A stretch of 64,000 bases of DNA, taken from the IMG/VR virus record IMGVR_UViG_3300030376_004017; one strand, given 5' to 3'. How positions within the stretch are numbered: position 1 is the stretch's first letter; the number at the start of each line of letters is the position of its first letter. Shown piece after piece: positions 1 to 64,000 of this stretch. The stretch is from an uncultured virus (IMG/VR IMGVR_UViG_3300030376_004017). Its lineage: Duplodnaviria; Heunggongvirae; Uroviricota; Caudoviricetes. The position numbers were made by a program, and so were the translations under genes. Below the pieces are notes generated by a model. It had not been told where the DNA came from and did no database searches. It saw nothing but the letters and a program-made list of their open reading frames with translations.

Positions 1-90
1 TGAACTCAGGTTACTACGCTACCACTGCTGACGACTGTGTTGCTATTGGTCGTAACGCTTTGCTTGGTGCTAGTGGAAACACTACTGGTA
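1..90 (+). repeat. 90-bp exact direct repeat, copy 1 (copy 2 at 46081-46170)
   Basis: tgaactcagg...actactggta identical in both places, diverging afterwards. Confidence 0.95.
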
Positions 91-3000
91 ATCAGAACAT
101 CGCAATAGGTTCTTATTGTTTGGATGCCGCAACTTCAGCAACAGAAAATGTTGCTATAGGTGCTTACGCTGGGTCAGCAATAAATAGCGGAAATTATAAT
201 ACATTAACCGGAAAAAACTGCGGTGAAAGGATTACTACTGGTAGTGGCAATACTGCCGTGGGTCGTGCTGCATTAAACGCAACAGATGACGGCACATACA
301 ACACAGCTATGGGTTATGCAGCTTTAGCTAATGGTAACTGTGGTGATAACAACGTTGCTATTGGTCGTGACGCACTTGTAGCTTACACAGGTAATTATGC
401 GACTGCTGTAGGAACTTACGCACTAGATGCTGCAACCAGCGGAGAATATTTAACTGCGGTAGGTTTACACGCTGGTGGTGCAATTACCAATGGTGACGAA
501 CACGTTGCTGTTGGTTATGGCGCATTAGCTGATTGTTCAACAGGAAATAAAAACACTGTAATTGGTGCGTTTGCGGGGAATAAAACTACTGGTAGTTCTA
601 ACACTTATGTAGGTAACAATACTGGTTATTATGGCACAACCGCAGATGACAATGTAGCAGTTGGCAGAAACGCATTACTAGGTTCAAGTGGAAACACTAC
701 TGGTAACAAAAACGTAGCTATCGGGTCGTATTGTTTAGACGCAAGCACGACAGGAGAATCAAATATTGGATTAGGTTACGCCGCAGGAGGTGCAATAAAT
801 TCAGCAAATTACAACATTGCAATCGGTGACAGTGCATTGTCAACAGAAGACCAAGGATCAGGTAACGTAGCTATTGGATATTTAGCACTACAAGATCAGA
901 ACACTGACACAGGACGCAATACAGCAGTTGGATTTCAAGCAGGATTAAATCTAACGACCGGAACTGATAACGCTTTCTTTGGTTATAATGCTGTTGGTCT
1001 AGGAGTTGCCACAGGAGATAACAATTGTGTTTTCGGCTACAGCGCGGGTTACGATCTAACAAGTGGACATTCTAATGTGTTGATAGGTTACAGAGCGGGT
1101 CAAAATTTTACCGACAATAACTCCAATGTGGTCATCGGCAGTAGCGCAATGGAAACTGCTAATAGCGGGGAAGCAAACAACGTAGCAATAGGCGACGAAG
1201 CTTTGCAAAACTTAGACGCGGGTTCTGGTGATGGAAATGTAGCAATTGGCTATCAAGCTGCAAAATCATTATCAGTTGCAAGTCCAAAAAACGTTTCTAT
1301 TGGGTATCAAGCTGCACAAGGTGCGTTAACTTCAACAGAGTCAACTTATGTTGGTTATGAATCTGGAGGTTCTGGTGCTATAACTGGTAACAGAAATACT
1401 TGTTTAGGTTACGCATCAGGTAAAGTTCTCACGAGTTCACAATACAATGTGTTTGTAGGTGCATTAGCAGGTGACGCAGTTACAACAGGGGGAGAGAATA
1501 CTGCCATAGGTGACAATGCTTTTGGTGCTTGCGACGATGCCACTCAAAATACGGCAGTTGGAAAGAATGCTTTAACAGCTAATTGCGGCGATTCAAACAC
1601 TGCACTTGGTTATTCTGCACTAACTAATTTTACGGGTGGACACACTACAGCGGTTGGATCAGGTGCAGCACAAACTTTATCAACTGCTACTGGATGTACA
1701 GCGATTGGTCGTGAAGCATTGAATGTAAACGCAACTGGTAATAACTGCACAGCGGTGGGTTATAAAGCGTTGGAACTTACAACTGGTGCTAAAAACACAG
1801 CACTAGGTGCTTACGCAATAGGTAATGCCGATTGCAGTGGTGAGAGTAATGTAGCGGTTGGTTTCAATGCTTTAGGTTCTGCCACCGCTTCTGAATCAGA
1901 TAACATAGCTATAGGTGATGCTGCATTATACGGATTATCACACAACGATGGTGACAATAATATTGCATTAGGAACGGATGCGGGTCGCTATTACGAAACA
2001 ACTGCAACTGCTACACCGGGGTCCACTGGGCCAGTAGACGGAGTTAACACTGCGGGTGCTAATTCAATCTTTATTGGTTACGACACACGTTCTGCTGAAT
2101 CAGATCGTTCAAACGAAATTGTTATAGGTCACACCGCAGTATCAAACGGGTCTAACACAATCACTTTAGGTAATGATGACACCGCAGCAATTCATTGTGC
2201 TGATACATCTATAGCCGCACTTTCAGATCGTCGCATTAAGCGTGATATAAAAGACGCTGAGAATGTTGGTCTAGCATTTGTTGAAAAACTAAATGCAATT
2301 GAATACAAGAAGATAAACCCAGCCGATTGGCCGGAAGAAATACGCAGTCATCGCTATCGCGTTGAAGAACATCAAAATCTCGTAACTCCTGCTGTTAAAG
2401 CAAAACCGGAAGTATGGGAAGAAGCAGTCGAAGAAGTTACTAAAGTTATTGAACACGCTGCAACTGAAGCTGTTGTTGAAACTATTGTTCACCCAGCGGT
2501 TGAAGAGGTAATTGAAACTATAGTTATTCCAGCAGTTGAAGAGGTCACTGAGACAATTACATATCCTGCGATTGAAGCGGTTTATGAGGACGTTGTTATT
2601 CCAGCGGTAGAAGAAATTATCGGTCAGCGTCAGAAGTATGATGAAGTTGATGTCACTGAAGATGTTACTCGCACAGAGATCGTTGAAGAAGATGGCAAGT
2701 GGGTTCGCAAAGAGATTACTGAAACTGTAACTCGCACAGAACGCACACCAGTTTACGAAGAGTGCGACGTGTATCACGAAGACGGAACACTCTGCACCGT
2801 ATGTGTGACTCCAGCTAAAGAAGCTCTTACAGAAGAACAACAAGTTCTCGATGAAAACGGTGACGGTGTAGTTGGTGAAGATGGTAATCCAGTAATGGAG
2901 ACTGTCGTAATTGAAGAAGCAGTTGCCGAAGTTCGTGCGCCAGAAATTCACAAAGTTCCAGTAATGGAAGACTATGTTGTTCAAGCAGCAGAACCAGAAA

Positions 3001-3467
3001 GAACTGAACAAAGACTTGTTACTCCAGCCGAAGCTGAACAAACCGAAACACGGGTTGTAACTCCGGCTGAAGCTGAGAGAACGGAAACAAGAATTGTTCA
3101 ACACGCTGAAGAAGAACGCACTGAGACAGTTGTTATTAAGAAAGCTAAAGAAGCTTGGACTGAAACTGTTGTAGTAACACCTGCGAGTGAACGCAGATTA
3201 GTTTCACCAGCAGTCGAAGCACAAGAAGCAGTTTATGAAACTGTGACTGTTCCAGCCGACGAACGACCAGAAGACAATGACACCAATTATGTTGGTCTGA
3301 TCGCACAAGATGTGCAGACAGCTATGGCAGATGCGGGTGTTGACTTTGATCTGGTGACTGAAGGCGCGAACGGGAAGTTGGCAGTTAAGTATTCTAACCT
3401 TGTCATTCCACTACTAAAAGCAGTACAAGAGCTAAGTGCAGAAGTTAAAGCACTGAAGAATGGATAA
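1..3467 (+). CDS. Tail fibre, C-terminal part (5'-truncated): ~14-aa NxAxG repeats plus C-terminal peptidase S74 intramolecular chaperone with an acidic insert
   Basis: Frame is open from the window start; TTGxxNxAIGxxAL repeats; SDRRIKRDI S74 start, GLIAQDV and YSNLVIPLLKAVQEL motifs. Confidence 0.9.
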   Translation, partial: NSGYYATTADDCVAIGRNALLGASGNTTGNQNIAIGSYCLDAATSATENVAIGAYAGSAINSGNYNTLTGKNCGERITTGSGNTAVGRAALNATDDGTYNTAMGYAALANGNCGDNNVAIGRDALVAYTGNYATAVGTYALDAATSGEYLTAVGLHAGGAITNGDEHVAVGYGALADCSTGNKNTVIGAFAGNKTTGSSNTYVGNNTGYYGTTADDNVAVGRNALLGSSGNTTGNKNVAIGSYCLDASTTGESNIGLGYAAGGAINSANYNIAIGDSALSTEDQGSGNVAIGYLALQDQNTDTGRNTAVGFQAGLNLTTGTDNAFFGYNAVGLGVATGDNNCVFGYSAGYDLTSGHSNVLIGYRAGQNFTDNNSNVVIGSSAMETANSGEANNVAIGDEALQNLDAGSGDGNVAIGYQAAKSLSVASPKNVSIGYQAAQGALTSTESTYVGYESGGSGAITGNRNTCLGYASGKVLTSSQYNVFVGALAGDAVTTGGENTAIGDNAFGACDDATQNTAVGKNALTANCGDSNTALGYSALTNFTGGHTTAVGSGAAQTLSTATGCTAIGREALNVNATGNNCTAVGYKALELTTGAKNTALGAYAIGNADCSGESNVAVGFNALGSATASESDNIAIGDAALYGLSHNDGDNNIALGTDAGRYYETTATATPGSTGPVDGVNTAGANSIFIGYDTRSAESDRSNEIVIGHTAVSNGSNTITLGNDDTAAIHCADTSIAALSDRRIKRDIKDAENVGLAFVEKLNAIEYKKINPADWPEEIRSHRYRVEEHQNLVTPAVKAKPEVWEEAVEEVTKVIEHAATEAVVETIVHPAVEEVIETIVIPAVEEVTETITYPAIEAVYEDVVIPAVEEIIGQRQKYDEVDVTEDVTRTEIVEEDGKWVRKEITETVTRTERTPVYEECDVYHEDGTLCTVCVTPAKEALTEEQQVLDENGDGVVGEDGNPVMETVVIEEAVAEVRAPEIHKVPVMEDYVVQAAEPERTEQRLVTPAEAEQTETRVVTPAEAERTETRIVQHAEEERTETVVIKKAKEAWTETVVVTPASERRLVSPAVEAQEAVYETVTVPADERPEDNDTNYVGLIAQDVQTAMADAGVDFDLVTEGANGKLAVKYSNLVIPLLKAVQELSAEVKALKNG

Positions 3468-3840
3468 GGTAACAGACGTATTCAACTCGCTGTACTCAGC
3501 AGTTGTACAAGCACAGAAGGAAGTCGAAGGTAAATACATTGAGAACATTGACAAAAGTTATTTTGAGAATGGAAAGCCCAAGACCATCAAAGTTGAACTG
3601 GGGGGAAAGCAAGTTGAAATTCCTCTCTTTTCACTTGTACCGCACAACGCACTCAAGATTGCAGAGTGCGAGATAAATTTTGAAATAGATTTAAACTTTA
3701 ACAAAGAAGCTAAAGGATGTCTTAGTAAGTTACGTAGAAATAAAATGGCTAATGTTAAAATAAAATTTGCTGGTTGCGATCAAGCTGAAGGGCTTGCGAG
3801 AATCGGTGATGGTTTAGTAAAACAAATACCTACAATATAA
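3460..3840 (+). CDS. DUF2589-family protein (short)
   Basis: AVVQAQ, IPLFSLVPHNALKI and EGLARI motifs typical of DUF2589. Confidence 0.7.
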   Translation: MDKVTDVFNSLYSAVVQAQKEVEGKYIENIDKSYFENGKPKTIKVELGGKQVEIPLFSLVPHNALKIAECEINFEIDLNFNKEAKGCLSKLRRNKMANVKIKFAGCDQAEGLARIGDGLVKQIPTI

Positions 3841-3844
3841 TAAA

Positions 3845-4468
3845 ATGGCAGGAGCAGATGATGCACAATTAAAGGACTTCCAAGGTTTACCAATCTCGGA
3901 ACTAATCGTAGACCCGTTGGTTAGCGCTTCTGCTGGACAGAAGAAACTAGCTGGCGTAACACTCGATTTCGTATCGTCAATCGGCTTCGAGCCAGATCCA
4001 GATGATCCAAAGAAAACTCGTACACGTACCGTTGACGTAGAAGTTGAACGCCTTATTAAAGGACGTACTACACCGCAGAAGCAAATGGTTAAGATGCCAC
4101 TACTTTCTATGGTTACGATACCTAACTTATCTATATCAGATGTTAAGATACATTTTGATATGGAAGTTAAAAGCCATTCGGAACACAAAGATTCACACGA
4201 CGACAAGCAAGAAAATCACTCAGAAACTGAAGGACATGCCGAAGTGAGTGGTCATTTCTGGGGTGTTGGAGTTACTGCTGGCGGCAGTCATTCATCATCT
4301 CACACTGGAACAGTTACATCACACTCTGAAAATACTAGAAGTACAGACTTCTCTGCACGTTATTCAATAGACGTTGAAGCAACGCAGAATCCACCTGCTG
4401 AAGGACTTGCAAGATTTACACAAATGCTGGCATCTACACTAGAGCCAGTTGACACTCAAGCTAAATAA
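3845..4468 (+). CDS. DUF2589-family protein (long)
   Basis: LPISELIVDPL, PLLSMVTIPNL, FDMEV, NTRSTDFSARYSI, PAEGLAR motifs. Confidence 0.75.
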   Translation: MAGADDAQLKDFQGLPISELIVDPLVSASAGQKKLAGVTLDFVSSIGFEPDPDDPKKTRTRTVDVEVERLIKGRTTPQKQMVKMPLLSMVTIPNLSISDVKIHFDMEVKSHSEHKDSHDDKQENHSETEGHAEVSGHFWGVGVTAGGSHSSSHTGTVTSHSENTRSTDFSARYSIDVEATQNPPAEGLARFTQMLASTLEPVDTQAK

Positions 4469-4471
4469 TTT

Positions 4472-4705
4472 ATGGACGAAAATCCACATACACCAAAAGA
4501 GGAAACCGTCACAATTGACGGCAAGGAACACAACGTAGCGGATCTCTCAGCGCAGCAGATTACGCTTATAAACCATGTAGCTGATCTGGACAACAAAGCG
4601 CGTTCGATCAACTTTAACTTAGAACAGACTGTAGGAGCGAGAAATCACTTTATGAGTTTGTTGAATCAATCATTTGAAAACAATGATGAAGAAGATAAAA
4701 AATGA
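4472..4705 (+). CDS. Small tail-fibre-associated protein
   Basis: ORF; VTIDGKEH motif; homologue at 50289. Confidence 0.6.
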   Translation: MDENPHTPKEETVTIDGKEHNVADLSAQQITLINHVADLDNKARSINFNLEQTVGARNHFMSLLNQSFENNDEEDKK

Positions 4706-4863
4706 ATTTAGATGATATTAAAGTTATACTTGCTTCAGTTACGGGTCTTGGGAATTGGATGGTTTCTATAGACTTAGCTCTAAAGGTTGGTATCTCTTTA
4801 GCATCTTTAATTTATATTGTACTTAAAATACGAGAGCTACTAAGGAATGGCAGCAAAAAGTAA
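4702..4863 (+). CDS. Small membrane protein, putative holin/antiholin (53 aa)
   Basis: Own translation MNLDDIKVILASVTGLGNWMVSIDLALKVGISLASLIYIVLKIRELLRNGSKK; ATGA overlap; homologue at 50560. Confidence 0.6.
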   Translation: MNLDDIKVILASVTGLGNWMVSIDLALKVGISLASLIYIVLKIRELLRNGSKK

Positions 4864-5158
4864 AGACTCACGCTTAGTACGTGCTGGTGTTTCGGGTTAT
4901 AACAAACCGAAACGTACGCCATCACACCCTAAGAAGTCGCATGTTGTTGTTGCTAAACAAGGCGATCAAGTGAAAACAATACGGTTTGGTCAGCAGGGTG
5001 TTAAAACAAATCAAACTGTTGGACAACGTAAGGCTTTTAAAAGTCGTCATGCAAAAAATATATCTCGTGGAAAATTGAGCGCTGCTTACTGGGCTGATCG
5101 TGTTAAATGGTCGCCCAGTAAGACAGCTTCTAAATCTACTAAATGGAAAAAAGGATGA
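4847..5158 (+). CDS. Small basic phage protein
   Basis: K/R-rich; IRFGQQG...RKAFKSRH...SAAYW pattern. Confidence 0.7.
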   Translation: MAAKSKDSRLVRAGVSGYNKPKRTPSHPKKSHVVVAKQGDQVKTIRFGQQGVKTNQTVGQRKAFKSRHAKNISRGKLSAAYWADRVKWSPSKTASKSTKWKKG

Positions 5159-5292
5159 GCTTATATAAAAATATAAACAAAAGGAAGAAGGCAGGAACAA
5201 GTCGTTCTAAGAAAAAGTCTACAATTTCTAAGAAAGCCTATGCTAATATGAAAGCAGGGTTTCCTAAAAAGAAAGCACGTAAAGCGTATTAA
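5155..5292 (+). CDS. Small Lys-rich protein (45 aa)
   Basis: Own translation MSLYKNINKRKKAGTSRSKKKSTISKKAYANMKAGFPKKKARKAY; ATGA coupling. Confidence 0.65.
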   Translation: MSLYKNINKRKKAGTSRSKKKSTISKKAYANMKAGFPKKKARKAY

Positions 5293-5297
5293 AAGTT

Positions 5298-5465
5298 ATG
5301 TTAAAAAGTAAAACATTCTGGACGGGGATCACTGGTTTGATAGGCGCAGTAAGCGGCTTTCTGACAGGCGATCTGGAAATCGGTGCAGCACTTAACGTAG
5401 GTGTCACCTCTATACTAGCAATCTTTGTCAGACATGGTGTCAGCAAAGTAGAAAAGAAAGTATAA
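5298..5465 (+). CDS. Putative holin (55 aa, two hydrophobic segments)
   Basis: MLKSKTFWTGITGLIGAVSGFLTG...ILAIFVRHGV; homologue at 51681. Confidence 0.7.
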   Translation: MLKSKTFWTGITGLIGAVSGFLTGDLEIGAALNVGVTSILAIFVRHGVSKVEKKV

Positions 5466-5468
5466 GAC

Positions 5469-6227
5469 ATGGCTTACGGTAGAAGAAAAAAAGGTGGTCA
5501 GCGTTTGATGGAAATGTCAAAGGCTGCTACTAAAAAGCGTATAGCTAAGAAGAACACTAGGGTTGGTGGTAAGAAGTATGTTACACCGCTGCCTAAAGCG
5601 AAGAAGGCTGCACCTAAAGCTACAAAACCAAAATCACAATTCAGCAGAGCGCAGCTTAACAATATGATGAGCGAAGCTCGCGGTATGGGTAATTTAGCTA
5701 AAGGTTTAAGCAAAGATATAGGTGATGCACAAACAGCTACTAAAGCTGCTATAACAGTTGCGTCCCTTCCTATCGGAGGCGGTGCATTAGCAGGAGTTAA
5801 AGCTGCCCGTGCTGCTAAAGGTGCTAAAGGTTTATCACAAGCTGCTAAAGGTGCTGGTAAAGGAAAGCCAGTGCGCTCAACACCTAGCAGACCTAGCGGT
5901 ACACCTAAAAGACCTAGCGGTTCTGGTAGTAAAACTCCTCAGAAACCTACTGGTTCTGGCCCGCGTGGTGGTACAAAATCAGCTACAAGCACAGCTAAAA
6001 AAGCTGCTAGAACTCAGCGTAAAACTGTTAGAACTCAGCGACGTTCTCAAACACAAGCTGAAAGAACAGCAGCACGTAAACAAAGACAAGCCGCTAAAGA
6101 TCGTAAAGAACGTGTAGGTAGCGGTCAGTCTCGTATGCGTAGGCAGAGGCAGAACGCTGGCTTAGCTAGAGGCAGAAATACAATGCGCCGAAATCGTAAT
6201 AAAACAGGTGCAGTAGGTTATAGGTAA
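5469..6227 (+). CDS. Highly basic K/R/A-rich protein (histone H1/protamine-like composition)
   Basis: 252-aa ORF with very few acidic residues. Confidence 0.7.
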   Translation: MAYGRRKKGGQRLMEMSKAATKKRIAKKNTRVGGKKYVTPLPKAKKAAPKATKPKSQFSRAQLNNMMSEARGMGNLAKGLSKDIGDAQTATKAAITVASLPIGGGALAGVKAARAAKGAKGLSQAAKGAGKGKPVRSTPSRPSGTPKRPSGSGSKTPQKPTGSGPRGGTKSATSTAKKAARTQRKTVRTQRRSQTQAERTAARKQRQAAKDRKERVGSGQSRMRRQRQNAGLARGRNTMRRNRNKTGAVGYR

Positions 6228-6404
6228 ATGCTAAAAGCACTCTATGCAATTTTTAGGACATTGCTTTTGTTCCCTGCACTTCAAAAGATACTTGGTAAGT
6301 TATCTGGCGAAGTGCGGGGGATTAGTGCAGCGAAGCGTCGTGATGATAAAGATGACGCTGTTGATGACGCTATTAAGCGGGTGCGTGAGCGTGAAATTAA
6401 ATAA
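6228..6404 (+). CDS. Putative i-spanin (Rz-like)
   Basis: Own translation MLKALYAIFRTLLLFPAL...RRDDKDDAVDDAIKRVREREIK; N-terminal hydrophobic stretch; overlaps a lipoprotein gene. Confidence 0.6.
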   Translation: MLKALYAIFRTLLLFPALQKILGKLSGEVRGISAAKRRDDKDDAVDDAIKRVREREIK

Positions 6405-6522
6405 CAGTGAGCGATTGTTGCAGCATCCTGAGTTTGAGAAAGCTGCGTTAGCTGCACCAGAGTTTACAAGAGAAGCACTCAAGACAATAAACCGTCTTGA
6501 ATATGATTTAGAAAGAAAATGA
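6343..6522 (+). CDS. Putative o-spanin (Rz1-like lipoprotein)
   Basis: MIKMTLLMTLLSGC lipobox; overlaps the i-spanin in another frame; homologue at 51985. Confidence 0.7.
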   Translation: MIKMTLLMTLLSGCVSVKLNNSERLLQHPEFEKAALAAPEFTREALKTINRLEYDLERK

Positions 6523-6607
6523 CACCAGTTGTAAAAACAACGACAACAAAAGAAACTGCGCCTGTTACAAAACGTGACAAGCCTAGTACAGCACCTTTGG
6601 TTAAACG

Positions 6608-7627
6608 ATGAGCGTAGAGTATATATTAGATAGGTTTGGTAAGAAAGTTGGTATGCTTCCGAGCGATACCAGCCAACGTGCGTTGCTGCTTGATTACTTA
6701 AACGAAGCTGCACAAGAACTTTACGAACAGTCTGATATGCCGGGTTCGTTAGAAGAAGCAGAGTTTTATGTGCAAGGTGATAAGACTATTGCCATGCCGT
6801 CAGATGTTTATACGATTCGTGAGATTCGTGAGAAGGGTAGTAACCACGATATGTGGGAAACTGTGCCACTTACAGAACGTTATCGTGAAAACAATTGGTC
6901 AGCAGACCACAATAAATTTCGTGTAAAAGGCTACAGCCCTATACAGCGTACATTGCCAACGAGTATTACCGGAGCAGCTAACGCAACAAACAAACTACGT
7001 ATTAAATATTTTGGTATTACTGCAGCAAGTGAGGTTATTAATCTAGTTTGTAAAACTGATCGTAGTGATAGTTATAATATAGCCCATACTACAACTGCAG
7101 TTGGGACTGCTGCTGGAACACAGTCAGATACTGTGGCTGATCCCGGTGTACCTATAACAGATATTATAGGGTTTACTCGCAGTTCTAAACCTGCAGCTAC
7201 ACAAGGTAAGGTACAGTTGCTAGACTACGTTGACACATCCATAGTTTATGCAGAGATACCATCTAACGCTTTAGAGTCTAAGTATCTTATTGTTGATGTT
7301 AGTGAGTTTCCTTTCTCAACATCTGCTGCACAGGATGATGCACACACTGTGCAGGTTCTTTATAAGAAAGCTTTAACAAGATTACAAAACGATACTGATG
7401 AATTTCCTGCGCCGGGATACGATAACATACTTGTAAGTAAATGTATGGAATTGTTTCTTGAGGAGCAGGGTAAAATGGAAGAAGCGATCTTACATGATCG
7501 TAAAGCATCGCGGTCACTCGCACGTCGTCAAGCTGATCTTGAACGTGGACAAGAACAGTTAGCAGTATTTAAACGCCACAATCATGACAAACTAACATGG
7601 CTCGCTACGCGCAAACATCGTTTATAG
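6608..7627 (+). CDS. Head-tail adaptor / tail tubular protein A-like
   Basis: Position; LLDYLNEAAQEL N-terminal helix typical of adaptors. Confidence 0.55.
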   Translation: MSVEYILDRFGKKVGMLPSDTSQRALLLDYLNEAAQELYEQSDMPGSLEEAEFYVQGDKTIAMPSDVYTIREIREKGSNHDMWETVPLTERYRENNWSADHNKFRVKGYSPIQRTLPTSITGAANATNKLRIKYFGITAASEVINLVCKTDRSDSYNIAHTTTAVGTAAGTQSDTVADPGVPITDIIGFTRSSKPAATQGKVQLLDYVDTSIVYAEIPSNALESKYLIVDVSEFPFSTSAAQDDAHTVQVLYKKALTRLQNDTDEFPAPGYDNILVSKCMELFLEEQGKMEEAILHDRKASRSLARRQADLERGQEQLAVFKRHNHDKLTWLATRKHRL

Positions 7628-9657
7628 GCGGCATGAACATGGCCGTAGATGACGCTCGTCTCGCTGATGACGAGTATCGTCTGGGCATTAATGTGCGCAA
7701 TAGGTTTGGTGATCTGCGTCCCGTACGTCGGCCTGAGAATATAACTGCAGGATTAACTGCAGGTGTTCCCATACAAGCCGTGTATGCGTTAGGTGATTTT
7801 ATTTTAGTTGTTCAAGACGGCAACGCTTACTACAAGCACAGATTCTCTATAGCATGGACAACGTTATGGAATGCCAGTACGAACGCTACTATGCGCTTAG
7901 ATCCTTCTGCGCAACATGTGTTCATACAGTCGGTGCCAGGTTCTACGTTAGACATTGCACGTAAGGCAAGAGAAGCTGCTGATGGTACGGGTACGGGTAC
8001 TACAAATTCTTTAAAGTTAGATTACGATGTAGCACAGTTTGCTAAGACTGTTGCTGGCGTTGTTTTTCAAGACGGTGTTAACCAGCCTAATCTGTTAGTG
8101 TTCTCTTCAACAGAAGAGGGTGCAACAGCAACTGTACGTAAGTGCAGAACATTTGCTGAGTGGGGTACAACGATTGATGGTGTTGTTTGCAGAGAGTATG
8201 TACCTATCGGTAAGCAGATGGTTTACTTTCATGGTAAGCTTTACATGGTAAGTGCTGATGGTAGCAAAATTTATCAGAGTGTTACGGGTAGGCCGATTGA
8301 TTTTATGATACCTGTTGACGAGGCAGGTGCTAAGATTGGATCAGACGAAGCTACTGCAGGTGCAGAAGTTATGGGCTATCCAGTAAGCTACGAAAAGATT
8401 ACATGTATTGCACCGCTAAACACAACAAGCTTGTTCGTAGGTACACGCACAGGTTGTTTTGCTATAACACCGACGTATGATGTTAATTTGTTTGGTGAGC
8501 CTACATACAGAAAGCAATATTTGTTTGGCGCTTCTGTTGTAAATCAATTTTCTTTTGTAGATGTTCTTGGTGATTTTGCTTTTATAGATAGTGAAGGACT
8601 TCGTTCGTTTAACGCAGTTAAGCAGTTACGTAACGAAGGACGTAACAGTGCGTTCTCGCTAAAGATTGCCAAAGTGTTTGAAGACATTGTGCAACTTAAT
8701 GGCGCTGTCATTAGCTTTGACAACTACACGTTCTTCGCAGTTAAAACAATTTATGGTTACGGTGTTCTTGTTTATGATGGTACGTTGCAAAAGTTTGTAT
8801 CAATTGACATGTACCAAGATGACACAGGTACGCCGATAGGAGAGATTATACAATTCTCAAAGATAGATACTGACACTACACACGAAGTTTACGCAGCAAC
8901 GTCTAACGGCAAGCTGCTTAGATTGTTTACCGGCGCACAGTACAATGACAGCTTTGTGCAAACAAAAGGCTTTAACACTGGTACAGTTGAGGTTGAACAA
9001 AAGCCGCTACAATTCCGTACGTTGTTTAACAACATTGAGCGTTGGGAGTTTGATACGATTCGTTTAGACACACCTCATGATGTTAGTCCAGAAGGTGTTA
9101 ACACAGCACACACTGATCCCGGCACATCTATGAAAGGTGTGTTCGCTCTACCAGTTGAAGCAACTCCATTTGATATGGCAGTCGGTACTGTGATACACTT
9201 TACTGGTGGTGGCGCTGCGCCTCATGATGCAGGTGCTACATTTACGTTAACTGATAACGCAGGTGAACCTGCTGGCTCTACATCTCTCACAGGTATTTTT
9301 GAAAGTACGGGTGAGATAAACCAAAGTTACACAAAAGGTTTCGTACGATTTACTGGCGAAGGTACGGTTAAGTCTTCACTTATAAGTAACTCACGTAAAT
9401 CAGAAACACCGGGAACTGTTAGCAAAACTATTGTAGCGCCGTTAGCTACTGCAGTAGGTTTTAACGAGAAGTATCCTATAATGTGGAACAACGAGAACAA
9501 GATACAACAATTTTTATTTAACTTTCAGCAAGGACGTAGTGGATTGAAGTTAGGCTATACTATTGAATGGAACAATAGCGCTTCATTGTCTATGATAGCT
9601 GCTGAGACAATAGATCAGACACCGAAGAATCCTTTAATGACACAAGCTTATGGCTAA
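7597..9657 (+). CDS. Tail nozzle / tubular protein B-like
   Basis: SFIGGMN N-terminus, beta-rich 686 aa, follows the adaptor. Confidence 0.6.
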   Translation: MARYAQTSFIGGMNMAVDDARLADDEYRLGINVRNRFGDLRPVRRPENITAGLTAGVPIQAVYALGDFILVVQDGNAYYKHRFSIAWTTLWNASTNATMRLDPSAQHVFIQSVPGSTLDIARKAREAADGTGTGTTNSLKLDYDVAQFAKTVAGVVFQDGVNQPNLLVFSSTEEGATATVRKCRTFAEWGTTIDGVVCREYVPIGKQMVYFHGKLYMVSADGSKIYQSVTGRPIDFMIPVDEAGAKIGSDEATAGAEVMGYPVSYEKITCIAPLNTTSLFVGTRTGCFAITPTYDVNLFGEPTYRKQYLFGASVVNQFSFVDVLGDFAFIDSEGLRSFNAVKQLRNEGRNSAFSLKIAKVFEDIVQLNGAVISFDNYTFFAVKTIYGYGVLVYDGTLQKFVSIDMYQDDTGTPIGEIIQFSKIDTDTTHEVYAATSNGKLLRLFTGAQYNDSFVQTKGFNTGTVEVEQKPLQFRTLFNNIERWEFDTIRLDTPHDVSPEGVNTAHTDPGTSMKGVFALPVEATPFDMAVGTVIHFTGGGAAPHDAGATFTLTDNAGEPAGSTSLTGIFESTGEINQSYTKGFVRFTGEGTVKSSLISNSRKSETPGTVSKTIVAPLATAVGFNEKYPIMWNNENKIQQFLFNFQQGRSGLKLGYTIEWNNSASLSMIAAETIDQTPKNPLMTQAYG

Positions 9658-9982
9658 ACAAGTAGATAGTACAAAATTTACAGACGATAGCGTTTTGTTT
9701 GCATCACGATCTGCCGCGAATACGTGGCGTGAATCGTTATCAGTTGCAACTAGCACTACGGCTGCAGAGGGTGTGGCAAAACGTTGCACACACGTGGCAG
9801 ATATAACAACAATAGATGGTGTTAGTGTGGACACAGGAGCGTCTGCAGCAGACCAAACTTCTATAGGTGCTAAAGACCTAAGTACGGATGCTGGCACAAG
9901 AGAAGCGTTGATTATATTGGCAGAAAAAATTAATTACTTAACTTATAGACTGGAACAAGCTGGTCTAATGGAGAATAGCTGA
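9650..9982 (+). CDS. Hypothetical virion protein
   Basis: ORF in the tail operon. Confidence 0.6.
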   Translation: MAKQVDSTKFTDDSVLFASRSAANTWRESLSVATSTTAAEGVAKRCTHVADITTIDGVSVDTGASAADQTSIGAKDLSTDAGTREALIILAEKINYLTYRLEQAGLMENS

Positions 9983-9983
9983 T

Positions 9984-10928
9984 ATGGGAGACGAATTTAA
10001 TTTTTTTGACCCTAGCACTTACGGAAACGCCGCCAGTGACTTAATTAGTAATGCAGCCAATGTTTACGTAAAAGACCTGATTGGACGAAAGCTATCAAGA
10101 ACGCCAACACCTTCTGTAGGTGAAACAACAGGAGCAGCGCTTGATGCTTATAAAACATCATACCCCGATTACGCTGATACGATGCGAACTCAGTCGGGTT
10201 TGGATCTTGCAAAACAATTAGAGTTGCTTGGACAGTATGGGCCGCAATTTACAGCACAAAACCTAGCACAGCAACAAGCTTTTCAACCGCAGTTTAACAA
10301 GCTTCAGTCTGATGAAGCTTTTAAACAATTGATACGTCGGCTAGGTGCTGATGTAACTGCGATGCGTGGGCCGGGAAAAGCTTTGGTAGATGAAACTGAA
10401 GCACTGAAGCGTCAGGTAGATGATCCTTATTATCGTACAAGAGATCAAGCAGGTAACTTGACACGTGATTTGTTGAATCAGTTTGTTGATCCAGCGACAG
10501 GTAAATTTACTGGTGAACTTTCTGGCGGTGAACGTGCAGAAGTTGATAGGTTCTTAAACAGACAGCAGCAAACATCTGGTAACTTAGGTGGGCCGCAGTC
10601 GCTTATGAACATTGTTTCTAAAGCACAAGCATTTGGTCAGGGTGCGCAATCAAAGCGCAATGCGTTAGGACAAGCGTTAGGTGTTGCAACATCATTCTTA
10701 CCAGCAGCAAAGAGTGGCTTTGATCCTCTACAAGTTGCTTTAGGTAGGCCAGCAGGACAGTTTAATACACAAACGTTTACGCAGCCTAACTTAGCAACGA
10801 ACACTGGAAACCAAGCAAGTAACTTTTTTAATCAAGCGATGACTACTGGAAGACAGTCGGCAGGGTTTAAAGCAAATCAACCTTCTTCGTTAGATAACTT
10901 TAGCACGATGCAAAATTTGGGTTGGTAA
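9984..10928 (+). CDS. Putative ejection (internal virion) protein
   Basis: Q/A/G-rich helical composition; position. Confidence 0.55.
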   Translation: MGDEFNFFDPSTYGNAASDLISNAANVYVKDLIGRKLSRTPTPSVGETTGAALDAYKTSYPDYADTMRTQSGLDLAKQLELLGQYGPQFTAQNLAQQQAFQPQFNKLQSDEAFKQLIRRLGADVTAMRGPGKALVDETEALKRQVDDPYYRTRDQAGNLTRDLLNQFVDPATGKFTGELSGGERAEVDRFLNRQQQTSGNLGGPQSLMNIVSKAQAFGQGAQSKRNALGQALGVATSFLPAAKSGFDPLQVALGRPAGQFNTQTFTQPNLATNTGNQASNFFNQAMTTGRQSAGFKANQPSSLDNFSTMQNLGW

Positions 10929-11027
10929 TGATTTTAGCCAGTTACAGTCTATGTATTGTTATGTTCTTGACTCTACTCTAACGTGTATGTGTTAGGCTGT
11001 AACTGGTGAATTTAAGGAAAATATAAA

Positions 11028-11885
11028 ATGGCAACAGAAGAAGAAAAGAAACGGGCGCTTGCAGGATTGCAACTAACTCCAGAAGGCAGGGAATATCTGT
11101 CAGCGCAAGGTGTGCCAGAACAAGTTTATCGCGATCCGCGTGATGAAACTCTTGCGGCAACTCCTGCATTGATTAGACCTATCGCAAGTATGTTAGATAG
11201 AATGGCTAATCCCGGTCGCGCAGGTACAGCAGCGTCAATGAATTTAGGGTTAGCGCAGAAAGCGCAGCAACGACAACTAGACGCAGCAAAACTTAAAGGC
11301 GCACAAGAAGATGCGAACATGAAAGAGTTGCAGATGCTTGCAGCTACTGGTGATACCGATGCGCTTAAACAGTTACGCAATTATTCAACTGCGATGAATG
11401 CGTATCGTATGAATCAAGGGCTTGATTACTCTGCTCTCACAGGACTTGGTGGTATTCCTGATGGCGGGACGGGTCAAGCACGTCCTATAAGTGGGATGGG
11501 TAATACACCACCTGCAGGAGGATCACCGCCCGCAGAACAAACACTTACAGAAGTAGAAAACTTAACACCTACAGAATTAGCAACACGTGCCGCTGATGAT
11601 ATAGCTGATATTGATAGAAGGATAGCAGATGCTGAAAATGTTATAAACACTGGAAGAGTTACTACTATGATTCCTGATACTTCAAGACCTCCAACTATGG
11701 GAATGCCGGGAGGTTCTGGATTTCCTTCAGAAGCTACGCCTCAATACGTTCGGTCAACGAGGGAAGCTACTATAGGTGAACTTAATAAAGCACAAGCAAC
11801 TTTAACATCTCTGCAAAAACAGAGAGCGCAGATTCAAAGCACAGCACAACTTTACGATCCAACTAGCTCAAGGCCAGATTTATGA
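11028..11885 (+). CDS. Putative ejection (internal virion) protein
   Basis: Position before the giant internal protein; composition. Confidence 0.55.
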   Translation: MATEEEKKRALAGLQLTPEGREYLSAQGVPEQVYRDPRDETLAATPALIRPIASMLDRMANPGRAGTAASMNLGLAQKAQQRQLDAAKLKGAQEDANMKELQMLAATGDTDALKQLRNYSTAMNAYRMNQGLDYSALTGLGGIPDGGTGQARPISGMGNTPPAGGSPPAEQTLTEVENLTPTELATRAADDIADIDRRIADAENVINTGRVTTMIPDTSRPPTMGMPGGSGFPSEATPQYVRSTREATIGELNKAQATLTSLQKQRAQIQSTAQLYDPTSSRPDL

Positions 11886-14800
11886 CCGAAGAAGAACGTA
11901 GAGAGAGGCTACTGAGGATGGGTCTTGATCCATCTCAGTATCGCTACGTCACTAACGAAGAAGCAGCTTATGAAGATACTACACGCCTTAGTACGGTAGG
12001 CACTGGGTTGAAACAAGCTATCGGCCCGACTGCTGGTGCGTTAGGTGGTGCTAAGCTTGGTATGATGGGTGGTGCGGCTTTTGGCCCTATCGGTGCTGGT
12101 GTTGGTGGATTAGTTGGCGGTGTTCTAGGAGGTTTCGCTGGTGCATTTGGTCAAGGCGCTATAGAAGAAGCTGTCCTCGATGACGCGGAGGAGCAATCAC
12201 TCGCACTAGAACGTCAAGCTGCTGCGCAAAAATATCCTTATACATCTTTCTTTGCACAAACCGCACCGTCACTAGGTTTTGTACGACCTAGCCCTACATT
12301 ATTAAAAGCAATTCCCGGTGCGTTAAAGAATGCACCACTACGTACACAAACAGCTTTACAAAAACAAGCACTCACAGGTCTTGGTATCGGCAGTGGTTTA
12401 GAAGCTGGTGTTGAAGCTGGCTCACAAGCATTGATGGGTGAGGAGTTAGACTACGGTAGGATTGGTTTAGCTGGACTTGTTGGAGGTGCGTTACAACAGC
12501 CTACAAGATTAGGCAAAAAGATTTATGGTGATACACCAAGACCTCTTACTGATGAAGAGGCACTTGCCGTATTACCAACTAAGCGAGAAGAAATTTTATC
12601 ACGTGCCGAGAAAGCTCTTGAAGAAGAAAAGCTAAAAACTGAAGCACGTTTAGCTGCAGATGATAAAGCTACATCTGAAGCTGAAGCATCTAGGCGTGAC
12701 GAAACTACAGCGACAGAAGACCTTGAAGCTACCAAGCGCCTTAAAGATGATAAGGCTAATGTAGAAATAGCATTAGAAAAAGCGCAGAGAAACAGACAAC
12801 TGTTAGAAAAGCAAACTGAAAGCTTACGTGAAACTTATGGATCAGATCATAAGCTAGTGCAACAAGCTCAACGAAAAGCGATGGACGCGCTTCAAGATGA
12901 GATGACTGTAATGGAGCGCGTTAAAGAACTTAACGATCAACGTAAAGCACAGCGTGACGAAGCCAAGCGCCAAGAAGCTGAAGTAGAAGAGATAGCCAAC
13001 AGACACAACCAAAGACAGCAAGCACTTACTGGTAAAGCATTACGCATACCTCCGTCTGAACAATTACTAAAAGATGCCAAAGGTTTGTCTGAGCGTTTAG
13101 GTATGGGTTGGCGTAGGGCTGTTATAGAAGCAACTGATCGCTATAACGCTGAGACTACGCGAGGTGTATACAAGTTACCGAAACATGAGATACTTCTTAA
13201 CGAGAAGCTTGATAACCCAGACACACCTTTCCATGAATATCTGCATGGGTTATGGCAAGTGTTAAAGCGTGGCGATGATCCAAAGCATCGTGGCTTATTA
13301 GAATTTTTTGAGACTGACTTATTTGCTGAAAGCAAGATGCGTAATGCGCTGGAGTCTGACACAGATAAACGTATATGGTCTGAAGAACAGATTGTAGAAC
13401 GTGCAGGTAAGATGCTGCAAAAGCGTATGACTGATGCACCTGCAGGTGTGATGGCTAAGCTAGGTAAATGGTTTGATGATTACAAACTGGAACGTGATGC
13501 ACGTAAAGGCTTTGTACCTAAGAAGGGTGATACATCTGATAAACATTTAGAGCGCTTAGCTGATTGGCTTGCCATGCGTGGTGAACGTCAGCCTGTGCTA
13601 CAGCCACAACAGCTTGAATTATTTTTAACTCAGTTGCCTGTGCGCTTTGCGGGTGATGGTCTTGATTCTCCTACTGCTGGGGGTGAACGTTACAGTAAGG
13701 ACAGTGGTGGTACTGCTGATCCAGATGAATCACCGCTAACATTTGAACAGCAAGCCGAGGAGATGCGTAAGATACGTGAAGCTTTGGAAGCTGAGAATCC
13801 TTCACTTAAAAATCCTGACGGTAAACCAACTGATGCTGCACGTGCCTTTGCTAAGATACGTCAGGATCATTTACGATTGCAGGAAGTAAAAGCTGAACAA
13901 GTTACTGAAGGGCTGAAGATAGCTGCCACGTATGACGAACAATTTAGAAAACGTTACACGAAAAAAATACGTGATAAAATGTTGTCACGTATAAAGTCTG
14001 GTACGTTTAGTATTGAACAAGCACAGAAAGCGTTGACTCGGTTTGCTATCAGAGCTTTCCCAGAAGACATGAGCGGGGAGGATGTCGCAAAAGTAGTTAA
14101 CGCTTTAACGATGTATCATGGAGCAAGGGGGCAAGTAGAGAAAATTGTTGACGGTCGTAGAGAACGGATTCCTGCAAAAGACGCTATTTTACAAGAAGGC
14201 TTTAAAACAGAAGAACTTAGCCCAGCTTCTACATTTGGTCGTGGTATTTATATGACACCAGACCAAAAGACAGCCGAAGGCTATGGTGGTTGGGCAAACG
14301 TTCTCAAGATACGAACTAATTTTAAGAAGTTATATAACTTTAACAATCTCTCAGCACGTGACGTTTCAAAATATGTAGATGAGTTCACGCTTGCTGCAGA
14401 AAAGTTGGGCTATCCGCTACAGGATTATACATCGTCTGATAGAATAAATTTTGGTAGACGTATAGATGATTTTAAAGAAACTCCTAAAAAACAAGAAGCT
14501 ATTTCCCAAGGTTTAACGGGAACTGATATAAGAAATCGTATACTTAGTTCATTAGGTTATGACGGGTTAACTTATAGTGACGGCTATTTTCGTGAAGTCG
14601 TAGCCTTCCGTGAGCCGCTTGAGAAAGCTAACGGCCAGCTTCAAGACTACTACACTGACCAAAGACTGCAGAAGGTAGACTCTGAAAAATTGCTAGAGGA
14701 TATGAACGACTATCAGTTAACCTCTGCTACAGATCACTTCTCGTCTAACCCTGCAGTGCTTACACAGTTTGGTATACGTAGTATTGTAGATAGCGTGAGA

Positions 14801-17302
14801 ATTGTTGGTCAAACTGTAGAAGAGAAAGCGATTGCCAATCGAGTTGCTGATGCTTTGGATGCTACAGCCCGTGACAGTCGTGAGTTGCAGGGACGTTTCA
14901 TAGAACAATTCTTAATGCACCAAGGTGAGGTGAAGCTAAGCCAACGCGATGCCGAACTTGTACAGATTTACATGGTACATAGAAGGCGCAAGCTACCCGT
15001 ACCTAGCGAAGCACAGGCAGCATACGATGCACCAGACAGTAAGGTGCGTTATTATGTGGATTATTTTTCCAAGGACTATACTAAAGCGCGTGATCTACAG
15101 CTTGGTGAAGGTATGAAAGTATACTCACCGTCTGAAGGTGACTATGTTACTGCAGGTAGAGATGTAGATTATGTGCCAGAAACATTTAGCTTACTGAAGC
15201 GCCGTGAATTGCAGGGTGACTTTGGACTTGTGAAACAACAAGCGGCTAAGCAAGAACTTCTTGAGTATTGGAAAGAGGTTCGTGGTGATGATAAAGCAAT
15301 TACTGATGCTGACTTAGAAGTTGCACTTAACAAATACATTTCAAAGAGCGTTGACTTTGATAGCGACCTTGGATCTACAAAATTTGGTGCGATACGTAAG
15401 GTGCAAGGTCTAGGTTTGCCAAAGACTTTGGATGATAAAGGTAGGCTGCTTTGGATTGAACCAAGCGCAGTTAACAACTACACAAGATACTTTAAAAGAT
15501 TCGCAGATGACTTTGCGTTCTACAAAAATGTTGAGAACGATGCTGTCGTACGTGCTGCGTTGGGTGTTCCACATGAGGGCAAACACGCAGCTACTCTCAA
15601 AGACAGTCCGTTTACAACACGTACTAAGACAGAGATCATAGAGGGTAAAGAGATTCAGTTGAATGCTGGTATGACAAGCCATCCAGCGGTACAGAATTTT
15701 ATGAAGGGCTATCTAGGTTACTACGATGGCTCAGAACTTATTGGACGTACAGCCAACCGTTTAGTTGTTAGCCATTGGCTAGGTTTTATGTCTGGCATAC
15801 GTGACTTATTCACCTCTTATACACTGGCGTTACCCTATATGGGCTGGAACAATGCGAGTGCTTTAGTAAAGTCATTCACAGACGTAAGAAAGAGTTGGGT
15901 TAGGAGTCACGCAAAGGGTGTTAACAAAACTAAATCCAATCGTATTGAGTTTGGTTTGGAAACACACACCAAGTTGTTGAACGGTTTAGACCTTTGGAGT
16001 GATTGGGCTACAAAGTATTCTGGACGTAACATAATGGAACGTTCTACAAGAGCGCTGCAGTTTGGCCTTGGTCGTGCGCTTGTGCTTCAGAACATAGGCG
16101 CAGCAGATACAGACAGGCTTGCCATGCGTACATTAGAAACGTTGGGTAGAATGTCTGGTGTAGATTATCGTACATTACGCCGTCATGCAGATAAAGCTGA
16201 CAGCTATAAGCTGAGTGATGCAGAGTTTGATAACATGTTGGATGACATGGCTGCTGGCTGGGTTGAAATTAACCAAGGCACTTATGATGTACGTGGTGTT
16301 CCATCATGGACTTTGTTTGGTGCGCCATCACTGTTTACTTCGCTATCGCGTTGGACAGTTGAAAAGACTACACGTATGGATCGTGATATCCTTGGCCCAC
16401 TATTTAATGAAGGTGACATAAGACCACTCGTTAAGTCTACGTTAGGTGCTGTAGTTACTGGCGGCGCTCTTACATACATTTCACAATTTATTTACAACAA
16501 ACTGCAAGGCGCACCTACACTTGAAGAAGCGCTTAAAGCAGAGAACAATGATGAAGCACGTTACGCTGTAGTTAATATGCTAAACCAGACAGGTTACTTT
16601 GGTTTGGTTAGTGCGCTACTAAATGATTGGGCGCGATTTGAACAAGGCTACAATCCAGACTTGCCAGGCGGTTTTGTTTTTCCTGCGTTAGACTTTTTCA
16701 GTCAGACCATGATGGACCCGATGGCTGACGCTGTACGTGCTATAGAAGAAGGCGCTCCTGTGATAGAAACTTATGGTAAAGCTATAAACGATGTCATGCT
16801 ACGTGCTACACAAACCTATCGCATAATATCACAACAAACTTTCCAACGTGAAGAGATGGATAAAGCTAACATGCGTCGGAACTACCGTGTGTTCCGTCGC
16901 CTTGAAGGTTTTACAGATGCGCCTGTGTCACCTGACATGGGTAATAAGTATATGCGTCCTGACACACGTGAGTTTAAAGAAGCTGAGACGGTTGAAGAGA
17001 TGGTGCAAACAATTCCCGGTGCGTTACGAGAACAGATTGACAGAGCGCAGGGCCGTCCAGATAAACTGAAGTCTTATGTACAAGGGTTGTATACGACATC
17101 TGATAAGACAATGCCTTCTGTAAAAACAGTTGAAGGTGTCAAAGAATTTATGCGCTACCGAGACTTTATGATAAAGATGGGGCGTGGTAAGGATTGGCAA
17201 CGTACGTTTAATGAGTGGGCAAGGAAGCAAGCCATGTCACCTACACGTAAAGCACTTGTTAAAGGTTACGTTGAGTTACAAATAGCGAGAAGTCAGCAAT
17301 GA
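11882..17302 (+). CDS. Large internal virion/ejection protein of polyvalent type (Gly-zipper segments, HExxH metallopeptidase-like and ADP-ribosyltransferase-like domains)
   Basis: 1806 aa; HEYLH at ~13232; YHG...FGRGIYMT...GYDG...EVVAF at ~14111-14610. Confidence 0.7.
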   Translation: MTEEERRERLLRMGLDPSQYRYVTNEEAAYEDTTRLSTVGTGLKQAIGPTAGALGGAKLGMMGGAAFGPIGAGVGGLVGGVLGGFAGAFGQGAIEEAVLDDAEEQSLALERQAAAQKYPYTSFFAQTAPSLGFVRPSPTLLKAIPGALKNAPLRTQTALQKQALTGLGIGSGLEAGVEAGSQALMGEELDYGRIGLAGLVGGALQQPTRLGKKIYGDTPRPLTDEEALAVLPTKREEILSRAEKALEEEKLKTEARLAADDKATSEAEASRRDETTATEDLEATKRLKDDKANVEIALEKAQRNRQLLEKQTESLRETYGSDHKLVQQAQRKAMDALQDEMTVMERVKELNDQRKAQRDEAKRQEAEVEEIANRHNQRQQALTGKALRIPPSEQLLKDAKGLSERLGMGWRRAVIEATDRYNAETTRGVYKLPKHEILLNEKLDNPDTPFHEYLHGLWQVLKRGDDPKHRGLLEFFETDLFAESKMRNALESDTDKRIWSEEQIVERAGKMLQKRMTDAPAGVMAKLGKWFDDYKLERDARKGFVPKKGDTSDKHLERLADWLAMRGERQPVLQPQQLELFLTQLPVRFAGDGLDSPTAGGERYSKDSGGTADPDESPLTFEQQAEEMRKIREALEAENPSLKNPDGKPTDAARAFAKIRQDHLRLQEVKAEQVTEGLKIAATYDEQFRKRYTKKIRDKMLSRIKSGTFSIEQAQKALTRFAIRAFPEDMSGEDVAKVVNALTMYHGARGQVEKIVDGRRERIPAKDAILQEGFKTEELSPASTFGRGIYMTPDQKTAEGYGGWANVLKIRTNFKKLYNFNNLSARDVSKYVDEFTLAAEKLGYPLQDYTSSDRINFGRRIDDFKETPKKQEAISQGLTGTDIRNRILSSLGYDGLTYSDGYFREVVAFREPLEKANGQLQDYYTDQRLQKVDSEKLLEDMNDYQLTSATDHFSSNPAVLTQFGIRSIVDSVRIVGQTVEEKAIANRVADALDATARDSRELQGRFIEQFLMHQGEVKLSQRDAELVQIYMVHRRRKLPVPSEAQAAYDAPDSKVRYYVDYFSKDYTKARDLQLGEGMKVYSPSEGDYVTAGRDVDYVPETFSLLKRRELQGDFGLVKQQAAKQELLEYWKEVRGDDKAITDADLEVALNKYISKSVDFDSDLGSTKFGAIRKVQGLGLPKTLDDKGRLLWIEPSAVNNYTRYFKRFADDFAFYKNVENDAVVRAALGVPHEGKHAATLKDSPFTTRTKTEIIEGKEIQLNAGMTSHPAVQNFMKGYLGYYDGSELIGRTANRLVVSHWLGFMSGIRDLFTSYTLALPYMGWNNASALVKSFTDVRKSWVRSHAKGVNKTKSNRIEFGLETHTKLLNGLDLWSDWATKYSGRNIMERSTRALQFGLGRALVLQNIGAADTDRLAMRTLETLGRMSGVDYRTLRRHADKADSYKLSDAEFDNMLDDMAAGWVEINQGTYDVRGVPSWTLFGAPSLFTSLSRWTVEKTTRMDRDILGPLFNEGDIRPLVKSTLGAVVTGGALTYISQFIYNKLQGAPTLEEALKAENNDEARYAVVNMLNQTGYFGLVSALLNDWARFEQGYNPDLPGGFVFPALDFFSQTMMDPMADAVRAIEEGAPVIETYGKAINDVMLRATQTYRIISQQTFQREEMDKANMRRNYRVFRRLEGFTDAPVSPDMGNKYMRPDTREFKEAETVEEMVQTIPGALREQIDRAQGRPDKLKSYVQGLYTTSDKTMPSVKTVEGVKEFMRYRDFMIKMGRGKDWQRTFNEWARKQAMSPTRKALVKGYVELQIARSQQ

Positions 17303-17348
17303 ACTATGATATATTACCTGAAGATTTTTCAGAGGATTTAGATATGGT

Positions 17349-17753
17349 TTGGGTATGGTAAATATGAAAGCGTTGGGAGATCGAGGGGAACTTTTAGTAG
17401 CGCAGGAGTTAATAGAACGTAACTGGAATGTGTCATTTCCTTTTGGCGATAACGCTCGTTATGATATTATTGCAGAAAAGGATAGACATTTTTGCAGGGT
17501 GCAAGTTAAGTCTACGGAAAATGTAATGATGACTCCCAGACATGGGCCTCACTACGCTTTTAGTTTATGTCATGGTAAAGTTACCAAAGATGCTTACGAT
17601 AAAAACTCTATAGATTTTTTTATTTGCTGTGCCATACAAGTAAAACGCTTTTGGATATTACCTATCGAAAACGTTACTTGTAAGACGCTGAAGATTTTTA
17701 TCACTGGTAAGAAGCACCATGAGTATGAAGGTGCTTGGGATTTGCTGAGATGA
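17349..17753 (+). CDS. PD-(D/E)XK endonuclease (free-standing homing-endonuclease-like)
   Basis: GDRGE...YDII...RVQVKS...IDFF motifs; ATG start may be 17355 or 17364. Confidence 0.75.
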   Translation: MGMVNMKALGDRGELLVAQELIERNWNVSFPFGDNARYDIIAEKDRHFCRVQVKSTENVMMTPRHGPHYAFSLCHGKVTKDAYDKNSIDFFICCAIQVKRFWILPIENVTCKTLKIFITGKKHHEYEGAWDLLR

Positions 17754-17938
17754 AAGAAAAACAACACGACGAAAAAGATCAACAGCAAATGTTTTACAAT
17801 GATCTCGAAGGTTTGATAGGCCGTTACTATAACGAATTTGATTTATCATACGAGAGTATTATAGGTGTACTAACTCGCCGTGTTGTTACTACAGTGTTGG
17901 AAGACATTGAAGTTGAGGAAGAAGACGAAGAGTTATAA
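17750..17938 (+). CDS. Hypothetical acidic protein
   Basis: ATGA-coupled ORF MKEKQHDEKD... Confidence 0.5.
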   Translation: MKEKQHDEKDQQQMFYNDLEGLIGRYYNEFDLSYESIIGVLTRRVVTTVLEDIEVEEEDEEL

Positions 17939-18253
17939 CTTCTCTAGCCAACGTACCTTCATTGCACAATCTACTATAGACGTTTCGCAATCCTTCTCTT
18001 CACCGCTACGTGATGTACCTACCAGCAATCCGTTACCTGCTATAGGTGATGGATAATCAGCAAACATAAAGAAGTCATGTTCCTTACCATCTATCAAGGA
18101 CATATCATCTACGAACAGTGTGTCACCATTCTCTAACGTATAACCTGTTGTGAATATATCGCAGCCAAGCTTTTCTTGAATGTCTTTGTAGCCATCAACT
18201 TCCACCTGTGACACAAGTTTAGCTGTGCTATCTATAAGGTATGCCTGTGTCAT
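17933..18253 (-). CDS. DUF3846-like protein
   Basis: AYLID...IQEKLGC...LFVDD...IAGNGLLVG; homologue at 59506. Confidence 0.6.
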   Translation of the reverse strand: MTQAYLIDSTAKLVSQVEVDGYKDIQEKLGCDIFTTGYTLENGDTLFVDDMSLIDGKEHDFFMFADYPSPIAGNGLLVGTSRSGEEKDCETSIVDCAMKVRWLEKL

Positions 18254-18516
18254 GACCAGAAGTTCCACCACTTTCTAGGTTTCATAGGGATAATATCTTC
18301 TGTGTTTTTTGCTGCACGTCCGTGAGCTTCCAGCACTTCAGATTCTGTAAACATATATGCAGAGGGCTTGCCTTCTTTTGTGTTAAACCATCCATCAAGA
18401 TGTACTAGATAGTATTCACTGTTGGCACGACCACGTTTCTGTGAGTTATTTATTATAGCTAATTCACCTAACCCGATTTCGGTTTTAGCTTTTAGTTGTT
18501 TGTATTTTTCGTCCAT
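18250..18516 (-). CDS. Hypothetical protein
   Basis: ORF MDEKYKQLK..., fits the operon. Confidence 0.55.
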   Translation of the reverse strand: MDEKYKQLKAKTEIGLGELAIINNSQKRGRANSEYYLVHLDGWFNTKEGKPSAYMFTESEVLEAHGRAAKNTEDIIPMKPRKWWNFWS

Positions 18517-18517
18517 G

Positions 18518-18838
18518 TTAATCCCTTTCGTCATAGCGATCTTCCCACGCACAATCGTGTGCGTGGTCTTCTGTTATACAGTACGCTAAGTCTTCTGCTT
18601 TTTTATATTCTTCGTCAGTTAGTTCTACAGTGTTGCCATGCTCATCTACGAACATTAAGTCAGTATGGGCTGGGCTAACCTGTGTACGATAACCGCCTGT
18701 CTCAGGCTCACCATCAATGTAAGCCTCGTATATCGCAGTGCTTTCTTCGCTAAAGTATATAGCACGATCATGTATAAAATCTAACTTCTCGGCTCTTATT
18801 ACATTAACCGTAGTTTCGTATGTGTTTTTTCTAAACAT
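18518..18838 (-). CDS. Hypothetical protein
   Basis: ORF fits the operon. Confidence 0.6.
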   Translation of the reverse strand: MFRKNTYETTVNVIRAEKLDFIHDRAIYFSEESTAIYEAYIDGEPETGGYRTQVSPAHTDLMFVDEHGNTVELTDEEYKKAEDLAYCITEDHAHDCAWEDRYDERD

Positions 18839-18839
18839 G

Positions 18840-20090
18840 TTATAAGTATTCTGTAGGGTCAGCGGGTTTAGTTACAAGTGCATTGTATGTGTGACTATCA
18901 AAACTCACTTGTTCTGTCATAAGTAAAAATTCTAGGCAAGTCCTTAATTCTTCTTGGCTCAGATCATCTACGAAAACGATAAGCAGCTTCTTAAATGACG
19001 CACCTTCTGCGCCCTTATCTATAATGTACTGGCAGATGCGGCGTTGAATTTCGGCTAACACGTTACGACCAGCTACGGTGTAAGCTTCGTGCATACGAAT
19101 CTCTGTGTGTGCCAACAAGCGCAGTGCGCGTTCCATTGTATCGCGCTCGATTGTCATTGATGCTGTGCCATCGGCGAAGTGCATTATCATAGACAGCTTT
19201 AGCCAATGTACATTCTTGCGTCCGTAATATGTTTCAAGCCTGTGATCTTTGTTTAGTGTCTTCTGTGTAAGCTGACCGCTCTCGTAAACTTCTTTGTGAT
19301 AGTCAGCAGCTTCCTCACTTAACGTCAACGGCCCACCTACGGATGCTAACTTTTTAAGGTGTGCCAGCACCTCTGACTTACATGCTTTCTGCTGTTCAGT
19401 AACACCGGGAAACTGTCGTAGGAATCTTGGCTTGTCTCCATACACCATGATAACACGTGACGTAAATCCTTGTGATATAATCTGATCGTTGAAAGCTGTG
19501 CGTATAAATGATGGTGTTGTGCCGCCTAGTATGTTGACGCATACGTTCTTGATAATGTCTGTGCCTTGGTGTTTAGTTTTGTATGTGTAGTCACGGCTAT
19601 CGTAAAACTGGTTAAGCATATTCACTATGCTGTCAGTGTTCTTGCGTAACAAAACTCCCAACTCCTCTATCATAAAACCCACAGAGAAATGTGAGGAACG
19701 CATCTTCTGGTTGTTCTCATCCATGTAATGAAAATCTCGTGCGCACTCCTTCACTATGTATTGTACAAGCGCTTCCTGTGTGATGGTATCAGCACTCAGT
19801 GGATAGAATGGTTTGATGTCTACCTTGTTAGCTTTCTTGTTTGGTTTGCGATCTATTAGCACAGGATTTTTAATATGCTCACTTACCTGTGATATAACAC
19901 GCGACTTGCCAGCAGCAGGTGGCCCAACTAACAGCACAAACAAGTTAGGGTATAGTGTGAATGTGTCGGGAAACAACCACACCCTACGTTGTAATGCTGT
20001 TGATATCATACTGTAAAATCCCCAGTCAATAAACAGGTCAGGTGATTCTAAGTCTTTTAAGAAGTATCTCCATTTTTCTATGTTCGTCAT
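18840..20090 (-). CDS. DUF3987-like P-loop ATPase (probable replicative helicase)
   Basis: PNLFVLLVGPPAAGKS Walker A, IEEL Walker B, GGTTP, GFTSR; directly after polA. Confidence 0.7.
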   Translation of the reverse strand: MTNIEKWRYFLKDLESPDLFIDWGFYSMISTALQRRVWLFPDTFTLYPNLFVLLVGPPAAGKSRVISQVSEHIKNPVLIDRKPNKKANKVDIKPFYPLSADTITQEALVQYIVKECARDFHYMDENNQKMRSSHFSVGFMIEELGVLLRKNTDSIVNMLNQFYDSRDYTYKTKHQGTDIIKNVCVNILGGTTPSFIRTAFNDQIISQGFTSRVIMVYGDKPRFLRQFPGVTEQQKACKSEVLAHLKKLASVGGPLTLSEEAADYHKEVYESGQLTQKTLNKDHRLETYYGRKNVHWLKLSMIMHFADGTASMTIERDTMERALRLLAHTEIRMHEAYTVAGRNVLAEIQRRICQYIIDKGAEGASFKKLLIVFVDDLSQEELRTCLEFLLMTEQVSFDSHTYNALVTKPADPTEYL

Positions 20091-22498
20091 TTATATGTCT
20101 GTCATCTCTCCCCAATTTTCGCCTATCATAGCCTCTGATTTCATGTGAAAGACTTCGCCAAAAGGTGAAATCATTTCTCTGTTCAATGCTATGCAAGCTA
20201 GTTTAGCTACTTCGGTTGCAACGTCGGGAGCGCATTGCAACAAAACACTGTCGTGATTATTCTGTAGCACGTCTGCATTTAGTTCTTGTATCCGTGGATG
20301 GTTATATAAATCTGTGAATGCCATGTTAGTTATGCAGCCTACGGTTGACTGTGGTACGAAAGCGTAAGCTTCCTTATACATGGACGGCTCTATTGGTTGT
20401 GTGAACATCCGAGGATAGCCAAACAAGTTACGTAAAACTCTACCACGATTTAGTTCTGCGATAGTTTCTCTATGCCATAACCGAATCTCTGGAAACAGTT
20501 TGTGATAAGTTTCGAGAAAGAATGTGGCACGTTTGTTGGTCAGGTTTACTGCACCACCTGACTTCTGTAATACATTGACACGGAACGTAGGTGCTTTCAT
20601 TCCATAGTTACTGGCATGGCATACCATCTTGGCCATGAAGTAATAACGTTTGTCTGCTGACCAGTTGTCGCTGGAAGATATAAGTGTCTTGAGTTCCTGC
20701 CAGCGTGGTAGTTTAACTAACTCGGCAGCGGGAGCTTCACAATAATCTTTTAATGACTCACCTAACTCAGCAGCCCATACATCTTCAAACAATCTGAGTG
20801 CAACGTAGACATGTGACTTAACTCCGTTGGCAAACAATCGTCTAAAGTTTCCTTCGTGGCACAGATAGCTAACGACAAGTGCTTCTGCACCAGCTTGGTC
20901 AGCTTGAACAAGTACGTTACCGGGATCAGCAACGAACAGCTTCCTAAGTTTCTTGGGAAAGTTTTGTATGTTCGTACCCCACTGACCTAACAAGCGCCGT
21001 GACGCTAATCTGTATGAGGTTGTACCAGCCAGATTGTACGCAGTCGTGATACGCTTGTGGTCTAATGGTTTTGTACCTACCCACTCTGGAAACTTTAACT
21101 GCCCACTCTCTTTAGCAAGTGAACGATAGCGTAGGATAAGACTAATAACAGGATTGTCAGGATTCGACAACCTCAGTTGTAACAAAGCCTTTTCACTTGT
21201 GATATCTTTTGACGGACGTTTGTAACCTAACTTGTTATATAAATAGTTAGCGACTTGCTTGGGACTGTTAGGGTTAAGGTCGTTGCCTATAAGTAATCGT
21301 AGGAATCTCAGCAACACGTTCTGATGTCTGTCGTTGTTAGCTATGATGTCATCTAACTTGTCGTCCTTGTAACGTATGCCCTGCAACATGGCAGTCAGGT
21401 ATGGTACAACGCTATCATTAACTTGTTGTATACTTTCAGTTGCTTTGAAGTTTGCTGCAGTAGCATCTATCTGCGGCTGCAATAGTGCCATGCTTATAAC
21501 ATCCTTGGCATTGTACTCATACAACTGTGTCTGCTGCTCAAGCCCACGTGCATCGAACACGCCCTCGTTCTTGTGGTAGGGCTGGTCAGTGTACAACGAT
21601 AGGCAGTGACCTAACGACTTTTCTACTTCTGGAAATAATCTGTGGTGTGCAAGCATGGTATCGTACACACGTCGAGGTGCTGGGATACCGTACTTGTATG
21701 CCATGACAAACAAATCAAACAGAGAGTTGTGTATGACAGTTATGTTGTCACGCATTGCCACGGCAAGCGCAGCTAAAATCTTATGAGTGTCACTGTAGTA
21801 GTAACCTTCTCTCGGTGATACCACCATAGGTACACACCACGCAGTCGCGTCATCAAACGAAAATCCAAAACACGTAAGCTCAAGGTTACGATTAGTTTCA
21901 ATGTCAAAGTACATGTGCTTGCCCTTTGTGTTGGTAAGCACCTTGATAACTTCAGCAGCGCGAGGCCATAAGATATGTTTCGCCTTGGTTACTACAGCTT
22001 CCTGTGTCAGGTAGCCGACAGCTTTCTTTATGTCACGGGTGAGCCAGAACTTACGATTCGGTCTACGGGTTTTTCCATGCCGTCCCTTATCATCACCGCC
22101 CTTGCTATCATCTGTGTCGTTAGGGTTGAAGTATGCCTGTCTATCGACCGCTTCCTGCGGCTCGTACGATGGAACGTATGTGATACCGTCTTTGATGATG
22201 GGACATCCACGCTGTTCATCTATGCTGACACCTTGTGCTACCATATCTAAAGCCTTCTGCCCTAGCAGTAGAACAACTTTCGTACCCTCTTGGTACTTAA
22301 CCTCACCGTTGACCACAGCATCAGCGAGAAACACGTCTACGCTCTGCCTCGGTATAGGCGATAGCGCATTGTAAAACATCTGCCCTCCATAACCGCTAAG
22401 CAATTGCGCACGATCAAAGCGTGAAGGCTTCCCTAAAACTACAGTCAACCCTTTATACGGAAGGGTTGACTTCTTATATCTAATAGTTTCTACAGCCA
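20091..22498 (-). CDS. polA: DNA polymerase family A with N-terminal UDG-like region and 3'-5' exonuclease
   Basis: FDIET, HNSLFD, YNAKD exonuclease motifs; SYRLAS, NIQNFP, DQAGAE (A), KMVCHASNYG (B), HDS (C); start taken at MAVETIRY. Confidence 0.9.
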
Positions 22499-22680
22499 TA
22501 TAACCAATCGCTACATTATTGTTACCAGTGGTAAAAGAATAAACGCATAGGCGATCAACATAGGTAATGAATAACTGTGTACGCTTACCAAGCTCCCTTG
22601 CGTAAGGTCTACACAACCCAAACCAGACACCTTGCCACGTCTTAATAGTAAGTCTGTACCCATGCGTTTTTAAATTAAAT

Positions 22681-22714
22681 GTTATGGTCTTAGCGATTAA
22701 ACTAAGACCATAAC
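22681..22714 (-). terminator. 13-bp perfect stem-loop after the SSB gene
   Basis: gttatggtcttag-N8-ctaagaccataac, U-rich tail on the minus strand. Confidence 0.65.
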
Positions 22715-22721
22715 GTGACCC

Positions 22722-23207
22722 TTAGTTTATCGTGTGGTCAGCGTTCTTACGAAGAACACGTTTCAACCGATAGTTGTTGTTCATGATTGGATTGCCGTCG
22801 TCATCTAAGACAGGGCTACCATCATCAGTTTTTTGAGCGGTCTGCTCAGTTTCTAATGTAACGTCAGCAGCTAAGCCAGCGTACTGATCTACATTAGGAT
22901 TATCCGTATCGAACTCAGCGGATAGTTCAAGCGCACGATGAAGTGTCTTGACTCTCTTTAGAGTTATCTCCATAGCTTTCTCACTGAACGAGAGATAGTC
23001 ACGGAACTGTAAGCCAGCGATACGAACAGTTTTACCTTCGAGGTCTTCAGTAGCATCAGGTGCTACAACCTCCCATTGCATAACGATCATCGGCGCTCCG
23101 GCCTTACTCGTTGTGAACTCAGCTTCTATGATACGTGCTGAGTATGTGTCTTTTTTCAGATAAGGTCTTACGTTATCTGCGATTTCATCTAGGTTGATGA
23201 CTGCCAT
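22722..23207 (-). CDS. Phage ssDNA-binding protein (DUF669-like)
   Basis: YSARIIEAE...SKAGAPMI pattern; position in the replication module. Confidence 0.6.
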   Translation of the reverse strand: MAVINLDEIADNVRPYLKKDTYSARIIEAEFTTSKAGAPMIVMQWEVVAPDATEDLEGKTVRIAGLQFRDYLSFSEKAMEITLKRVKTLHRALELSAEFDTDNPNVDQYAGLAADVTLETEQTAQKTDDGSPVLDDDGNPIMNNNYRLKRVLRKNADHTIN

Positions 23208-23208
23208 T

Positions 23209-23457
23209 TTATTTAGTTTTGTTATTATTGGGAGCGTCTTTGTTTATAAGTTCTTCATTGACCGCACTCCTATTGTCAGGTGAAGAAAGCGTTTGTGCTA
23301 ATCCGTAGGTTAGCTTATCAACTGTGATAGTCTGCAGTAAGCTAAGCGCTTCTACGTATGTGATATCAAGTTCACTTGCAAATTCTTTAGCCTGTGCATG
23401 CGCTGCTCGCGCTACAGCTAAAGCCACTTCTTTATATTCTGATACTTCTTGTTGCAT
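23209..23457 (-). CDS. Hypothetical protein
   Basis: ORF fits the operon. Confidence 0.55.
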   Translation of the reverse strand: MQQEVSEYKEVALAVARAAHAQAKEFASELDITYVEALSLLQTITVDKLTYGLAQTLSSPDNRSAVNEELINKDAPNNNKTK

Positions 23458-23459
23458 AG

Positions 23460-23774
23460 TTATTCTCCTAAAATTAGTTTATCAATAAGATCGTCTACGG
23501 TATCTATATTCTTTGAGGCCAAAACATTCAGCAACTCATTTAGTTTACGTTGCTGATTGCTAGTGTAATCAGTGTCTGGCTTACCGTAAGCCAACATAAG
23601 ATCATCAAACAATTGCTTTAAGAACATATTGCTAGGCCACTCAACAGGATTAGCGTCTGTAATCTCAGGCAGTTGTCTAACAGCTTCTTTTAGATCACGC
23701 TGTGCATACTTTAAAATATCCTCAACGTTCTCAACAGTTCGTACCAAGTCGGCTACGTTATCTTTGTTGCTCAT
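23460..23774 (-). CDS. Hypothetical protein
   Basis: ORF fits the operon. Confidence 0.55.
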   Translation of the reverse strand: MSNKDNVADLVRTVENVEDILKYAQRDLKEAVRQLPEITDANPVEWPSNMFLKQLFDDLMLAYGKPDTDYTSNQQRKLNELLNVLASKNIDTVDDLIDKLILGE

Positions 23775-24427
23775 GCTGCGTAGTATTTCTTTGCTGCTTC
23801 AATAACTACAGCAATGTCATTGTCTATGTACGCATCCTTGAACATACCCATAGGAGTCTTGGCAGATGTAATGCCGTCACTGTTTGTTTGAAACACGTAA
23901 CGTACATTGCCTTCCTTGTCTCGCTTGACTTCAGTAAAGAGTACCATAAGGAACTCCTTTTCTATGCAGCCTTCATGCTGCTTACCTTGCACCTTGATGC
24001 GGCGTACGTTGTATGTGTCACCACTAGGCTGTGCAATCTGTACGATCTCATCAATGCCTGTGAATATTACAACGGCTCTATCATTCTTAACCTTCTCAAG
24101 CGTGGCACGTATCATACGATTATAGTATGACCATACATCGTAGCCTTTGAATGATGACTGTGCCAAAGCGATAAGTGTTTCTGTATACTTTGTGAAAGAT
24201 TCTATCACAATAACTTCACACTTCTCATCGGCAAGCGCCTTGTCTAAGGCTTGGTCGAACTCTTTTATGTTAGCGCATGACGCAACGTTAAACTTCCCTG
24301 CATTAGGGAACGGCAGACCTTTACGTTCAAGGTCTATGATATGGGTTTTATCGGGAGATAAGTTGCGCAGGGATGTTGATTTACCCGTACCGCTACTACC
24401 CACAACTCCTATTATGGCTTTACTCAT
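23771..24427 (-). CDS. AAA_24 / Sak4-like ATPase
   Basis: GSSGTGKST Walker A, SAKTPMGMF C-terminal motif. Confidence 0.75.
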   Translation of the reverse strand: MSKAIIGVVGSSGTGKSTSLRNLSPDKTHIIDLERKGLPFPNAGKFNVASCANIKEFDQALDKALADEKCEVIVIESFTKYTETLIALAQSSFKGYDVWSYYNRMIRATLEKVKNDRAVVIFTGIDEIVQIAQPSGDTYNVRRIKVQGKQHEGCIEKEFLMVLFTEVKRDKEGNVRYVFQTNSDGITSAKTPMGMFKDAYIDNDIAVVIEAAKKYYAA

Positions 24428-24710
24428 GTGTCTTGTTGTCTTTTAATTTTTCCTCAAGGGAAATTATACGACTGCGCAGTTGTCGGTTCTCACTTAGCAG
24501 ATCATAGAACTTCTGTCTAATAGATTCTATGTAATGCCATTGATCTATCACCTCTTCAGCTATGCTATCGACAAGCTGTAAGGGTTCCATGCGCATCAAA
24601 CCTTTTGTACCGTCAGGGTTATGTTCTTGCATACCCTTTGTAAATTTTGCTGGCGCTTCTTCTGTAAAACGCTTCAGCGCTATATCTCTTATTTGTGGAT
24701 CAGTTAACAT
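24420..24710 (-). CDS. Hypothetical protein, possible all-alpha NTP pyrophosphatase fold
   Basis: KFTKG...EEVIDQWHY; homologue at 52521. Confidence 0.5.
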   Translation of the reverse strand: MLTDPQIRDIALKRFTEEAPAKFTKGMQEHNPDGTKGLMRMEPLQLVDSIAEEVIDQWHYIESIRQKFYDLLSENRQLRSRIISLEEKLKDNKTHE

Positions 24711-25642
24711 TATGCTTGGAATAATAGTGGGTCATAGGTGTTAGTGGTAGAGAACAGAGACTCTATGATAGTCTCACGATCTTCTTGCCTCGGTGTTGTA
24801 CACACAGGTGAGAAGTTACACTTACCAAATTTAGTTTCACAGCAGGTGAAGTTAGGAGAGAACGTCTCTTCTGGATCTTCGCCACCTCGAATAACCTTGA
24901 GTAAGTTTGCTACGTACGTTTCTATCGTCAGCTTTAAGTGTTGCTCAAACTCTTTGAGTACGTGAGGGCTGAACGTTATGAACGCTGAGCGCTGGAACTT
25001 ATTCCTACCACTACGGTTAAGAAAGATACCGTTGATGATAACACTGCGAGGTACATCAGGAAACATACGCTTCCATATCATAGTGTAGAACATCATCTGA
25101 GGTGAGTTCTGATAGCTGTCTAAATACTTTTCAACTTGGTTGAGTGATGTTGTCTTGTGATCTATGAGCGCAGGTAGTCCGTTGTAGTTACCTATCATAT
25201 CAACAGTACCACATAGCACGACATCAATAAGCTCGCCGTCAGTCCAGTACGGTACAGCAAAGCGCTGCTCTAGTAGTGGGCCTTCATCACCCATGTCAGC
25301 TTTCAATCCGTCAAACTTTTCATACGTGTTAAAGTATTGTGTGAGTGTGGCTACGAGATGACCCATGTCACGGAAGTCATTGTCAGGTACATGTATGTCA
25401 TCTTGTTCAAAGTGTTCTATCGCAGTGGCGATGGATGCCTTCGTGTTACCTGTCGTGTAGTATTCTTGCAACGCTTTATGAAACGCTGTGCCATACTCCA
25501 TCTTGTGTGACTTCGCTTCATAGGTTAGGCCACGCGCTCCCATGTACCATAAGCGCCGAGGGCATGCTGTCTGGCTGTAGAGGGATGCGTCTAGCTTAAC
25601 TATATAGCGACCGTCGCTGGTTCTTTTTAAAGTTAAATTCAT
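24710..25642 (-). CDS. Cas4/RecB-like PD-(D/E)XK exonuclease
   Basis: CPRR, GTAFH, E..F, GTVD, DHKT, Q...Y and C-terminal Cys cluster. Confidence 0.8.
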   Translation of the reverse strand: MNLTLKRTSDGRYIVKLDASLYSQTACPRRLWYMGARGLTYEAKSHKMEYGTAFHKALQEYYTTGNTKASIATAIEHFEQDDIHVPDNDFRDMGHLVATLTQYFNTYEKFDGLKADMGDEGPLLEQRFAVPYWTDGELIDVVLCGTVDMIGNYNGLPALIDHKTTSLNQVEKYLDSYQNSPQMMFYTMIWKRMFPDVPRSVIINGIFLNRSGRNKFQRSAFITFSPHVLKEFEQHLKLTIETYVANLLKVIRGGEDPEETFSPNFTCCETKFGKCNFSPVCTTPRQEDRETIIESLFSTTNTYDPLLFQA

Positions 25643-25911
25643 TATCGTAAGTTTGCTGGTAAAATATCTTTAGCTGGTTTCTCTAAGTTAACTCCATGAA
25701 GTTCTGCAAGTTCTTTCATCTGTTCTTCAAGGGTTTGTTTTTTCTTCTTCGATATAACCGAAGCTTTCTTCTTACGCTTCGGTTTAACTATAGCTACGTT
25801 TGGGTCTGGCTGTGTTACAGATAGGTATGGCTTGAAGTGTTCTTTCAACTCTTCGTCAGACATATTCTCTAACTCTGCTATGTTACAGTTAAGTAGTTCT
25901 TCAATTGTCAT
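25642..25911 (-). CDS. Hypothetical protein
   Basis: ORF fits the operon. Confidence 0.55.
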   Translation of the reverse strand: MTIEELLNCNIAELENMSDEELKEHFKPYLSVTQPDPNVAIVKPKRKKKASVISKKKKQTLEEQMKELAELHGVNLEKPAKDILPANLR

Positions 25912-25978
25912 TCTTTATAATAGTTGTATGTTACAAAACTTAAAAACGCTATAAGGTATACAACGCCAATGTAATCGC

Positions 25979-26581
25979 TCATCGTATGATGCGGAAACTT
26001 TTCTCTTTAACAACAGACTCAGCGTCGGGTGCTATGCCAGCTAACGTCTGCAATATCCATGCTTCATCTTGTTCTGTTAAGAACTCTTCAAGCGTACCGC
26101 TCTCAAACATATCGCCGTCCTTAGCATTCTTCAACCAACGTATGACATCATGTCTCCACTTACCTGAGTCAGTTGTAGCAAACTCTAACGAACGTCCGTC
26201 ACCAGACTTCTGCCGTAGCTTACGCATACCCTCTTTAAAATATATTAAAACGCCAGAGTTATCTGGATCTTCTATCGCACGTATAGAAATTTGTGATCGT
26301 AGCAAACAGTACTCTGACCTCTCAGGATCATCTGTGTTTTGCATAAGCCATTTGAGCGCATCATTTATTTTACAATATAGTGTACGATAAGTGTAACCAG
26401 AACCCTTTGATGGTACAAAAACATCTGTAGGATCATTCATTAATTTATCTAAGATAGGTTTGACAGACTCTGCGCTAATCTCTGTGTATGTTGAACGATT
26501 CACCTTTAATGGTGAGCCTGTTTTACGTTCTGGTTTTTGTAATTTACCTATTACAATATCTATTGTGTTGTCATCTTCCAT
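25979..26581 (-). CDS. Hypothetical protein
   Basis: 200-aa ORF. Confidence 0.6.
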   Translation of the reverse strand: MEDDNTIDIVIGKLQKPERKTGSPLKVNRSTYTEISAESVKPILDKLMNDPTDVFVPSKGSGYTYRTLYCKINDALKWLMQNTDDPERSEYCLLRSQISIRAIEDPDNSGVLIYFKEGMRKLRQKSGDGRSLEFATTDSGKWRHDVIRWLKNAKDGDMFESGTLEEFLTEQDEAWILQTLAGIAPDAESVVKEKSFRIIR

Positions 26582-26605
26582 ATTAATATATCAACTTAAA
26601 TTATT

Positions 26606-26642
26606 AAAAAGATAGGAGAGAGTATTAACACTCTCCCCTATC
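26606..26642 (-). terminator. Rho-independent terminator
   Basis: gataggagagagt...actctcccctatc stem with U5 on the minus strand. Confidence 0.7.
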
Positions 26643-26654
26643 ATGAGTAATTAC

Positions 26655-27062
26655 TTACACTTCTTCCATCATGGAAGCCATCTGTTTCAGAAGTTCGTTA
26701 CCTTCCTCTGCCTTACCAGAGTTGAAAGCAGCTTGCGCTAACTTAAACAGTGCGGTAGGTGTAAGCTCACGTTGGTCAGGTTTCCACTTGTCTGCGTCAT
26801 CTGATGTAAAGAGTACACCATCATGGTGCTTCTCTTGTAAACGTGATTGCTGTGTTTTAAGATCATCTTCGTTAAGACCTTTCGGTAACGAGTTCTTGAC
26901 CTTCGCTCGTATACGACTAGCGACTTGCTGGTTTAGCAATGCTAGTACGTTGCTTTCTCCGATAGCTTCTACAGCTTCCGCTGTGGTATCGAATTGTTTC
27001 ACGGTGAATTTGAAACCTTTCCAATCACCGTCCTTGTACTCTTGTACGTTATACTGTGCCAT
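26655..27062 (-). CDS. Hypothetical protein, first gene after the sigma54 promoter
   Basis: 135-aa ORF between the promoter and a terminator. Confidence 0.65.
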   Translation of the reverse strand: MAQYNVQEYKDGDWKGFKFTVKQFDTTAEAVEAIGESNVLALLNQQVASRIRAKVKNSLPKGLNEDDLKTQQSRLQEKHHDGVLFTSDDADKWKPDQRELTPTALFKLAQAAFNSGKAEEGNELLKQMASMMEEV

Positions 27063-27123
27063 ATATGTTATGTTCTTGTTTATCTGCTAACGCTTTACAC
27101 GAGGTATCAGATACCTATTATAA

Positions 27124-27140
27124 AGCAAGATTCGTGCCAA
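27124..27140 (-). promoter_or_regulatory. sigma54 (-24/-12) promoter for the middle/replication operon
   Basis: Minus strand TTGGCACGAATCTTGCT, full match to YTGGCACGrNNNTTGCW; intergenic and correctly oriented. Confidence 0.85.
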
Positions 27141-27164
27141 AGTGCTTGACTTTTAAAACTATTT

Positions 27165-27917
27165 TTAGTACCTTTTAACATTTTCGGGTAGTTCTTTTAA
27201 GACTTCATACCGTAACATTAACTGCTCTAGTTCACGATAGTTACCCGCTAACTTATCTACTGATAAATGTTTCATAAGAGATTGTATTTCTTTCTTAGAC
27301 ATCTTCTCGTATGCTGGATGATTCTCTATGTACAGCACAGCATCACCAACTCTTTGCATTAAAGGTGTTAGGTGTATGTTGAACGTTGATAGTCTGTAGT
27401 ATAAATCCTCTCTAAATTCCTGCATCTTTATTCGTAAGGGTAGTGATGCACACGTGGCAGCTACGATGCGGCAGTTAGCTATGCGTGTCTCGTTGTCTCC
27501 CACCCTACGGTATGTACCAAACTGTATGAAACGTAGCAACTTTGCTTGCAAGCCTAGTGGCATGTCACCTATCTCATCGAGGAACAGCGTACCATTCTTG
27601 GCATACTCTACGAGTCCGTCTCGATCTCTGAAAGCGCCTGTGTAACTACCCTTTAAATGACCGAACAACTCACTTTCAAATAGCGTATCGGTTACTGCTG
27701 TGGTATTGACTGTGACAAACTCACCTACACGTGTACCGTGTAGTATGTGCGCTATCAATTCTTTCCCTGTACCAGTAGATCCTGTGATTAAGACAGGCTC
27801 AGGACGGTAGCTTAACGTTAGCGCATTGGCTAACTGTTTCTGTATGTAGCTATCGTTGGTATTGTAACGCTTGACTCGCGCTGCTAAATCTATTGTGCGT
27901 TCTTTTTCTGTGGCCAT
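27165..27917 (-). CDS. Stand-alone sigma54 activator (bEBP AAA+ domain only)
   Basis: GSTGTGKE, ESELFGHLKGSYTGA (GAFTGA loop), LFLDEIG, QAKLLR, FREDLYYRL, GNYRELE; no receiver/GAF domain and no HTH. Confidence 0.92.
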   Translation of the reverse strand: MATEKERTIDLAARVKRYNTNDSYIQKQLANALTLSYRPEPVLITGSTGTGKELIAHILHGTRVGEFVTVNTTAVTDTLFESELFGHLKGSYTGAFRDRDGLVEYAKNGTLFLDEIGDMPLGLQAKLLRFIQFGTYRRVGDNETRIANCRIVAATCASLPLRIKMQEFREDLYYRLSTFNIHLTPLMQRVGDAVLYIENHPAYEKMSKKEIQSLMKHLSVDKLAGNYRELEQLMLRYEVLKELPENVKRY

Positions 27918-28237
27918 TGTATTTCTTTACGTCCTAGTTCTGGGTGGTATACGTGATCTGTTATGCCTCGTAGATAGCTATGATCCTCTGGCACATAGTT
28001 ATCTAACTCTAACCTGTCGTAGTAATGATACGCTAACATAACATCCCAACCTTCAGCTAAACGTTCTTTGATAAGTTTTTGATCTGTACCGTCTACGCAT
28101 AGAGTCTCACGCTTATCATAAGTCTCATCATCTTTCTTAGGTGCTAGTAGTATTAGTGGAGTGTTATCGTTGAGATCACCTAGTGTACCGAACTTTTTAT
28201 CCGACGATCTAAAGTTTATTATCTTTTCTTTAATCAT
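27890..28237 (-). CDS. Hypothetical protein
   Basis: ORF fits the operon. Confidence 0.55.
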   Translation of the reverse strand: MIKEKIINFRSSDKKFGTLGDLNDNTPLILLAPKKDDETYDKRETLCVDGTDQKLIKERLAEGWDVMLAYHYYDRLELDNYVPEDHSYLRGITDHVYHPELGRKEIQWPQKKNAQ

Positions 28238-28410
28238 TCAAAACACCCTATTCCCTTATGTTCTTCCCATTTGAGTGACCATTGCTCGAACTCTCTAAGA
28301 GTTTCTATAACTTCTTCGTGTTTGTATGCGTTCTCTCCAGTCAGTCGGTATCTTGCGTTATCGCCAAAAGCTATCTCATACACCTCGTCTATGAATTTTT
28401 CATCTGTCAT
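28234..28410 (-). CDS. Hypothetical protein (58 aa), homologue of 58936-59127
   Basis: Own translation MTDEKFIDEVYEIAFGDNARYRL...FEQWSLKWEEHKGIGCFE. Confidence 0.7.
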   Translation of the reverse strand: MTDEKFIDEVYEIAFGDNARYRLTGENAYKHEEVIETLREFEQWSLKWEEHKGIGCFE

Positions 28411-28415
28411 GATTC

Positions 28416-28769
28416 TTATTTTGTAACTTCTTCACCTGTGTTTAGGTCAATGCTTATGATTTCACTCTCACCTATCTTACGTCCCTTTGTTGCGGTGCGT
28501 ATGTATTGCTCATGCTTATGCTGAGTAAAGTGTATAGGTAGGTCGAGCGTTGTCATCAATCCGCAAAGGCGCTCACGTGTAGTGTTCGTACCCCAACCTG
28601 CTAACGTAACTGTCAGTATGTTTGTACCGATTACGTGTTCAGCTATCTTGTTACGATGTAAGTATAGTCTAACCTCTGAGTCATTAGTTAGCGTAACTTC
28701 ATCGTTGCCTGATCGCTTCGCTTGTTTGTTAGCGAATGCTTCTGTCATTTGTCTGGTTATCTTTCTCAT
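28416..28769 (-). CDS. Hypothetical early protein
   Basis: LHRNKIA...GWGTNTTRERL pattern. Confidence 0.65.
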   Translation of the reverse strand: MRKITRQMTEAFANKQAKRSGNDEVTLTNDSEVRLYLHRNKIAEHVIGTNILTVTLAGWGTNTTRERLCGLMTTLDLPIHFTQHKHEQYIRTATKGRKIGESEIISIDLNTGEEVTK

Positions 28770-29041
28770 CTTTCTTGTATGTTAGAAACTGCTGTAAGTA
28801 TCTTAGTAAGTTCTTCAGGTGATACATGTTCCATAACAGTGTCACACTTTTGCACGACACTTAAATCCATAAACTCTTTGTACTCGTACCACTTATTATC
28901 TTTATCCCATATAGCTACCTCTGCTGTAGACTTGCCACTATCGCAGTGGTTGCCAGTTCTCCAGTGTACGCTGACTGTAAATTTGTTAGACGGAAACGTT
29001 ATGTAAAAGCCGTCAGTCGTAGAATCATAGGCGTTTGTCAT
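28766..29041 (-). CDS. Hypothetical early protein
   Basis: ORF with ATGA coupling on both sides. Confidence 0.6.
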   Translation of the reverse strand: MTNAYDSTTDGFYITFPSNKFTVSVHWRTGNHCDSGKSTAEVAIWDKDNKWYEYKEFMDLSVVQKCDTVMEHVSPEELTKILTAVSNIQER

Positions 29042-29242
29042 AGCTGTCCCTCCCTTAACATAACATCTACATTTTCTGTGAACCNNNNNNNNNNTAGTCT
29101 AACTTCTGAGTCATTAGTTAGCGTAACTTCATCGTTGCCTGATCGCTTCGCTTGTTTGTTAGCGAATGCTTCTGTTATTTGTCTAGTTATCTTTCTCATA
29201 GCTGTCCCTCCCTTAACATAACATCTACATTTTCTGTGAACC
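29038..29242. repeat. Scaffold gap (N10) flanked by local duplications
   Basis: 29038-29084 repeats 29196-29242; 29095-29199 repeats ~28665-28769 with a few SNPs. Confidence 0.85.
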
Positions 29243-29732
29243 AGTAAGGCGCACCGTAACCTAGACGTTCTGAGTGTGACCACTTGGCAAAGCGTTTCTT
29301 AGCTGTACGATAGTAACGACGATAACCCATGACAGGATTTTTCAGTACGAAACAGCGATCATGGAAATCACCAAAGCATTGTGGATGTTCTGTTAGCTCA
29401 GTGTGTTTAAATGTTAGAGTACTCTTCCAAGTATCACACCACTTTATAACACTCTCACTTGCATGTTGTACGATATCACAGCCGTAACGTTTAGTGTACT
29501 CTGCGCATAACTCGTTGGCATGTTCGATAAGCCACTTGTAGTTTGCTAAGCTATGCCTAGCCCATTGCGTACATGGATGGTTGTAATGGACACGCTTGTA
29601 TGGTGGGTTGTCCATAGGATCGTAGGCTGCGCATAACATCTGCGCTGATTCGAGCGGCATCTTAACGATATGCTTATCGCATAGCATACGTGCTGCTACC
29701 TTGGGGCTTGGGTGAACTACGAATATATTCAT
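29196..29732 (-). CDS. Pyrimidine-dimer DNA glycosylase (DenV-like family)
   Basis: MNIF...DKHIVKMPLESAQML...HYNHPCTQW...YRRYY. Confidence 0.8.
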   Translation of the reverse strand: MNIFVVHPSPKVAARMLCDKHIVKMPLESAQMLCAAYDPMDNPPYKRVHYNHPCTQWARHSLANYKWLIEHANELCAEYTKRYGCDIVQHASESVIKWCDTWKSTLTFKHTELTEHPQCFGDFHDRCFVLKNPVMGYRRYYRTAKKRFAKWSHSERLGYGAPYWFTENVDVMLREGQL

Positions 29733-29815
29733 TTTGTATGTTGTTGTTTTGTCTACGTTAGCTATGTGGTATAAAACTGGTGGCCAACTGACTATGATAG
29801 TATACCACAGTTGAT

Positions 29816-30112
29816 CTACGATGTCAAGCTTTTTCTTTTCCCGTATATAAAATCTTTCATATCATAGCTGATACCTCTGTCTTCGCAAAACTTCCTATAA
29901 CTTGGGTTGAATACTTCACGTACCCACTCAACTGACACAAGCTTGTAATAGTCTCCGCTAAGATCATCGTCAACGTTAAGTAATTTATCAGGCAGCCTAG
30001 CACTATGAGGTTCTTTACCTATACCATAAGATCCTTTGCCACATGTTACTTGTAGCCTAAACTCTGACTCTATGTTAGTAGGGCCGTTAGCTGCAACGCT
30101 TCGCGATTTCAT
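29816..30112 (-). CDS. Hypothetical protein
   Basis: ORF fits the operon. Confidence 0.55.
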   Translation of the reverse strand: MKSRSVAANGPTNIESEFRLQVTCGKGSYGIGKEPHSARLPDKLLNVDDDLSGDYYKLVSVEWVREVFNPSYRKFCEDRGISYDMKDFIYGKRKSLTS

Positions 30113-31608
30113 TCTAGTAACCCTTCATCTATACCGTAGTCAACATCGTCATCTATATCAGTATCTACGTTGCCAAGTTCATCGTCTAAGTTAGGAGCGA
30201 ATAGCGAAGCCCACTGTTCTTTAGCAGATACAGCTTTATTAATACACTTAACCTTATTCTCTACCACAGCAGCTACTCGTTCCTCAATAGTATTCCTATA
30301 CCATAAGACTTCTTGCAGTGTGTTAGATTGTGAGGTGATACGATGGCTACGGCCAAGGCATTGGATCAAGTCTATCGCTGACCACGTTGGGGGTAGTATG
30401 ATATGTCGAGGTCGTGCGCTATCCTGCTCATGGTGTAGAGATATACCTACACCGCCAGCTTGTAACGTAAGTAACATGACATCACGCTTGCCCTCTTGAA
30501 ACTCATCGACATGACGTTGCCTCTGTTCGGATGACTGACCTCCGGTAACAAATCCAATACGGTCACTGTCATATCCGTAGCGTTCAGTCAGTGCTAACCA
30601 AGCGCCTCGTAACATGTTCTTGAAGTTGCTGGCTATGATAACCTGCGAGCCTTCTTGAACTGCGTTGTGCGCTCTGCCAGCAATCAACGGCGAACGTATC
30701 TCTTCAGCTTTTTGCCTGAACTTTTGCATGGCTACGAGACGAGCGGCGAGTATACCGTGACCCGTTTGACCACGCAACTTGTAAAGCTTTTCAAGATACT
30801 CGTTGTATGCGTTGTTATAAATATCACGTTCTTTCTGGTTACGAAAGTCAATGAGTACACATTCTGTATGTGCCTTATGTTTGAAACGTACGCCCTTAAC
30901 GTTAACGGTGTACGGTTCCATGACATCTTTGACACGTTCCATAGCCTTCGGACTGTACGCTGCAGTGTTACCGTATGTGGCAAGCGAGCGCATGACAGAG
31001 GGCGCAGTGTTCTGTGATAGTGGGAGTACGTTGTACTTAGAGCGCATGCCTACACCAACCATTACAGTACGCGCTTCACATACACGTTGATAGGGTGTAG
31101 CGCTGATGAATATACGTTTAACGTTCTCAGGCAATCCACGTGCAATATTTGTACGTGTGCTGTCCTCATTCTTTAACGCTTGGCATTCATCAAACACCAC
31201 TAGCTTGGGTAACATAATGTCACTCCAATCGTAGACGATGTTCTCTTGACCATAGGTTACTACTGTACGTGCTTTGTAATACATAGCGCCGCCAGTTTTA
31301 GGAGACGTAAGCGCCGAGTACGATAATACTAGCACCTTGCCAGCGATACCGTACGCTTTAAGCACACGTTTGGTTTGTATGATAGTAGCTGCAGGTGCAA
31401 TCCACAGCACGGGTATGGCAGCGTTAGCGCCTATACTTGGATCAGCTTGTAGCTCATCAACAACTTGTTTGATAGCTTGGGCTGTGATGTAGGTCTTGCC
31501 TACGCCTGTGCCAGCTTGTAGCAAAGCGCCTCGTTCATTACGTACACGTGTAGCGAGTTCGTTAGCTGCTTTTGTCTGGAATGGTATTTCTTTTGTGTTT
31601 GTTGTCAT
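30109..31608 (-). CDS. Superfamily 2 helicase
   Basis: GTGVGKT, VFDECQ, SATP, GGVGISL, QCLGRSHR. Confidence 0.85.
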   Translation of the reverse strand: MTTNTKEIPFQTKAANELATRVRNERGALLQAGTGVGKTYITAQAIKQVVDELQADPSIGANAAIPVLWIAPAATIIQTKRVLKAYGIAGKVLVLSYSALTSPKTGGAMYYKARTVVTYGQENIVYDWSDIMLPKLVVFDECQALKNEDSTRTNIARGLPENVKRIFISATPYQRVCEARTVMVGVGMRSKYNVLPLSQNTAPSVMRSLATYGNTAAYSPKAMERVKDVMEPYTVNVKGVRFKHKAHTECVLIDFRNQKERDIYNNAYNEYLEKLYKLRGQTGHGILAARLVAMQKFRQKAEEIRSPLIAGRAHNAVQEGSQVIIASNFKNMLRGAWLALTERYGYDSDRIGFVTGGQSSEQRQRHVDEFQEGKRDVMLLTLQAGGVGISLHHEQDSARPRHIILPPTWSAIDLIQCLGRSHRITSQSNTLQEVLWYRNTIEERVAAVVENKVKCINKAVSAKEQWASLFAPNLDDELGNVDTDIDDDVDYGIDEGLLE

Positions 31609-32041
31609 AGTCCTAACATGTTACGAATTTCTTCTTGTTTCATAGTGCTAAGCAGTTTCTCTATTAGCTCATCCTTAACACCTACCTTACGCATCTGCGC
31701 TTTCAAATCTTCTAACGCATCAAGCTTAGCTTTCTCGACTGCTGCGCACTTACGATCACGTTCCTCTCTACGTTGGCGTGCTGTGTTACCTACCATAGTC
31801 CACTCGCTACGCCTCCATAGTCTGTACAGTTGCTTGCCATCCTTCGTTTTACCAGCGGCTACGATGTTACCTATAGTAGCACCGCTCCAACCTACAGCGT
31901 CGGGATCACACTCGCATACGAGGTGTTCGTTACCGTAGTCACTGTTATCTATCGCAGCTTTGACAATCTCGTCTACGATAATGTATGACTTGTGTCCTAG
32001 CACAAGGTCAGCGAATAGCCTTTCATCTAGTGTTATCATAT
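31605..32041 (-). CDS. Hypothetical early protein
   Basis: ORF; start uncertain. Confidence 0.55.
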
Positions 32042-32156
32042 ATCGTATCCTATAATGCAAATGATAATTACAAAAATCCAGAGCGCCATGAACAACCCAA
32101 AGCTAAACACAGCCTCTTTCCTATGTTTGTCTAATATTTTTTCTATGTCTTTCATA

Positions 32157-32549
32157 TTACTTAACCTGTTTAAAAGCTACCTTAGTGTCTCTTATACCTA
32201 CCGCACTGTTGACTGCTGTCATCAGACCATTACAAGCGTAGCGTAGCTTTGTTGTTAAATTCATATCATTTTCTGGCGTATAATCACAGTAGCGACAACC
32301 TGCTAATGTACCATCCTGTGCTTGCTGTGTTACATGGCTGAGAGCGTCTATGCTATCCTTTACTTTAACATAAACTTTTCTTTGCACTCTGCTTTCAGCT
32401 ATCTTAGTACAAGTGTCTATGTGCGCATAGTTCAACAACTCTGCGTCATCTTCTGCTTTACCTAGTAATACTGTTAGCATATAACTAGCCTTTGACTTAT
32501 CACTTATGATATCTTCATAAGTCCACTTCAATATCTCTGCGTTATTCAT
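32157..32549 (-). CDS. Hypothetical protein, first gene of the early operon
   Basis: ORF just downstream of a sigma70-type promoter. Confidence 0.6.
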   Translation of the reverse strand: MNNAEILKWTYEDIISDKSKASYMLTVLLGKAEDDAELLNYAHIDTCTKIAESRVQRKVYVKVKDSIDALSHVTQQAQDGTLAGCRYCDYTPENDMNLTTKLRYACNGLMTAVNSAVGIRDTKVAFKQVK

Positions 32550-32598
32550 TTTGTATCGTAGCTTAGTAACAATATCATACTGCTACCAAACGGCTAAT

Positions 32599-32627
32599 AC
32601 AGTACCATAAATCTTCTACAAAGTCAA
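32599..32627 (-). promoter_or_regulatory. sigma70-type early promoter
   Basis: Minus strand TTGACT-17-TACTGT with an extended -10 TG. Confidence 0.65.
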
Positions 32628-32654
32628 GCATTATCTTCTAGCGTACAGCACGCT

Positions 32655-32970
32655 ATAACGTAGAGGTAGGTTATTTTAGAAGCGACGTTGATAATAGACA
32701 TAATCATGTTAATTTGTCAACTCAGGGTATTATACGGGTATATGGGTATGATGTTTAATTTTATACAGTATGTATATATATATACATATATATAATTCAA
32801 GTAATAACTACTAACCCTACATCAATATCAACCCTACATAAGTGTGGAGGATCCCAAGTTAACAAAATTACATGATCATGTCTATTGTCAACGATGGTTC
32901 TAAGATCACCGCTACGTTATGCTATCTACGTGAAACATAGAGCTGCGCTGTTATGCTATCTACGTGAAAC
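32655..32970. repeat. Long imperfect inverted repeat, 20-bp AT palindrome and 21-bp direct repeats (candidate origin or genome end)
   Basis: Arms ~32677-32722 and ~32857-32902; tatgtatatatatatacata at 32769-32788; gttatgctatctacgtgaaac at 32916 and 32950. Confidence 0.75.
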
Positions 32971-33071
32971 TTTTGCTACAAAAATTTAAAAGCTATGATA
33001 GTTATAAAAATCTTTTAGTTTTATAATTATTTATAACGTAGAAAAAAGATTAAAAAACTTTTAAAAAGTGC

Positions 33072-33100
33072 TTGCGTTAGAAGATAAACTAACCTACTCT
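33072..33100 (+). promoter_or_regulatory. sigma70-type promoter
   Basis: TTGCGT-17-TACTCT with an A-tract UP region. Confidence 0.5.
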
Positions 33101-33139
33101 CTTTTCGTGCTTCAAATGAAGCCATAACACATAATAAAA

Positions 33140-33616
33140 ATGAGCAATAAAACAGACAAAAAACCAGAAGATAAAGAAACTCAGTTAGTGAATGAACTAT
33201 GCGCAAGCTTAGTTCTAACTGAAACGAAAGCAAAAGGAGGCAAAACTCCTATTGCTTACTATAGTATCCCTTCAAAGGATATTGAGCTTGTCGGCGACCT
33301 AGCAGACGAACGCGGCAAACACGAAGAGTATCAAGAACGCGTCGCAATGGCCTACAATGTGCTACTGAAGACAGCGCAGACAGTCCAAAGTGATGAGGGG
33401 CGCGGTGATACGCTAAGTGAAGAGGAGAAGCTAAAACGAGCAAAAGCGCTTATCACTGAGCGCTGGTTCCTCGTAGCAGAATCCGAAGCTACAAAAACCA
33501 AACGTCAAATGACGGACGTGAAGGCTATCGTAGAGAAGCTTGCTACTGCTACCAAGGCCGGCAACGCTGAAGATATCGCGAGCCTAAACGCGCAGCTTGT
33601 AACGCTAATGGGGTAA
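33140..33616 (+). CDS. Hypothetical protein, monocistronic early gene
   Basis: ORF with its own promoter and terminator. Confidence 0.65.
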   Translation: MSNKTDKKPEDKETQLVNELCASLVLTETKAKGGKTPIAYYSIPSKDIELVGDLADERGKHEEYQERVAMAYNVLLKTAQTVQSDEGRGDTLSEEEKLKRAKALITERWFLVAESEATKTKRQMTDVKAIVEKLATATKAGNAEDIASLNAQLVTLMG

Positions 33617-33622
33617 CGTACA

Positions 33623-33650
33623 GGGGGAGGTGTAACAACCTCCCCTTTTT
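33623..33650 (+). terminator. Rho-independent terminator
   Basis: ggggaggt...acctcccc followed by T5. Confidence 0.85.
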
Positions 33651-33799
33651 CTATCGTAGCAAAAAATTTCTCAACCACAATCTAGTCGGGGTACACCCCG
33701 AATGATGCACGACTACGAACTATAACCCTCTCTGAAAAAATGACCTCTCAAACTTTTTGCTTAGAAGATGCAAAGCGCCCTGCGCAAAACACTCAGTAT

Positions 33800-33816
33800 A
33801 TGGCATGATTATTGCT
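33800..33816 (+). promoter_or_regulatory. sigma54 (-24/-12) promoter for the late/packaging operon
   Basis: ATGGCATGATTATTGCT, GG-N10-GC; intergenic at the head of the + strand late arm. Confidence 0.8.
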
Positions 33817-33921
33817 TGTAATATAGGTATGGAACATGATAATAAGTTCTCCAAGGATACTATTGCGATGTGCGAAGCTACACCATTACTCCGTTACTGG
33901 GCTACCCAAAACCCGTAAGTC

Positions 33922-36636
33922 ATGCCTGATCCATTCACCAATCAAACCACACCTCCGTTAGTCAACGTCCCTGAGTTAGATTTAGAGCGCGTTGATCCTA
34001 ACCAAGCATTGCGTGAAGTTTATCAGGCATACCCGTCACTTGCTGACCAACGCTTACCACGATTAACCAACAACATCGTTAATCCAGCGTTAACGTCTAC
34101 TGTTAACACCGTAGCAAATGAATACCTACCAGCAGGTAGAGGTTTTAATTACGATGGGCCGTGGGGCTATGCAGACGCTAACCAGAAGCTTTTAGGCACA
34201 GCACCAAACATTTCACTAGGCCCAGAGGTTACATGGTCAAGAGCGCAGCCACGCGATACGGGTGGAGGCATTCAGCCATTTAAGTCTAACGTATACTTTG
34301 ATGCAGGTGGTTCAGCCGCTGGCATGGATATAGAAGATATCGTAGCTGGTATACAAGACGCTATTAAAAACACAAATGTAGCAGGAGGCACACAAATTCC
34401 AGAAGGTTATCCAGAAGGCACTGTAAAAATTGAAGGTGGCTACGGACTTCCAGACGGCACTGCTGTACCAGATGCAGAAACGCAAGCAGAGATTGATGCT
34501 TTAATAGCACAAGGCAATGCTGATTTAGATGCTGCAGGTCAAGGTGTTGATATAGGAGATATTGGTGGCGTACAAAACGTTGATGTTAATGCTATTGACC
34601 CTGCTGGACAATCCACAGGCGGTGGAGGCGTTGAGGAAACGGGCAGAGCGCCCGGAGTAGAGATTGTTGATAATACTGGCGCTACACCTACAACGTCTAC
34701 TGTAGAGGATTGGTTAGGTATGCGTTACACAAACAATCGCGTACCAACAGGTGCTGAAGGTTTACAGTATAACGAAGCTACTGATAACCCTCTAAAGCCT
34801 ACTTATATGTTAAAACCGTCTGTGCTTGCAAAACTTAGTGCATCTTCTGAAGACCTTTTAAAAAACATAAGTAAGTTTTTTGACATAACCACAGGAAAGC
34901 AACGCTCTCAGTATGGGCCACGTCCAGAAAATGAAAGCGTATTTGCACAACAATTAAAACGTGCTAATGATTTAATAAAGGGTAGGATAGATGAAGGTAT
35001 AAAACCTTTTGAAACAAGAGGTACTTATACACAGTTAGGCGATAGAACTCCTTATGGTATAGATATTGTTAGCACACTAGCAAACTTAGAAGAGGTTATA
35101 AAAAACCCTGAAAATATAAAGACACAAGAGTATGGTGACTTACAGTTTAGGGCTTTAGTTAACTGGGCTATGTTATACAGTCAGTTTGGTTCTCAGATAG
35201 GTTTACCATTTGCGGTAGTTTCTTTGGGTGATGATATACTAAGCGCGTTTAGCAATCTTTTAGGAGATAACTGGGAAGATCGAGGTAATCCTGTGCAAGA
35301 TGTTGTACACTACAGTATTTGGAAAACTGGTGATATATTTAAAAAATCTTACAATAAAACGCTTGGACGTGCGCTAGGTAAAATAAAGCCGGGATCACTT
35401 AAAAATAAACTTGGTAAGTTAACACATAACTTTGATTTTGATTTTGGCCCTAACAAACAGCCGCAGCCTAAGATACGTATAACGTTTAACAAAAAGCCTC
35501 AAGAAGCGCCTGAGTTCAAAGGTACTCTTGGAGGTCGTAATACTTTAAATGTACCGCCATCAACGACTGAAAGTGGTGCAGGTGGTGGTAGTTTTACAAA
35601 CAGACCTACGTTGCCTCCCCCTCCGCCTAGAACAACTATTGCAATGGGGCCAGCAGAAGGTCGTGGAACATTTCCAAAACCTCCACCACAAGTTGTAGAC
35701 GCAGAAACTTTAACAACAACGCCAGTAGAACCTACTGTAAGCGATCCTGATTATGTAACACCGTTACCAGAAAATCCGAAAGATCCTTTAGAAGGTACAG
35801 AAGGTGTAGATTATAAGTATATATGGTTGCCTTATACAAACAATGAAGTCTTTAGAGGCTATAACGAAGTAGCTGAGTTAGATACTGTAGACCCAAGTCA
35901 AATCGACTTTTGGGAAAGAACACTTGTTACACGAAACTCTGCAACAGATACTTTAGGTGATAGAGTAGGTGGGGCTGTAGAAGCAGGAGGTGGTGTAGAT
36001 TATGGTGGCGGTTCTTTAGATCAATTAGAACGTGATTACTTTAATGCTAAACAGTTATGGGATGCTAAATCAGAGGACACGTCAGACATTACTGGGCCGG
36101 GAGGTATATCTGATGGTATGGGTGGCGGTGGTGGTGTTGCTGGTGGTGGTAGTGGAGGTATGGGAGGCGCTTCTGGCGGTGGTCTTGGTTTAGTTGATTC
36201 ACAAAACCCTAACGGTTGGCGTGATCCACAAAACCCTAGAGATGGTTTAGATCCAAACGCATCTTATGATCCGAACGCACGTTGGGAATCTGACTTGCCT
36301 GATGACGTTAGGCGAGATTTGCCTAGAGATCATCCACAACATGAAAACAATAGACCTGAGTGGGATAAACCTTTAGATGGTGGCTTTATTGGTACTGACT
36401 TACCAAAACCAGATCCGGCAGTAGGCTGGGATTCAGCGTTATCTCCAACTAAAATAGTTCGAGATTTCGGCCCAGACGGTGTTATAGAAGAAGTACACTC
36501 TTTAAGAACACAAACAAAATGGAATCCTGCCACAAATTCATGGGAATACTATAAATGGTATCAAGCACCTAATGAAGTTTCTCCTCCCGGCTTTATTCCG
36601 TTTGATGCTGAGAGGGTTTATCCTATTGGCGGTTAA
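33922..36636 (+). CDS. Large Pro/Gly/Asp-rich hypothetical protein
   Basis: 904-aa ORF with low-complexity tracts. Confidence 0.7.
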   Translation: MPDPFTNQTTPPLVNVPELDLERVDPNQALREVYQAYPSLADQRLPRLTNNIVNPALTSTVNTVANEYLPAGRGFNYDGPWGYADANQKLLGTAPNISLGPEVTWSRAQPRDTGGGIQPFKSNVYFDAGGSAAGMDIEDIVAGIQDAIKNTNVAGGTQIPEGYPEGTVKIEGGYGLPDGTAVPDAETQAEIDALIAQGNADLDAAGQGVDIGDIGGVQNVDVNAIDPAGQSTGGGGVEETGRAPGVEIVDNTGATPTTSTVEDWLGMRYTNNRVPTGAEGLQYNEATDNPLKPTYMLKPSVLAKLSASSEDLLKNISKFFDITTGKQRSQYGPRPENESVFAQQLKRANDLIKGRIDEGIKPFETRGTYTQLGDRTPYGIDIVSTLANLEEVIKNPENIKTQEYGDLQFRALVNWAMLYSQFGSQIGLPFAVVSLGDDILSAFSNLLGDNWEDRGNPVQDVVHYSIWKTGDIFKKSYNKTLGRALGKIKPGSLKNKLGKLTHNFDFDFGPNKQPQPKIRITFNKKPQEAPEFKGTLGGRNTLNVPPSTTESGAGGGSFTNRPTLPPPPPRTTIAMGPAEGRGTFPKPPPQVVDAETLTTTPVEPTVSDPDYVTPLPENPKDPLEGTEGVDYKYIWLPYTNNEVFRGYNEVAELDTVDPSQIDFWERTLVTRNSATDTLGDRVGGAVEAGGGVDYGGGSLDQLERDYFNAKQLWDAKSEDTSDITGPGGISDGMGGGGGVAGGGSGGMGGASGGGLGLVDSQNPNGWRDPQNPRDGLDPNASYDPNARWESDLPDDVRRDLPRDHPQHENNRPEWDKPLDGGFIGTDLPKPDPAVGWDSALSPTKIVRDFGPDGVIEEVHSLRTQTKWNPATNSWEYYKWYQAPNEVSPPGFIPFDAERVYPIGG

Positions 36637-36639
36637 GTT

Positions 36640-36996
36640 ATGAGTGCAGCTAACGAACAGATACATCAATTAAAGCGCATGGGATTCTCTAACGAAGAGA
36701 TATCCCGTGATTTGCGTTATGATAAGGAAGTTGTAGATATTGTAGCACCTGAGACTGCATCAGCCCAACAAGCTGTTGCACGACTAGACGACCTAGGTGA
36801 TGCAGCCATCAAAGTTTTAGAAGAACTTATGCACTACGGTGAGAATGACCGTGTACGTGCTGATGCTGCAAAGTTTATTGTAGATAAGCAGTATGATAAG
36901 GAAAAATCCAAGGCTACTATGGAGTTTTCACAATTCACTGAGCGTTTGCAAAGAGCGCAAGATCGTATAAAAGAGCTTCATGTGGTTGAAGGATGA
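36640..36996 (+). CDS. Terminase small subunit (putative)
   Basis: N-terminal HTH-like segment, VRADAAKFIVD; directly upstream of TerL. Confidence 0.6.
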   Translation: MSAANEQIHQLKRMGFSNEEISRDLRYDKEVVDIVAPETASAQQAVARLDDLGDAAIKVLEELMHYGENDRVRADAAKFIVDKQYDKEKSKATMEFSQFTERLQRAQDRIKELHVVEG

Positions 36997-38543
36997 AGTA
37001 CGAGAACAATGTTATTAAGTTTGCTAACCCGCATGAGATGCTTCTTGTGTGTGATGACAACTTACTTGATGGACATATAAAGCTACACCCTTGGCAGGAC
37101 AAAATTCTCAGAGATTTTGCTGAGCCATCTACCTCAGACGAACCTTATAAGGCTGTTGTCAGGGCTGCTAACGGTAGTGGTAAGGATAATTTTATTATAG
37201 CGCCTTGTGCTGTGTGGCTTTCTCTACGCTATGAAAACTCGCTTACAGTTATTACATCTGCATCTGGTAATCAGTTGGATCGACAGACAGACAAGTACAT
37301 TAAGCAGCTTACTAACGCACAAAACAAACTATTCGGTACACAGATATGGAAACAAAACTATCGGCGCTATGAGAACCTAGTAAATGGTTCAACGATAGAA
37401 ATGTTTGTGACTGACGAGGCTGGTCGAGCAGAAGGTTGGCATCCACCAGTACCCGGGGGACAGATGGCCATACTTGTTAGTGAGGCTAAGTCAATACATG
37501 ACGATATATTTACTGCGTTAGCGCGTTGCACAGGCTTTACCAAGCGCATAGACGTTAGCAGTCCCGGTATACCGTCAGGACACTTTTATAATGCGTGTGT
37601 TGGTGGTAGATGGAAGCAGCATCATGTCACAGCTTTTGATTGTCCACACCTGAGTGAGGACTATATAAGCGATATACGTAATACGTATGGCGAAAACTCT
37701 GCACTTTACCGCTCTATGGTATTGGCAGACTTCGGAGGCTTGGAAGAGCAGGTTGTTATTAACTTTTCTGCTATAGCTGAATTAGATAGCCTTGATATAG
37801 AACATGTACCTGAAGGTTATAACATAGCTGGACTTGATTTATCCGCAGGTGGTGACGAACAGGTTGTTGTTGTACGTAATGGTAATAAGGTAATTGGTGT
37901 AGAAGCCTTTAAGTTTGCAGATACAACCGTATTGTTAGACAAGCTATCAGAGGTTTTTTATAAATATGACCTCGATAATTCAGAAAGTATTATTTATGGC
38001 GATGCTGGTGGTTTGGGTAAGCCTATACTCGATCAGCTTAATCGTGATGGTTGGAATGTTCGCTATGTTCTCAATCAAGCAGCGCCTTACAACAAACTAG
38101 CATACCTTAACCGTGGTGCAGAACTTTGGTTTAGTTTAGGGAGACATTTAGAGAATGCCGAGATCATACTTCCACAAGACACTACGCTACGTAAACAACT
38201 CGCTTCGCGTTATTATACGGTCACGCCGCAAAACAAGATACAACTGGAAAGCAAACGTCAGGCCAAAGCTAAAGGCCACTCATCTCCTGATCGTGCTGAT
38301 GCTTTTGTACTTGCTTTTGCAGATTACCGAGGTGTAATGCCGCAACGTTATGCAGCGCGAGACACTGTTCAGTATGAGCTTAATGATATAGATGAGCCAG
38401 TACCAGAACAGCACTCGTCGCTACGTGCGCGGCTTAATCGACCAAAAGATCAGCATAAAAGCTTTAAGTCTACGGGTTGGAGTGATGAAATAATTTATGA
38501 AGTGGAACAGTTAAACGAAAGACTTTTACAAAATGCAAAGTGA
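36993..38543 (+). CDS. terL: Terminase large subunit
   Basis: ANGSGKD Walker A, SSP motif, GLDLS..GD, DAGGLG and SPDRADA nuclease motifs. Confidence 0.9.
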   Translation: MKYENNVIKFANPHEMLLVCDDNLLDGHIKLHPWQDKILRDFAEPSTSDEPYKAVVRAANGSGKDNFIIAPCAVWLSLRYENSLTVITSASGNQLDRQTDKYIKQLTNAQNKLFGTQIWKQNYRRYENLVNGSTIEMFVTDEAGRAEGWHPPVPGGQMAILVSEAKSIHDDIFTALARCTGFTKRIDVSSPGIPSGHFYNACVGGRWKQHHVTAFDCPHLSEDYISDIRNTYGENSALYRSMVLADFGGLEEQVVINFSAIAELDSLDIEHVPEGYNIAGLDLSAGGDEQVVVVRNGNKVIGVEAFKFADTTVLLDKLSEVFYKYDLDNSESIIYGDAGGLGKPILDQLNRDGWNVRYVLNQAAPYNKLAYLNRGAELWFSLGRHLENAEIILPQDTTLRKQLASRYYTVTPQNKIQLESKRQAKAKGHSSPDRADAFVLAFADYRGVMPQRYAARDTVQYELNDIDEPVPEQHSSLRARLNRPKDQHKSFKSTGWSDEIIYEVEQLNERLLQNAK

Positions 38544-40224
38544 TTTTACAGATTACACGGACGCAACAACAAAGATAAGGGAACTGCTTGATGTTGTTAG
38601 CGATTTAGAAACAGTTGCCGACGAGAACAGAAACTCTCGTAAACTTGACGTTAATATAGAAGCAGAGAGGGTAGATGGATACCTAGAAGAGGATGAGTTT
38701 CTTGTACCTGCACACATTATAGATAGCAATATACGGAGAGAACAGTCGAAATATGTAGCGTATGTTACGGGTAGTAGACGGTCAGCTATATTTACTTCTA
38801 TCACAGAACCAACTGCAGCAACTGGCGCACTTGAGCGAGACTTTACTGATAAGACTAGGTACGCAGGATGGCAGATACCGTTGTTTAAGGTTATTGATGG
38901 TATGCAATTGCATGGCTATAGCATAGCTGAAGTGCAGTTTGATACAGATAAGCCGGGACATTTTAGTGTTGATGCCGTGAACTTTGAGGACTTTGGCTTT
39001 CCTGCTGATACACGCGACATACAAGCGTGTGAGATGATTGTACATCGTCATTACTTCACTGCACTGCAGTTACGTGAGACAGATGACTTTAATGAGGAGG
39101 TTGTTGACATCCTATTAGGCGGCAATCCTGACGATGACTCAGGCATTGCATCATATAATGAATCACTTTATCAGATTGAAAAAATTATGTTTAAGCAAGA
39201 CGGTAAAGTTTTTGTTGCATGGTCTTGCTGTGATAAGTGTGACGATTGGTTACGAGAACCTCGTCCGTTATACCTTGGACGACGTTCTGGAGAAACTTTT
39301 GAAACTGAAACAGAGTACCCTTACATTATATTTCCTTACAATATACAAGAGGATAGCGCCATACAAAGTGCATCTGGTCGAGCATTCTTGGATCGTACAG
39401 CGCAGGAAACTATTACGTCACTAATGTCTTCGTTTGTTACAGCACATCGACGCGCTTCTAACTTTTACTTTGCGAAGGACAATGAAGATCCGAACAATAC
39501 TAACATACAGACGAGTGTTAAGTTTCAGCCGGGAGCGCTGATTGATTCAAACATAAAACAGTTTCAGTTATCGCCGCCAGATTCTTCTATGTTAGGTGCG
39601 ATTCAATCGCTTGTGAGCCAAAACTCTCAAGAACAGTCGCAAGTAAACTATGCTGCTATGAATCGTAAGGATAGTCGTAAGACTGCTACTGAAATTCAAG
39701 CAGCATCTGGCGAAGCGCAAATGTTGTCATCAACACAGGTGTCTTTGTTTAGCATAGCACTTAAAGATGTTTATGATATTTGTTTTAGGATTTATCAATC
39801 AAGGGTGATTGTAGGCGCGTTGAGGCCGTCTGCACCTCTTGATTTATTCCTTAACCACGTATACAACATTAAACCTGCAGGTGATGTAGATGTTATAGAA
39901 CGTGCTGAGAAATCGCAGAAGATGATGCAAGCGTGGCCAGTGGTTGCGCAAACAGCATTGGCATCTACGTTTTTACAGAACATGATGCGCTTGATGTTCC
40001 CTGATGAAGGGGAGTCTTATGCAGAAATGCTGCAGACAGGCGATCAAAAGAACGCGCTACTACAACAGCTTATGCAAATTGTAAACGCGCTTGTAGTAGA
40101 TCAAGAAACAGGGCAGCTTAACGAAGACGCACAGCCATTTGCAGATAAACTGCAGATGATACAGTCACAAGTTCAAGATGTCTTAGGTACAGATGACAAA
40201 GGAACTCCTACGCCAACAGGTTGA
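38533..40224 (+). CDS. Portal protein
   Basis: 563 aa after TerL; KTATEI motif. Confidence 0.8.
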   Translation: MQSDFTDYTDATTKIRELLDVVSDLETVADENRNSRKLDVNIEAERVDGYLEEDEFLVPAHIIDSNIRREQSKYVAYVTGSRRSAIFTSITEPTAATGALERDFTDKTRYAGWQIPLFKVIDGMQLHGYSIAEVQFDTDKPGHFSVDAVNFEDFGFPADTRDIQACEMIVHRHYFTALQLRETDDFNEEVVDILLGGNPDDDSGIASYNESLYQIEKIMFKQDGKVFVAWSCCDKCDDWLREPRPLYLGRRSGETFETETEYPYIIFPYNIQEDSAIQSASGRAFLDRTAQETITSLMSSFVTAHRRASNFYFAKDNEDPNNTNIQTSVKFQPGALIDSNIKQFQLSPPDSSMLGAIQSLVSQNSQEQSQVNYAAMNRKDSRKTATEIQAASGEAQMLSSTQVSLFSIALKDVYDICFRIYQSRVIVGALRPSAPLDLFLNHVYNIKPAGDVDVIERAEKSQKMMQAWPVVAQTALASTFLQNMMRLMFPDEGESYAEMLQTGDQKNALLQQLMQIVNALVVDQETGQLNEDAQPFADKLQMIQSQVQDVLGTDDKGTPTPTG

Positions 40225-40456
40225 TATATGGTGTGATAGCCACACCACAAGAATTTTTAGAGGATTGCTTAACGATAAACGTGAGCGATTACTTAAAGAA
40301 ATGAAATTTGCTATGCAGAAGCACGATAATCCTGAGATTACTGTACGTCTTGTAGCGAAGTTAGCAGAGTTAGATGAAGTTATAGCACACACGAAAGATG
40401 CAAACACAATTACAGAACACGGAAGTAGAGGAGTCGTTAGCACAGGAAATGTCTAA
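40193..40456 (+). CDS. Hypothetical head-module protein
   Basis: Small ORF between portal and scaffold. Confidence 0.5.
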   Translation: MTKELLRQQVDIWCDSHTTRIFRGLLNDKRERLLKEMKFAMQKHDNPEITVRLVAKLAELDEVIAHTKDANTITEHGSRGVVSTGNV

Positions 40457-41528
40457 TGACGACTCGAACACAGAGTCTATTTCCTTCGACGGAGAGCTTA
40501 TCGAAGATGACGAAGGAAACGAAGGAGACGTACAAGAAGATGTACAAGAGGCGGTTGAAGCATCATCAGATGGATTTACTGACGCTGAAGATGATGATGG
40601 AACTGTCAGTGATGGAGGAGGAGATGATGAAGATAATGAAGAAGTGTCAGAAGGAACTGCTGACGAAGACGAAGAGACTTCAGAACTCTCTAAATCGCTT
40701 GGAAAGTTAAACACTCCTAAAGGTCGAGACTACAGCAAGTTTAGCGAAGAAGATGCTAAGTATCTTAAACAAATGTCTAATGATGCGTTTGAGCATTTTA
40801 GTAAACGCGCTGAAGAAAACAAAAATTTACAAGAGTCTTTAGAAAAAACTAAAGAGTCTAGCCAAAGTATTGCAGATCATCCAGAGGCTTACTTGTTAAG
40901 TGATGAATATAAAGAACATTCTACTAACTTAACAAAAGCGCAGCAGGAACAATCTCACTGGAGAGCGCAGCTTATTAAAATACGTAACGGAGAAAACTGG
41001 CAAAACATAGAAGGCTACAATGAGTCTGGTCAATTGATTATCAGTAAGGATGGTTATAAACCTACGCAACAGTCAGAGATTGATGTTGAAATGGCGATGC
41101 AGGAAGCTGCTGGCCTTAGTCGTAAGTTCTCAGATAAGCTTGAAAACGTAAGCACATCATACAGTAAATCATATAAAGATGCTGTACAATTGCTTGATAG
41201 CGAACAAAAAGCTAACTTTGCATGGACAACTGATGAGGATGTAGCAAAGCAAGAACTTGTAATACCTAACATGGGTAACACCACAATTCAGCAGATAAAA
41301 ACTGGATTCTCTAGTGCATTACCTAAGACATTTCAGAAGCATCCTCTTGCTGAACTTGCTTCTAACTTGTTTGTTACGTTACAGTTACAGTCAGCACACG
41401 CAGCATCTGAGAAAGCTGCTGTTAAAGAATCTAAACGCAAGGAACCAAAAGCTAAGCGTAAGTCTAGCGCAGGGGCGACTCCATCTTCTAAAGATGATCT
41501 TACGTTACCTGACTGGATGGACATTTAA
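40398..41528 (+). CDS. Capsid scaffolding protein (putative)
   Basis: Acidic N-terminus, coiled coil, basic C-terminus; precedes the capsid gene. Confidence 0.65.
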   Translation: MQTQLQNTEVEESLAQEMSNDDSNTESISFDGELIEDDEGNEGDVQEDVQEAVEASSDGFTDAEDDDGTVSDGGGDDEDNEEVSEGTADEDEETSELSKSLGKLNTPKGRDYSKFSEEDAKYLKQMSNDAFEHFSKRAEENKNLQESLEKTKESSQSIADHPEAYLLSDEYKEHSTNLTKAQQEQSHWRAQLIKIRNGENWQNIEGYNESGQLIISKDGYKPTQQSEIDVEMAMQEAAGLSRKFSDKLENVSTSYSKSYKDAVQLLDSEQKANFAWTTDEDVAKQELVIPNMGNTTIQQIKTGFSSALPKTFQKHPLAELASNLFVTLQLQSAHAASEKAAVKESKRKEPKAKRKSSAGATPSSKDDLTLPDWMDI

Positions 41529-41541
41529 AAGGCTTGTTATA

Positions 41542-41558
41542 TTGGCATAGTTCTTGCT
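41542..41558 (+). promoter_or_regulatory. sigma54 (-24/-12) promoter for the major capsid gene
   Basis: TTGGCATAGTTCTTGCT, GG-N10-GC; intergenic. Confidence 0.8.
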
Positions 41559-41728
41559 ATACTATAAACGTGCTTCGATATGGGTAAGGGCATACCCCTT
41601 TGTTAGGGAAACTTAACATTGCTGAAATAATGCTTCTATTGGCGAAGGGCATCGCAGCGTAAGGAGGAACGCGCTGAGATGTTCTTCGCTTTTGTTTTTT
41701 AAACACGATAAAATAATTATAAAATATT

Positions 41729-43192
41729 ATGCCTAGTTCAGTAACCGCAGCAACGGTAGCTAATGCCGCTGCTAACGAAGCCAGTCCAACTGGCGGTAAT
41801 TTCAAGAAACTTGATTTTTACCTAGCAAAAAACGAGGTTGCCCTTTATCCGAAGTGGAATGTGTATGATACACTTTTTGGTTCTATTAAATGGCAACCTA
41901 ATATGGGAAATACCCTAACGGGTACAACTCCAACGCCGTCTCCGATACTTCGTACGACCTTCATGCCAGAAGTTCTTACAGCGTATCCGAAGAAAGATCA
42001 GTTCACAGTTGGTGAGCGTACGGAAGACGCTTCTCTCGGTATGCACCGATTTGAGTCTAATCGTTTCCGCTTCCTAAATAACTTTGAAGCTTTCTGGAGA
42101 GATCATTTAAGCTACGCTCAAGCTGACATTGTACGTCAGATTCAGTGCGCTAATAACGTTTTCATCCGTACGCTAATGTACTACCAAGCACCAGATTCTT
42201 ATGTTGCTGGTCAAGGTCTTAGCTCACAAATTGCTCATACATCTACTATGAATAAGCAATCACTGAGCCAAGCTCAGATGCGTTTGATTGAAAACGGTTC
42301 TGATGACATTACTGGTACTGACATTACTGGTAAAGCTATGTCTATCAGTCATGGTACTGGTCAAAATCATCGTAAAGATTGTACTGTCGGTGGTGCTGGG
42401 GATGGTGACGTTCCTGCAGGTGCTTTAACTTTGAAAGAAATTTTCAAAGCTATGCTTGTACTGCAAGAAGATATTCAAGCGCCTACATTTGATCGCGTTT
42501 ACAATGTACCAAAAACTTCTGAAATGGTTAAGGGCAAATACGTTCTTATCTGTTCTACAGAAGCTTGGGCTTCGTTGTTGTGGGATAGCAACTTGCGTAC
42601 TGATAGTACTTCATTAACATCCGCAGGTACTACTCAACTCGCTCCAGCTAACATGAACCTTCTGCAAGATGGTTTTGCTGGTGACTTGTTTGGTAAGGTG
42701 ACTGCTAAGTTTGATCCGTATCCATTACGTTTCGATCATAACGGTGACTTTGTTGTACCGCAAAAGATTGATAGTACAACTGGTAAAATCATTCCAAACC
42801 CATCATACACAGCTATAGGCCTCGGTAGCGGTACTGATGCTAATGATGGTTCCACGAATGATAAAGGTAACGCCTCTTACGAGATTGCGTTCTTGGTAGG
42901 TGCTGATGCGTTTAAGACTCTACAAGTTGGCCCACCGCCAAAAGAGTTTGCGTCTAAAAACATGAGTGCTAAGAAGTTCTATGATATGAAATGGAATGGT
43001 GAGGTTCACCTTACTGACCAATTCTTGATACCAACTGGTAGCGGATCAGCACCATTGTCTGATGCTGCTGGTAGTGAACTTAATACTTATGGTGACTACT
43101 TGAAGTTTATCTCACAGGCTATTATCGGCGGTATCGCTGGTGATGCACGTTACTGTTTGCCTATATACTTTAAGCGTCGTCGTACGTCATAA
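41729..43192 (+). CDS. Major capsid protein (putative)
   Basis: 487 aa after the scaffold, with its own promoter and a strong terminator. Confidence 0.75.
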   Translation: MPSSVTAATVANAAANEASPTGGNFKKLDFYLAKNEVALYPKWNVYDTLFGSIKWQPNMGNTLTGTTPTPSPILRTTFMPEVLTAYPKKDQFTVGERTEDASLGMHRFESNRFRFLNNFEAFWRDHLSYAQADIVRQIQCANNVFIRTLMYYQAPDSYVAGQGLSSQIAHTSTMNKQSLSQAQMRLIENGSDDITGTDITGKAMSISHGTGQNHRKDCTVGGAGDGDVPAGALTLKEIFKAMLVLQEDIQAPTFDRVYNVPKTSEMVKGKYVLICSTEAWASLLWDSNLRTDSTSLTSAGTTQLAPANMNLLQDGFAGDLFGKVTAKFDPYPLRFDHNGDFVVPQKIDSTTGKIIPNPSYTAIGLGSGTDANDGSTNDKGNASYEIAFLVGADAFKTLQVGPPPKEFASKNMSAKKFYDMKWNGEVHLTDQFLIPTGSGSAPLSDAAGSELNTYGDYLKFISQAIIGGIAGDARYCLPIYFKRRRTS

Positions 43193-43207
43193 TTGTGTGT
43201 TGTTGTC

Positions 43208-43247
43208 GTGGAGTAGGGAGTTGTGGTAGCTCTCTACTCCACTTTTT
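43208..43247 (+). terminator. Rho-independent terminator
   Basis: gtggagtagggag...ctctctactccac followed by T5. Confidence 0.85.
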
Positions 43248-43270
43248 AAAATTTTTTATCTATTATATTT

Positions 43271-43621
43271 ATGTCTACAGTTAAATTACCTTTAGGTCTT
43301 ACAGAAAACGGTATAGTTAATACACCTTCTGTACTTACCGTACCCGCAACTGGCTCATCAGTTACTTTGTTAGATGGCCGTTATAGGTATGGTTCAGCGT
43401 TGGTTCAAAACGTTGGCAGTGAAAATATGTATGTCCGTGTTGGAGATACAGCTACTGCAACAGTTTACCATCTTAAACTTTCTCCAATGTCTCAAGCAGA
43501 CTTTAGTGATGTTTCTTATACAACTGTTACAGCATGTGCTGATAGTGGAAAAACTTCAAACGCAGTTGTGTTTAGTGTACAAACAAACGACTCAGTGAGT
43601 CAGGGTGCGACTTCTTATTAA
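43271..43621 (+). CDS. Small beta-rich virion protein
   Basis: ORF between capsid and tail fibre. Confidence 0.6.
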   Translation: MSTVKLPLGLTENGIVNTPSVLTVPATGSSVTLLDGRYRYGSALVQNVGSENMYVRVGDTATATVYHLKLSPMSQADFSDVSYTTVTACADSGKTSNAVVFSVQTNDSVSQGATSY

Positions 43622-43637
43622 AATACAAGGTTAAGTT

Positions 43638-46600
43638 ATGGCAAGAATTATTCAGCAGGGTTCAATTCGTACAACAGGTGTCTCTATCGAGAACGAACCC
43701 ATTATCAAATCTGATGGTGCTGGCGAGATGATGCAATGGCAACCATCTGACGGTGGTGCTGATGGTATCTATATTACAGAAGGTGGTTCTGCTGGAGATC
43801 CAGCACGATTAGGTATCGGCGTTTCGCCTACAGTACCTTTGGATGTATCTGGTAACGTTAAGATTTCATCTATGGATACAAGCGATATGCTTGTTATCAC
43901 TAACGCTGACGGTGGAACAGCAAACGCGCCGGACTTAGTTCTGTATCGTAACTCTCCATCTCCTGCTGATAACGATAAGCTTGGCTTGATTCAATTTCGT
44001 GGCGAAAACAGTGGTGACAGTTTAATTAACTATGCAAATATTGAAGCTGTCGTAACTGACGTAACTGACGGTGAAGAAGATTCTAAATTAGTATTTAAAA
44101 CTTACGTTGCTGGTGCAGAGACAACAGCACTTACACTTGACGGTACTAGCGTAGATTTTGGTGCGGGAGATTTTTCAGTAGGTGGTAACGTTACATTTTC
44201 ATCAAACGACGTTAGCGATCAGTTTGTCATTACGAACGCAGACGCTAGTTCAAGTTCTGCACCCGATCTTGTTCTTTATCGTAACTCAGCTTCACCAGCC
44301 GATTCTGACAATCTTGGGTTAATTCAATTTAGAGGTGAGAACAGTGCTGATGAAGCTATTAACTACGGTTCAATTTTAGCTAATGTTACTGATGTAACAG
44401 ATGGGACTGAAGATTCTAAGCTAACATTTTACACTTACGCCGCTGGATCAGAAACAGCAACGCTTTCGCTTGAGAGTGGTAATGTTACTGCAAGCGGCAA
44501 CGTAATGATCGGAAGCGGAACTGCTGGTAGATTGTTAGAATTATCTAATGCAACTAATCCAGCACTTCGGTTAAACAACAGCAATTCAAATGCAGACATT
44601 GGAATCGCTTCATCTGCTGGCGCATTATTAACAGGCGCGGCTGATGATGATTTAGTTATAGCTAGGAACGGTGCATACGGCATCGCGATTGGAACGAATG
44701 GTCAAACGCGGATGGCGATTTCATCAGCGGGACAAGTTCACGTTCAACAAGCGGGGTCTGATCAGTCAGGTGCAGGTGCATTAAAAGTTACTGGAACAGC
44801 TTACGGAACCAACAAAGCGATTCACGCTTATATGGATTCAACGTCTGCGACAAAGAGTTTACTTTACGCTGAGAACGGTAGTGGTGCTGTGTTTAATGTA
44901 ACTGCTGATGGCGCAGTAGCAATGTCAAGCGGATCATTAACACTTGGTTCACTAGACATCGGACACGGTGCTGGCGCACACACAACTAACACAGCAATTG
45001 GACAAGACGCTTTAGACGCAAGCACTTCTGGGTCTGCAAATAATACAGCATTAGGTAACAATAGTTTAACATCATTAAACCACGACGATGCAGATGATAA
45101 CACTTCTGTGGGAAGTTTTTCTTTAGGAACGTTAACAAATGCACAACGAAACACTGCGGTGGGAAGATCTTCACTTGGTGCAGTTACAACTGGTAACTAC
45201 AACGTAGCGGTTGGTGCTTATGCAGGTGATTTAATTCAAGCAAACTCTGAGAATACTGCGGTAGGTGATTTTGCACTTGGCACAAATGCGGGTAGTAGAA
45301 ACACAGCAATAGGTCGTGCAGCAATGGGGATTGTTCCCGGCGGTGCAACAACAACAAGTTCAGATGATAACGTAGCTGTTGGACACGATGCGCTGTATAC
45401 ATTTTACGGATCAGACGCGGTAGCCGTTGGTTCTGGTGCAGCGGATGCTGCAATTAGCCAAACAAATTTAACTGCTATTGGCGCAGGTGCTTTAGGTGCA
45501 GCGACATCTGGCAACAACTGCACAGCGGTTGGAAAGAATGCTTTAGGAACAACAGTTGATGGTGCAGCTAACACAGCAGTTGGAGTTGGTGCGTTAGCCG
45601 CAGATTGTGGTGATGATAATACAGCAGTCGGTCAAGGTGCGCTGGATGTTTTCACAGGATCAAACGCAACTGCCGTAGGTAGTGGTGCGGCAGATGCTTT
45701 AACAACGGGTGTATTTAACACTGCGGTAGGCAAAAACGCATTAGGCGCAACTGATGACGGTGGTTACAACACGGCAATTGGAAATGCGGCGTTATCCGCA
45801 AATTGTGCTGACAATAACGTAGCAGTTGGACACGCAGCACTTAACTCTTTTACTGGGTCAGACGCAACTGCGGTTGGAGTGGGCGCAGCAGATGCTGCAA
45901 CTACCGCAGGAAACTTAACTGCCATAGGTAATAACGCAGCAGGATCGGTAACAGATAGTGATGACCATACTGCCGTGGGTGACAACGCATTAGCGAGTTG
46001 CACAACTGGCGCGCAGAACACAGCACTTGGATCAAACGCAGCTTTTGCTTTAACAGGTAGTAGCAATGTAATGCTGGGGATGAACTCAGGTTACTACGCT
46101 ACCACTGCTGACGACTGTGTTGCTATTGGTCGTAACGCTTTGCTTGGTGCTAGTGGAAACACTACTGGTAACAAAAACGTAGCTATCGGTTCATACGCTT
46201 TAGATGCAGCTACAACAGCACACGACACAGTTGCTGTTGGATATAATGCTGGGACATCAAACCTGACAGGTCAAGATAATGTCTTTATTGGAAGAGATGC
46301 TGGAGTTTTTATAACTGGTAGTGCAAATACAATAATTGGAAAAGATGCTGCTAGGTATGCCAGTAGCGTAGACGATTGTATAGCTATAGGCACAAACGCA
46401 TTATACGGTGTTAGTGCTAATACAACAGGTAATCATAATGTTGCTATTGGAAACTATTCACTAGATGCAGTAACAACAGCAACTAACAACATTGCAATTG
46501 GCTACAATTCAGGTAGTGCAATAACTTCAGGTGCGTCTAATGTTTCAATTGGATTTCACTCATTAAGACTAGAAGACGCAGGATCGGGTAACGTAGCTAT

Positions 46601-49370
46601 CGGTCACTACGCGTTAGAAGAGCAAAATGATGACGCTGGACAAAACACTGCTGTGGGTTATCAAGCAGGATTAAATCTAACGACCGGATCTGATAACGCT
46701 TTCTTTGGTTATAATGCTGCTGGTTTAGGGGTTGCCACAGGAGATAACAATTGTGTTTTCGGTTACAGTGCAGGTTATGATCTAACAAGTGGACATTCTA
46801 ATGTGTTGATGGGTTACAGAGCGGGTCAAAATTTTACCGATAATGACTCCAATGTGGTGATCGGCAGTAGCGCAATGGAAACTGCTAATAGTGATGAGAA
46901 TTACAATATAGCAATTGGTGATTCTGCGTTGCAATCTTTGGACGGTAGTAGTTCAGATGGTAACGTAGCAATTGGTCACACAGCATTACAAACATTAGCG
47001 GTAGCTGGGCCAGCAATGACTGTAATTGGTTACGAAGCAGGTAAAAACGCACCGACACCAAACAACTCTGTTTATATTGGTTATCAAGCTGTTGGAACTG
47101 GTGCTGCTACTGGAAATGATAACGTAGTAATTGGTTATGGTTCTGGTAGGGACTTAACTTCTGGATCTTCTAACATATTTTTAGGTAAAGACTCAGGAGA
47201 AAACGTTACCACAGGAAGTTACAACATCGCGGTTGGTGTTAACGCAATGGAAGCAGCGCAAGCAGGGGTAACTGGTAACATAGCTATCGGACATCAAACG
47301 CTGATGACTGAAAACAGCAGTGCAGATCATTGTATTGCTATCGGGTTTGAAGCGTTAAAACTTCAAAACGCAGATGTCATTAATATGGCAATTGGCAGTT
47401 ATGCCGGTGATGCAATTACTACTGGAACTCAGAATACATTTATAGGACACGGTGCTGGCGGTGCAAACCAAACAGCCGACGACAATACGGCAGTTGGACA
47501 TTTAGCATTAAATGATGTCACTGGAACCGACAACACTGCCGTTGGTTCACAAGCTTTAACTAATCTTGTTGGCGGCACTTACAACACAGCGTTAGGTCGT
47601 TACGCATTAGCAAGTGCTGACGGTAATGAAGCTTACAATACTGCACTTGGTAGAACTGCATTATATTCAATAAACAATAACTCAGCAGCACACAATATAG
47701 GTATTGGTTATGAAGCTGGTCGTTTTTACGAAACAACAGCATCAGCTACACCGGGTTCTGGAACACCTGACGGAGATAATACTTCTAGTATTAATTCTAT
47801 TTTTATTGGCAGTGACACACGTTCTGCAAGTGCTGGTGATACCAACTCAATTGTAATTGGTTACACCGCAGTATCAAACGGTGACAACACAATAACACTT
47901 GGTAACGATGATACTGGTGCAATTCATTGTGCTGATACTTCTATCGCAGCACTTTCAGATCGTCGCATTAAGCGAGATGTAAAAGATGCTGAGAATGTTG
48001 GTCTAGCATTTGTTGAGAAACTAAATGCAATTGAATACAAAAAACTTAACCCAGCCGATTGGCCGGAAGAGATTCGCAGTCACCGTTATCGCGTAGAAGA
48101 ACATCAAGAACTCGTAACACCTGCTGTTAAAGCTGAACCAGAAGTTTGGGAAGAAGCACAAGAAGAAGTTACTGAAGTTATAGAACATCCAGCGACTGAA
48201 GCAGTCACTAGAACTGTTGTTCATCCAGCACTTGAAGAGATTGTTGAAACTACAGTTATTCCAGCAGTCGAAGAACAAGTTGAAACAATTACTTATCCTG
48301 CGATTGAGGAAGTTACTGAGACAATCACACATCCTGCAATTGAAGCGGTTTATGAAGATGTAGTAATTCCAGCGGTTGCTGAAGAGACTGAAGAACGTGT
48401 AACGCAAGAAGCACAAGAAGAGATTATTGGTCAGCGTCAGAAGTATGATGAAGTTGACGTTACTGAAGATGTTACTCGCACAGAGATCGTTGAAGAAGAC
48501 GGCAAGTGGATTCGCAAAGAAATCACTGAATCAGTAACTCGCACAGAACGCACACCAGTTTATGAAGACTGCAACTTGTATCACGAAGATGGTTCACTTT
48601 GCACTGTATGTGTGACTCCAGCAGTTGAAGCAAAAGAAGCTGTTACGGAAGAACAGCAAGTGCTTGATGAAAATGGTGACGGTGTTCTAAACGAAGACGG
48701 CACTCCACAGATGGAGACAGTTGTTATTGAAGAAGCTGTTGAAGCTGTTGCTGAAGTTCGTGCGCCAGAGATTCACCGTGTTCCAGTAATGGAAGACTAT
48801 GTTCAACAAGAAGCTAAAGAAGAAATTGTTGAAACATTTGTTATTACTCCAGCAGAACCAGAACGCACTGAGCGCAGACTAATTACATCTGCACAAGAAG
48901 AGCGCACAGAAGTTCGTGTGGTAACACCAGCGCAAGCTGAACGAACTGAAACACGGGTAGTTGTTGAAGCTTCACCAGAGCGCACCGAAACAAGAGTTGT
49001 TCAAGAAGCACAAGCTGAACGCACTGAAATAGTTGTTCTTAAAAAAGCACAAGATGCTTGGACTGAAACTAAAGTGATAACTCCAGCGAGAGAACGCACA
49101 TTAGTTAGTCCAGCGGTTGAAGCTAAAGAAGCAGTTTATGAAACTGTAACTGTTCCAGCCGACGAACGTCCTGAAGACAATGACACCAACTATGTCGGAC
49201 TGATCGCACAAGATGTGCAGACAGCTATGACAGAAGCTGGTGTTGACTTTGATCTGGTTACTGAAGGTGCGAACGGGAAGTTGGCGGTTAAGTATTCTAA
49301 CCTTGTCATTCCACTGCTTAAAGCAGTACAAGAGCTAAGTGCGGAAGTAAAAGCTCTAAAGAATGGATAA
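43638..49370 (+). CDS. Tail fibre (1910 aa) with NxAxG repeats and S74 chaperone; probably chimeric at 46081-46170
   Basis: Duplicated N-terminal beta module (APDLVLYRNS x2), repeat stalk, SDRRIKRDV. Confidence 0.88.
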   Translation: MARIIQQGSIRTTGVSIENEPIIKSDGAGEMMQWQPSDGGADGIYITEGGSAGDPARLGIGVSPTVPLDVSGNVKISSMDTSDMLVITNADGGTANAPDLVLYRNSPSPADNDKLGLIQFRGENSGDSLINYANIEAVVTDVTDGEEDSKLVFKTYVAGAETTALTLDGTSVDFGAGDFSVGGNVTFSSNDVSDQFVITNADASSSSAPDLVLYRNSASPADSDNLGLIQFRGENSADEAINYGSILANVTDVTDGTEDSKLTFYTYAAGSETATLSLESGNVTASGNVMIGSGTAGRLLELSNATNPALRLNNSNSNADIGIASSAGALLTGAADDDLVIARNGAYGIAIGTNGQTRMAISSAGQVHVQQAGSDQSGAGALKVTGTAYGTNKAIHAYMDSTSATKSLLYAENGSGAVFNVTADGAVAMSSGSLTLGSLDIGHGAGAHTTNTAIGQDALDASTSGSANNTALGNNSLTSLNHDDADDNTSVGSFSLGTLTNAQRNTAVGRSSLGAVTTGNYNVAVGAYAGDLIQANSENTAVGDFALGTNAGSRNTAIGRAAMGIVPGGATTTSSDDNVAVGHDALYTFYGSDAVAVGSGAADAAISQTNLTAIGAGALGAATSGNNCTAVGKNALGTTVDGAANTAVGVGALAADCGDDNTAVGQGALDVFTGSNATAVGSGAADALTTGVFNTAVGKNALGATDDGGYNTAIGNAALSANCADNNVAVGHAALNSFTGSDATAVGVGAADAATTAGNLTAIGNNAAGSVTDSDDHTAVGDNALASCTTGAQNTALGSNAAFALTGSSNVMLGMNSGYYATTADDCVAIGRNALLGASGNTTGNKNVAIGSYALDAATTAHDTVAVGYNAGTSNLTGQDNVFIGRDAGVFITGSANTIIGKDAARYASSVDDCIAIGTNALYGVSANTTGNHNVAIGNYSLDAVTTATNNIAIGYNSGSAITSGASNVSIGFHSLRLEDAGSGNVAIGHYALEEQNDDAGQNTAVGYQAGLNLTTGSDNAFFGYNAAGLGVATGDNNCVFGYSAGYDLTSGHSNVLMGYRAGQNFTDNDSNVVIGSSAMETANSDENYNIAIGDSALQSLDGSSSDGNVAIGHTALQTLAVAGPAMTVIGYEAGKNAPTPNNSVYIGYQAVGTGAATGNDNVVIGYGSGRDLTSGSSNIFLGKDSGENVTTGSYNIAVGVNAMEAAQAGVTGNIAIGHQTLMTENSSADHCIAIGFEALKLQNADVINMAIGSYAGDAITTGTQNTFIGHGAGGANQTADDNTAVGHLALNDVTGTDNTAVGSQALTNLVGGTYNTALGRYALASADGNEAYNTALGRTALYSINNNSAAHNIGIGYEAGRFYETTASATPGSGTPDGDNTSSINSIFIGSDTRSASAGDTNSIVIGYTAVSNGDNTITLGNDDTGAIHCADTSIAALSDRRIKRDVKDAENVGLAFVEKLNAIEYKKLNPADWPEEIRSHRYRVEEHQELVTPAVKAEPEVWEEAQEEVTEVIEHPATEAVTRTVVHPALEEIVETTVIPAVEEQVETITYPAIEEVTETITHPAIEAVYEDVVIPAVAEETEERVTQEAQEEIIGQRQKYDEVDVTEDVTRTEIVEEDGKWIRKEITESVTRTERTPVYEDCNLYHEDGSLCTVCVTPAVEAKEAVTEEQQVLDENGDGVLNEDGTPQMETVVIEEAVEAVAEVRAPEIHRVPVMEDYVQQEAKEEIVETFVITPAEPERTERRLITSAQEERTEVRVVTPAQAERTETRVVVEASPERTETRVVQEAQAERTEIVVLKKAQDAWTETKVITPARERTLVSPAVEAKEAVYETVTVPADERPEDNDTNYVGLIAQDVQTAMTEAGVDFDLVTEGANGKLAVKYSNLVIPLLKAVQELSAEVKALKNG
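46081..46170 (+). repeat. 90-bp exact direct repeat, copy 2
   Basis: Identical to bases 1-90. Confidence 0.95.
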
Positions 49371-49743
49371 GGTAACAGACGTATTTGATTCGCTATATTC
49401 AGCTGTAGTACAAGCTCAAAAAGAAGTTGAAGGAAAGTACATTGAGAATATTAACAAAAGTTATTTTGAAGATGGAAAGCCCAAGACCGTCACAGTTGAA
49501 TTGGGGGGAAAGCCCATTGAAATTCCTCTCTTTTCACTTGTACCGCACAACGCGCTCAAGATTGCAGAGTGCGAAATAGATTTTGAAATAGATTTGAATT
49601 TTAACAAAGAAGCTAAAGGGTGTCTCAGTAAATTACGCAGAAACAAGATGGCTAATGTTAGAATAAAATTTGCTGGTTGTGATCAAGCTGAAGGGCTTGC
49701 GAGAATCGGTGATGGTTTAGTAAAACAAATACCTACAATATAA
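49363..49743 (+). CDS. DUF2589-family protein (short), second copy
   Basis: Near-identical to 3460-3840. Confidence 0.7.
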   Translation: MDKVTDVFDSLYSAVVQAQKEVEGKYIENINKSYFEDGKPKTVTVELGGKPIEIPLFSLVPHNALKIAECEIDFEIDLNFNKEAKGCLSKLRRNKMANVRIKFAGCDQAEGLARIGDGLVKQIPTI

Positions 49744-49747
49744 TAAA

Positions 49748-50285
49748 ATGGCAGGAGCAGATGATGCACAATTAAAGGCTCGATTTCGTATCGTCAATCG
49801 GCTTCGAGCCGGATCCAGATGACCCGAAAAAAACGAGAACCCGCACCGTTGACGTAGAAGTTGAACGCCTTATTAAAGGACGTACTACACCGCAGAAGCA
49901 AATGGTCAAGATGCCATTACTTTCTATGGTCACGATACCCAACCTATCTATATCAGATGTTAAAATACATTTTGATATGGAGGTTAAAAGCCATTCGGAA
50001 CACAAAGATTCACACGACGACAAGCAGGAAAATCATTCAGAAACTGAAGGTCACGCTGAAGTTAGCGGCCATTTTTGGGGGGTTGGGGTTACAGCTGGAG
50101 GCAGTCACTCATCATCTCACACTGGAACAGTTACATCACACTCTGAAAATACCCGCTCGACAGATTTTTCAGCTCGTTATTCAATAGATGTTGAAGCCAC
50201 TCAAAACCCGCCAGCTGAAGGTTTGGCGCGATTTACACAGATGCTAGCATCTACGCTTGAGCCAGTTGACACCCAAGCAAAATAA
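49748..50285 (+). pseudogene. DUF2589 long gene with an 86-bp frameshifting deletion
   Basis: Lacks the bases equivalent to 3876-3961 of copy 1 (538 vs 624 nt). Confidence 0.75.
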
Positions 50286-50288
50286 TTT

Positions 50289-50549
50289 ATGGCCTCAGAA
50301 CAAGAGACAAAACAACAGGAAACCATTTTAATTAATGGGGAAGAACACAATATTAGCGATCTAACACCGCAACAGACCGCTTTTATTACACATATAACTG
50401 ATCTTGATGCAAAAGCGCGTCAGGTTAATTATAACTTAGAGCAAACTTTAGCTGCTCGCGCTCATTTTATGTCGTTATTAAATGCGTCAATAGAAGAAAA
50501 GCCCGCAGCTGAAGCTGAAAAGCCAGCTGAAGAGGAGTCTTCCAGCTGA
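50289..50549 (+). CDS. Small tail-fibre-associated protein
   Basis: Homologue of 4472-4705. Confidence 0.6.
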   Translation: MASEQETKQQETILINGEEHNISDLTPQQTAFITHITDLDAKARQVNYNLEQTLAARAHFMSLLNASIEEKPAAEAEKPAEEESSS

Positions 50550-50559
50550 GAAAAATAAA

Positions 50560-50721
50560 ATGTTTAACTTAGACGATATAAAAGTGGGATTAGCTACAGC
50601 AGCTGGTATAACTAACTGGATGGCAAATATAGATTTGATCCTTCAGATAGCCATATCTGTAGCTAGTCTCGTTTATATTGTTCTTAAAGTAAAAGAACAG
50701 CTAAAAAAGAATGGCAGCTAA
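50560..50721 (+). CDS. Small membrane protein, putative holin/antiholin
   Basis: Homologue of 4702-4863 (LDDIKV...NWM..ID...ASL.YIVLK). Confidence 0.6.
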   Translation: MFNLDDIKVGLATAAGITNWMANIDLILQIAISVASLVYIVLKVKEQLKKNGS

Positions 50722-51010
50722 AAAGAAAAGCCCAAAATCTTCAATGAAATGCGGAGAAGTGCGTAAAAGCACTCGTTCTGATAAAAAGATAATGAAGCTT
50801 TACTGCATAGACGGTGGTAAAAAACTTGTTCACGCAGGTGCGAAAGGTTACGGAAACAATTATTCCGACGCTGCTCGTAAGTCTTTTAATGCTAGACATA
50901 AATGTTCTACAGCTAAAGCTGGTACAGCTAAACACTTAGCTTGCACTGAGCTTTGGAAAAAAGGCGGCAGGAAAACTAGCAATCCTAGTAGCCGGAAAGG
51001 TAAATACTAA
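50711..51010 (+). CDS. Small basic protein
   Basis: ARKSFNARHKC motif. Confidence 0.65.
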   Translation: MAAKKKSPKSSMKCGEVRKSTRSDKKIMKLYCIDGGKKLVHAGAKGYGNNYSDAARKSFNARHKCSTAKAGTAKHLACTELWKKGGRKTSNPSSRKGKY

Positions 51011-51174
51011 TGGCAGCTAAACAAAAACAATTAACGAATAGGCAAAAAGAAACTTTAAAAAAACACTCAGTTCATCATACAGCAAAACATATGTCAGAAA
51101 TGCGTAAAATGATGAAAAACGGCAAAACTTTTACGGCAGCTCATAAAGCAGCTATGAAAAAAGTAGGTAAATAA
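51010..51174 (+). CDS. Small basic protein (54 aa)
   Basis: Own translation MAAKQKQLTNRQKETLKKHSVHHTAKHM...AMKKVGK. Confidence 0.6.
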   Translation: MAAKQKQLTNRQKETLKKHSVHHTAKHMSEMRKMMKNGKTFTAAHKAAMKKVGK

Positions 51175-51317
51175 TGGCAGCTAAAAAGAAAGATGCTTGT
51201 TATAATAAGGTTAAAAGCCGCTATAAAGTTTGGCCTTCTGCTTATGCAAGTGGAGCTTTAGCTAAATGCAGGAAGGTTGGAGCTGCTAATTGGGGCAATA
51301 AATCTAAGAAAAAGTAA
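51174..51317 (+). CDS. Small basic protein (47 aa)
   Basis: Own translation MAAKKKDACYNKVKSRYKVWPSAYASGALAKCRKVGAANWG... Confidence 0.65.
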   Translation: MAAKKKDACYNKVKSRYKVWPSAYASGALAKCRKVGAANWGNKSKKK

Positions 51318-51559
51318 TGCCAAAAGTTCGCAAATCAAAAGAAGGTGCAGCTTTAAAGCGTTGGTTTAAGGAAGGTTGGGTAAATGTAAAAACTGGAAAA
51401 GCTTGTGGGGATGCTGATGGCGGTTATTGTAGACCTACTAAACGAGTAAGTTCAAAAACACCTAAAACATTAGGAGAAATGTCTAAATCAGAAAGAAAAA
51501 GAAAAGTTTCTGAAAAAAAACGAACAGGCAGAGCAACTCCAGCTAGACGAAAAAAGTAA
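51317..51559 (+). CDS. Small basic protein
   Basis: LKRWFKE.WV...CRP.KRVSSKTPKT. Confidence 0.65.
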   Translation: MPKVRKSKEGAALKRWFKEGWVNVKTGKACGDADGGYCRPTKRVSSKTPKTLGEMSKSERKRKVSEKKRTGRATPARRKK

Positions 51560-51562
51560 TTT

Positions 51563-51679
51563 ATGCCATACGGAAAAAGTACAAGTGGAAGTAAAGCGGG
51601 TAAACCGCCGAAAAAAAATAAATTAAAATCTAGCAGTAAAAAATCTTCTGCTAAGAAAATGAAACGAGGTAAGTATTAA
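51563..51679 (+). CDS. Lys/Ser-rich peptide (38 aa)
   Basis: Own translation MPYGKSTSGSKAGKPPKK...KRGKY. Confidence 0.5.
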   Translation: MPYGKSTSGSKAGKPPKKNKLKSSSKKSSAKKMKRGKY

Positions 51680-51680
51680 T

Positions 51681-51857
51681 ATGTTAAAATCAAAAACTGT
51701 TTGGACAGCTGTGACAGCTGTCGTAGGTGCAGCTTCCGGTTATTTTACTGGCGAACTTGAAATGGCAGCTGCCTTGCAGCTGGTTGTTACAAGTGTTTTA
51801 GCTGTGTTTGTTAGACACGGTGTTAAAAAATCCGAAGACGCAGCTAGGGGAAATTAG
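51681..51857 (+). CDS. Putative holin
   Basis: MLKSKTVWTAVTAVVGAASGYFTG...; homologue of 5298-5465. Confidence 0.7.
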   Translation: MLKSKTVWTAVTAVVGAASGYFTGELEMAAALQLVVTSVLAVFVRHGVKKSEDAARGN

Positions 51858-51863
51858 TTAGTT

Positions 51864-52064
51864 ATGTGGATGCTTAAACTTCTGGGAATGCTAGGCGTTT
51901 TACGCGACCTAGTTTCCCAGTTGTTTAAAGTTTTCAAAAAAACAACAGCTAATGTCAGAAGAAAAAGCAAAGATAAAGCAGTGGATGATGCCATTGCTGC
52001 TGCTCTTGGTCACGATGACCAGCTGTGCGACAGTCGATCTGAAGAACGCAGAAAGACTGATTGA
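51864..52064 (+). CDS. Putative i-spanin
   Basis: Hydrophobic N-terminus; KDKAVDDAI shared with the 6228 gene. Confidence 0.6.
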   Translation: MWMLKLLGMLGVLRDLVSQLFKVFKKTTANVRRKSKDKAVDDAIAAALGHDDQLCDSRSEERRKTD

Positions 52065-52182
52065 AAGACATCCAGCTGGCTTTCAAGATGCTGTTCGTGC
52101 CTCCACTAATTCAGTGGAATTTGTTCGTGACGCTTTAAAAACAATCAATCGCCTAGAGGCGGTGATTGAGCGAGAACTTTAA
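51985..52182 (+). CDS. Putative o-spanin lipoprotein
   Basis: MMPLLLLLVTMTSC lipobox; ALKTINRLE shared with the 6343 gene. Confidence 0.7.
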   Translation: MMPLLLLLVTMTSCATVDLKNAERLIERHPAGFQDAVRASTNSVEFVRDALKTINRLEAVIEREL

Positions 52183-52343
52183 TTTCAATAAGGGCCGACT
52201 CTAATATCGGCAAAGTTGGTTTACCATTACCCCGAAAGGGGCCACGCCCTGCACCCTCTGCATAGTAAGCCTTTTTTGATTGGTGTAAGTGTCGGCCTTT
52301 ACACTTGCTTACATATATTATTATATTTATTTTTAATTTTTTA

Positions 52344-52371
52344 TTGACAATTAAAATAAAATATATATTCT
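52344..52371 (+). promoter_or_regulatory. sigma70-type promoter of the phage B replication operon
   Basis: TTGACA-16-TATTCT in an AT-rich gap. Confidence 0.55.
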
Positions 52372-52380
52372 CCTTCTCTA

Positions 52381-52524
52381 GTGGGAGCAACATCAACAGG
52401 AAAACTTAAAGTAGTAGCGGTGAGCGAGAAGGTTCATAAGCTTTTAAAAGATCATTGCATTAAAAAAGGCTTAAAGATCGGCATTGCTACTGAAAACATA
52501 ATAAGAAAATACTTTGAAAAATGA
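52381..52524 (+). CDS. Ribbon-helix-helix-like small regulator (47 aa)
   Basis: Own translation, GTG start: ...KVVAVSEKVHKLLKDHCIKKGLKIGIATENIIRKYF. Confidence 0.55.
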   Translation: MGATSTGKLKVVAVSEKVHKLLKDHCIKKGLKIGIATENIIRKYFEK

Positions 52525-52838
52525 CTGATCCAGAAATAAGGGATATATCGTTGCAACAATTCACATCCTTTGCTCTGCCTAAATTTAATAAAGGTATAGA
52601 AGAGCATAACCCAAAAGGCGATAAGGGGTTGTGGAAAATGAATGAACTTCAACTTGTTAAGGCTTTAAAGGAAGAGGCCGCAGACACTTGGTTTTACTTG
52701 AATGCTTTAGAGCAAAAGTTTTTAAAAAACAGATGCGACGAAATTAATAAGGAATTTCAAATGAAATCCCGTAAGGATAAACAATTTCTCTCGGCGAGTG
52801 CCGAAACAGAAAACCCAGAAATCATAGAAGACGAATAA
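52521..52838 (+). CDS. Hypothetical protein, homologue of 24420-24710
   Basis: TDP.IRDI.L..F...KF.KG..EHNP.G.KGL shared. Confidence 0.65.
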   Translation: MTDPEIRDISLQQFTSFALPKFNKGIEEHNPKGDKGLWKMNELQLVKALKEEAADTWFYLNALEQKFLKNRCDEINKEFQMKSRKDKQFLSASAETENPEIIEDE

Positions 52839-52845
52839 AAATAAT

Positions 52846-53349
52846 ATGTTCTTAAATGCAACTGAAAGCTCTGTGAAAACAGACTTCGAGATTCACCCTA
52901 AAGGGGTGGCAAATGGTGTTTGTGTAGAAGTAGTTACACATAACAAAAAAACAGGTGAGCCGTTTACTAAAAAGACGGCTGAAGGCGAGACTAAAAACCG
53001 GATTATTCTGGTTTTTCAAACTGATAAGACAGCAACCAAAGAGGATGGCTCTGAGGTAAACTGTGTTTATTGGGATTGGCACAATGTGCCTCAATCAATC
53101 GCTAACGAAAACGGATCGCTGCATAAGCGTCTTCGTGATTGGGAGGTTGAGATTAAAGACTTCAAAACAAAAGAAGACTTTGAAACTGCGGTTGTTGGCA
53201 GACCAGCAACTTTAGTGTTCACTCATAATGTGAGTGAGAAGAACGGTAAAACCTACAGCAATATGACAAGCTGCACTCCTCTTGATGAAGGTGCAACTGC
53301 TTTTGTTGCTAAAGATTATCAAATCTATAACGAAGGCGCACCGTTCTAA
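52846..53349 (+). CDS. Phage ssDNA-binding protein (putative)
   Basis: OB-like pattern, GKTYSN, C-terminal PF. Confidence 0.6.
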   Translation: MFLNATESSVKTDFEIHPKGVANGVCVEVVTHNKKTGEPFTKKTAEGETKNRIILVFQTDKTATKEDGSEVNCVYWDWHNVPQSIANENGSLHKRLRDWEVEIKDFKTKEDFETAVVGRPATLVFTHNVSEKNGKTYSNMTSCTPLDEGATAFVAKDYQIYNEGAPF

Positions 53350-54221
53350 TGTTTCTGTCAGCTCAACCGAATAAGCGTGAGCTGAATGGGGATGGCGGTC
53401 ATTGGTATTATCCCGATGGCCGCTCTCTTCATACAGTCCCAAAGAAAGATGGAACTGGTGAAAGAAACACCACTAAGGCTGACGCTAGAAAACTGGGTTT
53501 GTTTCCCAGTGTTACGGCAATAACAAAAATAGTTGCCAACCCAAGTCTTGATCGCTGGAAGCAAAACCAGATGCTTGAGGCTTGTGTAAATAATCCAATT
53601 GTAGGTGGAGAAGACACGGAAGAATACGGTGACAAGATGCGCCAGTTTGCTCAAAAGAAGATGGTGGATGCCAGAGCTTTTGGTTCTCTGTATCACAACG
53701 CAATTGACGAACTAAATAAAACTGGATTTCTCGACAGTAAGTACGATGAGATAAAACCTTTTGTTAAACATTACATTCAATGGACTAGAGATCATTCTGT
53801 TTCCTTTGTTGACACCGAGTTTGTGTGTGTAAACAACAAACTTGGATACGCTGGCCAAGTAGACGGTTTAGCTGTCGTAGACGGTAAACTAACACTACTT
53901 GATTATAAGACTCAGGACGTTAAAGAAGACGCTAAAGGAAACCTTAAACCTAATTACTATGATAGTTGGGTTTGGCAGTTGGCAGCATATAAAAATGCAG
54001 ATTGGGAAAACAAGCCGCCCCGAATCCAGCAAGTGATGAGTGTGGTTTTGTGTTCGCAATCACCTTGCTATCCGATTATGAAGGTTTGGACTTCACAAGA
54101 ATTATCAAATGCTTGGAAGATATTCAAAGCCAGCTGCGCTATATGGCAGCTTACAAACAAATTCAACCCCGCTGAAAATGCTAAGTTGATAAAAGAAAAT
54201 GGGGAAGCAACAAAGAGATAA
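53349..54221 (+). CDS. PD-(D/E)XK exonuclease
   Basis: PSVT, GSLYH, YAGQVD, LDYKT, QLAAY. Confidence 0.8.
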   Translation: MFLSAQPNKRELNGDGGHWYYPDGRSLHTVPKKDGTGERNTTKADARKLGLFPSVTAITKIVANPSLDRWKQNQMLEACVNNPIVGGEDTEEYGDKMRQFAQKKMVDARAFGSLYHNAIDELNKTGFLDSKYDEIKPFVKHYIQWTRDHSVSFVDTEFVCVNNKLGYAGQVDGLAVVDGKLTLLDYKTQDVKEDAKGNLKPNYYDSWVWQLAAYKNADWENKPPRIQQVMSVVLCSQSPCYPIMKVWTSQELSNAWKIFKASCAIWQLTNKFNPAENAKLIKENGEATKR

Positions 54222-54576
54222 AGGAAAACGTGGGGAAAGAGCTTGGCGGGACGAACTTCGTGCCGCTGGGTTCGATCCCGAAACGACCTACCGAACAAAC
54301 CAATTTAGCGGCAAGTGTCCTGACGGTTCTCCTGACGTTCATTGCGGAGAGCTGCCAGACTTACACTTTGAAGTTAAAAACGTCGAGAAGCTTAACGTGT
54401 GGGCCGCTATGGACAGAGCTTTGGACGATACCCCCTTCGGGAAACTGGCTGTGGTAGCCCATACAAAAAATAACCAAGGATTTTTAGTGACAATGACCAG
54501 CGAAGCTTTCTTTGACATCGTGAGAGAAAGCACCTTCGTAAAACCTATGAAAAAAAATAAAGAAAATGACCATTGA
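54199..54576 (+). CDS. Holliday-junction-resolvase-like PD-(D/E)XK nuclease
   Basis: KGKRGER...PD...FEVK. Confidence 0.7.
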   Translation: MGKQQRDKGKRGERAWRDELRAAGFDPETTYRTNQFSGKCPDGSPDVHCGELPDLHFEVKNVEKLNVWAAMDRALDDTPFGKLAVVAHTKNNQGFLVTMTSEAFFDIVRESTFVKPMKKNKENDH

Positions 54577-55111
54577 AATGCCGGATGAAATATTAAAATC
54601 TAAATTATCACTGTCAGCCAAGCTGATCTGTTCAGTGATTTACAGTTACCCTAGAGCGCAGCAAAAAGAGATCGCAAAGATTCTCGGAGTGACTAGACAA
54701 AGCATCTCTTCGGCCACTAGAGATGCCAAAAAACACAACCTCGACAGCTTTACCTTATGTAAAGAATCCTTTACCTTATGTAAAGAATCCTTTACCCCAG
54801 ACCCAGTAGTAAGTAAGTTAGTAGAAGAGGAGAAAGAAACCAAAACCCTAAAAGCAAAAACTCCGACGAAGGAGGAGGTTGAAGAGTACGGGGCCAAGCA
54901 GGGCGCGGCGGCAATCGTAGATGATTTTTTCCAGACCTATTCGGACAGAGGTTGGATGTCCAACGGTGAACCAATCAAAAACTGGAAGGCAATGTTTCGC
55001 TGGTGGAAAAACAACAAGCTTAACAATCAGCCAGCTGGAAATACTAAACCAAAAAAGAAAATGTCCACAGAGGATGTCTTTTACGAGATGGACGCTGAAA
55101 TCTACGGATGA
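54566..55111 (+). CDS. Replication initiator-like protein (N-terminal HTH)
   Basis: HTH QKEIAKILGVTRQSI, PTKEEV...GW...IKNWKA domain; upstream of dnaB; internal repeats. Confidence 0.7.
   Translation: MTIEMPDEILKSKLSLSAKLICSVIYSYPRAQQKEIAKILGVTRQSISSATRDAKKHNLDSFTLCKESFTLCKESFTPDPVVSKLVEEEKETKTLKAKTPTKEEVEEYGAKQGAAAIVDDFFQTYSDRGWMSNGEPIKNWKAMFRWWKNNKLNNQPAGNTKPKKKMSTEDVFYEMDAEIYG
54748..54796 (+). repeat. 21-bp tandem repeat x2.3 (iteron candidate)
   Basis: ctttaccttatgtaaagaatc twice plus ctttacc. Confidence 0.8.
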
Positions 55112-55140
55112 AAATAATCCTCACAATTTTAATCATTACT

Positions 55141-56502
55141 ATGAAACCAATACAAAAAATACCAAACGACCGTGATGCCGAGCTGGGCTTAATAGGCGCA
55201 GCAATCCAAGGCAAATTTGACGATATTCGCTCCGCTGGGGTGGATGAAACTTTCTTCCACGACCTAAAGTGCCGTGGAATGTGGAAGAGAATAGAGGAAC
55301 TGGAAAGTAACGGCGCGGTCATAACACTGGACACGCTGGCTCACCAAGCCAAAGGTGAAGGGTCTTCTTTGACTTTGCCCGATGTACTGGAAGCAGAGTC
55401 AGCGTGTCCTTCTCCGCTCAACTGGAGTTATTGGGCTGAGATATGTGACGAAAAACGAAAGGCAAGAATAGTCCAAGAAACTGGATTAAGATTAGCAGAA
55501 GAAGCTTCAGCTGTTGAAGACGTTGAACAATTGGTTAGCACAGCTGAGTCATTGGTCTTCTCCTTAACAGACCAAGTTACAACAAAAACAGACAACAGGA
55601 GTGATTCTTTTAAGCGTATTGTAGACACGCTTGAAGAAGCACACAATGGTGGAAGGGTTGGTATAACCACTGGTTATAATTCCATCGACAAAATCCTCGG
55701 CGGGTTGCGTGGCGGTCAGCTGGTTACTATTGCTGCGCGACCCGCTGTAGGTAAATCTGCGCTGGCTGGTAACATCGCCGAAAAGCTGGTTATGAACGGG
55801 ACTCCGGTTGCTTTCTTCAGCTATGAAATGACTCAGGATGAGTTGAACCTTAGAATGCTTTGCTCGTTATCTGATACAAACCTAATTGGAGACGTTATAA
55901 ACGGAGGAGTTGAGGAGTCCGGTAATCGTATGCGGATAATGAAACAAGCCGCAAGCTATGTTCCAAAATTAAACTCAGCACCAATTCACATTGTTGATAA
56001 CGGAAACCTGACAGTATCACAAATTAGGAGTAATGCACGAAGGCTGGTTAAGGACGAAGGAGTAAAGCTGATAATTGTTGATTACATCCAGCTGATTAAA
56101 CCAGCCGCCGAAGATCGACGCGCTCAAAGGCACGTTCAAGTTGGAAACATAACAGCTGAACTTAAACAGATGGCAATGGAGCTTAAAGTTCCTGTGATTG
56201 GGCTAGCTCAGTTAAACCGTGGAGTCGAGGGAGAAGCTAGGCGACCTAGATTATCTGACCTCCGTGAATCGGGTTCAATTGAACAGGATTCAGATGTAGT
56301 TGCTTTCCTTTATATTGACGACCCAGCTATGAGAGATGGCCCCAATATGTTACTCAAGCTAGCTATCGGAAAGAACAGAGCGGGAAGACAAGGAGAGGTT
56401 GATCTTGTGTTTGTGAGAAACAAGATTCGGTTTGAAGACGCTTACCAAAAGAAACACGAAACGTGGCTGAACGAGAAAAAGAAACAACTAGCAGACAGCT
56501 GA
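55141..56502 (+). CDS. dnaB: Replicative DNA helicase DnaB
   Basis: AARPAVGKS, SYEM, VDYIQL, AQLNR, DLRESGSIEQDSD, KNRAG. Confidence 0.95.
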   Translation: MKPIQKIPNDRDAELGLIGAAIQGKFDDIRSAGVDETFFHDLKCRGMWKRIEELESNGAVITLDTLAHQAKGEGSSLTLPDVLEAESACPSPLNWSYWAEICDEKRKARIVQETGLRLAEEASAVEDVEQLVSTAESLVFSLTDQVTTKTDNRSDSFKRIVDTLEEAHNGGRVGITTGYNSIDKILGGLRGGQLVTIAARPAVGKSALAGNIAEKLVMNGTPVAFFSYEMTQDELNLRMLCSLSDTNLIGDVINGGVEESGNRMRIMKQAASYVPKLNSAPIHIVDNGNLTVSQIRSNARRLVKDEGVKLIIVDYIQLIKPAAEDRRAQRHVQVGNITAELKQMAMELKVPVIGLAQLNRGVEGEARRPRLSDLRESGSIEQDSDVVAFLYIDDPAMRDGPNMLLKLAIGKNRAGRQGEVDLVFVRNKIRFEDAYQKKHETWLNEKKKQLADS

Positions 56503-56807
56503 CCGAAGACGAGCTTGTTGAGTATGCTCGCAAGCTTTTTGACGGAAAGATTTTGTCCTATTGGCAAATGAAATCCCCGCCAAGCACGAAAGAAATGGAA
56601 ATAGGATTTTCAATCAATACAGAAAACTTTTGCGAGCAAAGAAGAGAAGCCTATAAAAGGCGATCCTACTGGAAGGAGAGAGCGTTGAAACTTTTAAAAG
56701 ATCCCAGATCAAAGCGGAACGATTTAGAAGCAGCTGAGATAGGAACGAGGTGGAACAATAAGCTAAACACCGAAGTGAAGGATCGAATAAAGCAGACGAA
56801 AAAATAG
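56463..56807 (+). CDS. Hypothetical protein
   Basis: ORF. Confidence 0.5.
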   Translation: MAEREKETTSRQLTEDELVEYARKLFDGKILSYWQMKSPPSTKEMEIGFSINTENFCEQRREAYKRRSYWKERALKLLKDPRSKRNDLEAAEIGTRWNNKLNTEVKDRIKQTKK

Positions 56808-56879
56808 TTTACACAGCTGGGCATAGAGTCGGCGGATGTCGCCGGACGGCGGTGGTTTTGTGGTTATTACCACCACATA

Positions 56880-57272
56880 GTGAACACCAGCTGCGTTTTT
56901 AGGAGGTGTGTGACAAATGACATTACAGCATTTAGTGAGCTGGTTAGCGCGGTCATTGTGCAAGCGTCAATTGACTTCGTGGACGCGCACAGATTTGGAC
57001 TCATTAGCCAGAACTTATCCGTCAACTCGGAAAGAGTTAATGAGGTGCTGCGAGAATCGTATCCAACAAGATGCCCCCTTCCGAAATGGATGGAACCATC
57101 AGACGTTTACAGCTGTGTCAGTTTTTTATTCGAGTCAACAGCCCTTGAGGATGTCATCCCTACCAGCTGGGAAGTCAAGCCAGACGCAGTCAGGAGAGCC
57201 GTCGCCGAAGCAGCTTTTGAAGGTAAAGCTATGAATCACTTTTTCAACTTTGAAGGGATGCACAATGAATGA
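56880..57272 (+). CDS. Hypothetical protein
   Basis: ORF; AVIVQASID pattern; start uncertain. Confidence 0.5.
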   Translation: MNTSCVFRRCVTNDITAFSELVSAVIVQASIDFVDAHRFGLISQNLSVNSERVNEVLRESYPTRCPLPKWMEPSDVYSCVSFLFESTALEDVIPTSWEVKPDAVRRAVAEAAFEGKAMNHFFNFEGMHNE

Positions 57273-57756
57273 AAGGAAAGAGAAGGCTAAAGCATATGAG
57301 GCTGACGTTGTTCAACTTGTAAAAAGAAAGCACCCTCATTGGGCCGTAGCAGAGCCTACAAACGATTACGCAACAGTTGACGGCATCGCATACCATAACA
57401 CAAACCAACAGCTTATAGCGGTCTATGAGATCAAATGTCGCAATCAATCATTTTCAGATTTAATATCCAAATATAATTCAGAGATGCTTGTTGACGCATC
57501 CAAGCTGGAATCAATGCGGATTATTAGCAGGATGTTACGCATCCCCAGCTACCTGTTCAGCTACCTGCTCAAAGATGGTGTCGTTCTTAAAACAAAAATA
57601 ACGAACGACAACGGTCAATTTATTTGCGATAAAGTTGACGCACAACAAATTGCTCCAGCTGGGCTGGACAAAGAAAACATCAGTAAGAAAATGTCGAAAG
57701 TAAAAATTGATGGCACAGAAATTCTCTCGACATCCGAAGCTACCGGAGCAATCTAA
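57265..57756 (+). CDS. PD-(D/E)XK-like nuclease-fold protein
   Basis: E...VDG...YEIKCR. Confidence 0.55.
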   Translation: MNERKEKAKAYEADVVQLVKRKHPHWAVAEPTNDYATVDGIAYHNTNQQLIAVYEIKCRNQSFSDLISKYNSEMLVDASKLESMRIISRMLRIPSYLFSYLLKDGVVLKTKITNDNGQFICDKVDAQQIAPAGLDKENISKKMSKVKIDGTEILSTSEATGAI

Positions 57757-58219
57757 GCAAACCGAAAAACCTTTCCTCCTTGACTCCATAAAAGGATCAA
57801 CTGCAAATTTAGGATCGCTAGGCGAGATGATGGCAGCCCTAGAGCTAATGCTTAACGGCTGGGAGGTTTACACTCAATCAATCTGCAACCCTTCAAATGC
57901 TTTCGATATGATCGCAGTGAAAGGCGAGGCAATTAAGCGTATACAAGTTAAATCTACATCTAAAAAATACAACAATGGCAACAGGAAGAATAAAAAACAC
58001 ATTGTAAAAGTCTGTAAAAGAGATAAAGGAGAAAAGTCTCAATACAGCAAAAGCGACTGTGATTTTATTGTTATTGTGGTTATGGATGAAAGCTGGTTTT
58101 TTGTTATCCCAACGGAAAAGTTCAAATCTCAAACTGTTAGCATTTACACTAACAACGAAAACCAAGTTTCTGGCTGGGTATCTGAGTATAAAGACGCTTG
58201 GGATTTGCTTGATGATTAA
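57707..58219 (+). CDS. PD-(D/E)XK endonuclease, same family as 17349
   Basis: GSLGE...FDMI...RIQVKS...CDFI. Confidence 0.7.
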   Translation: MMAQKFSRHPKLPEQSKQTEKPFLLDSIKGSTANLGSLGEMMAALELMLNGWEVYTQSICNPSNAFDMIAVKGEAIKRIQVKSTSKKYNNGNRKNKKHIVKVCKRDKGEKSQYSKSDCDFIVIVVMDESWFFVIPTEKFKSQTVSIYTNNENQVSGWVSEYKDAWDLLDD

Positions 58220-58422
58220 TTACAACTGGTGATAGTAATGTTGCTATTGGCAACAAGGCAACTACTGGCAACAATAATACAGCTATAGGCCAGCTACCAA
58301 AACCAAACTGTGTAATCATCTTCTGAAGCGTCTTCTGGTAAAATATCGTAATTACTACTGGTGATCATAATACAGCTATTGGTAACACCATCACAGCAGG
58401 AAACAATAACATAGCTATAGGC

Positions 58423-58465
58423 AAAAAAAATCCCCCGCCAGCTGTTAAGCTAACGGGGGTGTTTT
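58423..58465. terminator. Bidirectional terminator between convergent operons
   Basis: A8-t-ccccgccagc...gctaacgggg-gtgtttt. Confidence 0.65.
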
Positions 58466-58566
58466 AGTCTTCTTTATCACAACCAGAACATTCTTTAGGA
58501 GGTTTGCCACATTCCTCGCAATATTCTAGCTCCGAGTAATCAAACTCTCTTTCGTAATCGTCCATT

Positions 58567-58929
58567 TCATTTTTTCAGTATTGTCATTTTAATTTTAAGC
58601 AATCCAGCTTCACAGCTGGCCAAGCGAGAGAAGGCTTCTTTGGAAAGATCCAACTCTCTGCCTTTTATAAATGGGCCTCTGTCGTTTATCGTCACAATAA
58701 CGAAACGAGATTTTCCCAGCTGGCAACGAACCTTAGTACCGAAGGGCAACGTTCTATGCGCTGCCGTCAGCTTGTCGGGATTATAAATCTCTCCCGAAGC
58801 GGTCGGCCTACCTCTGAATCTCTCGCCATACCAGCTGACAATAACTTCCTTCCCAGCTGGCTCTTGTTTTCCGGTTGCGAAAAGGGCGGCGGCTATTGCC
58901 GCCAACCCGATTGATAATTTAAGTTTCAT
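58567..58929 (-). CDS. rlpA: RlpA-family (DPBB) lytic transglycosylase with N-terminal signal/anchor
   Basis: SWYG...TASGE...TAAHRTLPFGT...INDRGPF...LDLS. Confidence 0.9.
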   Translation of the reverse strand: MKLKLSIGLAAIAAALFATGKQEPAGKEVIVSWYGERFRGRPTASGEIYNPDKLTAAHRTLPFGTKVRCQLGKSRFVIVTINDRGPFIKGRELDLSKEAFSRLASCEAGLLKIKMTILKK

Positions 58930-58935
58930 AATTTA

Positions 58936-59127
58936 TTATTCAAAGCACCCTACTCTTTTAAGCTCTTCCCATTTGAGTGACCATTGCTCGAACTGTTTTA
59001 GCTGCTCTAGCACCTCGTTATGTTCGTACGGGGCTTGTTCTTTAGTGAGGCGGTGTCTCGCATTATCGCCAAAGGCGATTTCGTATACTTCGTCTATGAA
59101 TTTTTGATCTGTCATTTTAAGCTTCAT
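58936..59127 (-). CDS. Hypothetical protein, homologue of 28234-28410
   Basis: KFIDEVYEIAFGDNAR shared. Confidence 0.7.
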   Translation of the reverse strand: MKLKMTDQKFIDEVYEIAFGDNARHRLTKEQAPYEHNEVLEQLKQFEQWSLKWEELKRVGCFE

Positions 59128-59296
59128 AACTCAATATTCTTTCCGTCCTTTTTCAACAAGACAGGAGTCACTTCTATATTTGAACCCTCCCAAGGCCGTC
59201 GATGGCTAGGCTTATGATTGCGACTAATATTAGGAAACAATCTCTTTTTAGTTGCAGAGGTATGTTTCCGTTTTCTGTTTTTAGGTTTCTGTTTTT

Positions 59297-59506
59297 TCAT
59301 CGTCTCATATAGTCCTTTAATGTTTTAGCTGACCTGTGGGCTTTAATATTTTTGATGGCTTGGTTTTTCATATCGGCCTCAAGCATATCCATAAACTCAG
59401 CTGACACTCTGGTGAAGCCGGACTTTGGCCTGTGCATTTTGCACATATCCAAAATCCAGAGCTTCAACAAAGATCGAACCAATAAACTTTTAATTATTCT
59501 ACTCAT
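59297..59506 (-). CDS. Small basic protein, possible prokaryotic histone fold
   Basis: LLV.S..K..I, RVSAEF...L, KTL pattern. Confidence 0.45.
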   Translation of the reverse strand: MSRIIKSLLVRSLLKLWILDMCKMHRPKSGFTRVSAEFMDMLEADMKNQAIKNIKAHRSAKTLKDYMRR

Positions 59507-59913
59507 CAGTCGAATACTAAAAATTCAAAAGTAGGGTTCTTGTGGCTGTCGCTTACTTGATCGTCAGCTACCCAGCTGACAGCGTTTTCCAGCTCCTCAA
59601 AACTCAGCTTAACGTCAATTGACTCGCCGTTACTCCGATCAGTTCCTAATACTAAACACTTACCGCATAGAGGATTTGGATTAGATGTTTTAACCACTGA
59701 GTTCTTAAATTTGAACCAGTGTTTTTCGCCGTCGTTTAGTAGACCTTCGTCATCAACGTAAGCGGTGTCTTCGTTTGACAAGTAGCTACCGACGCAAAAA
59801 TATCTTGCTCCGATAAGCTCTGAAATAGCTTGCCATTCCTCTGCTACATCTACAGATGTGATGCGGCGTTGCTCTGGGTCAATTAAATAACCTTTCATAG
59901 TTTTGTCTTTCAT
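59506..59913 (-). CDS. DUF3846-like protein
   Basis: GYLIDP...YVDDEGL...LCGKCLVLG. Confidence 0.65.
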   Translation of the reverse strand: MKDKTMKGYLIDPEQRRITSVDVAEEWQAISELIGARYFCVGSYLSNEDTAYVDDEGLLNDGEKHWFKFKNSVVKTSNPNPLCGKCLVLGTDRSNGESIDVKLSFEELENAVSWVADDQVSDSHKNPTFEFLVFD

Positions 59914-60122
59914 AGTTCTGTTTCTTTTGTGAATAGTTTTGTAAAACACCTTACTAAGGGGTTTGATTTTGTTGTCTTTTTATTTTTCATAAATGCGCTT
60001 GGATCTCTGGCTTCTGTTAAGCATACGATTTGCGCTCCTTCAACTGCTCCTATAGCTGAATATAACTTATTCAGCTGGCAATCTTTAACTGTTATCCCGA
60101 TGAATTTTTTATTGCTTTCCAT
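59910..60122 (-). CDS. Hypothetical protein
   Basis: ORF. Confidence 0.4.
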   Translation of the reverse strand: MESNKKFIGITVKDCQLNKLYSAIGAVEGAQIVCLTEARDPSAFMKNKKTTKSNPLVRCFTKLFTKETEL

Positions 60123-60126
60123 TTTA

Positions 60127-60504
60127 TTAGTTCCTTGAAAAAGCAATTGGTGAAATTGCTTCGGGATTATCTTCTAATGTCTTCTTTGCAACTTCTTTGG
60201 CTATAAGATCCGTAAACCTGCAAAGGAAACAACTCGCTTTGACAAGTAGACGAACATTTTCATTTTCGTCTAAAGCTTTATCCCAAGCTTCCTCGAACTC
60301 TTCCGGCCCTTCACTCTCCTGCATTACTTCAATAGTTTGCCTTAGTACCGAGTGAATAGCTTCAGCCAGCACGTCGCTCAAACCTTGTGAAACACACCCA
60401 GCTGACATTGCCAGCTCTGCCTTACTTGATTTGTCGAACAGCTCATCACTGTTTGTAATAGCAGTTTCAAGTGCTGCTCTTCTTAATTTATCTAAGTCTT
60501 TCAT
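60127..60504 (-). CDS. Hypothetical protein
   Basis: ORF. Confidence 0.6.
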   Translation of the reverse strand: MKDLDKLRRAALETAITNSDELFDKSSKAELAMSAGCVSQGLSDVLAEAIHSVLRQTIEVMQESEGPEEFEEAWDKALDENENVRLLVKASCFLCRFTDLIAKEVAKKTLEDNPEAISPIAFSRN

Positions 60505-60516
60505 TATTTTATTTTA

Positions 60517-60566
60517 TGAGGCACACGACCTCCATCAACCAATCCAAATTGGATTGGCTGAAAGTG
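60517..60566 (-). ncRNA. Structured leader motif, copy 1
   Basis: Two hairpins; repeated at 63694-63743. Confidence 0.5.
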
Positions 60567-60684
60567 GGAGTGTATCTATTACTCGAAAACTAAAACAAAA
60601 TGTTCAGCACCTCCTCACCGAAGCAGTAAAATAAAACTGCTCCGGCTAAGAGTATTGCCGCCGAAAAGAAGTCAATGATAGTAT

Positions 60685-62205
60685 TCATCGTACAATCTGC
60701 CTCCCTTCGGTGAACACTTCGACCAAGTGCTTAGACAGCTGGGGAATCATTGTCTTAGGGTTCACGTTATCGATCCCTCCGTTAATTCCTACGCTTTGCG
60801 AAAATGATTTTTCAATACCCGCTTTAAAATCAGTTTCATCGCGATAATGGTAAACAGTATCGCCAACCCCCACACAATTCCACCAATCGTGATTTGGTTG
60901 TTTAGGGTTACTTGATAATACGTTTCGCATTAAGCCGATAGCGTATACTTCAAAGCCTTGACGTTTGAGTTTATCCCATTCGTTCCCTTTGTCCCAAAAA
61001 TCATCTCTTGAGGACATATCCCCGTCTGTTAACAGGATGGCAATTTTTCGCTTCTCCCGCCTGTCCTTCATAAGGCGTAATCCCTTACCCAAAGCGCGAG
61101 GCACATCTGTACCGTCATCTGGGGCTAGGTCATTTAAGTGTGCGTTTTGCCACTTGCCACGCCATCCTTTAATTACTTTTATTTTTTCGCTGTATGCAAT
61201 CAGTTGGTGCGGGATCTTCAGCTGATCCATTGATTTTGAAAGTACAGCGGCGGCGGCGGCTGCGTAATTCATTAAGCAATGACCTCCGTGGCAATCGTGC
61301 ATTGACCAGCTTTCATCGATGTAGATTTGAACGCAAGCGTCTAGTTTTTTACCTTTTCGGGTTCTTTGGTAAACGGTGTTTACGTCTGTCATTTGTGCGA
61401 TGTCGTGCAATCGCGTAATGTCCAGCTGTCCACTGTCGCGGTGTCGGGTGATTCTATTACGAGCATCAGCCAATAAAGCTTTCCTTACTTTGCCAATCAG
61501 CTGGTTAGATTTCGGAAGCTCACGGTCAATTACATCCTTATTGTAATTGTCGATAAACGCTAAAGGTTTATTGTTGTGGCGTTTATTTATCCTAGCAAGC
61601 TCTCGGTCAAGTTCCTCCTCTTTTTCGCGGTCAATCTTTTCATCGCTCCAATCAGATTGGATGCGTTCGTTTTCTTTTCCCGTTCGGTCGCCTTTCTTGC
61701 CTTCCGAGTTTGCTTCAGTATGCTCGAATTTTCCGTCATCACCTTCGACGGGATCGCCGCCTTCGCCTTCAGCTTCACTCTCGTTTTCGCCTTCGTTTTC
61801 GGTTTCGACGGGATCGCCGCCTTCGCCGTCTCCTTCTTCAGCATCAGACAAATCTACCCAAACGTGCCAAGTAGGTTCCGGCAGATTGCGCTGTTTGCGT
61901 TTATCTTCTAGAAAGCTGTCCGGTTTGCTTGGGAGTGCTGTTCGGATGTCTAGCCATAATTTGCGGGTTAAGTCTAATGCTACGGGGCAAGAAGCAGACC
62001 CGCCGATGGTGTTTTTTTCAAAAGCGGCCAAACTGTTGGCTCCCCAAACTCTTTGAATCCAGCGATCCAGCAAAACATTAAATCGCCGACTACTAGTGTT
62101 TACAAATCTTAAAGCTTCAACTGGAGTTCTTCCTAAAACTTCCATACGGAAACGTATCGACCAAATCATTTGGCGTTTGGCTGCTTTTGTTAGTGCAAAT
62201 TTCAT
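60685..62205 (-). CDS. VWA-domain protein (CobT-like)
   Basis: MIDAS DESWS, GT, LTDG; acidic linker. Confidence 0.8.
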   Translation of the reverse strand: MKFALTKAAKRQMIWSIRFRMEVLGRTPVEALRFVNTSSRRFNVLLDRWIQRVWGANSLAAFEKNTIGGSASCPVALDLTRKLWLDIRTALPSKPDSFLEDKRKQRNLPEPTWHVWVDLSDAEEGDGEGGDPVETENEGENESEAEGEGGDPVEGDDGKFEHTEANSEGKKGDRTGKENERIQSDWSDEKIDREKEEELDRELARINKRHNNKPLAFIDNYNKDVIDRELPKSNQLIGKVRKALLADARNRITRHRDSGQLDITRLHDIAQMTDVNTVYQRTRKGKKLDACVQIYIDESWSMHDCHGGHCLMNYAAAAAAVLSKSMDQLKIPHQLIAYSEKIKVIKGWRGKWQNAHLNDLAPDDGTDVPRALGKGLRLMKDRREKRKIAILLTDGDMSSRDDFWDKGNEWDKLKRQGFEVYAIGLMRNVLSSNPKQPNHDWWNCVGVGDTVYHYRDETDFKAGIEKSFSQSVGINGGIDNVNPKTMIPQLSKHLVEVFTEGRQIVR

Positions 62206-62237
62206 AGTATTATTTTCCTTTCTTTTGGTTTTTGTTT

Positions 62238-63668
62238 TTAGATTGAAAGAAGGCTTTTAACTTCTTTAGCTTCTGATGGTGTTAGTGCGTTAATTACAGT
62301 TACCTTCAAAGCTTCATCAATAGACATAGGGTCAAGTGCTTCAATCTCCTGTCCGTATGAATCTTTAGCTTGTAAGGCTTTAGATATGTTAAGCATTGTT
62401 CTAGTGCTGGGCGGCATTGTGAGCGTTCCCGCTGTGTGTGCTTTGCGTAGGATTGAAAACTTATCAACTAAGTCTGAAGCTTGTTGGTCCGTTAATCCGT
62501 CAGCCTTCAAGATATTCAACTCTTCACGCTTGTTTAAATAATCGGCATAAACAAATCGGCAACGAGTTTTTAAAGCTCCACTTATCTGATGGCCAGAATA
62601 CAAACCCGTTTCGTCAGTCAATCCGTTCATTGTGAAGATAACCAGAAAATCAGAGTGTGCGGTAATCCGTTCGCCTGTCTGCGGGATTGTTATCTTTGCG
62701 GGGTGTGCGTCTGTGTATGAGTTGACAGCTGATAGTAGCTCGCTTTGCAGCTGGTCGGCCTCGTCGAGGATTACAGCCAAACCTTCACGCGCGGCAATCG
62801 GCAAGAATTTCAGAATGGTTTTCATTACTGGGGCTCCGCTTTCGATCTCAATCGTTTTCTCAGCCACAAGCTCCGACATTGATATTCCATCACTACAGCT
62901 GATTTTTACCCAGCGACGGCCAAGCTTGTTTAAAGTTTGCTCCACTGGGAAAGTTTTACCTGAACCACTCGGTCCACTAACAATTAGATGATTTTTGGAC
63001 AAAATGCCCGTTTCAATCTGCTTAGTGGTGCGGTTCTCCCTAAAATATGGGGCAACTTTCAAGATGGGAGGCAAAACGCTTTTATCTCCGCTCGCAACCG
63101 CTCCACGAATAGAATCGCCAAGCTCGGTTTGCATCAGTGCGGAAACTGTTGCCTTCAACTCGTCATTGGCGAATTTGCCGACGGTGTTTGAAATTGCCTT
63201 TTCAATGGCATCAGGTGATTTAGTCAATTGATCTTCAAACAGTTTGCCGAAAGAATCTTTTTGAACTTCAAACGCTTCCTGTCTAACTCTGCCAACATCA
63301 AGCTGCGGGGTTTGCGGTTGAAAGATTTGTTTAAACGCTTCAAACGCTTGCTGATCTGCTCCAGCTGGTGCGGGTGCGGGTGCTGGTGTTTTAACGGTGT
63401 TTGGAATTGCTCGCATTGCCGCGAGTTCCTGCGTTACCACTTCAGATTCTTTGAAATTATCGGCCTGAAACTCTCCAAGTTTCCCGATTGTCCTTAAATC
63501 GTCAGCTGTCAAACGCTTAAAGCCTTTGATTTTTTCGCCGTTAATTAATTTTCTCATATCGGAAATATGATAGAATGTTTTAAGCTGCCCGAGTTCAAGT
63601 TGATTTCTCAACGCTGTTCGTGCTTCGCCTTGTGTTAAGCTGTCCCAATCTAATATGTTAGTTTTCAT
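62238..63668 (-). CDS. MoxR/CobS-like AAA+ ATPase
   Basis: GPSGSGKT, ILDEAD, TMN, ALKTR; paired with the VWA gene. Confidence 0.85.
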   Translation of the reverse strand: MKTNILDWDSLTQGEARTALRNQLELGQLKTFYHISDMRKLINGEKIKGFKRLTADDLRTIGKLGEFQADNFKESEVVTQELAAMRAIPNTVKTPAPAPAPAGADQQAFEAFKQIFQPQTPQLDVGRVRQEAFEVQKDSFGKLFEDQLTKSPDAIEKAISNTVGKFANDELKATVSALMQTELGDSIRGAVASGDKSVLPPILKVAPYFRENRTTKQIETGILSKNHLIVSGPSGSGKTFPVEQTLNKLGRRWVKISCSDGISMSELVAEKTIEIESGAPVMKTILKFLPIAAREGLAVILDEADQLQSELLSAVNSYTDAHPAKITIPQTGERITAHSDFLVIFTMNGLTDETGLYSGHQISGALKTRCRFVYADYLNKREELNILKADGLTDQQASDLVDKFSILRKAHTAGTLTMPPSTRTMLNISKALQAKDSYGQEIEALDPMSIDEALKVTVINALTPSEAKEVKSLLSI

Positions 63669-63693
63669 AGATACTTTTTATTTAATTATTAAA

Positions 63694-63743
63694 TGAGTCC
63701 AAAGAGACTCCATCAACCAATCCAAGCGGATTGGCTGAAAGTG
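63694..63743 (-). ncRNA. Structured leader motif, copy 2
   Basis: Same as 60517-60566 with pairing-preserving changes. Confidence 0.5.
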
Positions 63744-63783
63744 TAGCTTTGTTATTTGTTACTCTAAAAACCAGCTGAAACGT

Positions 63784-64000
63784 TCAGCTGGGTATCGGAT
63801 CGTGTCCGTGGTCGGGGTGTCCAATTGCGCCGAATTGATAAAGAGCTTCCTCTTCTTCTCTTTCGGTCATTGCAATATCTTTTTTCAGATTATCAAAAAA
63901 GTTTAAGCCTTCTTGAATTGTGGCGGGTCTTTCCCCTAATCCGCCAAACTGCATTTGCTCGGTTTTGATTCGGAAACCTTCCCAAGTTGCTTTTGCAATG
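63784..64000 (-). CDS. Hypothetical protein (5'-truncated by the window end)
   Basis: Open frame IAKATWEGFRIK...GHDPIPS*. Confidence 0.45.
   Translation of the reverse strand, partial: IAKATWEGFRIKTEQMQFGGLGERPATIQEGLNFFDNLKKDIAMTEREEEEALYQFGAIGHPDHGHDPIPS

Follow-up and report, generated by a model that had tools for sequence, protein, structure and literature searches.

A minimal phage sigma-54 activator and three matching predicted promoters: middle and late genes very probably transcribed through the host's alternative RNA polymerase

Does a phage that carries an ATPase of the sigma-54 activator class use it to switch on its own operons? The 64,000-nt stretch of DNA analyzed here (the window) raises this question. 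The initial annotation had described an enhancer-binding-protein AAA+ gene at the end of a leftward early run together with three intergenic -24/-12 sites, and had proposed a cascade in which early, sigma-70-dependent expression of the activator turns on the middle and late genes through host RpoN. The relevant features, in order along the window, are:

17933..26581, (-): remainder of the P1 operon (ORF content and family matches)
26611..26642, (-): strong hairpin resembling an intrinsic terminator (14 pairs and a T-run), immediately 3' of the 135-aa gene
26655..27062, (-): 135-aa gene, the first behind P1; its orthologues follow P1 in 12 relatives
27124..27140, (-): P1, predicted sigma-54 -24/-12 promoter, with TGGCACGAATCTTGCT at 27124-27139 (consensus scan, conservation)
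27165..27917, (-): predicted sigma-54 activator, 250 aa, AAA+ module only (PF00158, PDB alignment, motif conservation)
27890..32549, (-): leftward early operon preceding the activator gene (ORF map, Pfam)
32550..33139, no strand assigned: divergent control region of 590 nt with repeats, a palindrome and boxes
33140..33647, (+): rightward early gene (158 aa) and terminator-like hairpin at 33622-33647 (ORF map, hairpin scan)
33800..33816, (+): P2, predicted sigma-54 promoter, with TGGCATGATTATTGCT at 33801-33816 (consensus scan)
33922..41528, (+): P2 operon (Pfam, PHROG)
41542..41558, (+): P3, predicted sigma-54 promoter, with TGGCATAGTTCTTGCT at 41543-41558 (consensus scan, capsid-anchored loci)
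41559..41728, (+): structured capsid leader (hairpin and terminator scans, comparison with relatives)
41729..43242, (+): gene for the probable major capsid protein (487 aa) and strong terminator-like hairpin at 43208-43242 (position, Foldseek)

An activator reduced to its AAA+ module

Judged from its sequence, the 250-aa protein is an AAA+ module of the sigma-54 activator type that remains intact, with every catalytic and sigma-54-contact motif present. Residues 22-182 match the Pfam sigma-54 interaction domain PF00158 (E 1.4e-53, 181.5 bits against a cutoff of 20.2), and the chain carries Walker A (GSTGTGKE), an L1 loop (GSYTGA), Walker B (TLFLDE) and sensor II (GNYREL). In the PDB comparison residues 40-240 match the isolated AAA+ domains of FleQ and NtrC1, the best relatives being the AAA+ domains of FleQ, NtrC1, FlrA and PspF (E down to 2.9e-46). 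Across 24 relatives the Walker residues G46, G49, G51, K52, D114 and E115 are invariant, as are R169, D171, L172, R175, N226 and R228 in the arginine finger region and sensor II (FRxDLYYRL; GNxREL); the L1 loop occurs as GSFTGA, GAFTGA or GSYTGA, always with G90 and T93, and S and Y replacements in the GAFTGA loop are expected to retain function. The activity that we would predict for the phage protein is ATP-dependent opening of E-sigma54 closed complexes.

Enhancer binding, implied by the original description, calls for a refinement. Pfam finds no C-terminal HTH (PF02954), a domain present in the long bacterial homologues, and the chain stops ~10 residues past sensor II; with no DNA-binding domain, the protein would be an enhancer-independent activator and not literally an enhancer-binding protein. 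It also has no receiver, GAF, PAS or V4R domain, only ~20-40 unassigned residues N-terminal to the AAA+ core. An N-terminal regulatory domain is optional in this family (PspF is also without one). A high concentration is generally believed necessary for activators without DNA-binding domains, which weighs against the proposed switch.

The gene is indeed the last ORF of the leftward run from 32549 to 27165. The operon upstream of it comprises small ORFs, a pyrimidine-dimer glycosylase-like protein and an SNF2/DEAD helicase, and the terminator scan gave no (-)-strand terminator-like site inside 27890..32549. The start of this run is less clear. The sigma-70-type promoter to which it had been assigned (32599-32627, TTGACT-17-TACTGT) fails a consensus scan and is doubtful as the early promoter; better leftward candidates lie at 32720-32691 (TTGACA-18-TATTAT, 11/12) and 32757-32729, with an internal one at 29827-29799. 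Promoter-like matches in the control-region area are not commoner than in shuffles (36 vs 39.5), and the Bacteroidota-type -33/-7 pattern has a single full intergenic match, at 32891-32863 (-), which is insufficient to fix the promoter type of the host. Also in the control region are an AT palindrome, two promoter-like repeats in inverted orientation (~32690-32722 and ~32862-32893) and three TAGAAGAT boxes (32611, 32633 and 33078). A further TAGAAGAT box lies at 33762-33769, upstream of P2, and the box found upstream of sigma-54 sites has a fixed position, ending 8 nt before TGGCA (~-42 to -35).

Three sites at operon heads and their conservation

The three GG-N10-GC sites lie where they had been placed, correctly oriented, and the consensus scan makes them the sole perfect matches in the 64 kb: TGGCAYNNNNNTTGCW occurs three times, at P1, P2 and P3, and in each the TGGCAC-N5-TTGCW match has exactly 10 nt separating GG from GC. 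Against these three perfect TGGCAY-N5-TTGCW sites 0.25 were expected, and none of 100 shuffles produced three or more. Only the near-perfect class stands out, since a relaxed scan (at most two mismatches to TGGCACN5TTGCW) gives 42 matches against 38.1 expected. The other matches with at most one mismatch (20525+, 27547-, 42255- and 51763+) all fall within coding sequence; the looser TGGCA-N7-TGCW has four matches, the fourth (51763) inside a small membrane-protein ORF. P1, P2 and P3 are all intergenic and face operon-first genes: P1 lies 25 nt past the activator stop codon and 61 nt ahead of the 135-aa gene, P2 lies 105 nt ahead of the 904-aa ORF, and P3 lies 14 nt past the scaffold-like gene and 170 nt ahead of the capsid gene. 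Transcription would start ~12 nt past the GC of each. A search for RNA runs containing the window sequence listed none; its two matching runs, both Logan contigs, share 0.20-0.23 of the words.

The gene map agrees with the functions claimed for these operons, replication behind P1, terminase and portal behind P2, and capsid behind P3. The 135-aa protein has no Pfam or PHROG match and an AF2 model of low confidence (pLDDT 67.6, pTM 0.32); the rest of the P1 operon encodes a 200-aa ORF, a PD-(D/E)XK nuclease, AAA_24, DUF669, a family A DNA polymerase, a DUF3987 primase/helicase and small ORFs. The P2 operon runs from the 904-aa protein, of no assigned family, through a 118-aa ORF, the large terminase (phrog_2, E 1.3e-26) and the portal (a weak SU10_portal match) to a 376-aa scaffold-like protein. 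In the ESM Atlas the 135-aa and 904-aa proteins returned only unnamed viral clusters, below 0.9. The 487-aa product behind P3 is probably the major capsid protein: the top Foldseek ranks for its low-confidence AF2 model (pLDDT 53.9) are nearly all HK97-fold phage capsid proteins, though weak (best E 0.009, with no match at E <=0.001). As the annotation had also held, no phage RNA polymerase or sigma factor is apparent; the Pfam scan of 55 ORFs found neither family above threshold, and a sub-threshold Sigma70_r4 match (E 0.0048) falls in an unrelated ORF (54566-55111).

Between P3 and the capsid gene, a GCTTC-spacer-hairpin unit occurs twice in the leader, each time with loop AAGGGCAT (41580-41599 and 41639-41658). 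A terminator-like hairpin with a U-run lies there as well (~41641-41700). Across the leaders compared a GCTWC box stands 11-17 nt ahead of a covarying 3-4-bp stem with an invariant AAGGGCAT loop, usually twice; the leader terminator is confined to the window's own subclade. The short linear GCTWC box resembles boxA, and a GCTTCT box plus hairpin, present twice in the stretch from a late promoter to a hairpin resembling an intrinsic terminator and followed by a very long virion operon, is reminiscent of the late control of lambda (PR'-tR' with Q; N with nut boxA-boxB). It is a resemblance only: the leader has no sequence similarity to that of lambda, and no N- or Q-like gene was identified in the phage. 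An Rfam scan of 26000-43000 gave no family at E <=1.

If the activator acts on these sites, relatives that carry it should keep them, and close relatives do. In IMG/VR loci anchored on the activator (59-99% identical), a TGGCAY-N5-YTGCT site follows 3-46 nt past its stop codon in 37/37; these represent nine distinct 16-mers in which TGGCA and TGCT are constant and spacer positions vary. The post-activator site is present in 6/30 remote loci. Loci anchored instead on the capsid protein (27-99% identical) have a -24/-12 site within the upstream 260 nt in 25 of 26 cases (the exception is L176), with departures to GTGCT (G002) or ATGCT (G004) at -12 and to TGGCAG at -24 in nine loci. All nine near-complete relatives examined combine a short activator with 2-7 sites. 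Four of them (G002, G004, G005 and G006) have 2, 3, 5 and 7 strict sites, against none for a reversed control pattern, and these stand in front of the capsid gene and of the terminase and post-activator operons; in each of the other five (G007-G011) the activator ORF measures 240-261 aa and is accompanied by 2-5 sites, of which one lies just past it. Strict sites in five genomes are intergenic in 20/20 cases, where the mean intergenic fraction is 0.11 (binomial P ~1e-19). A co-oriented ORF of at least 60 aa follows 16 of these 20 by a crude ORF caller, and P1 of the window is among the four misses because the caller passed over the conserved 135-aa gene in favor of an ORF on the opposite strand. 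Among the relatives examined, none without the activator was found. In the more distant G004-G006, sigma-54 sites also stand ahead of the activator-bearing operon, which suggests positive feedback and not a strict relay from sigma-70 to sigma-54.

In the activator tree a well-supported split (SH-aLRT 99) sets the short activators (69 rows, 67 of them <=300 aa) apart from the long bacterial forms. Their family has hundreds of member sequences, is abundant in marine viromes and is without a cultured representative. The nearest match in bacterial genomes is 54% identical over a 152-residue segment (full-length matches reach ~38-48%), and the search there for prophage relatives returned ordinary bacterial activators only (<=54% over part of the protein). 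GenBank phages gave no near-DNA match to the window, and tblastn with the activator gave 44% at best, mostly in records resembling bacterial DNA. In the search for cultured relatives nothing matched the capsid protein at E <=1e-8, and the DNA polymerase was 25% identical at best.

A sigma-54 switch and its alternatives

We consider it likely that the phage activator drives P1-P3 through the host sigma-54 polymerase, and the middle and late program is very probably run through this alternative enzyme of the host. The ~46-kb uncultured marine phage would make its minimal activator from the leftward early operon via the host's ordinary RNA polymerase, while host core polymerase with host sigma-54 (RpoN) would wait in closed complexes at P1-P3. 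The activator, presumably a constitutively active, ring-forming AAA+ module, would reach these complexes from solution and open them by means of ATP hydrolysis and its GSYTGA loop. From P1 the phage would express the 135-aa protein together with its replication/recombination genes, while P2 would serve the genes for terminase, portal and scaffold, and P3 the capsid gene plus the downstream virion genes by read-through; terminators past the early rightward gene, the 135-aa gene and the capsid gene would shape transcript levels. Early timing, action via host RpoN and enhancer independence are what we infer for the activator, and rpoN in the host is an assumption. With one activator and one promoter class, middle and late timing are not separable by these alone. 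The sequence-level and comparative tests all agree with the cascade as first proposed (the intact activator, the canonical and exclusive operon-head sites, their joint conservation and no phage polymerase or sigma factor detected), but the named early promoter is doubtful and the strict relay questionable.

A wider reading would have a widespread family of marine phages run all non-early transcription via host sigma-54 with a virus-specific, enhancer-independent activator, and would add the TAGAAGAT box and a nut-like AAGGGCAU hairpin as further layers of a portable, self-contained three-tier cascade. A phage DNA-binding protein on the TAGAAGAT box (also near the early promoters) would then shut the early promoters and favor the sigma-54 ones, and the AAGGGCAU hairpin pair would let polymerase pass the leader and post-capsid terminators into a ~20-kb virion operon. 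We offer this tentatively and think it rather unlikely in full.

It is improbable that the activator chiefly reprograms host sigma-54 promoters (nitrogen, motility, envelope stress, RNA repair), with the phage sites secondary or tolerated. A protein with no DNA-binding domain would be unable to discriminate phage from host promoters, and a truncated DctD AAA+ domain is reported to activate the Salmonella sigma-54 regulon promiscuously and constitutively (PMC3844500). Yet the sites are kept at three fixed operon heads even where the activators are only 41-66% identical, and this, with the intergenic position of every strict site, points to selection acting directly on the phage sites. Activation of the phage promoters may well be accompanied by host reprogramming.

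Nor do we give much credence to a -24/-12-like motif read by an unrecognized phage factor, sigma-54-like or a polymerase, in place of host RpoN. Many early ORFs are without a family assignment, but at 58-151 aa they are far under sigma-54 size, and no ORF matches sigma-54 or RNA polymerase families; the 904-aa protein is itself encoded behind P2 and lacks conservation among relatives, and the motif agrees with the canonical bacterial consensus as far as TGGCAC-N5-TTGCT. That P1, P2 and P3 are accidental or relic matches, with the genes transcribed from ordinary promoters by read-through, is scarcely credible: there is no terminator between the activator gene and P1, so early transcripts can enter the 135-aa gene, but this reading is contradicted by the shuffles, by conservation despite spacer turnover, by independent recovery of the sites from capsid-anchored loci and by the 20 intergenic sites, and the terminator-like hairpin at 33622-33647, between the early rightward gene and P2, is predicted to insulate P2 from early transcription.

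Known systems and what the switch would mean

Bacterial sigma-54 activators without a DNA-binding domain include Helicobacter pylori FlgR, Chlamydia CtcC and Rhodobacter sphaeroides FleT. The phage protein shares with them an AAA+ module with a GAFTGA-type loop, no C-terminal HTH and presumed contact from solution; unlike these cellular regulators it is virus-encoded and would target the virus's own operons, and whereas FlgR and CtcC keep an activity-gating receiver domain, it is devoid of both sensor and DNA-binding domains. Two laboratory truncations, PspF(1-275) and the DctD AAA+ domain on its own (PMC3844500), are likewise minimal activators that need neither enhancer binding nor a signal, but they are engineered fragments, whereas the minimal form here is natural and conserved across the clade (the 69-row side of the tree).

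Among phages, T4 late transcription, in the account drawn on here, uses the gp55 sigma, gp33 and the gp45 sliding clamp (PMC2988020). There too a phage-encoded, energy-dependent activator opens late promoters that host polymerase alone cannot, but T4 supplies its own sigma and a DNA-loaded clamp, while the present phage would borrow host sigma-54 and bring only an ATPase. The sigma factors encoded by phiEco32 and 7-11 (PMC8948821, in the passages concerned) similarly redirect host polymerase to another class of promoters, that of the middle and late genes; those phages supply the specificity subunit, whereas here the subunit would be the host's and the phage would supply the unlocking enzyme. 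Htm (Gp204) of an E. coli phage is an AAA+ protein with structural similarity to such activators and without a DNA-binding domain, and it is hypothesized to act on sigma-54 polymerase (bioRxiv 10.64898/2026.10.06.757011). In the passages of that report on the protein, Htm has no GAFTGA loop, carries DD where Walker B would have DE, and is discussed as a modulator of host genes with no mention of phage sigma-54 promoters; the present activator has the loop, DE and matching promoters. Our literature search found no description of a phage using such a sigma-54 switch. Pectobacterium phage Q19 gp2 has a weak HHpred likeness to sigma-54 only, with no activator or promoters described, and so is a different case; a Caulobacter GTA paper mentions sigma-54 activators by analogy only; and the phiRIO-1 and PhiGT1 podovirus papers make no mention of sigma, RpoN, NtrC, promoter or enhancer.

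Phages take over host transcription by way of their own polymerases, sigma factors, sigma appropriators, antiterminators and classical activators. If the proposed switch is real, use of the host's enhancer-dependent sigma-54 holoenzyme as the middle and late phage polymerase, unlocked by a phage ATPase, would be a further strategy. A minimal natural activator with three compact promoters would also be a ready-made orthogonal switch for synthetic biology. For a virus such a switch would be attractive: timing would be tight, since sigma-54 promoters are silent without an activator, and shut-off of host sigma-70 would be harmless to the phage. Infection would also turn on the entire sigma-54 regulon of the host.

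Sigma-54 sites and their conservation

The initial annotation had placed three sigma-54 -24/-12 sites in the window, and a genome scan bore this out: the pattern TGGCAYNNNNNTTGCW has just three matches in the 64 kb, all of them at those same sites.

27124..27140, minus strand: P1, 25 nt 3' of the activator stop codon and 61 nt 5' of a conserved 135-aa gene
33800..33816, plus strand: P2, 105 nt 5' of the gene heading the terminase/portal operon
41542..41558, plus strand: P3, 14 nt 3' of a scaffold-like gene and 170 nt 5' of the probable capsid gene

By shuffling, 0.25 matches are expected, and three were reached in 0 of 100 shuffles. Only the near-perfect class is special, since with up to two mismatches there are 42 matches vs. 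38 expected in the 64 kb; the remaining matches with at most one mismatch fall within coding sequence. The looser TGGCA-N7-TGCW adds a single match, within a small membrane-protein ORF.

Conservation was followed in two sets of IMG/VR loci, one of 67 loci with an activator relative and one, independent of the activator, of 26 loci collected with a capsid-homologue profile (27–99% identical). In the first, all 37 loci with a 59–99% identical protein carry TGGCAY-N5-YTGCT 3–46 nt past the activator stop on the same strand, in nine distinct 16-mers in which TGGCA and TGCT are fixed and the positions between vary; 6 of the 30 remoter loci have a site after the stop, the rest being mostly long, bacterial-type proteins. 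In the capsid-anchored set, the 260 nt upstream contain TGG[CT]A[CT]-N5-NTGC[AT] in 16 loci and TGGCAG-N5-YTGCT in 9 more, leaving one locus (L176) with no site in that interval. No relative lacking the activator was found among those examined.

Four related records, G002, G004, G005 and G006, contain two, three, five and seven strict sites, respectively, and no match to a reversed control pattern. The sites precede the gene after the activator, the terminase/portal operon and the capsid gene and, in G004–G006, additionally the SNF2-helicase operon leading to the activator. Together with the window, all 20 strict sites are intergenic (mean intergenic fraction 0.11; binomial P ~1e-19), and a crude ORF caller places a co-oriented ORF of at least 60 aa after 16 of them; at the window's P1, one of the four misses, it took an antisense ORF instead of the conserved 135-aa gene. 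Five near-complete records reached via the capsid (G007–G011) each have a 240–261-aa activator ORF and 2–5 sites, one of them immediately after that ORF.

An octamer, TAGAAGAT, is also enriched (11 copies in the window vs. 2.06 expected; 0 of 100 shuffles as high). At P1, P2 and P3 of G002-type relatives its end lies precisely 8 nt 5' of TGGCA (about -42 to -35), and 17 of 47 distinct site instances have it at this offset with at most one mismatch. Window copies lie at 32611, 32633 and 33078, by the early promoters, at 33762, 31 nt before P2, and elsewhere, and P1 and P3 have diverged TAAAAG boxes at the -42 to -35 position; copies occur in G002 at 25040, 31745 and 40315 and also in loci L007–L038 and L171–L174.

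The activator and its family

The activator ORF (27165–27917, minus strand, 250 aa) matches PF00158 at 181.5 bits (cutoff 20.2), and residues 40–240 align with the isolated AAA+ domains of FleQ, NtrC1, FlrA and PspF. It has the Walker A motif GSTGTGKE, ESELFGH, the L1 loop GSYTGA, Walker B TLFLDE, an arginine-finger region and the sensor II GNYREL, with key residues invariant in 24 relatives. The protein ends about ten residues past sensor II, and receiver, GAF, PAS and HTH domains are all absent from it. The earlier description as a bacterial enhancer-binding protein therefore holds for the sigma-54 activator module and fails for enhancer binding: lacking an HTH or sensor domain, the protein is predicted to be an activator of sigma-54 polymerase unable to bind an enhancer.

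Homologues number in the thousands in a database search. Those closest to the protein (about 50% identity or more) measure 234–290 aa, have no HTH_8 and are confined to metagenomes and viromes, where their contigs reach 51–53 kb; in bacterial genomes the closest match has 54% identity over a 152-residue segment, full-length matches reaching about 38–48%. A tree of 119 homologues, built by a quick method and rooted only at the midpoint, separates 69 rows (67 of at most 300 aa) from the long bacterial forms (SH-aLRT 99).

Genome organization and transcription units

About 4.4–50 kb of the window is a single phage genome of ~46 kb, collinear with G002 (a 43.6-kb record rated 94% complete) at 65–79% DNA identity and nearly identical to the 31.8-kb record G001. 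No tRNA genes were found in the window.

33140–49743, plus strand: rightward virion arm, its tail genes continuing at 4.4–17.7 kb
17933–32549, minus strand: leftward arm with early genes, activator and replication genes
32550–33139: divergent control region, 590 nt

Four terminator-like hairpins, each with a T-run, were located.

26642–26611: 3' of the 135-aa gene
33622–33647: 3' of the early rightward 158-aa gene
41664–41700: within the capsid leader
43208–43242: 3' of the capsid gene

The second, following the 158-aa gene, would shield P2 from early transcription. No such hairpin separates the early leftward genes from the activator, consistent with their being transcribed together. The early promoter first proposed at 32599–32627 fails a consensus scan; better leftward candidates are 32720–32691 (11/12), 32757–32729 and, internally, 29827–29799, in a region where consensus matches are not above chance. 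The control region also holds an inverted pair of ~30-nt promoter-like repeats (32690–32722, 32862–32893) around an (AT)n palindrome (32765–32800), each reading as a sigma-70-like promoter one way and as a TTG-N18-TAnnTTTG-like element the other; the pair may serve as divergent early promoters that share an operator, or as an origin.

The capsid leader (41559–41728) contains two units, each a GCTWC box, a 3–6-nt spacer, a 3–4-bp stem, the invariant 8-nt loop AAGGGCAT and a return stem; in loci L170–L195 they lie at about 740–1000. Of the 26 capsid-anchored loci, 25 have the hairpin and L192 an unpaired variant; the stems come in five forms (GGT/ACC, GCG/CGC, GTG/CAC, GCC/GGC, TGCA/TGCA). Across 25 distinct instances 88% of cells are paired, with a covariation score of 0.75 vs. 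0.15 shuffled (reached by 0 of 500 shuffles) and at most 0.25 in slid controls; Rfam has no family that matches it. Within the window's subclade the units are followed by an intrinsic-terminator-like hairpin and its U-run, right before the capsid start codon, a layout that appears to resemble the familiar lambda nut or PR'-tR' arrangements.

Tail-fibre C-terminus and DUF2589 genes occur in two diverged copies (1–4468 vs. 46081–50078; 77–92% identical) ~45.8 kb, or one genome length, apart, and beyond the second copy 50100–64000 is a different module with an exonuclease, RusA, a DnaB-like helicase, PD-(D/E)XK, a DPBB lytic transglycosylase, DUF3846 and a VWA and AAA_5 pair. An early small gene (28230–28410) has a 77–82% identical copy in this module (58932–59115), and the PD-(D/E)XK_5 (17349–17753 vs. 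57707–58219) and DUF3846 (17933–18271 vs. 59506–59949) genes are likewise paired. Two small hydrophobic ORFs at 5293–5468 (in a gap of the ORF caller) and 51681–51857 are homologous to each other and look holin-like. The source record may be two related phages joined, or a chimera produced in assembly at the fibre repeats. The early small-ORF cluster contains direct repeats of 105 nt (28665–28769/29095–29199) and 51 nt (29034–29084/29192–29242), both 97–98% identical, which suggests that an early gene boundary was duplicated locally not long ago.

Host and proposed switch

No cultured relative was found in the GenBank phage collection, and no prophage relative in bacterial genomes. Only 6 of 48 phage genes (window 4400–50000) have an upstream Shine-Dalgarno-like core, and in G002 and G004–G006 the proportion is 10–19% vs. 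7% by chance; start codons in all of these lie in A-rich context. So few cores suggest a host with Shine-Dalgarno-independent initiation. Bacteroidota initiate in this way and have rpoN, and would fit as host.

In the proposed mechanism, the activator would be made early via the host housekeeping holoenzyme, while host E-sigma54 would be held in closed complexes at P1–P3; acting from solution and signal-free, the activator would open these complexes and so turn on replication, packaging and capsid genes. Because the activator operon in G004–G006 has its own sigma-54 site, the genomes suggest positive feedback there.

Full-text searches of the openly readable literature turned up no phage for which transcription of its genes from sigma-54 promoters by a self-encoded activator is either demonstrated or suggested. 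The nearest case, in a 2026 preprint (bioRxiv 10.64898/2026.10.06.757011), is Htm, an E. coli phage AAA+ protein for which contact with sigma-54 polymerase is hypothesised; as described there it lacks the GAFTGA loop, whereas the window's activator has a GSYTGA loop. A Pectobacterium phage paper mentions a weak sigma-54-like HHpred match.

The sites and the activator gene are real, and with high confidence the sigma-54 switch first put forward is their best reading. It would put a known mechanism to a new use, and comparative genomics supports it well. If the mechanism is true, all host sigma-54 promoters would be fired too.
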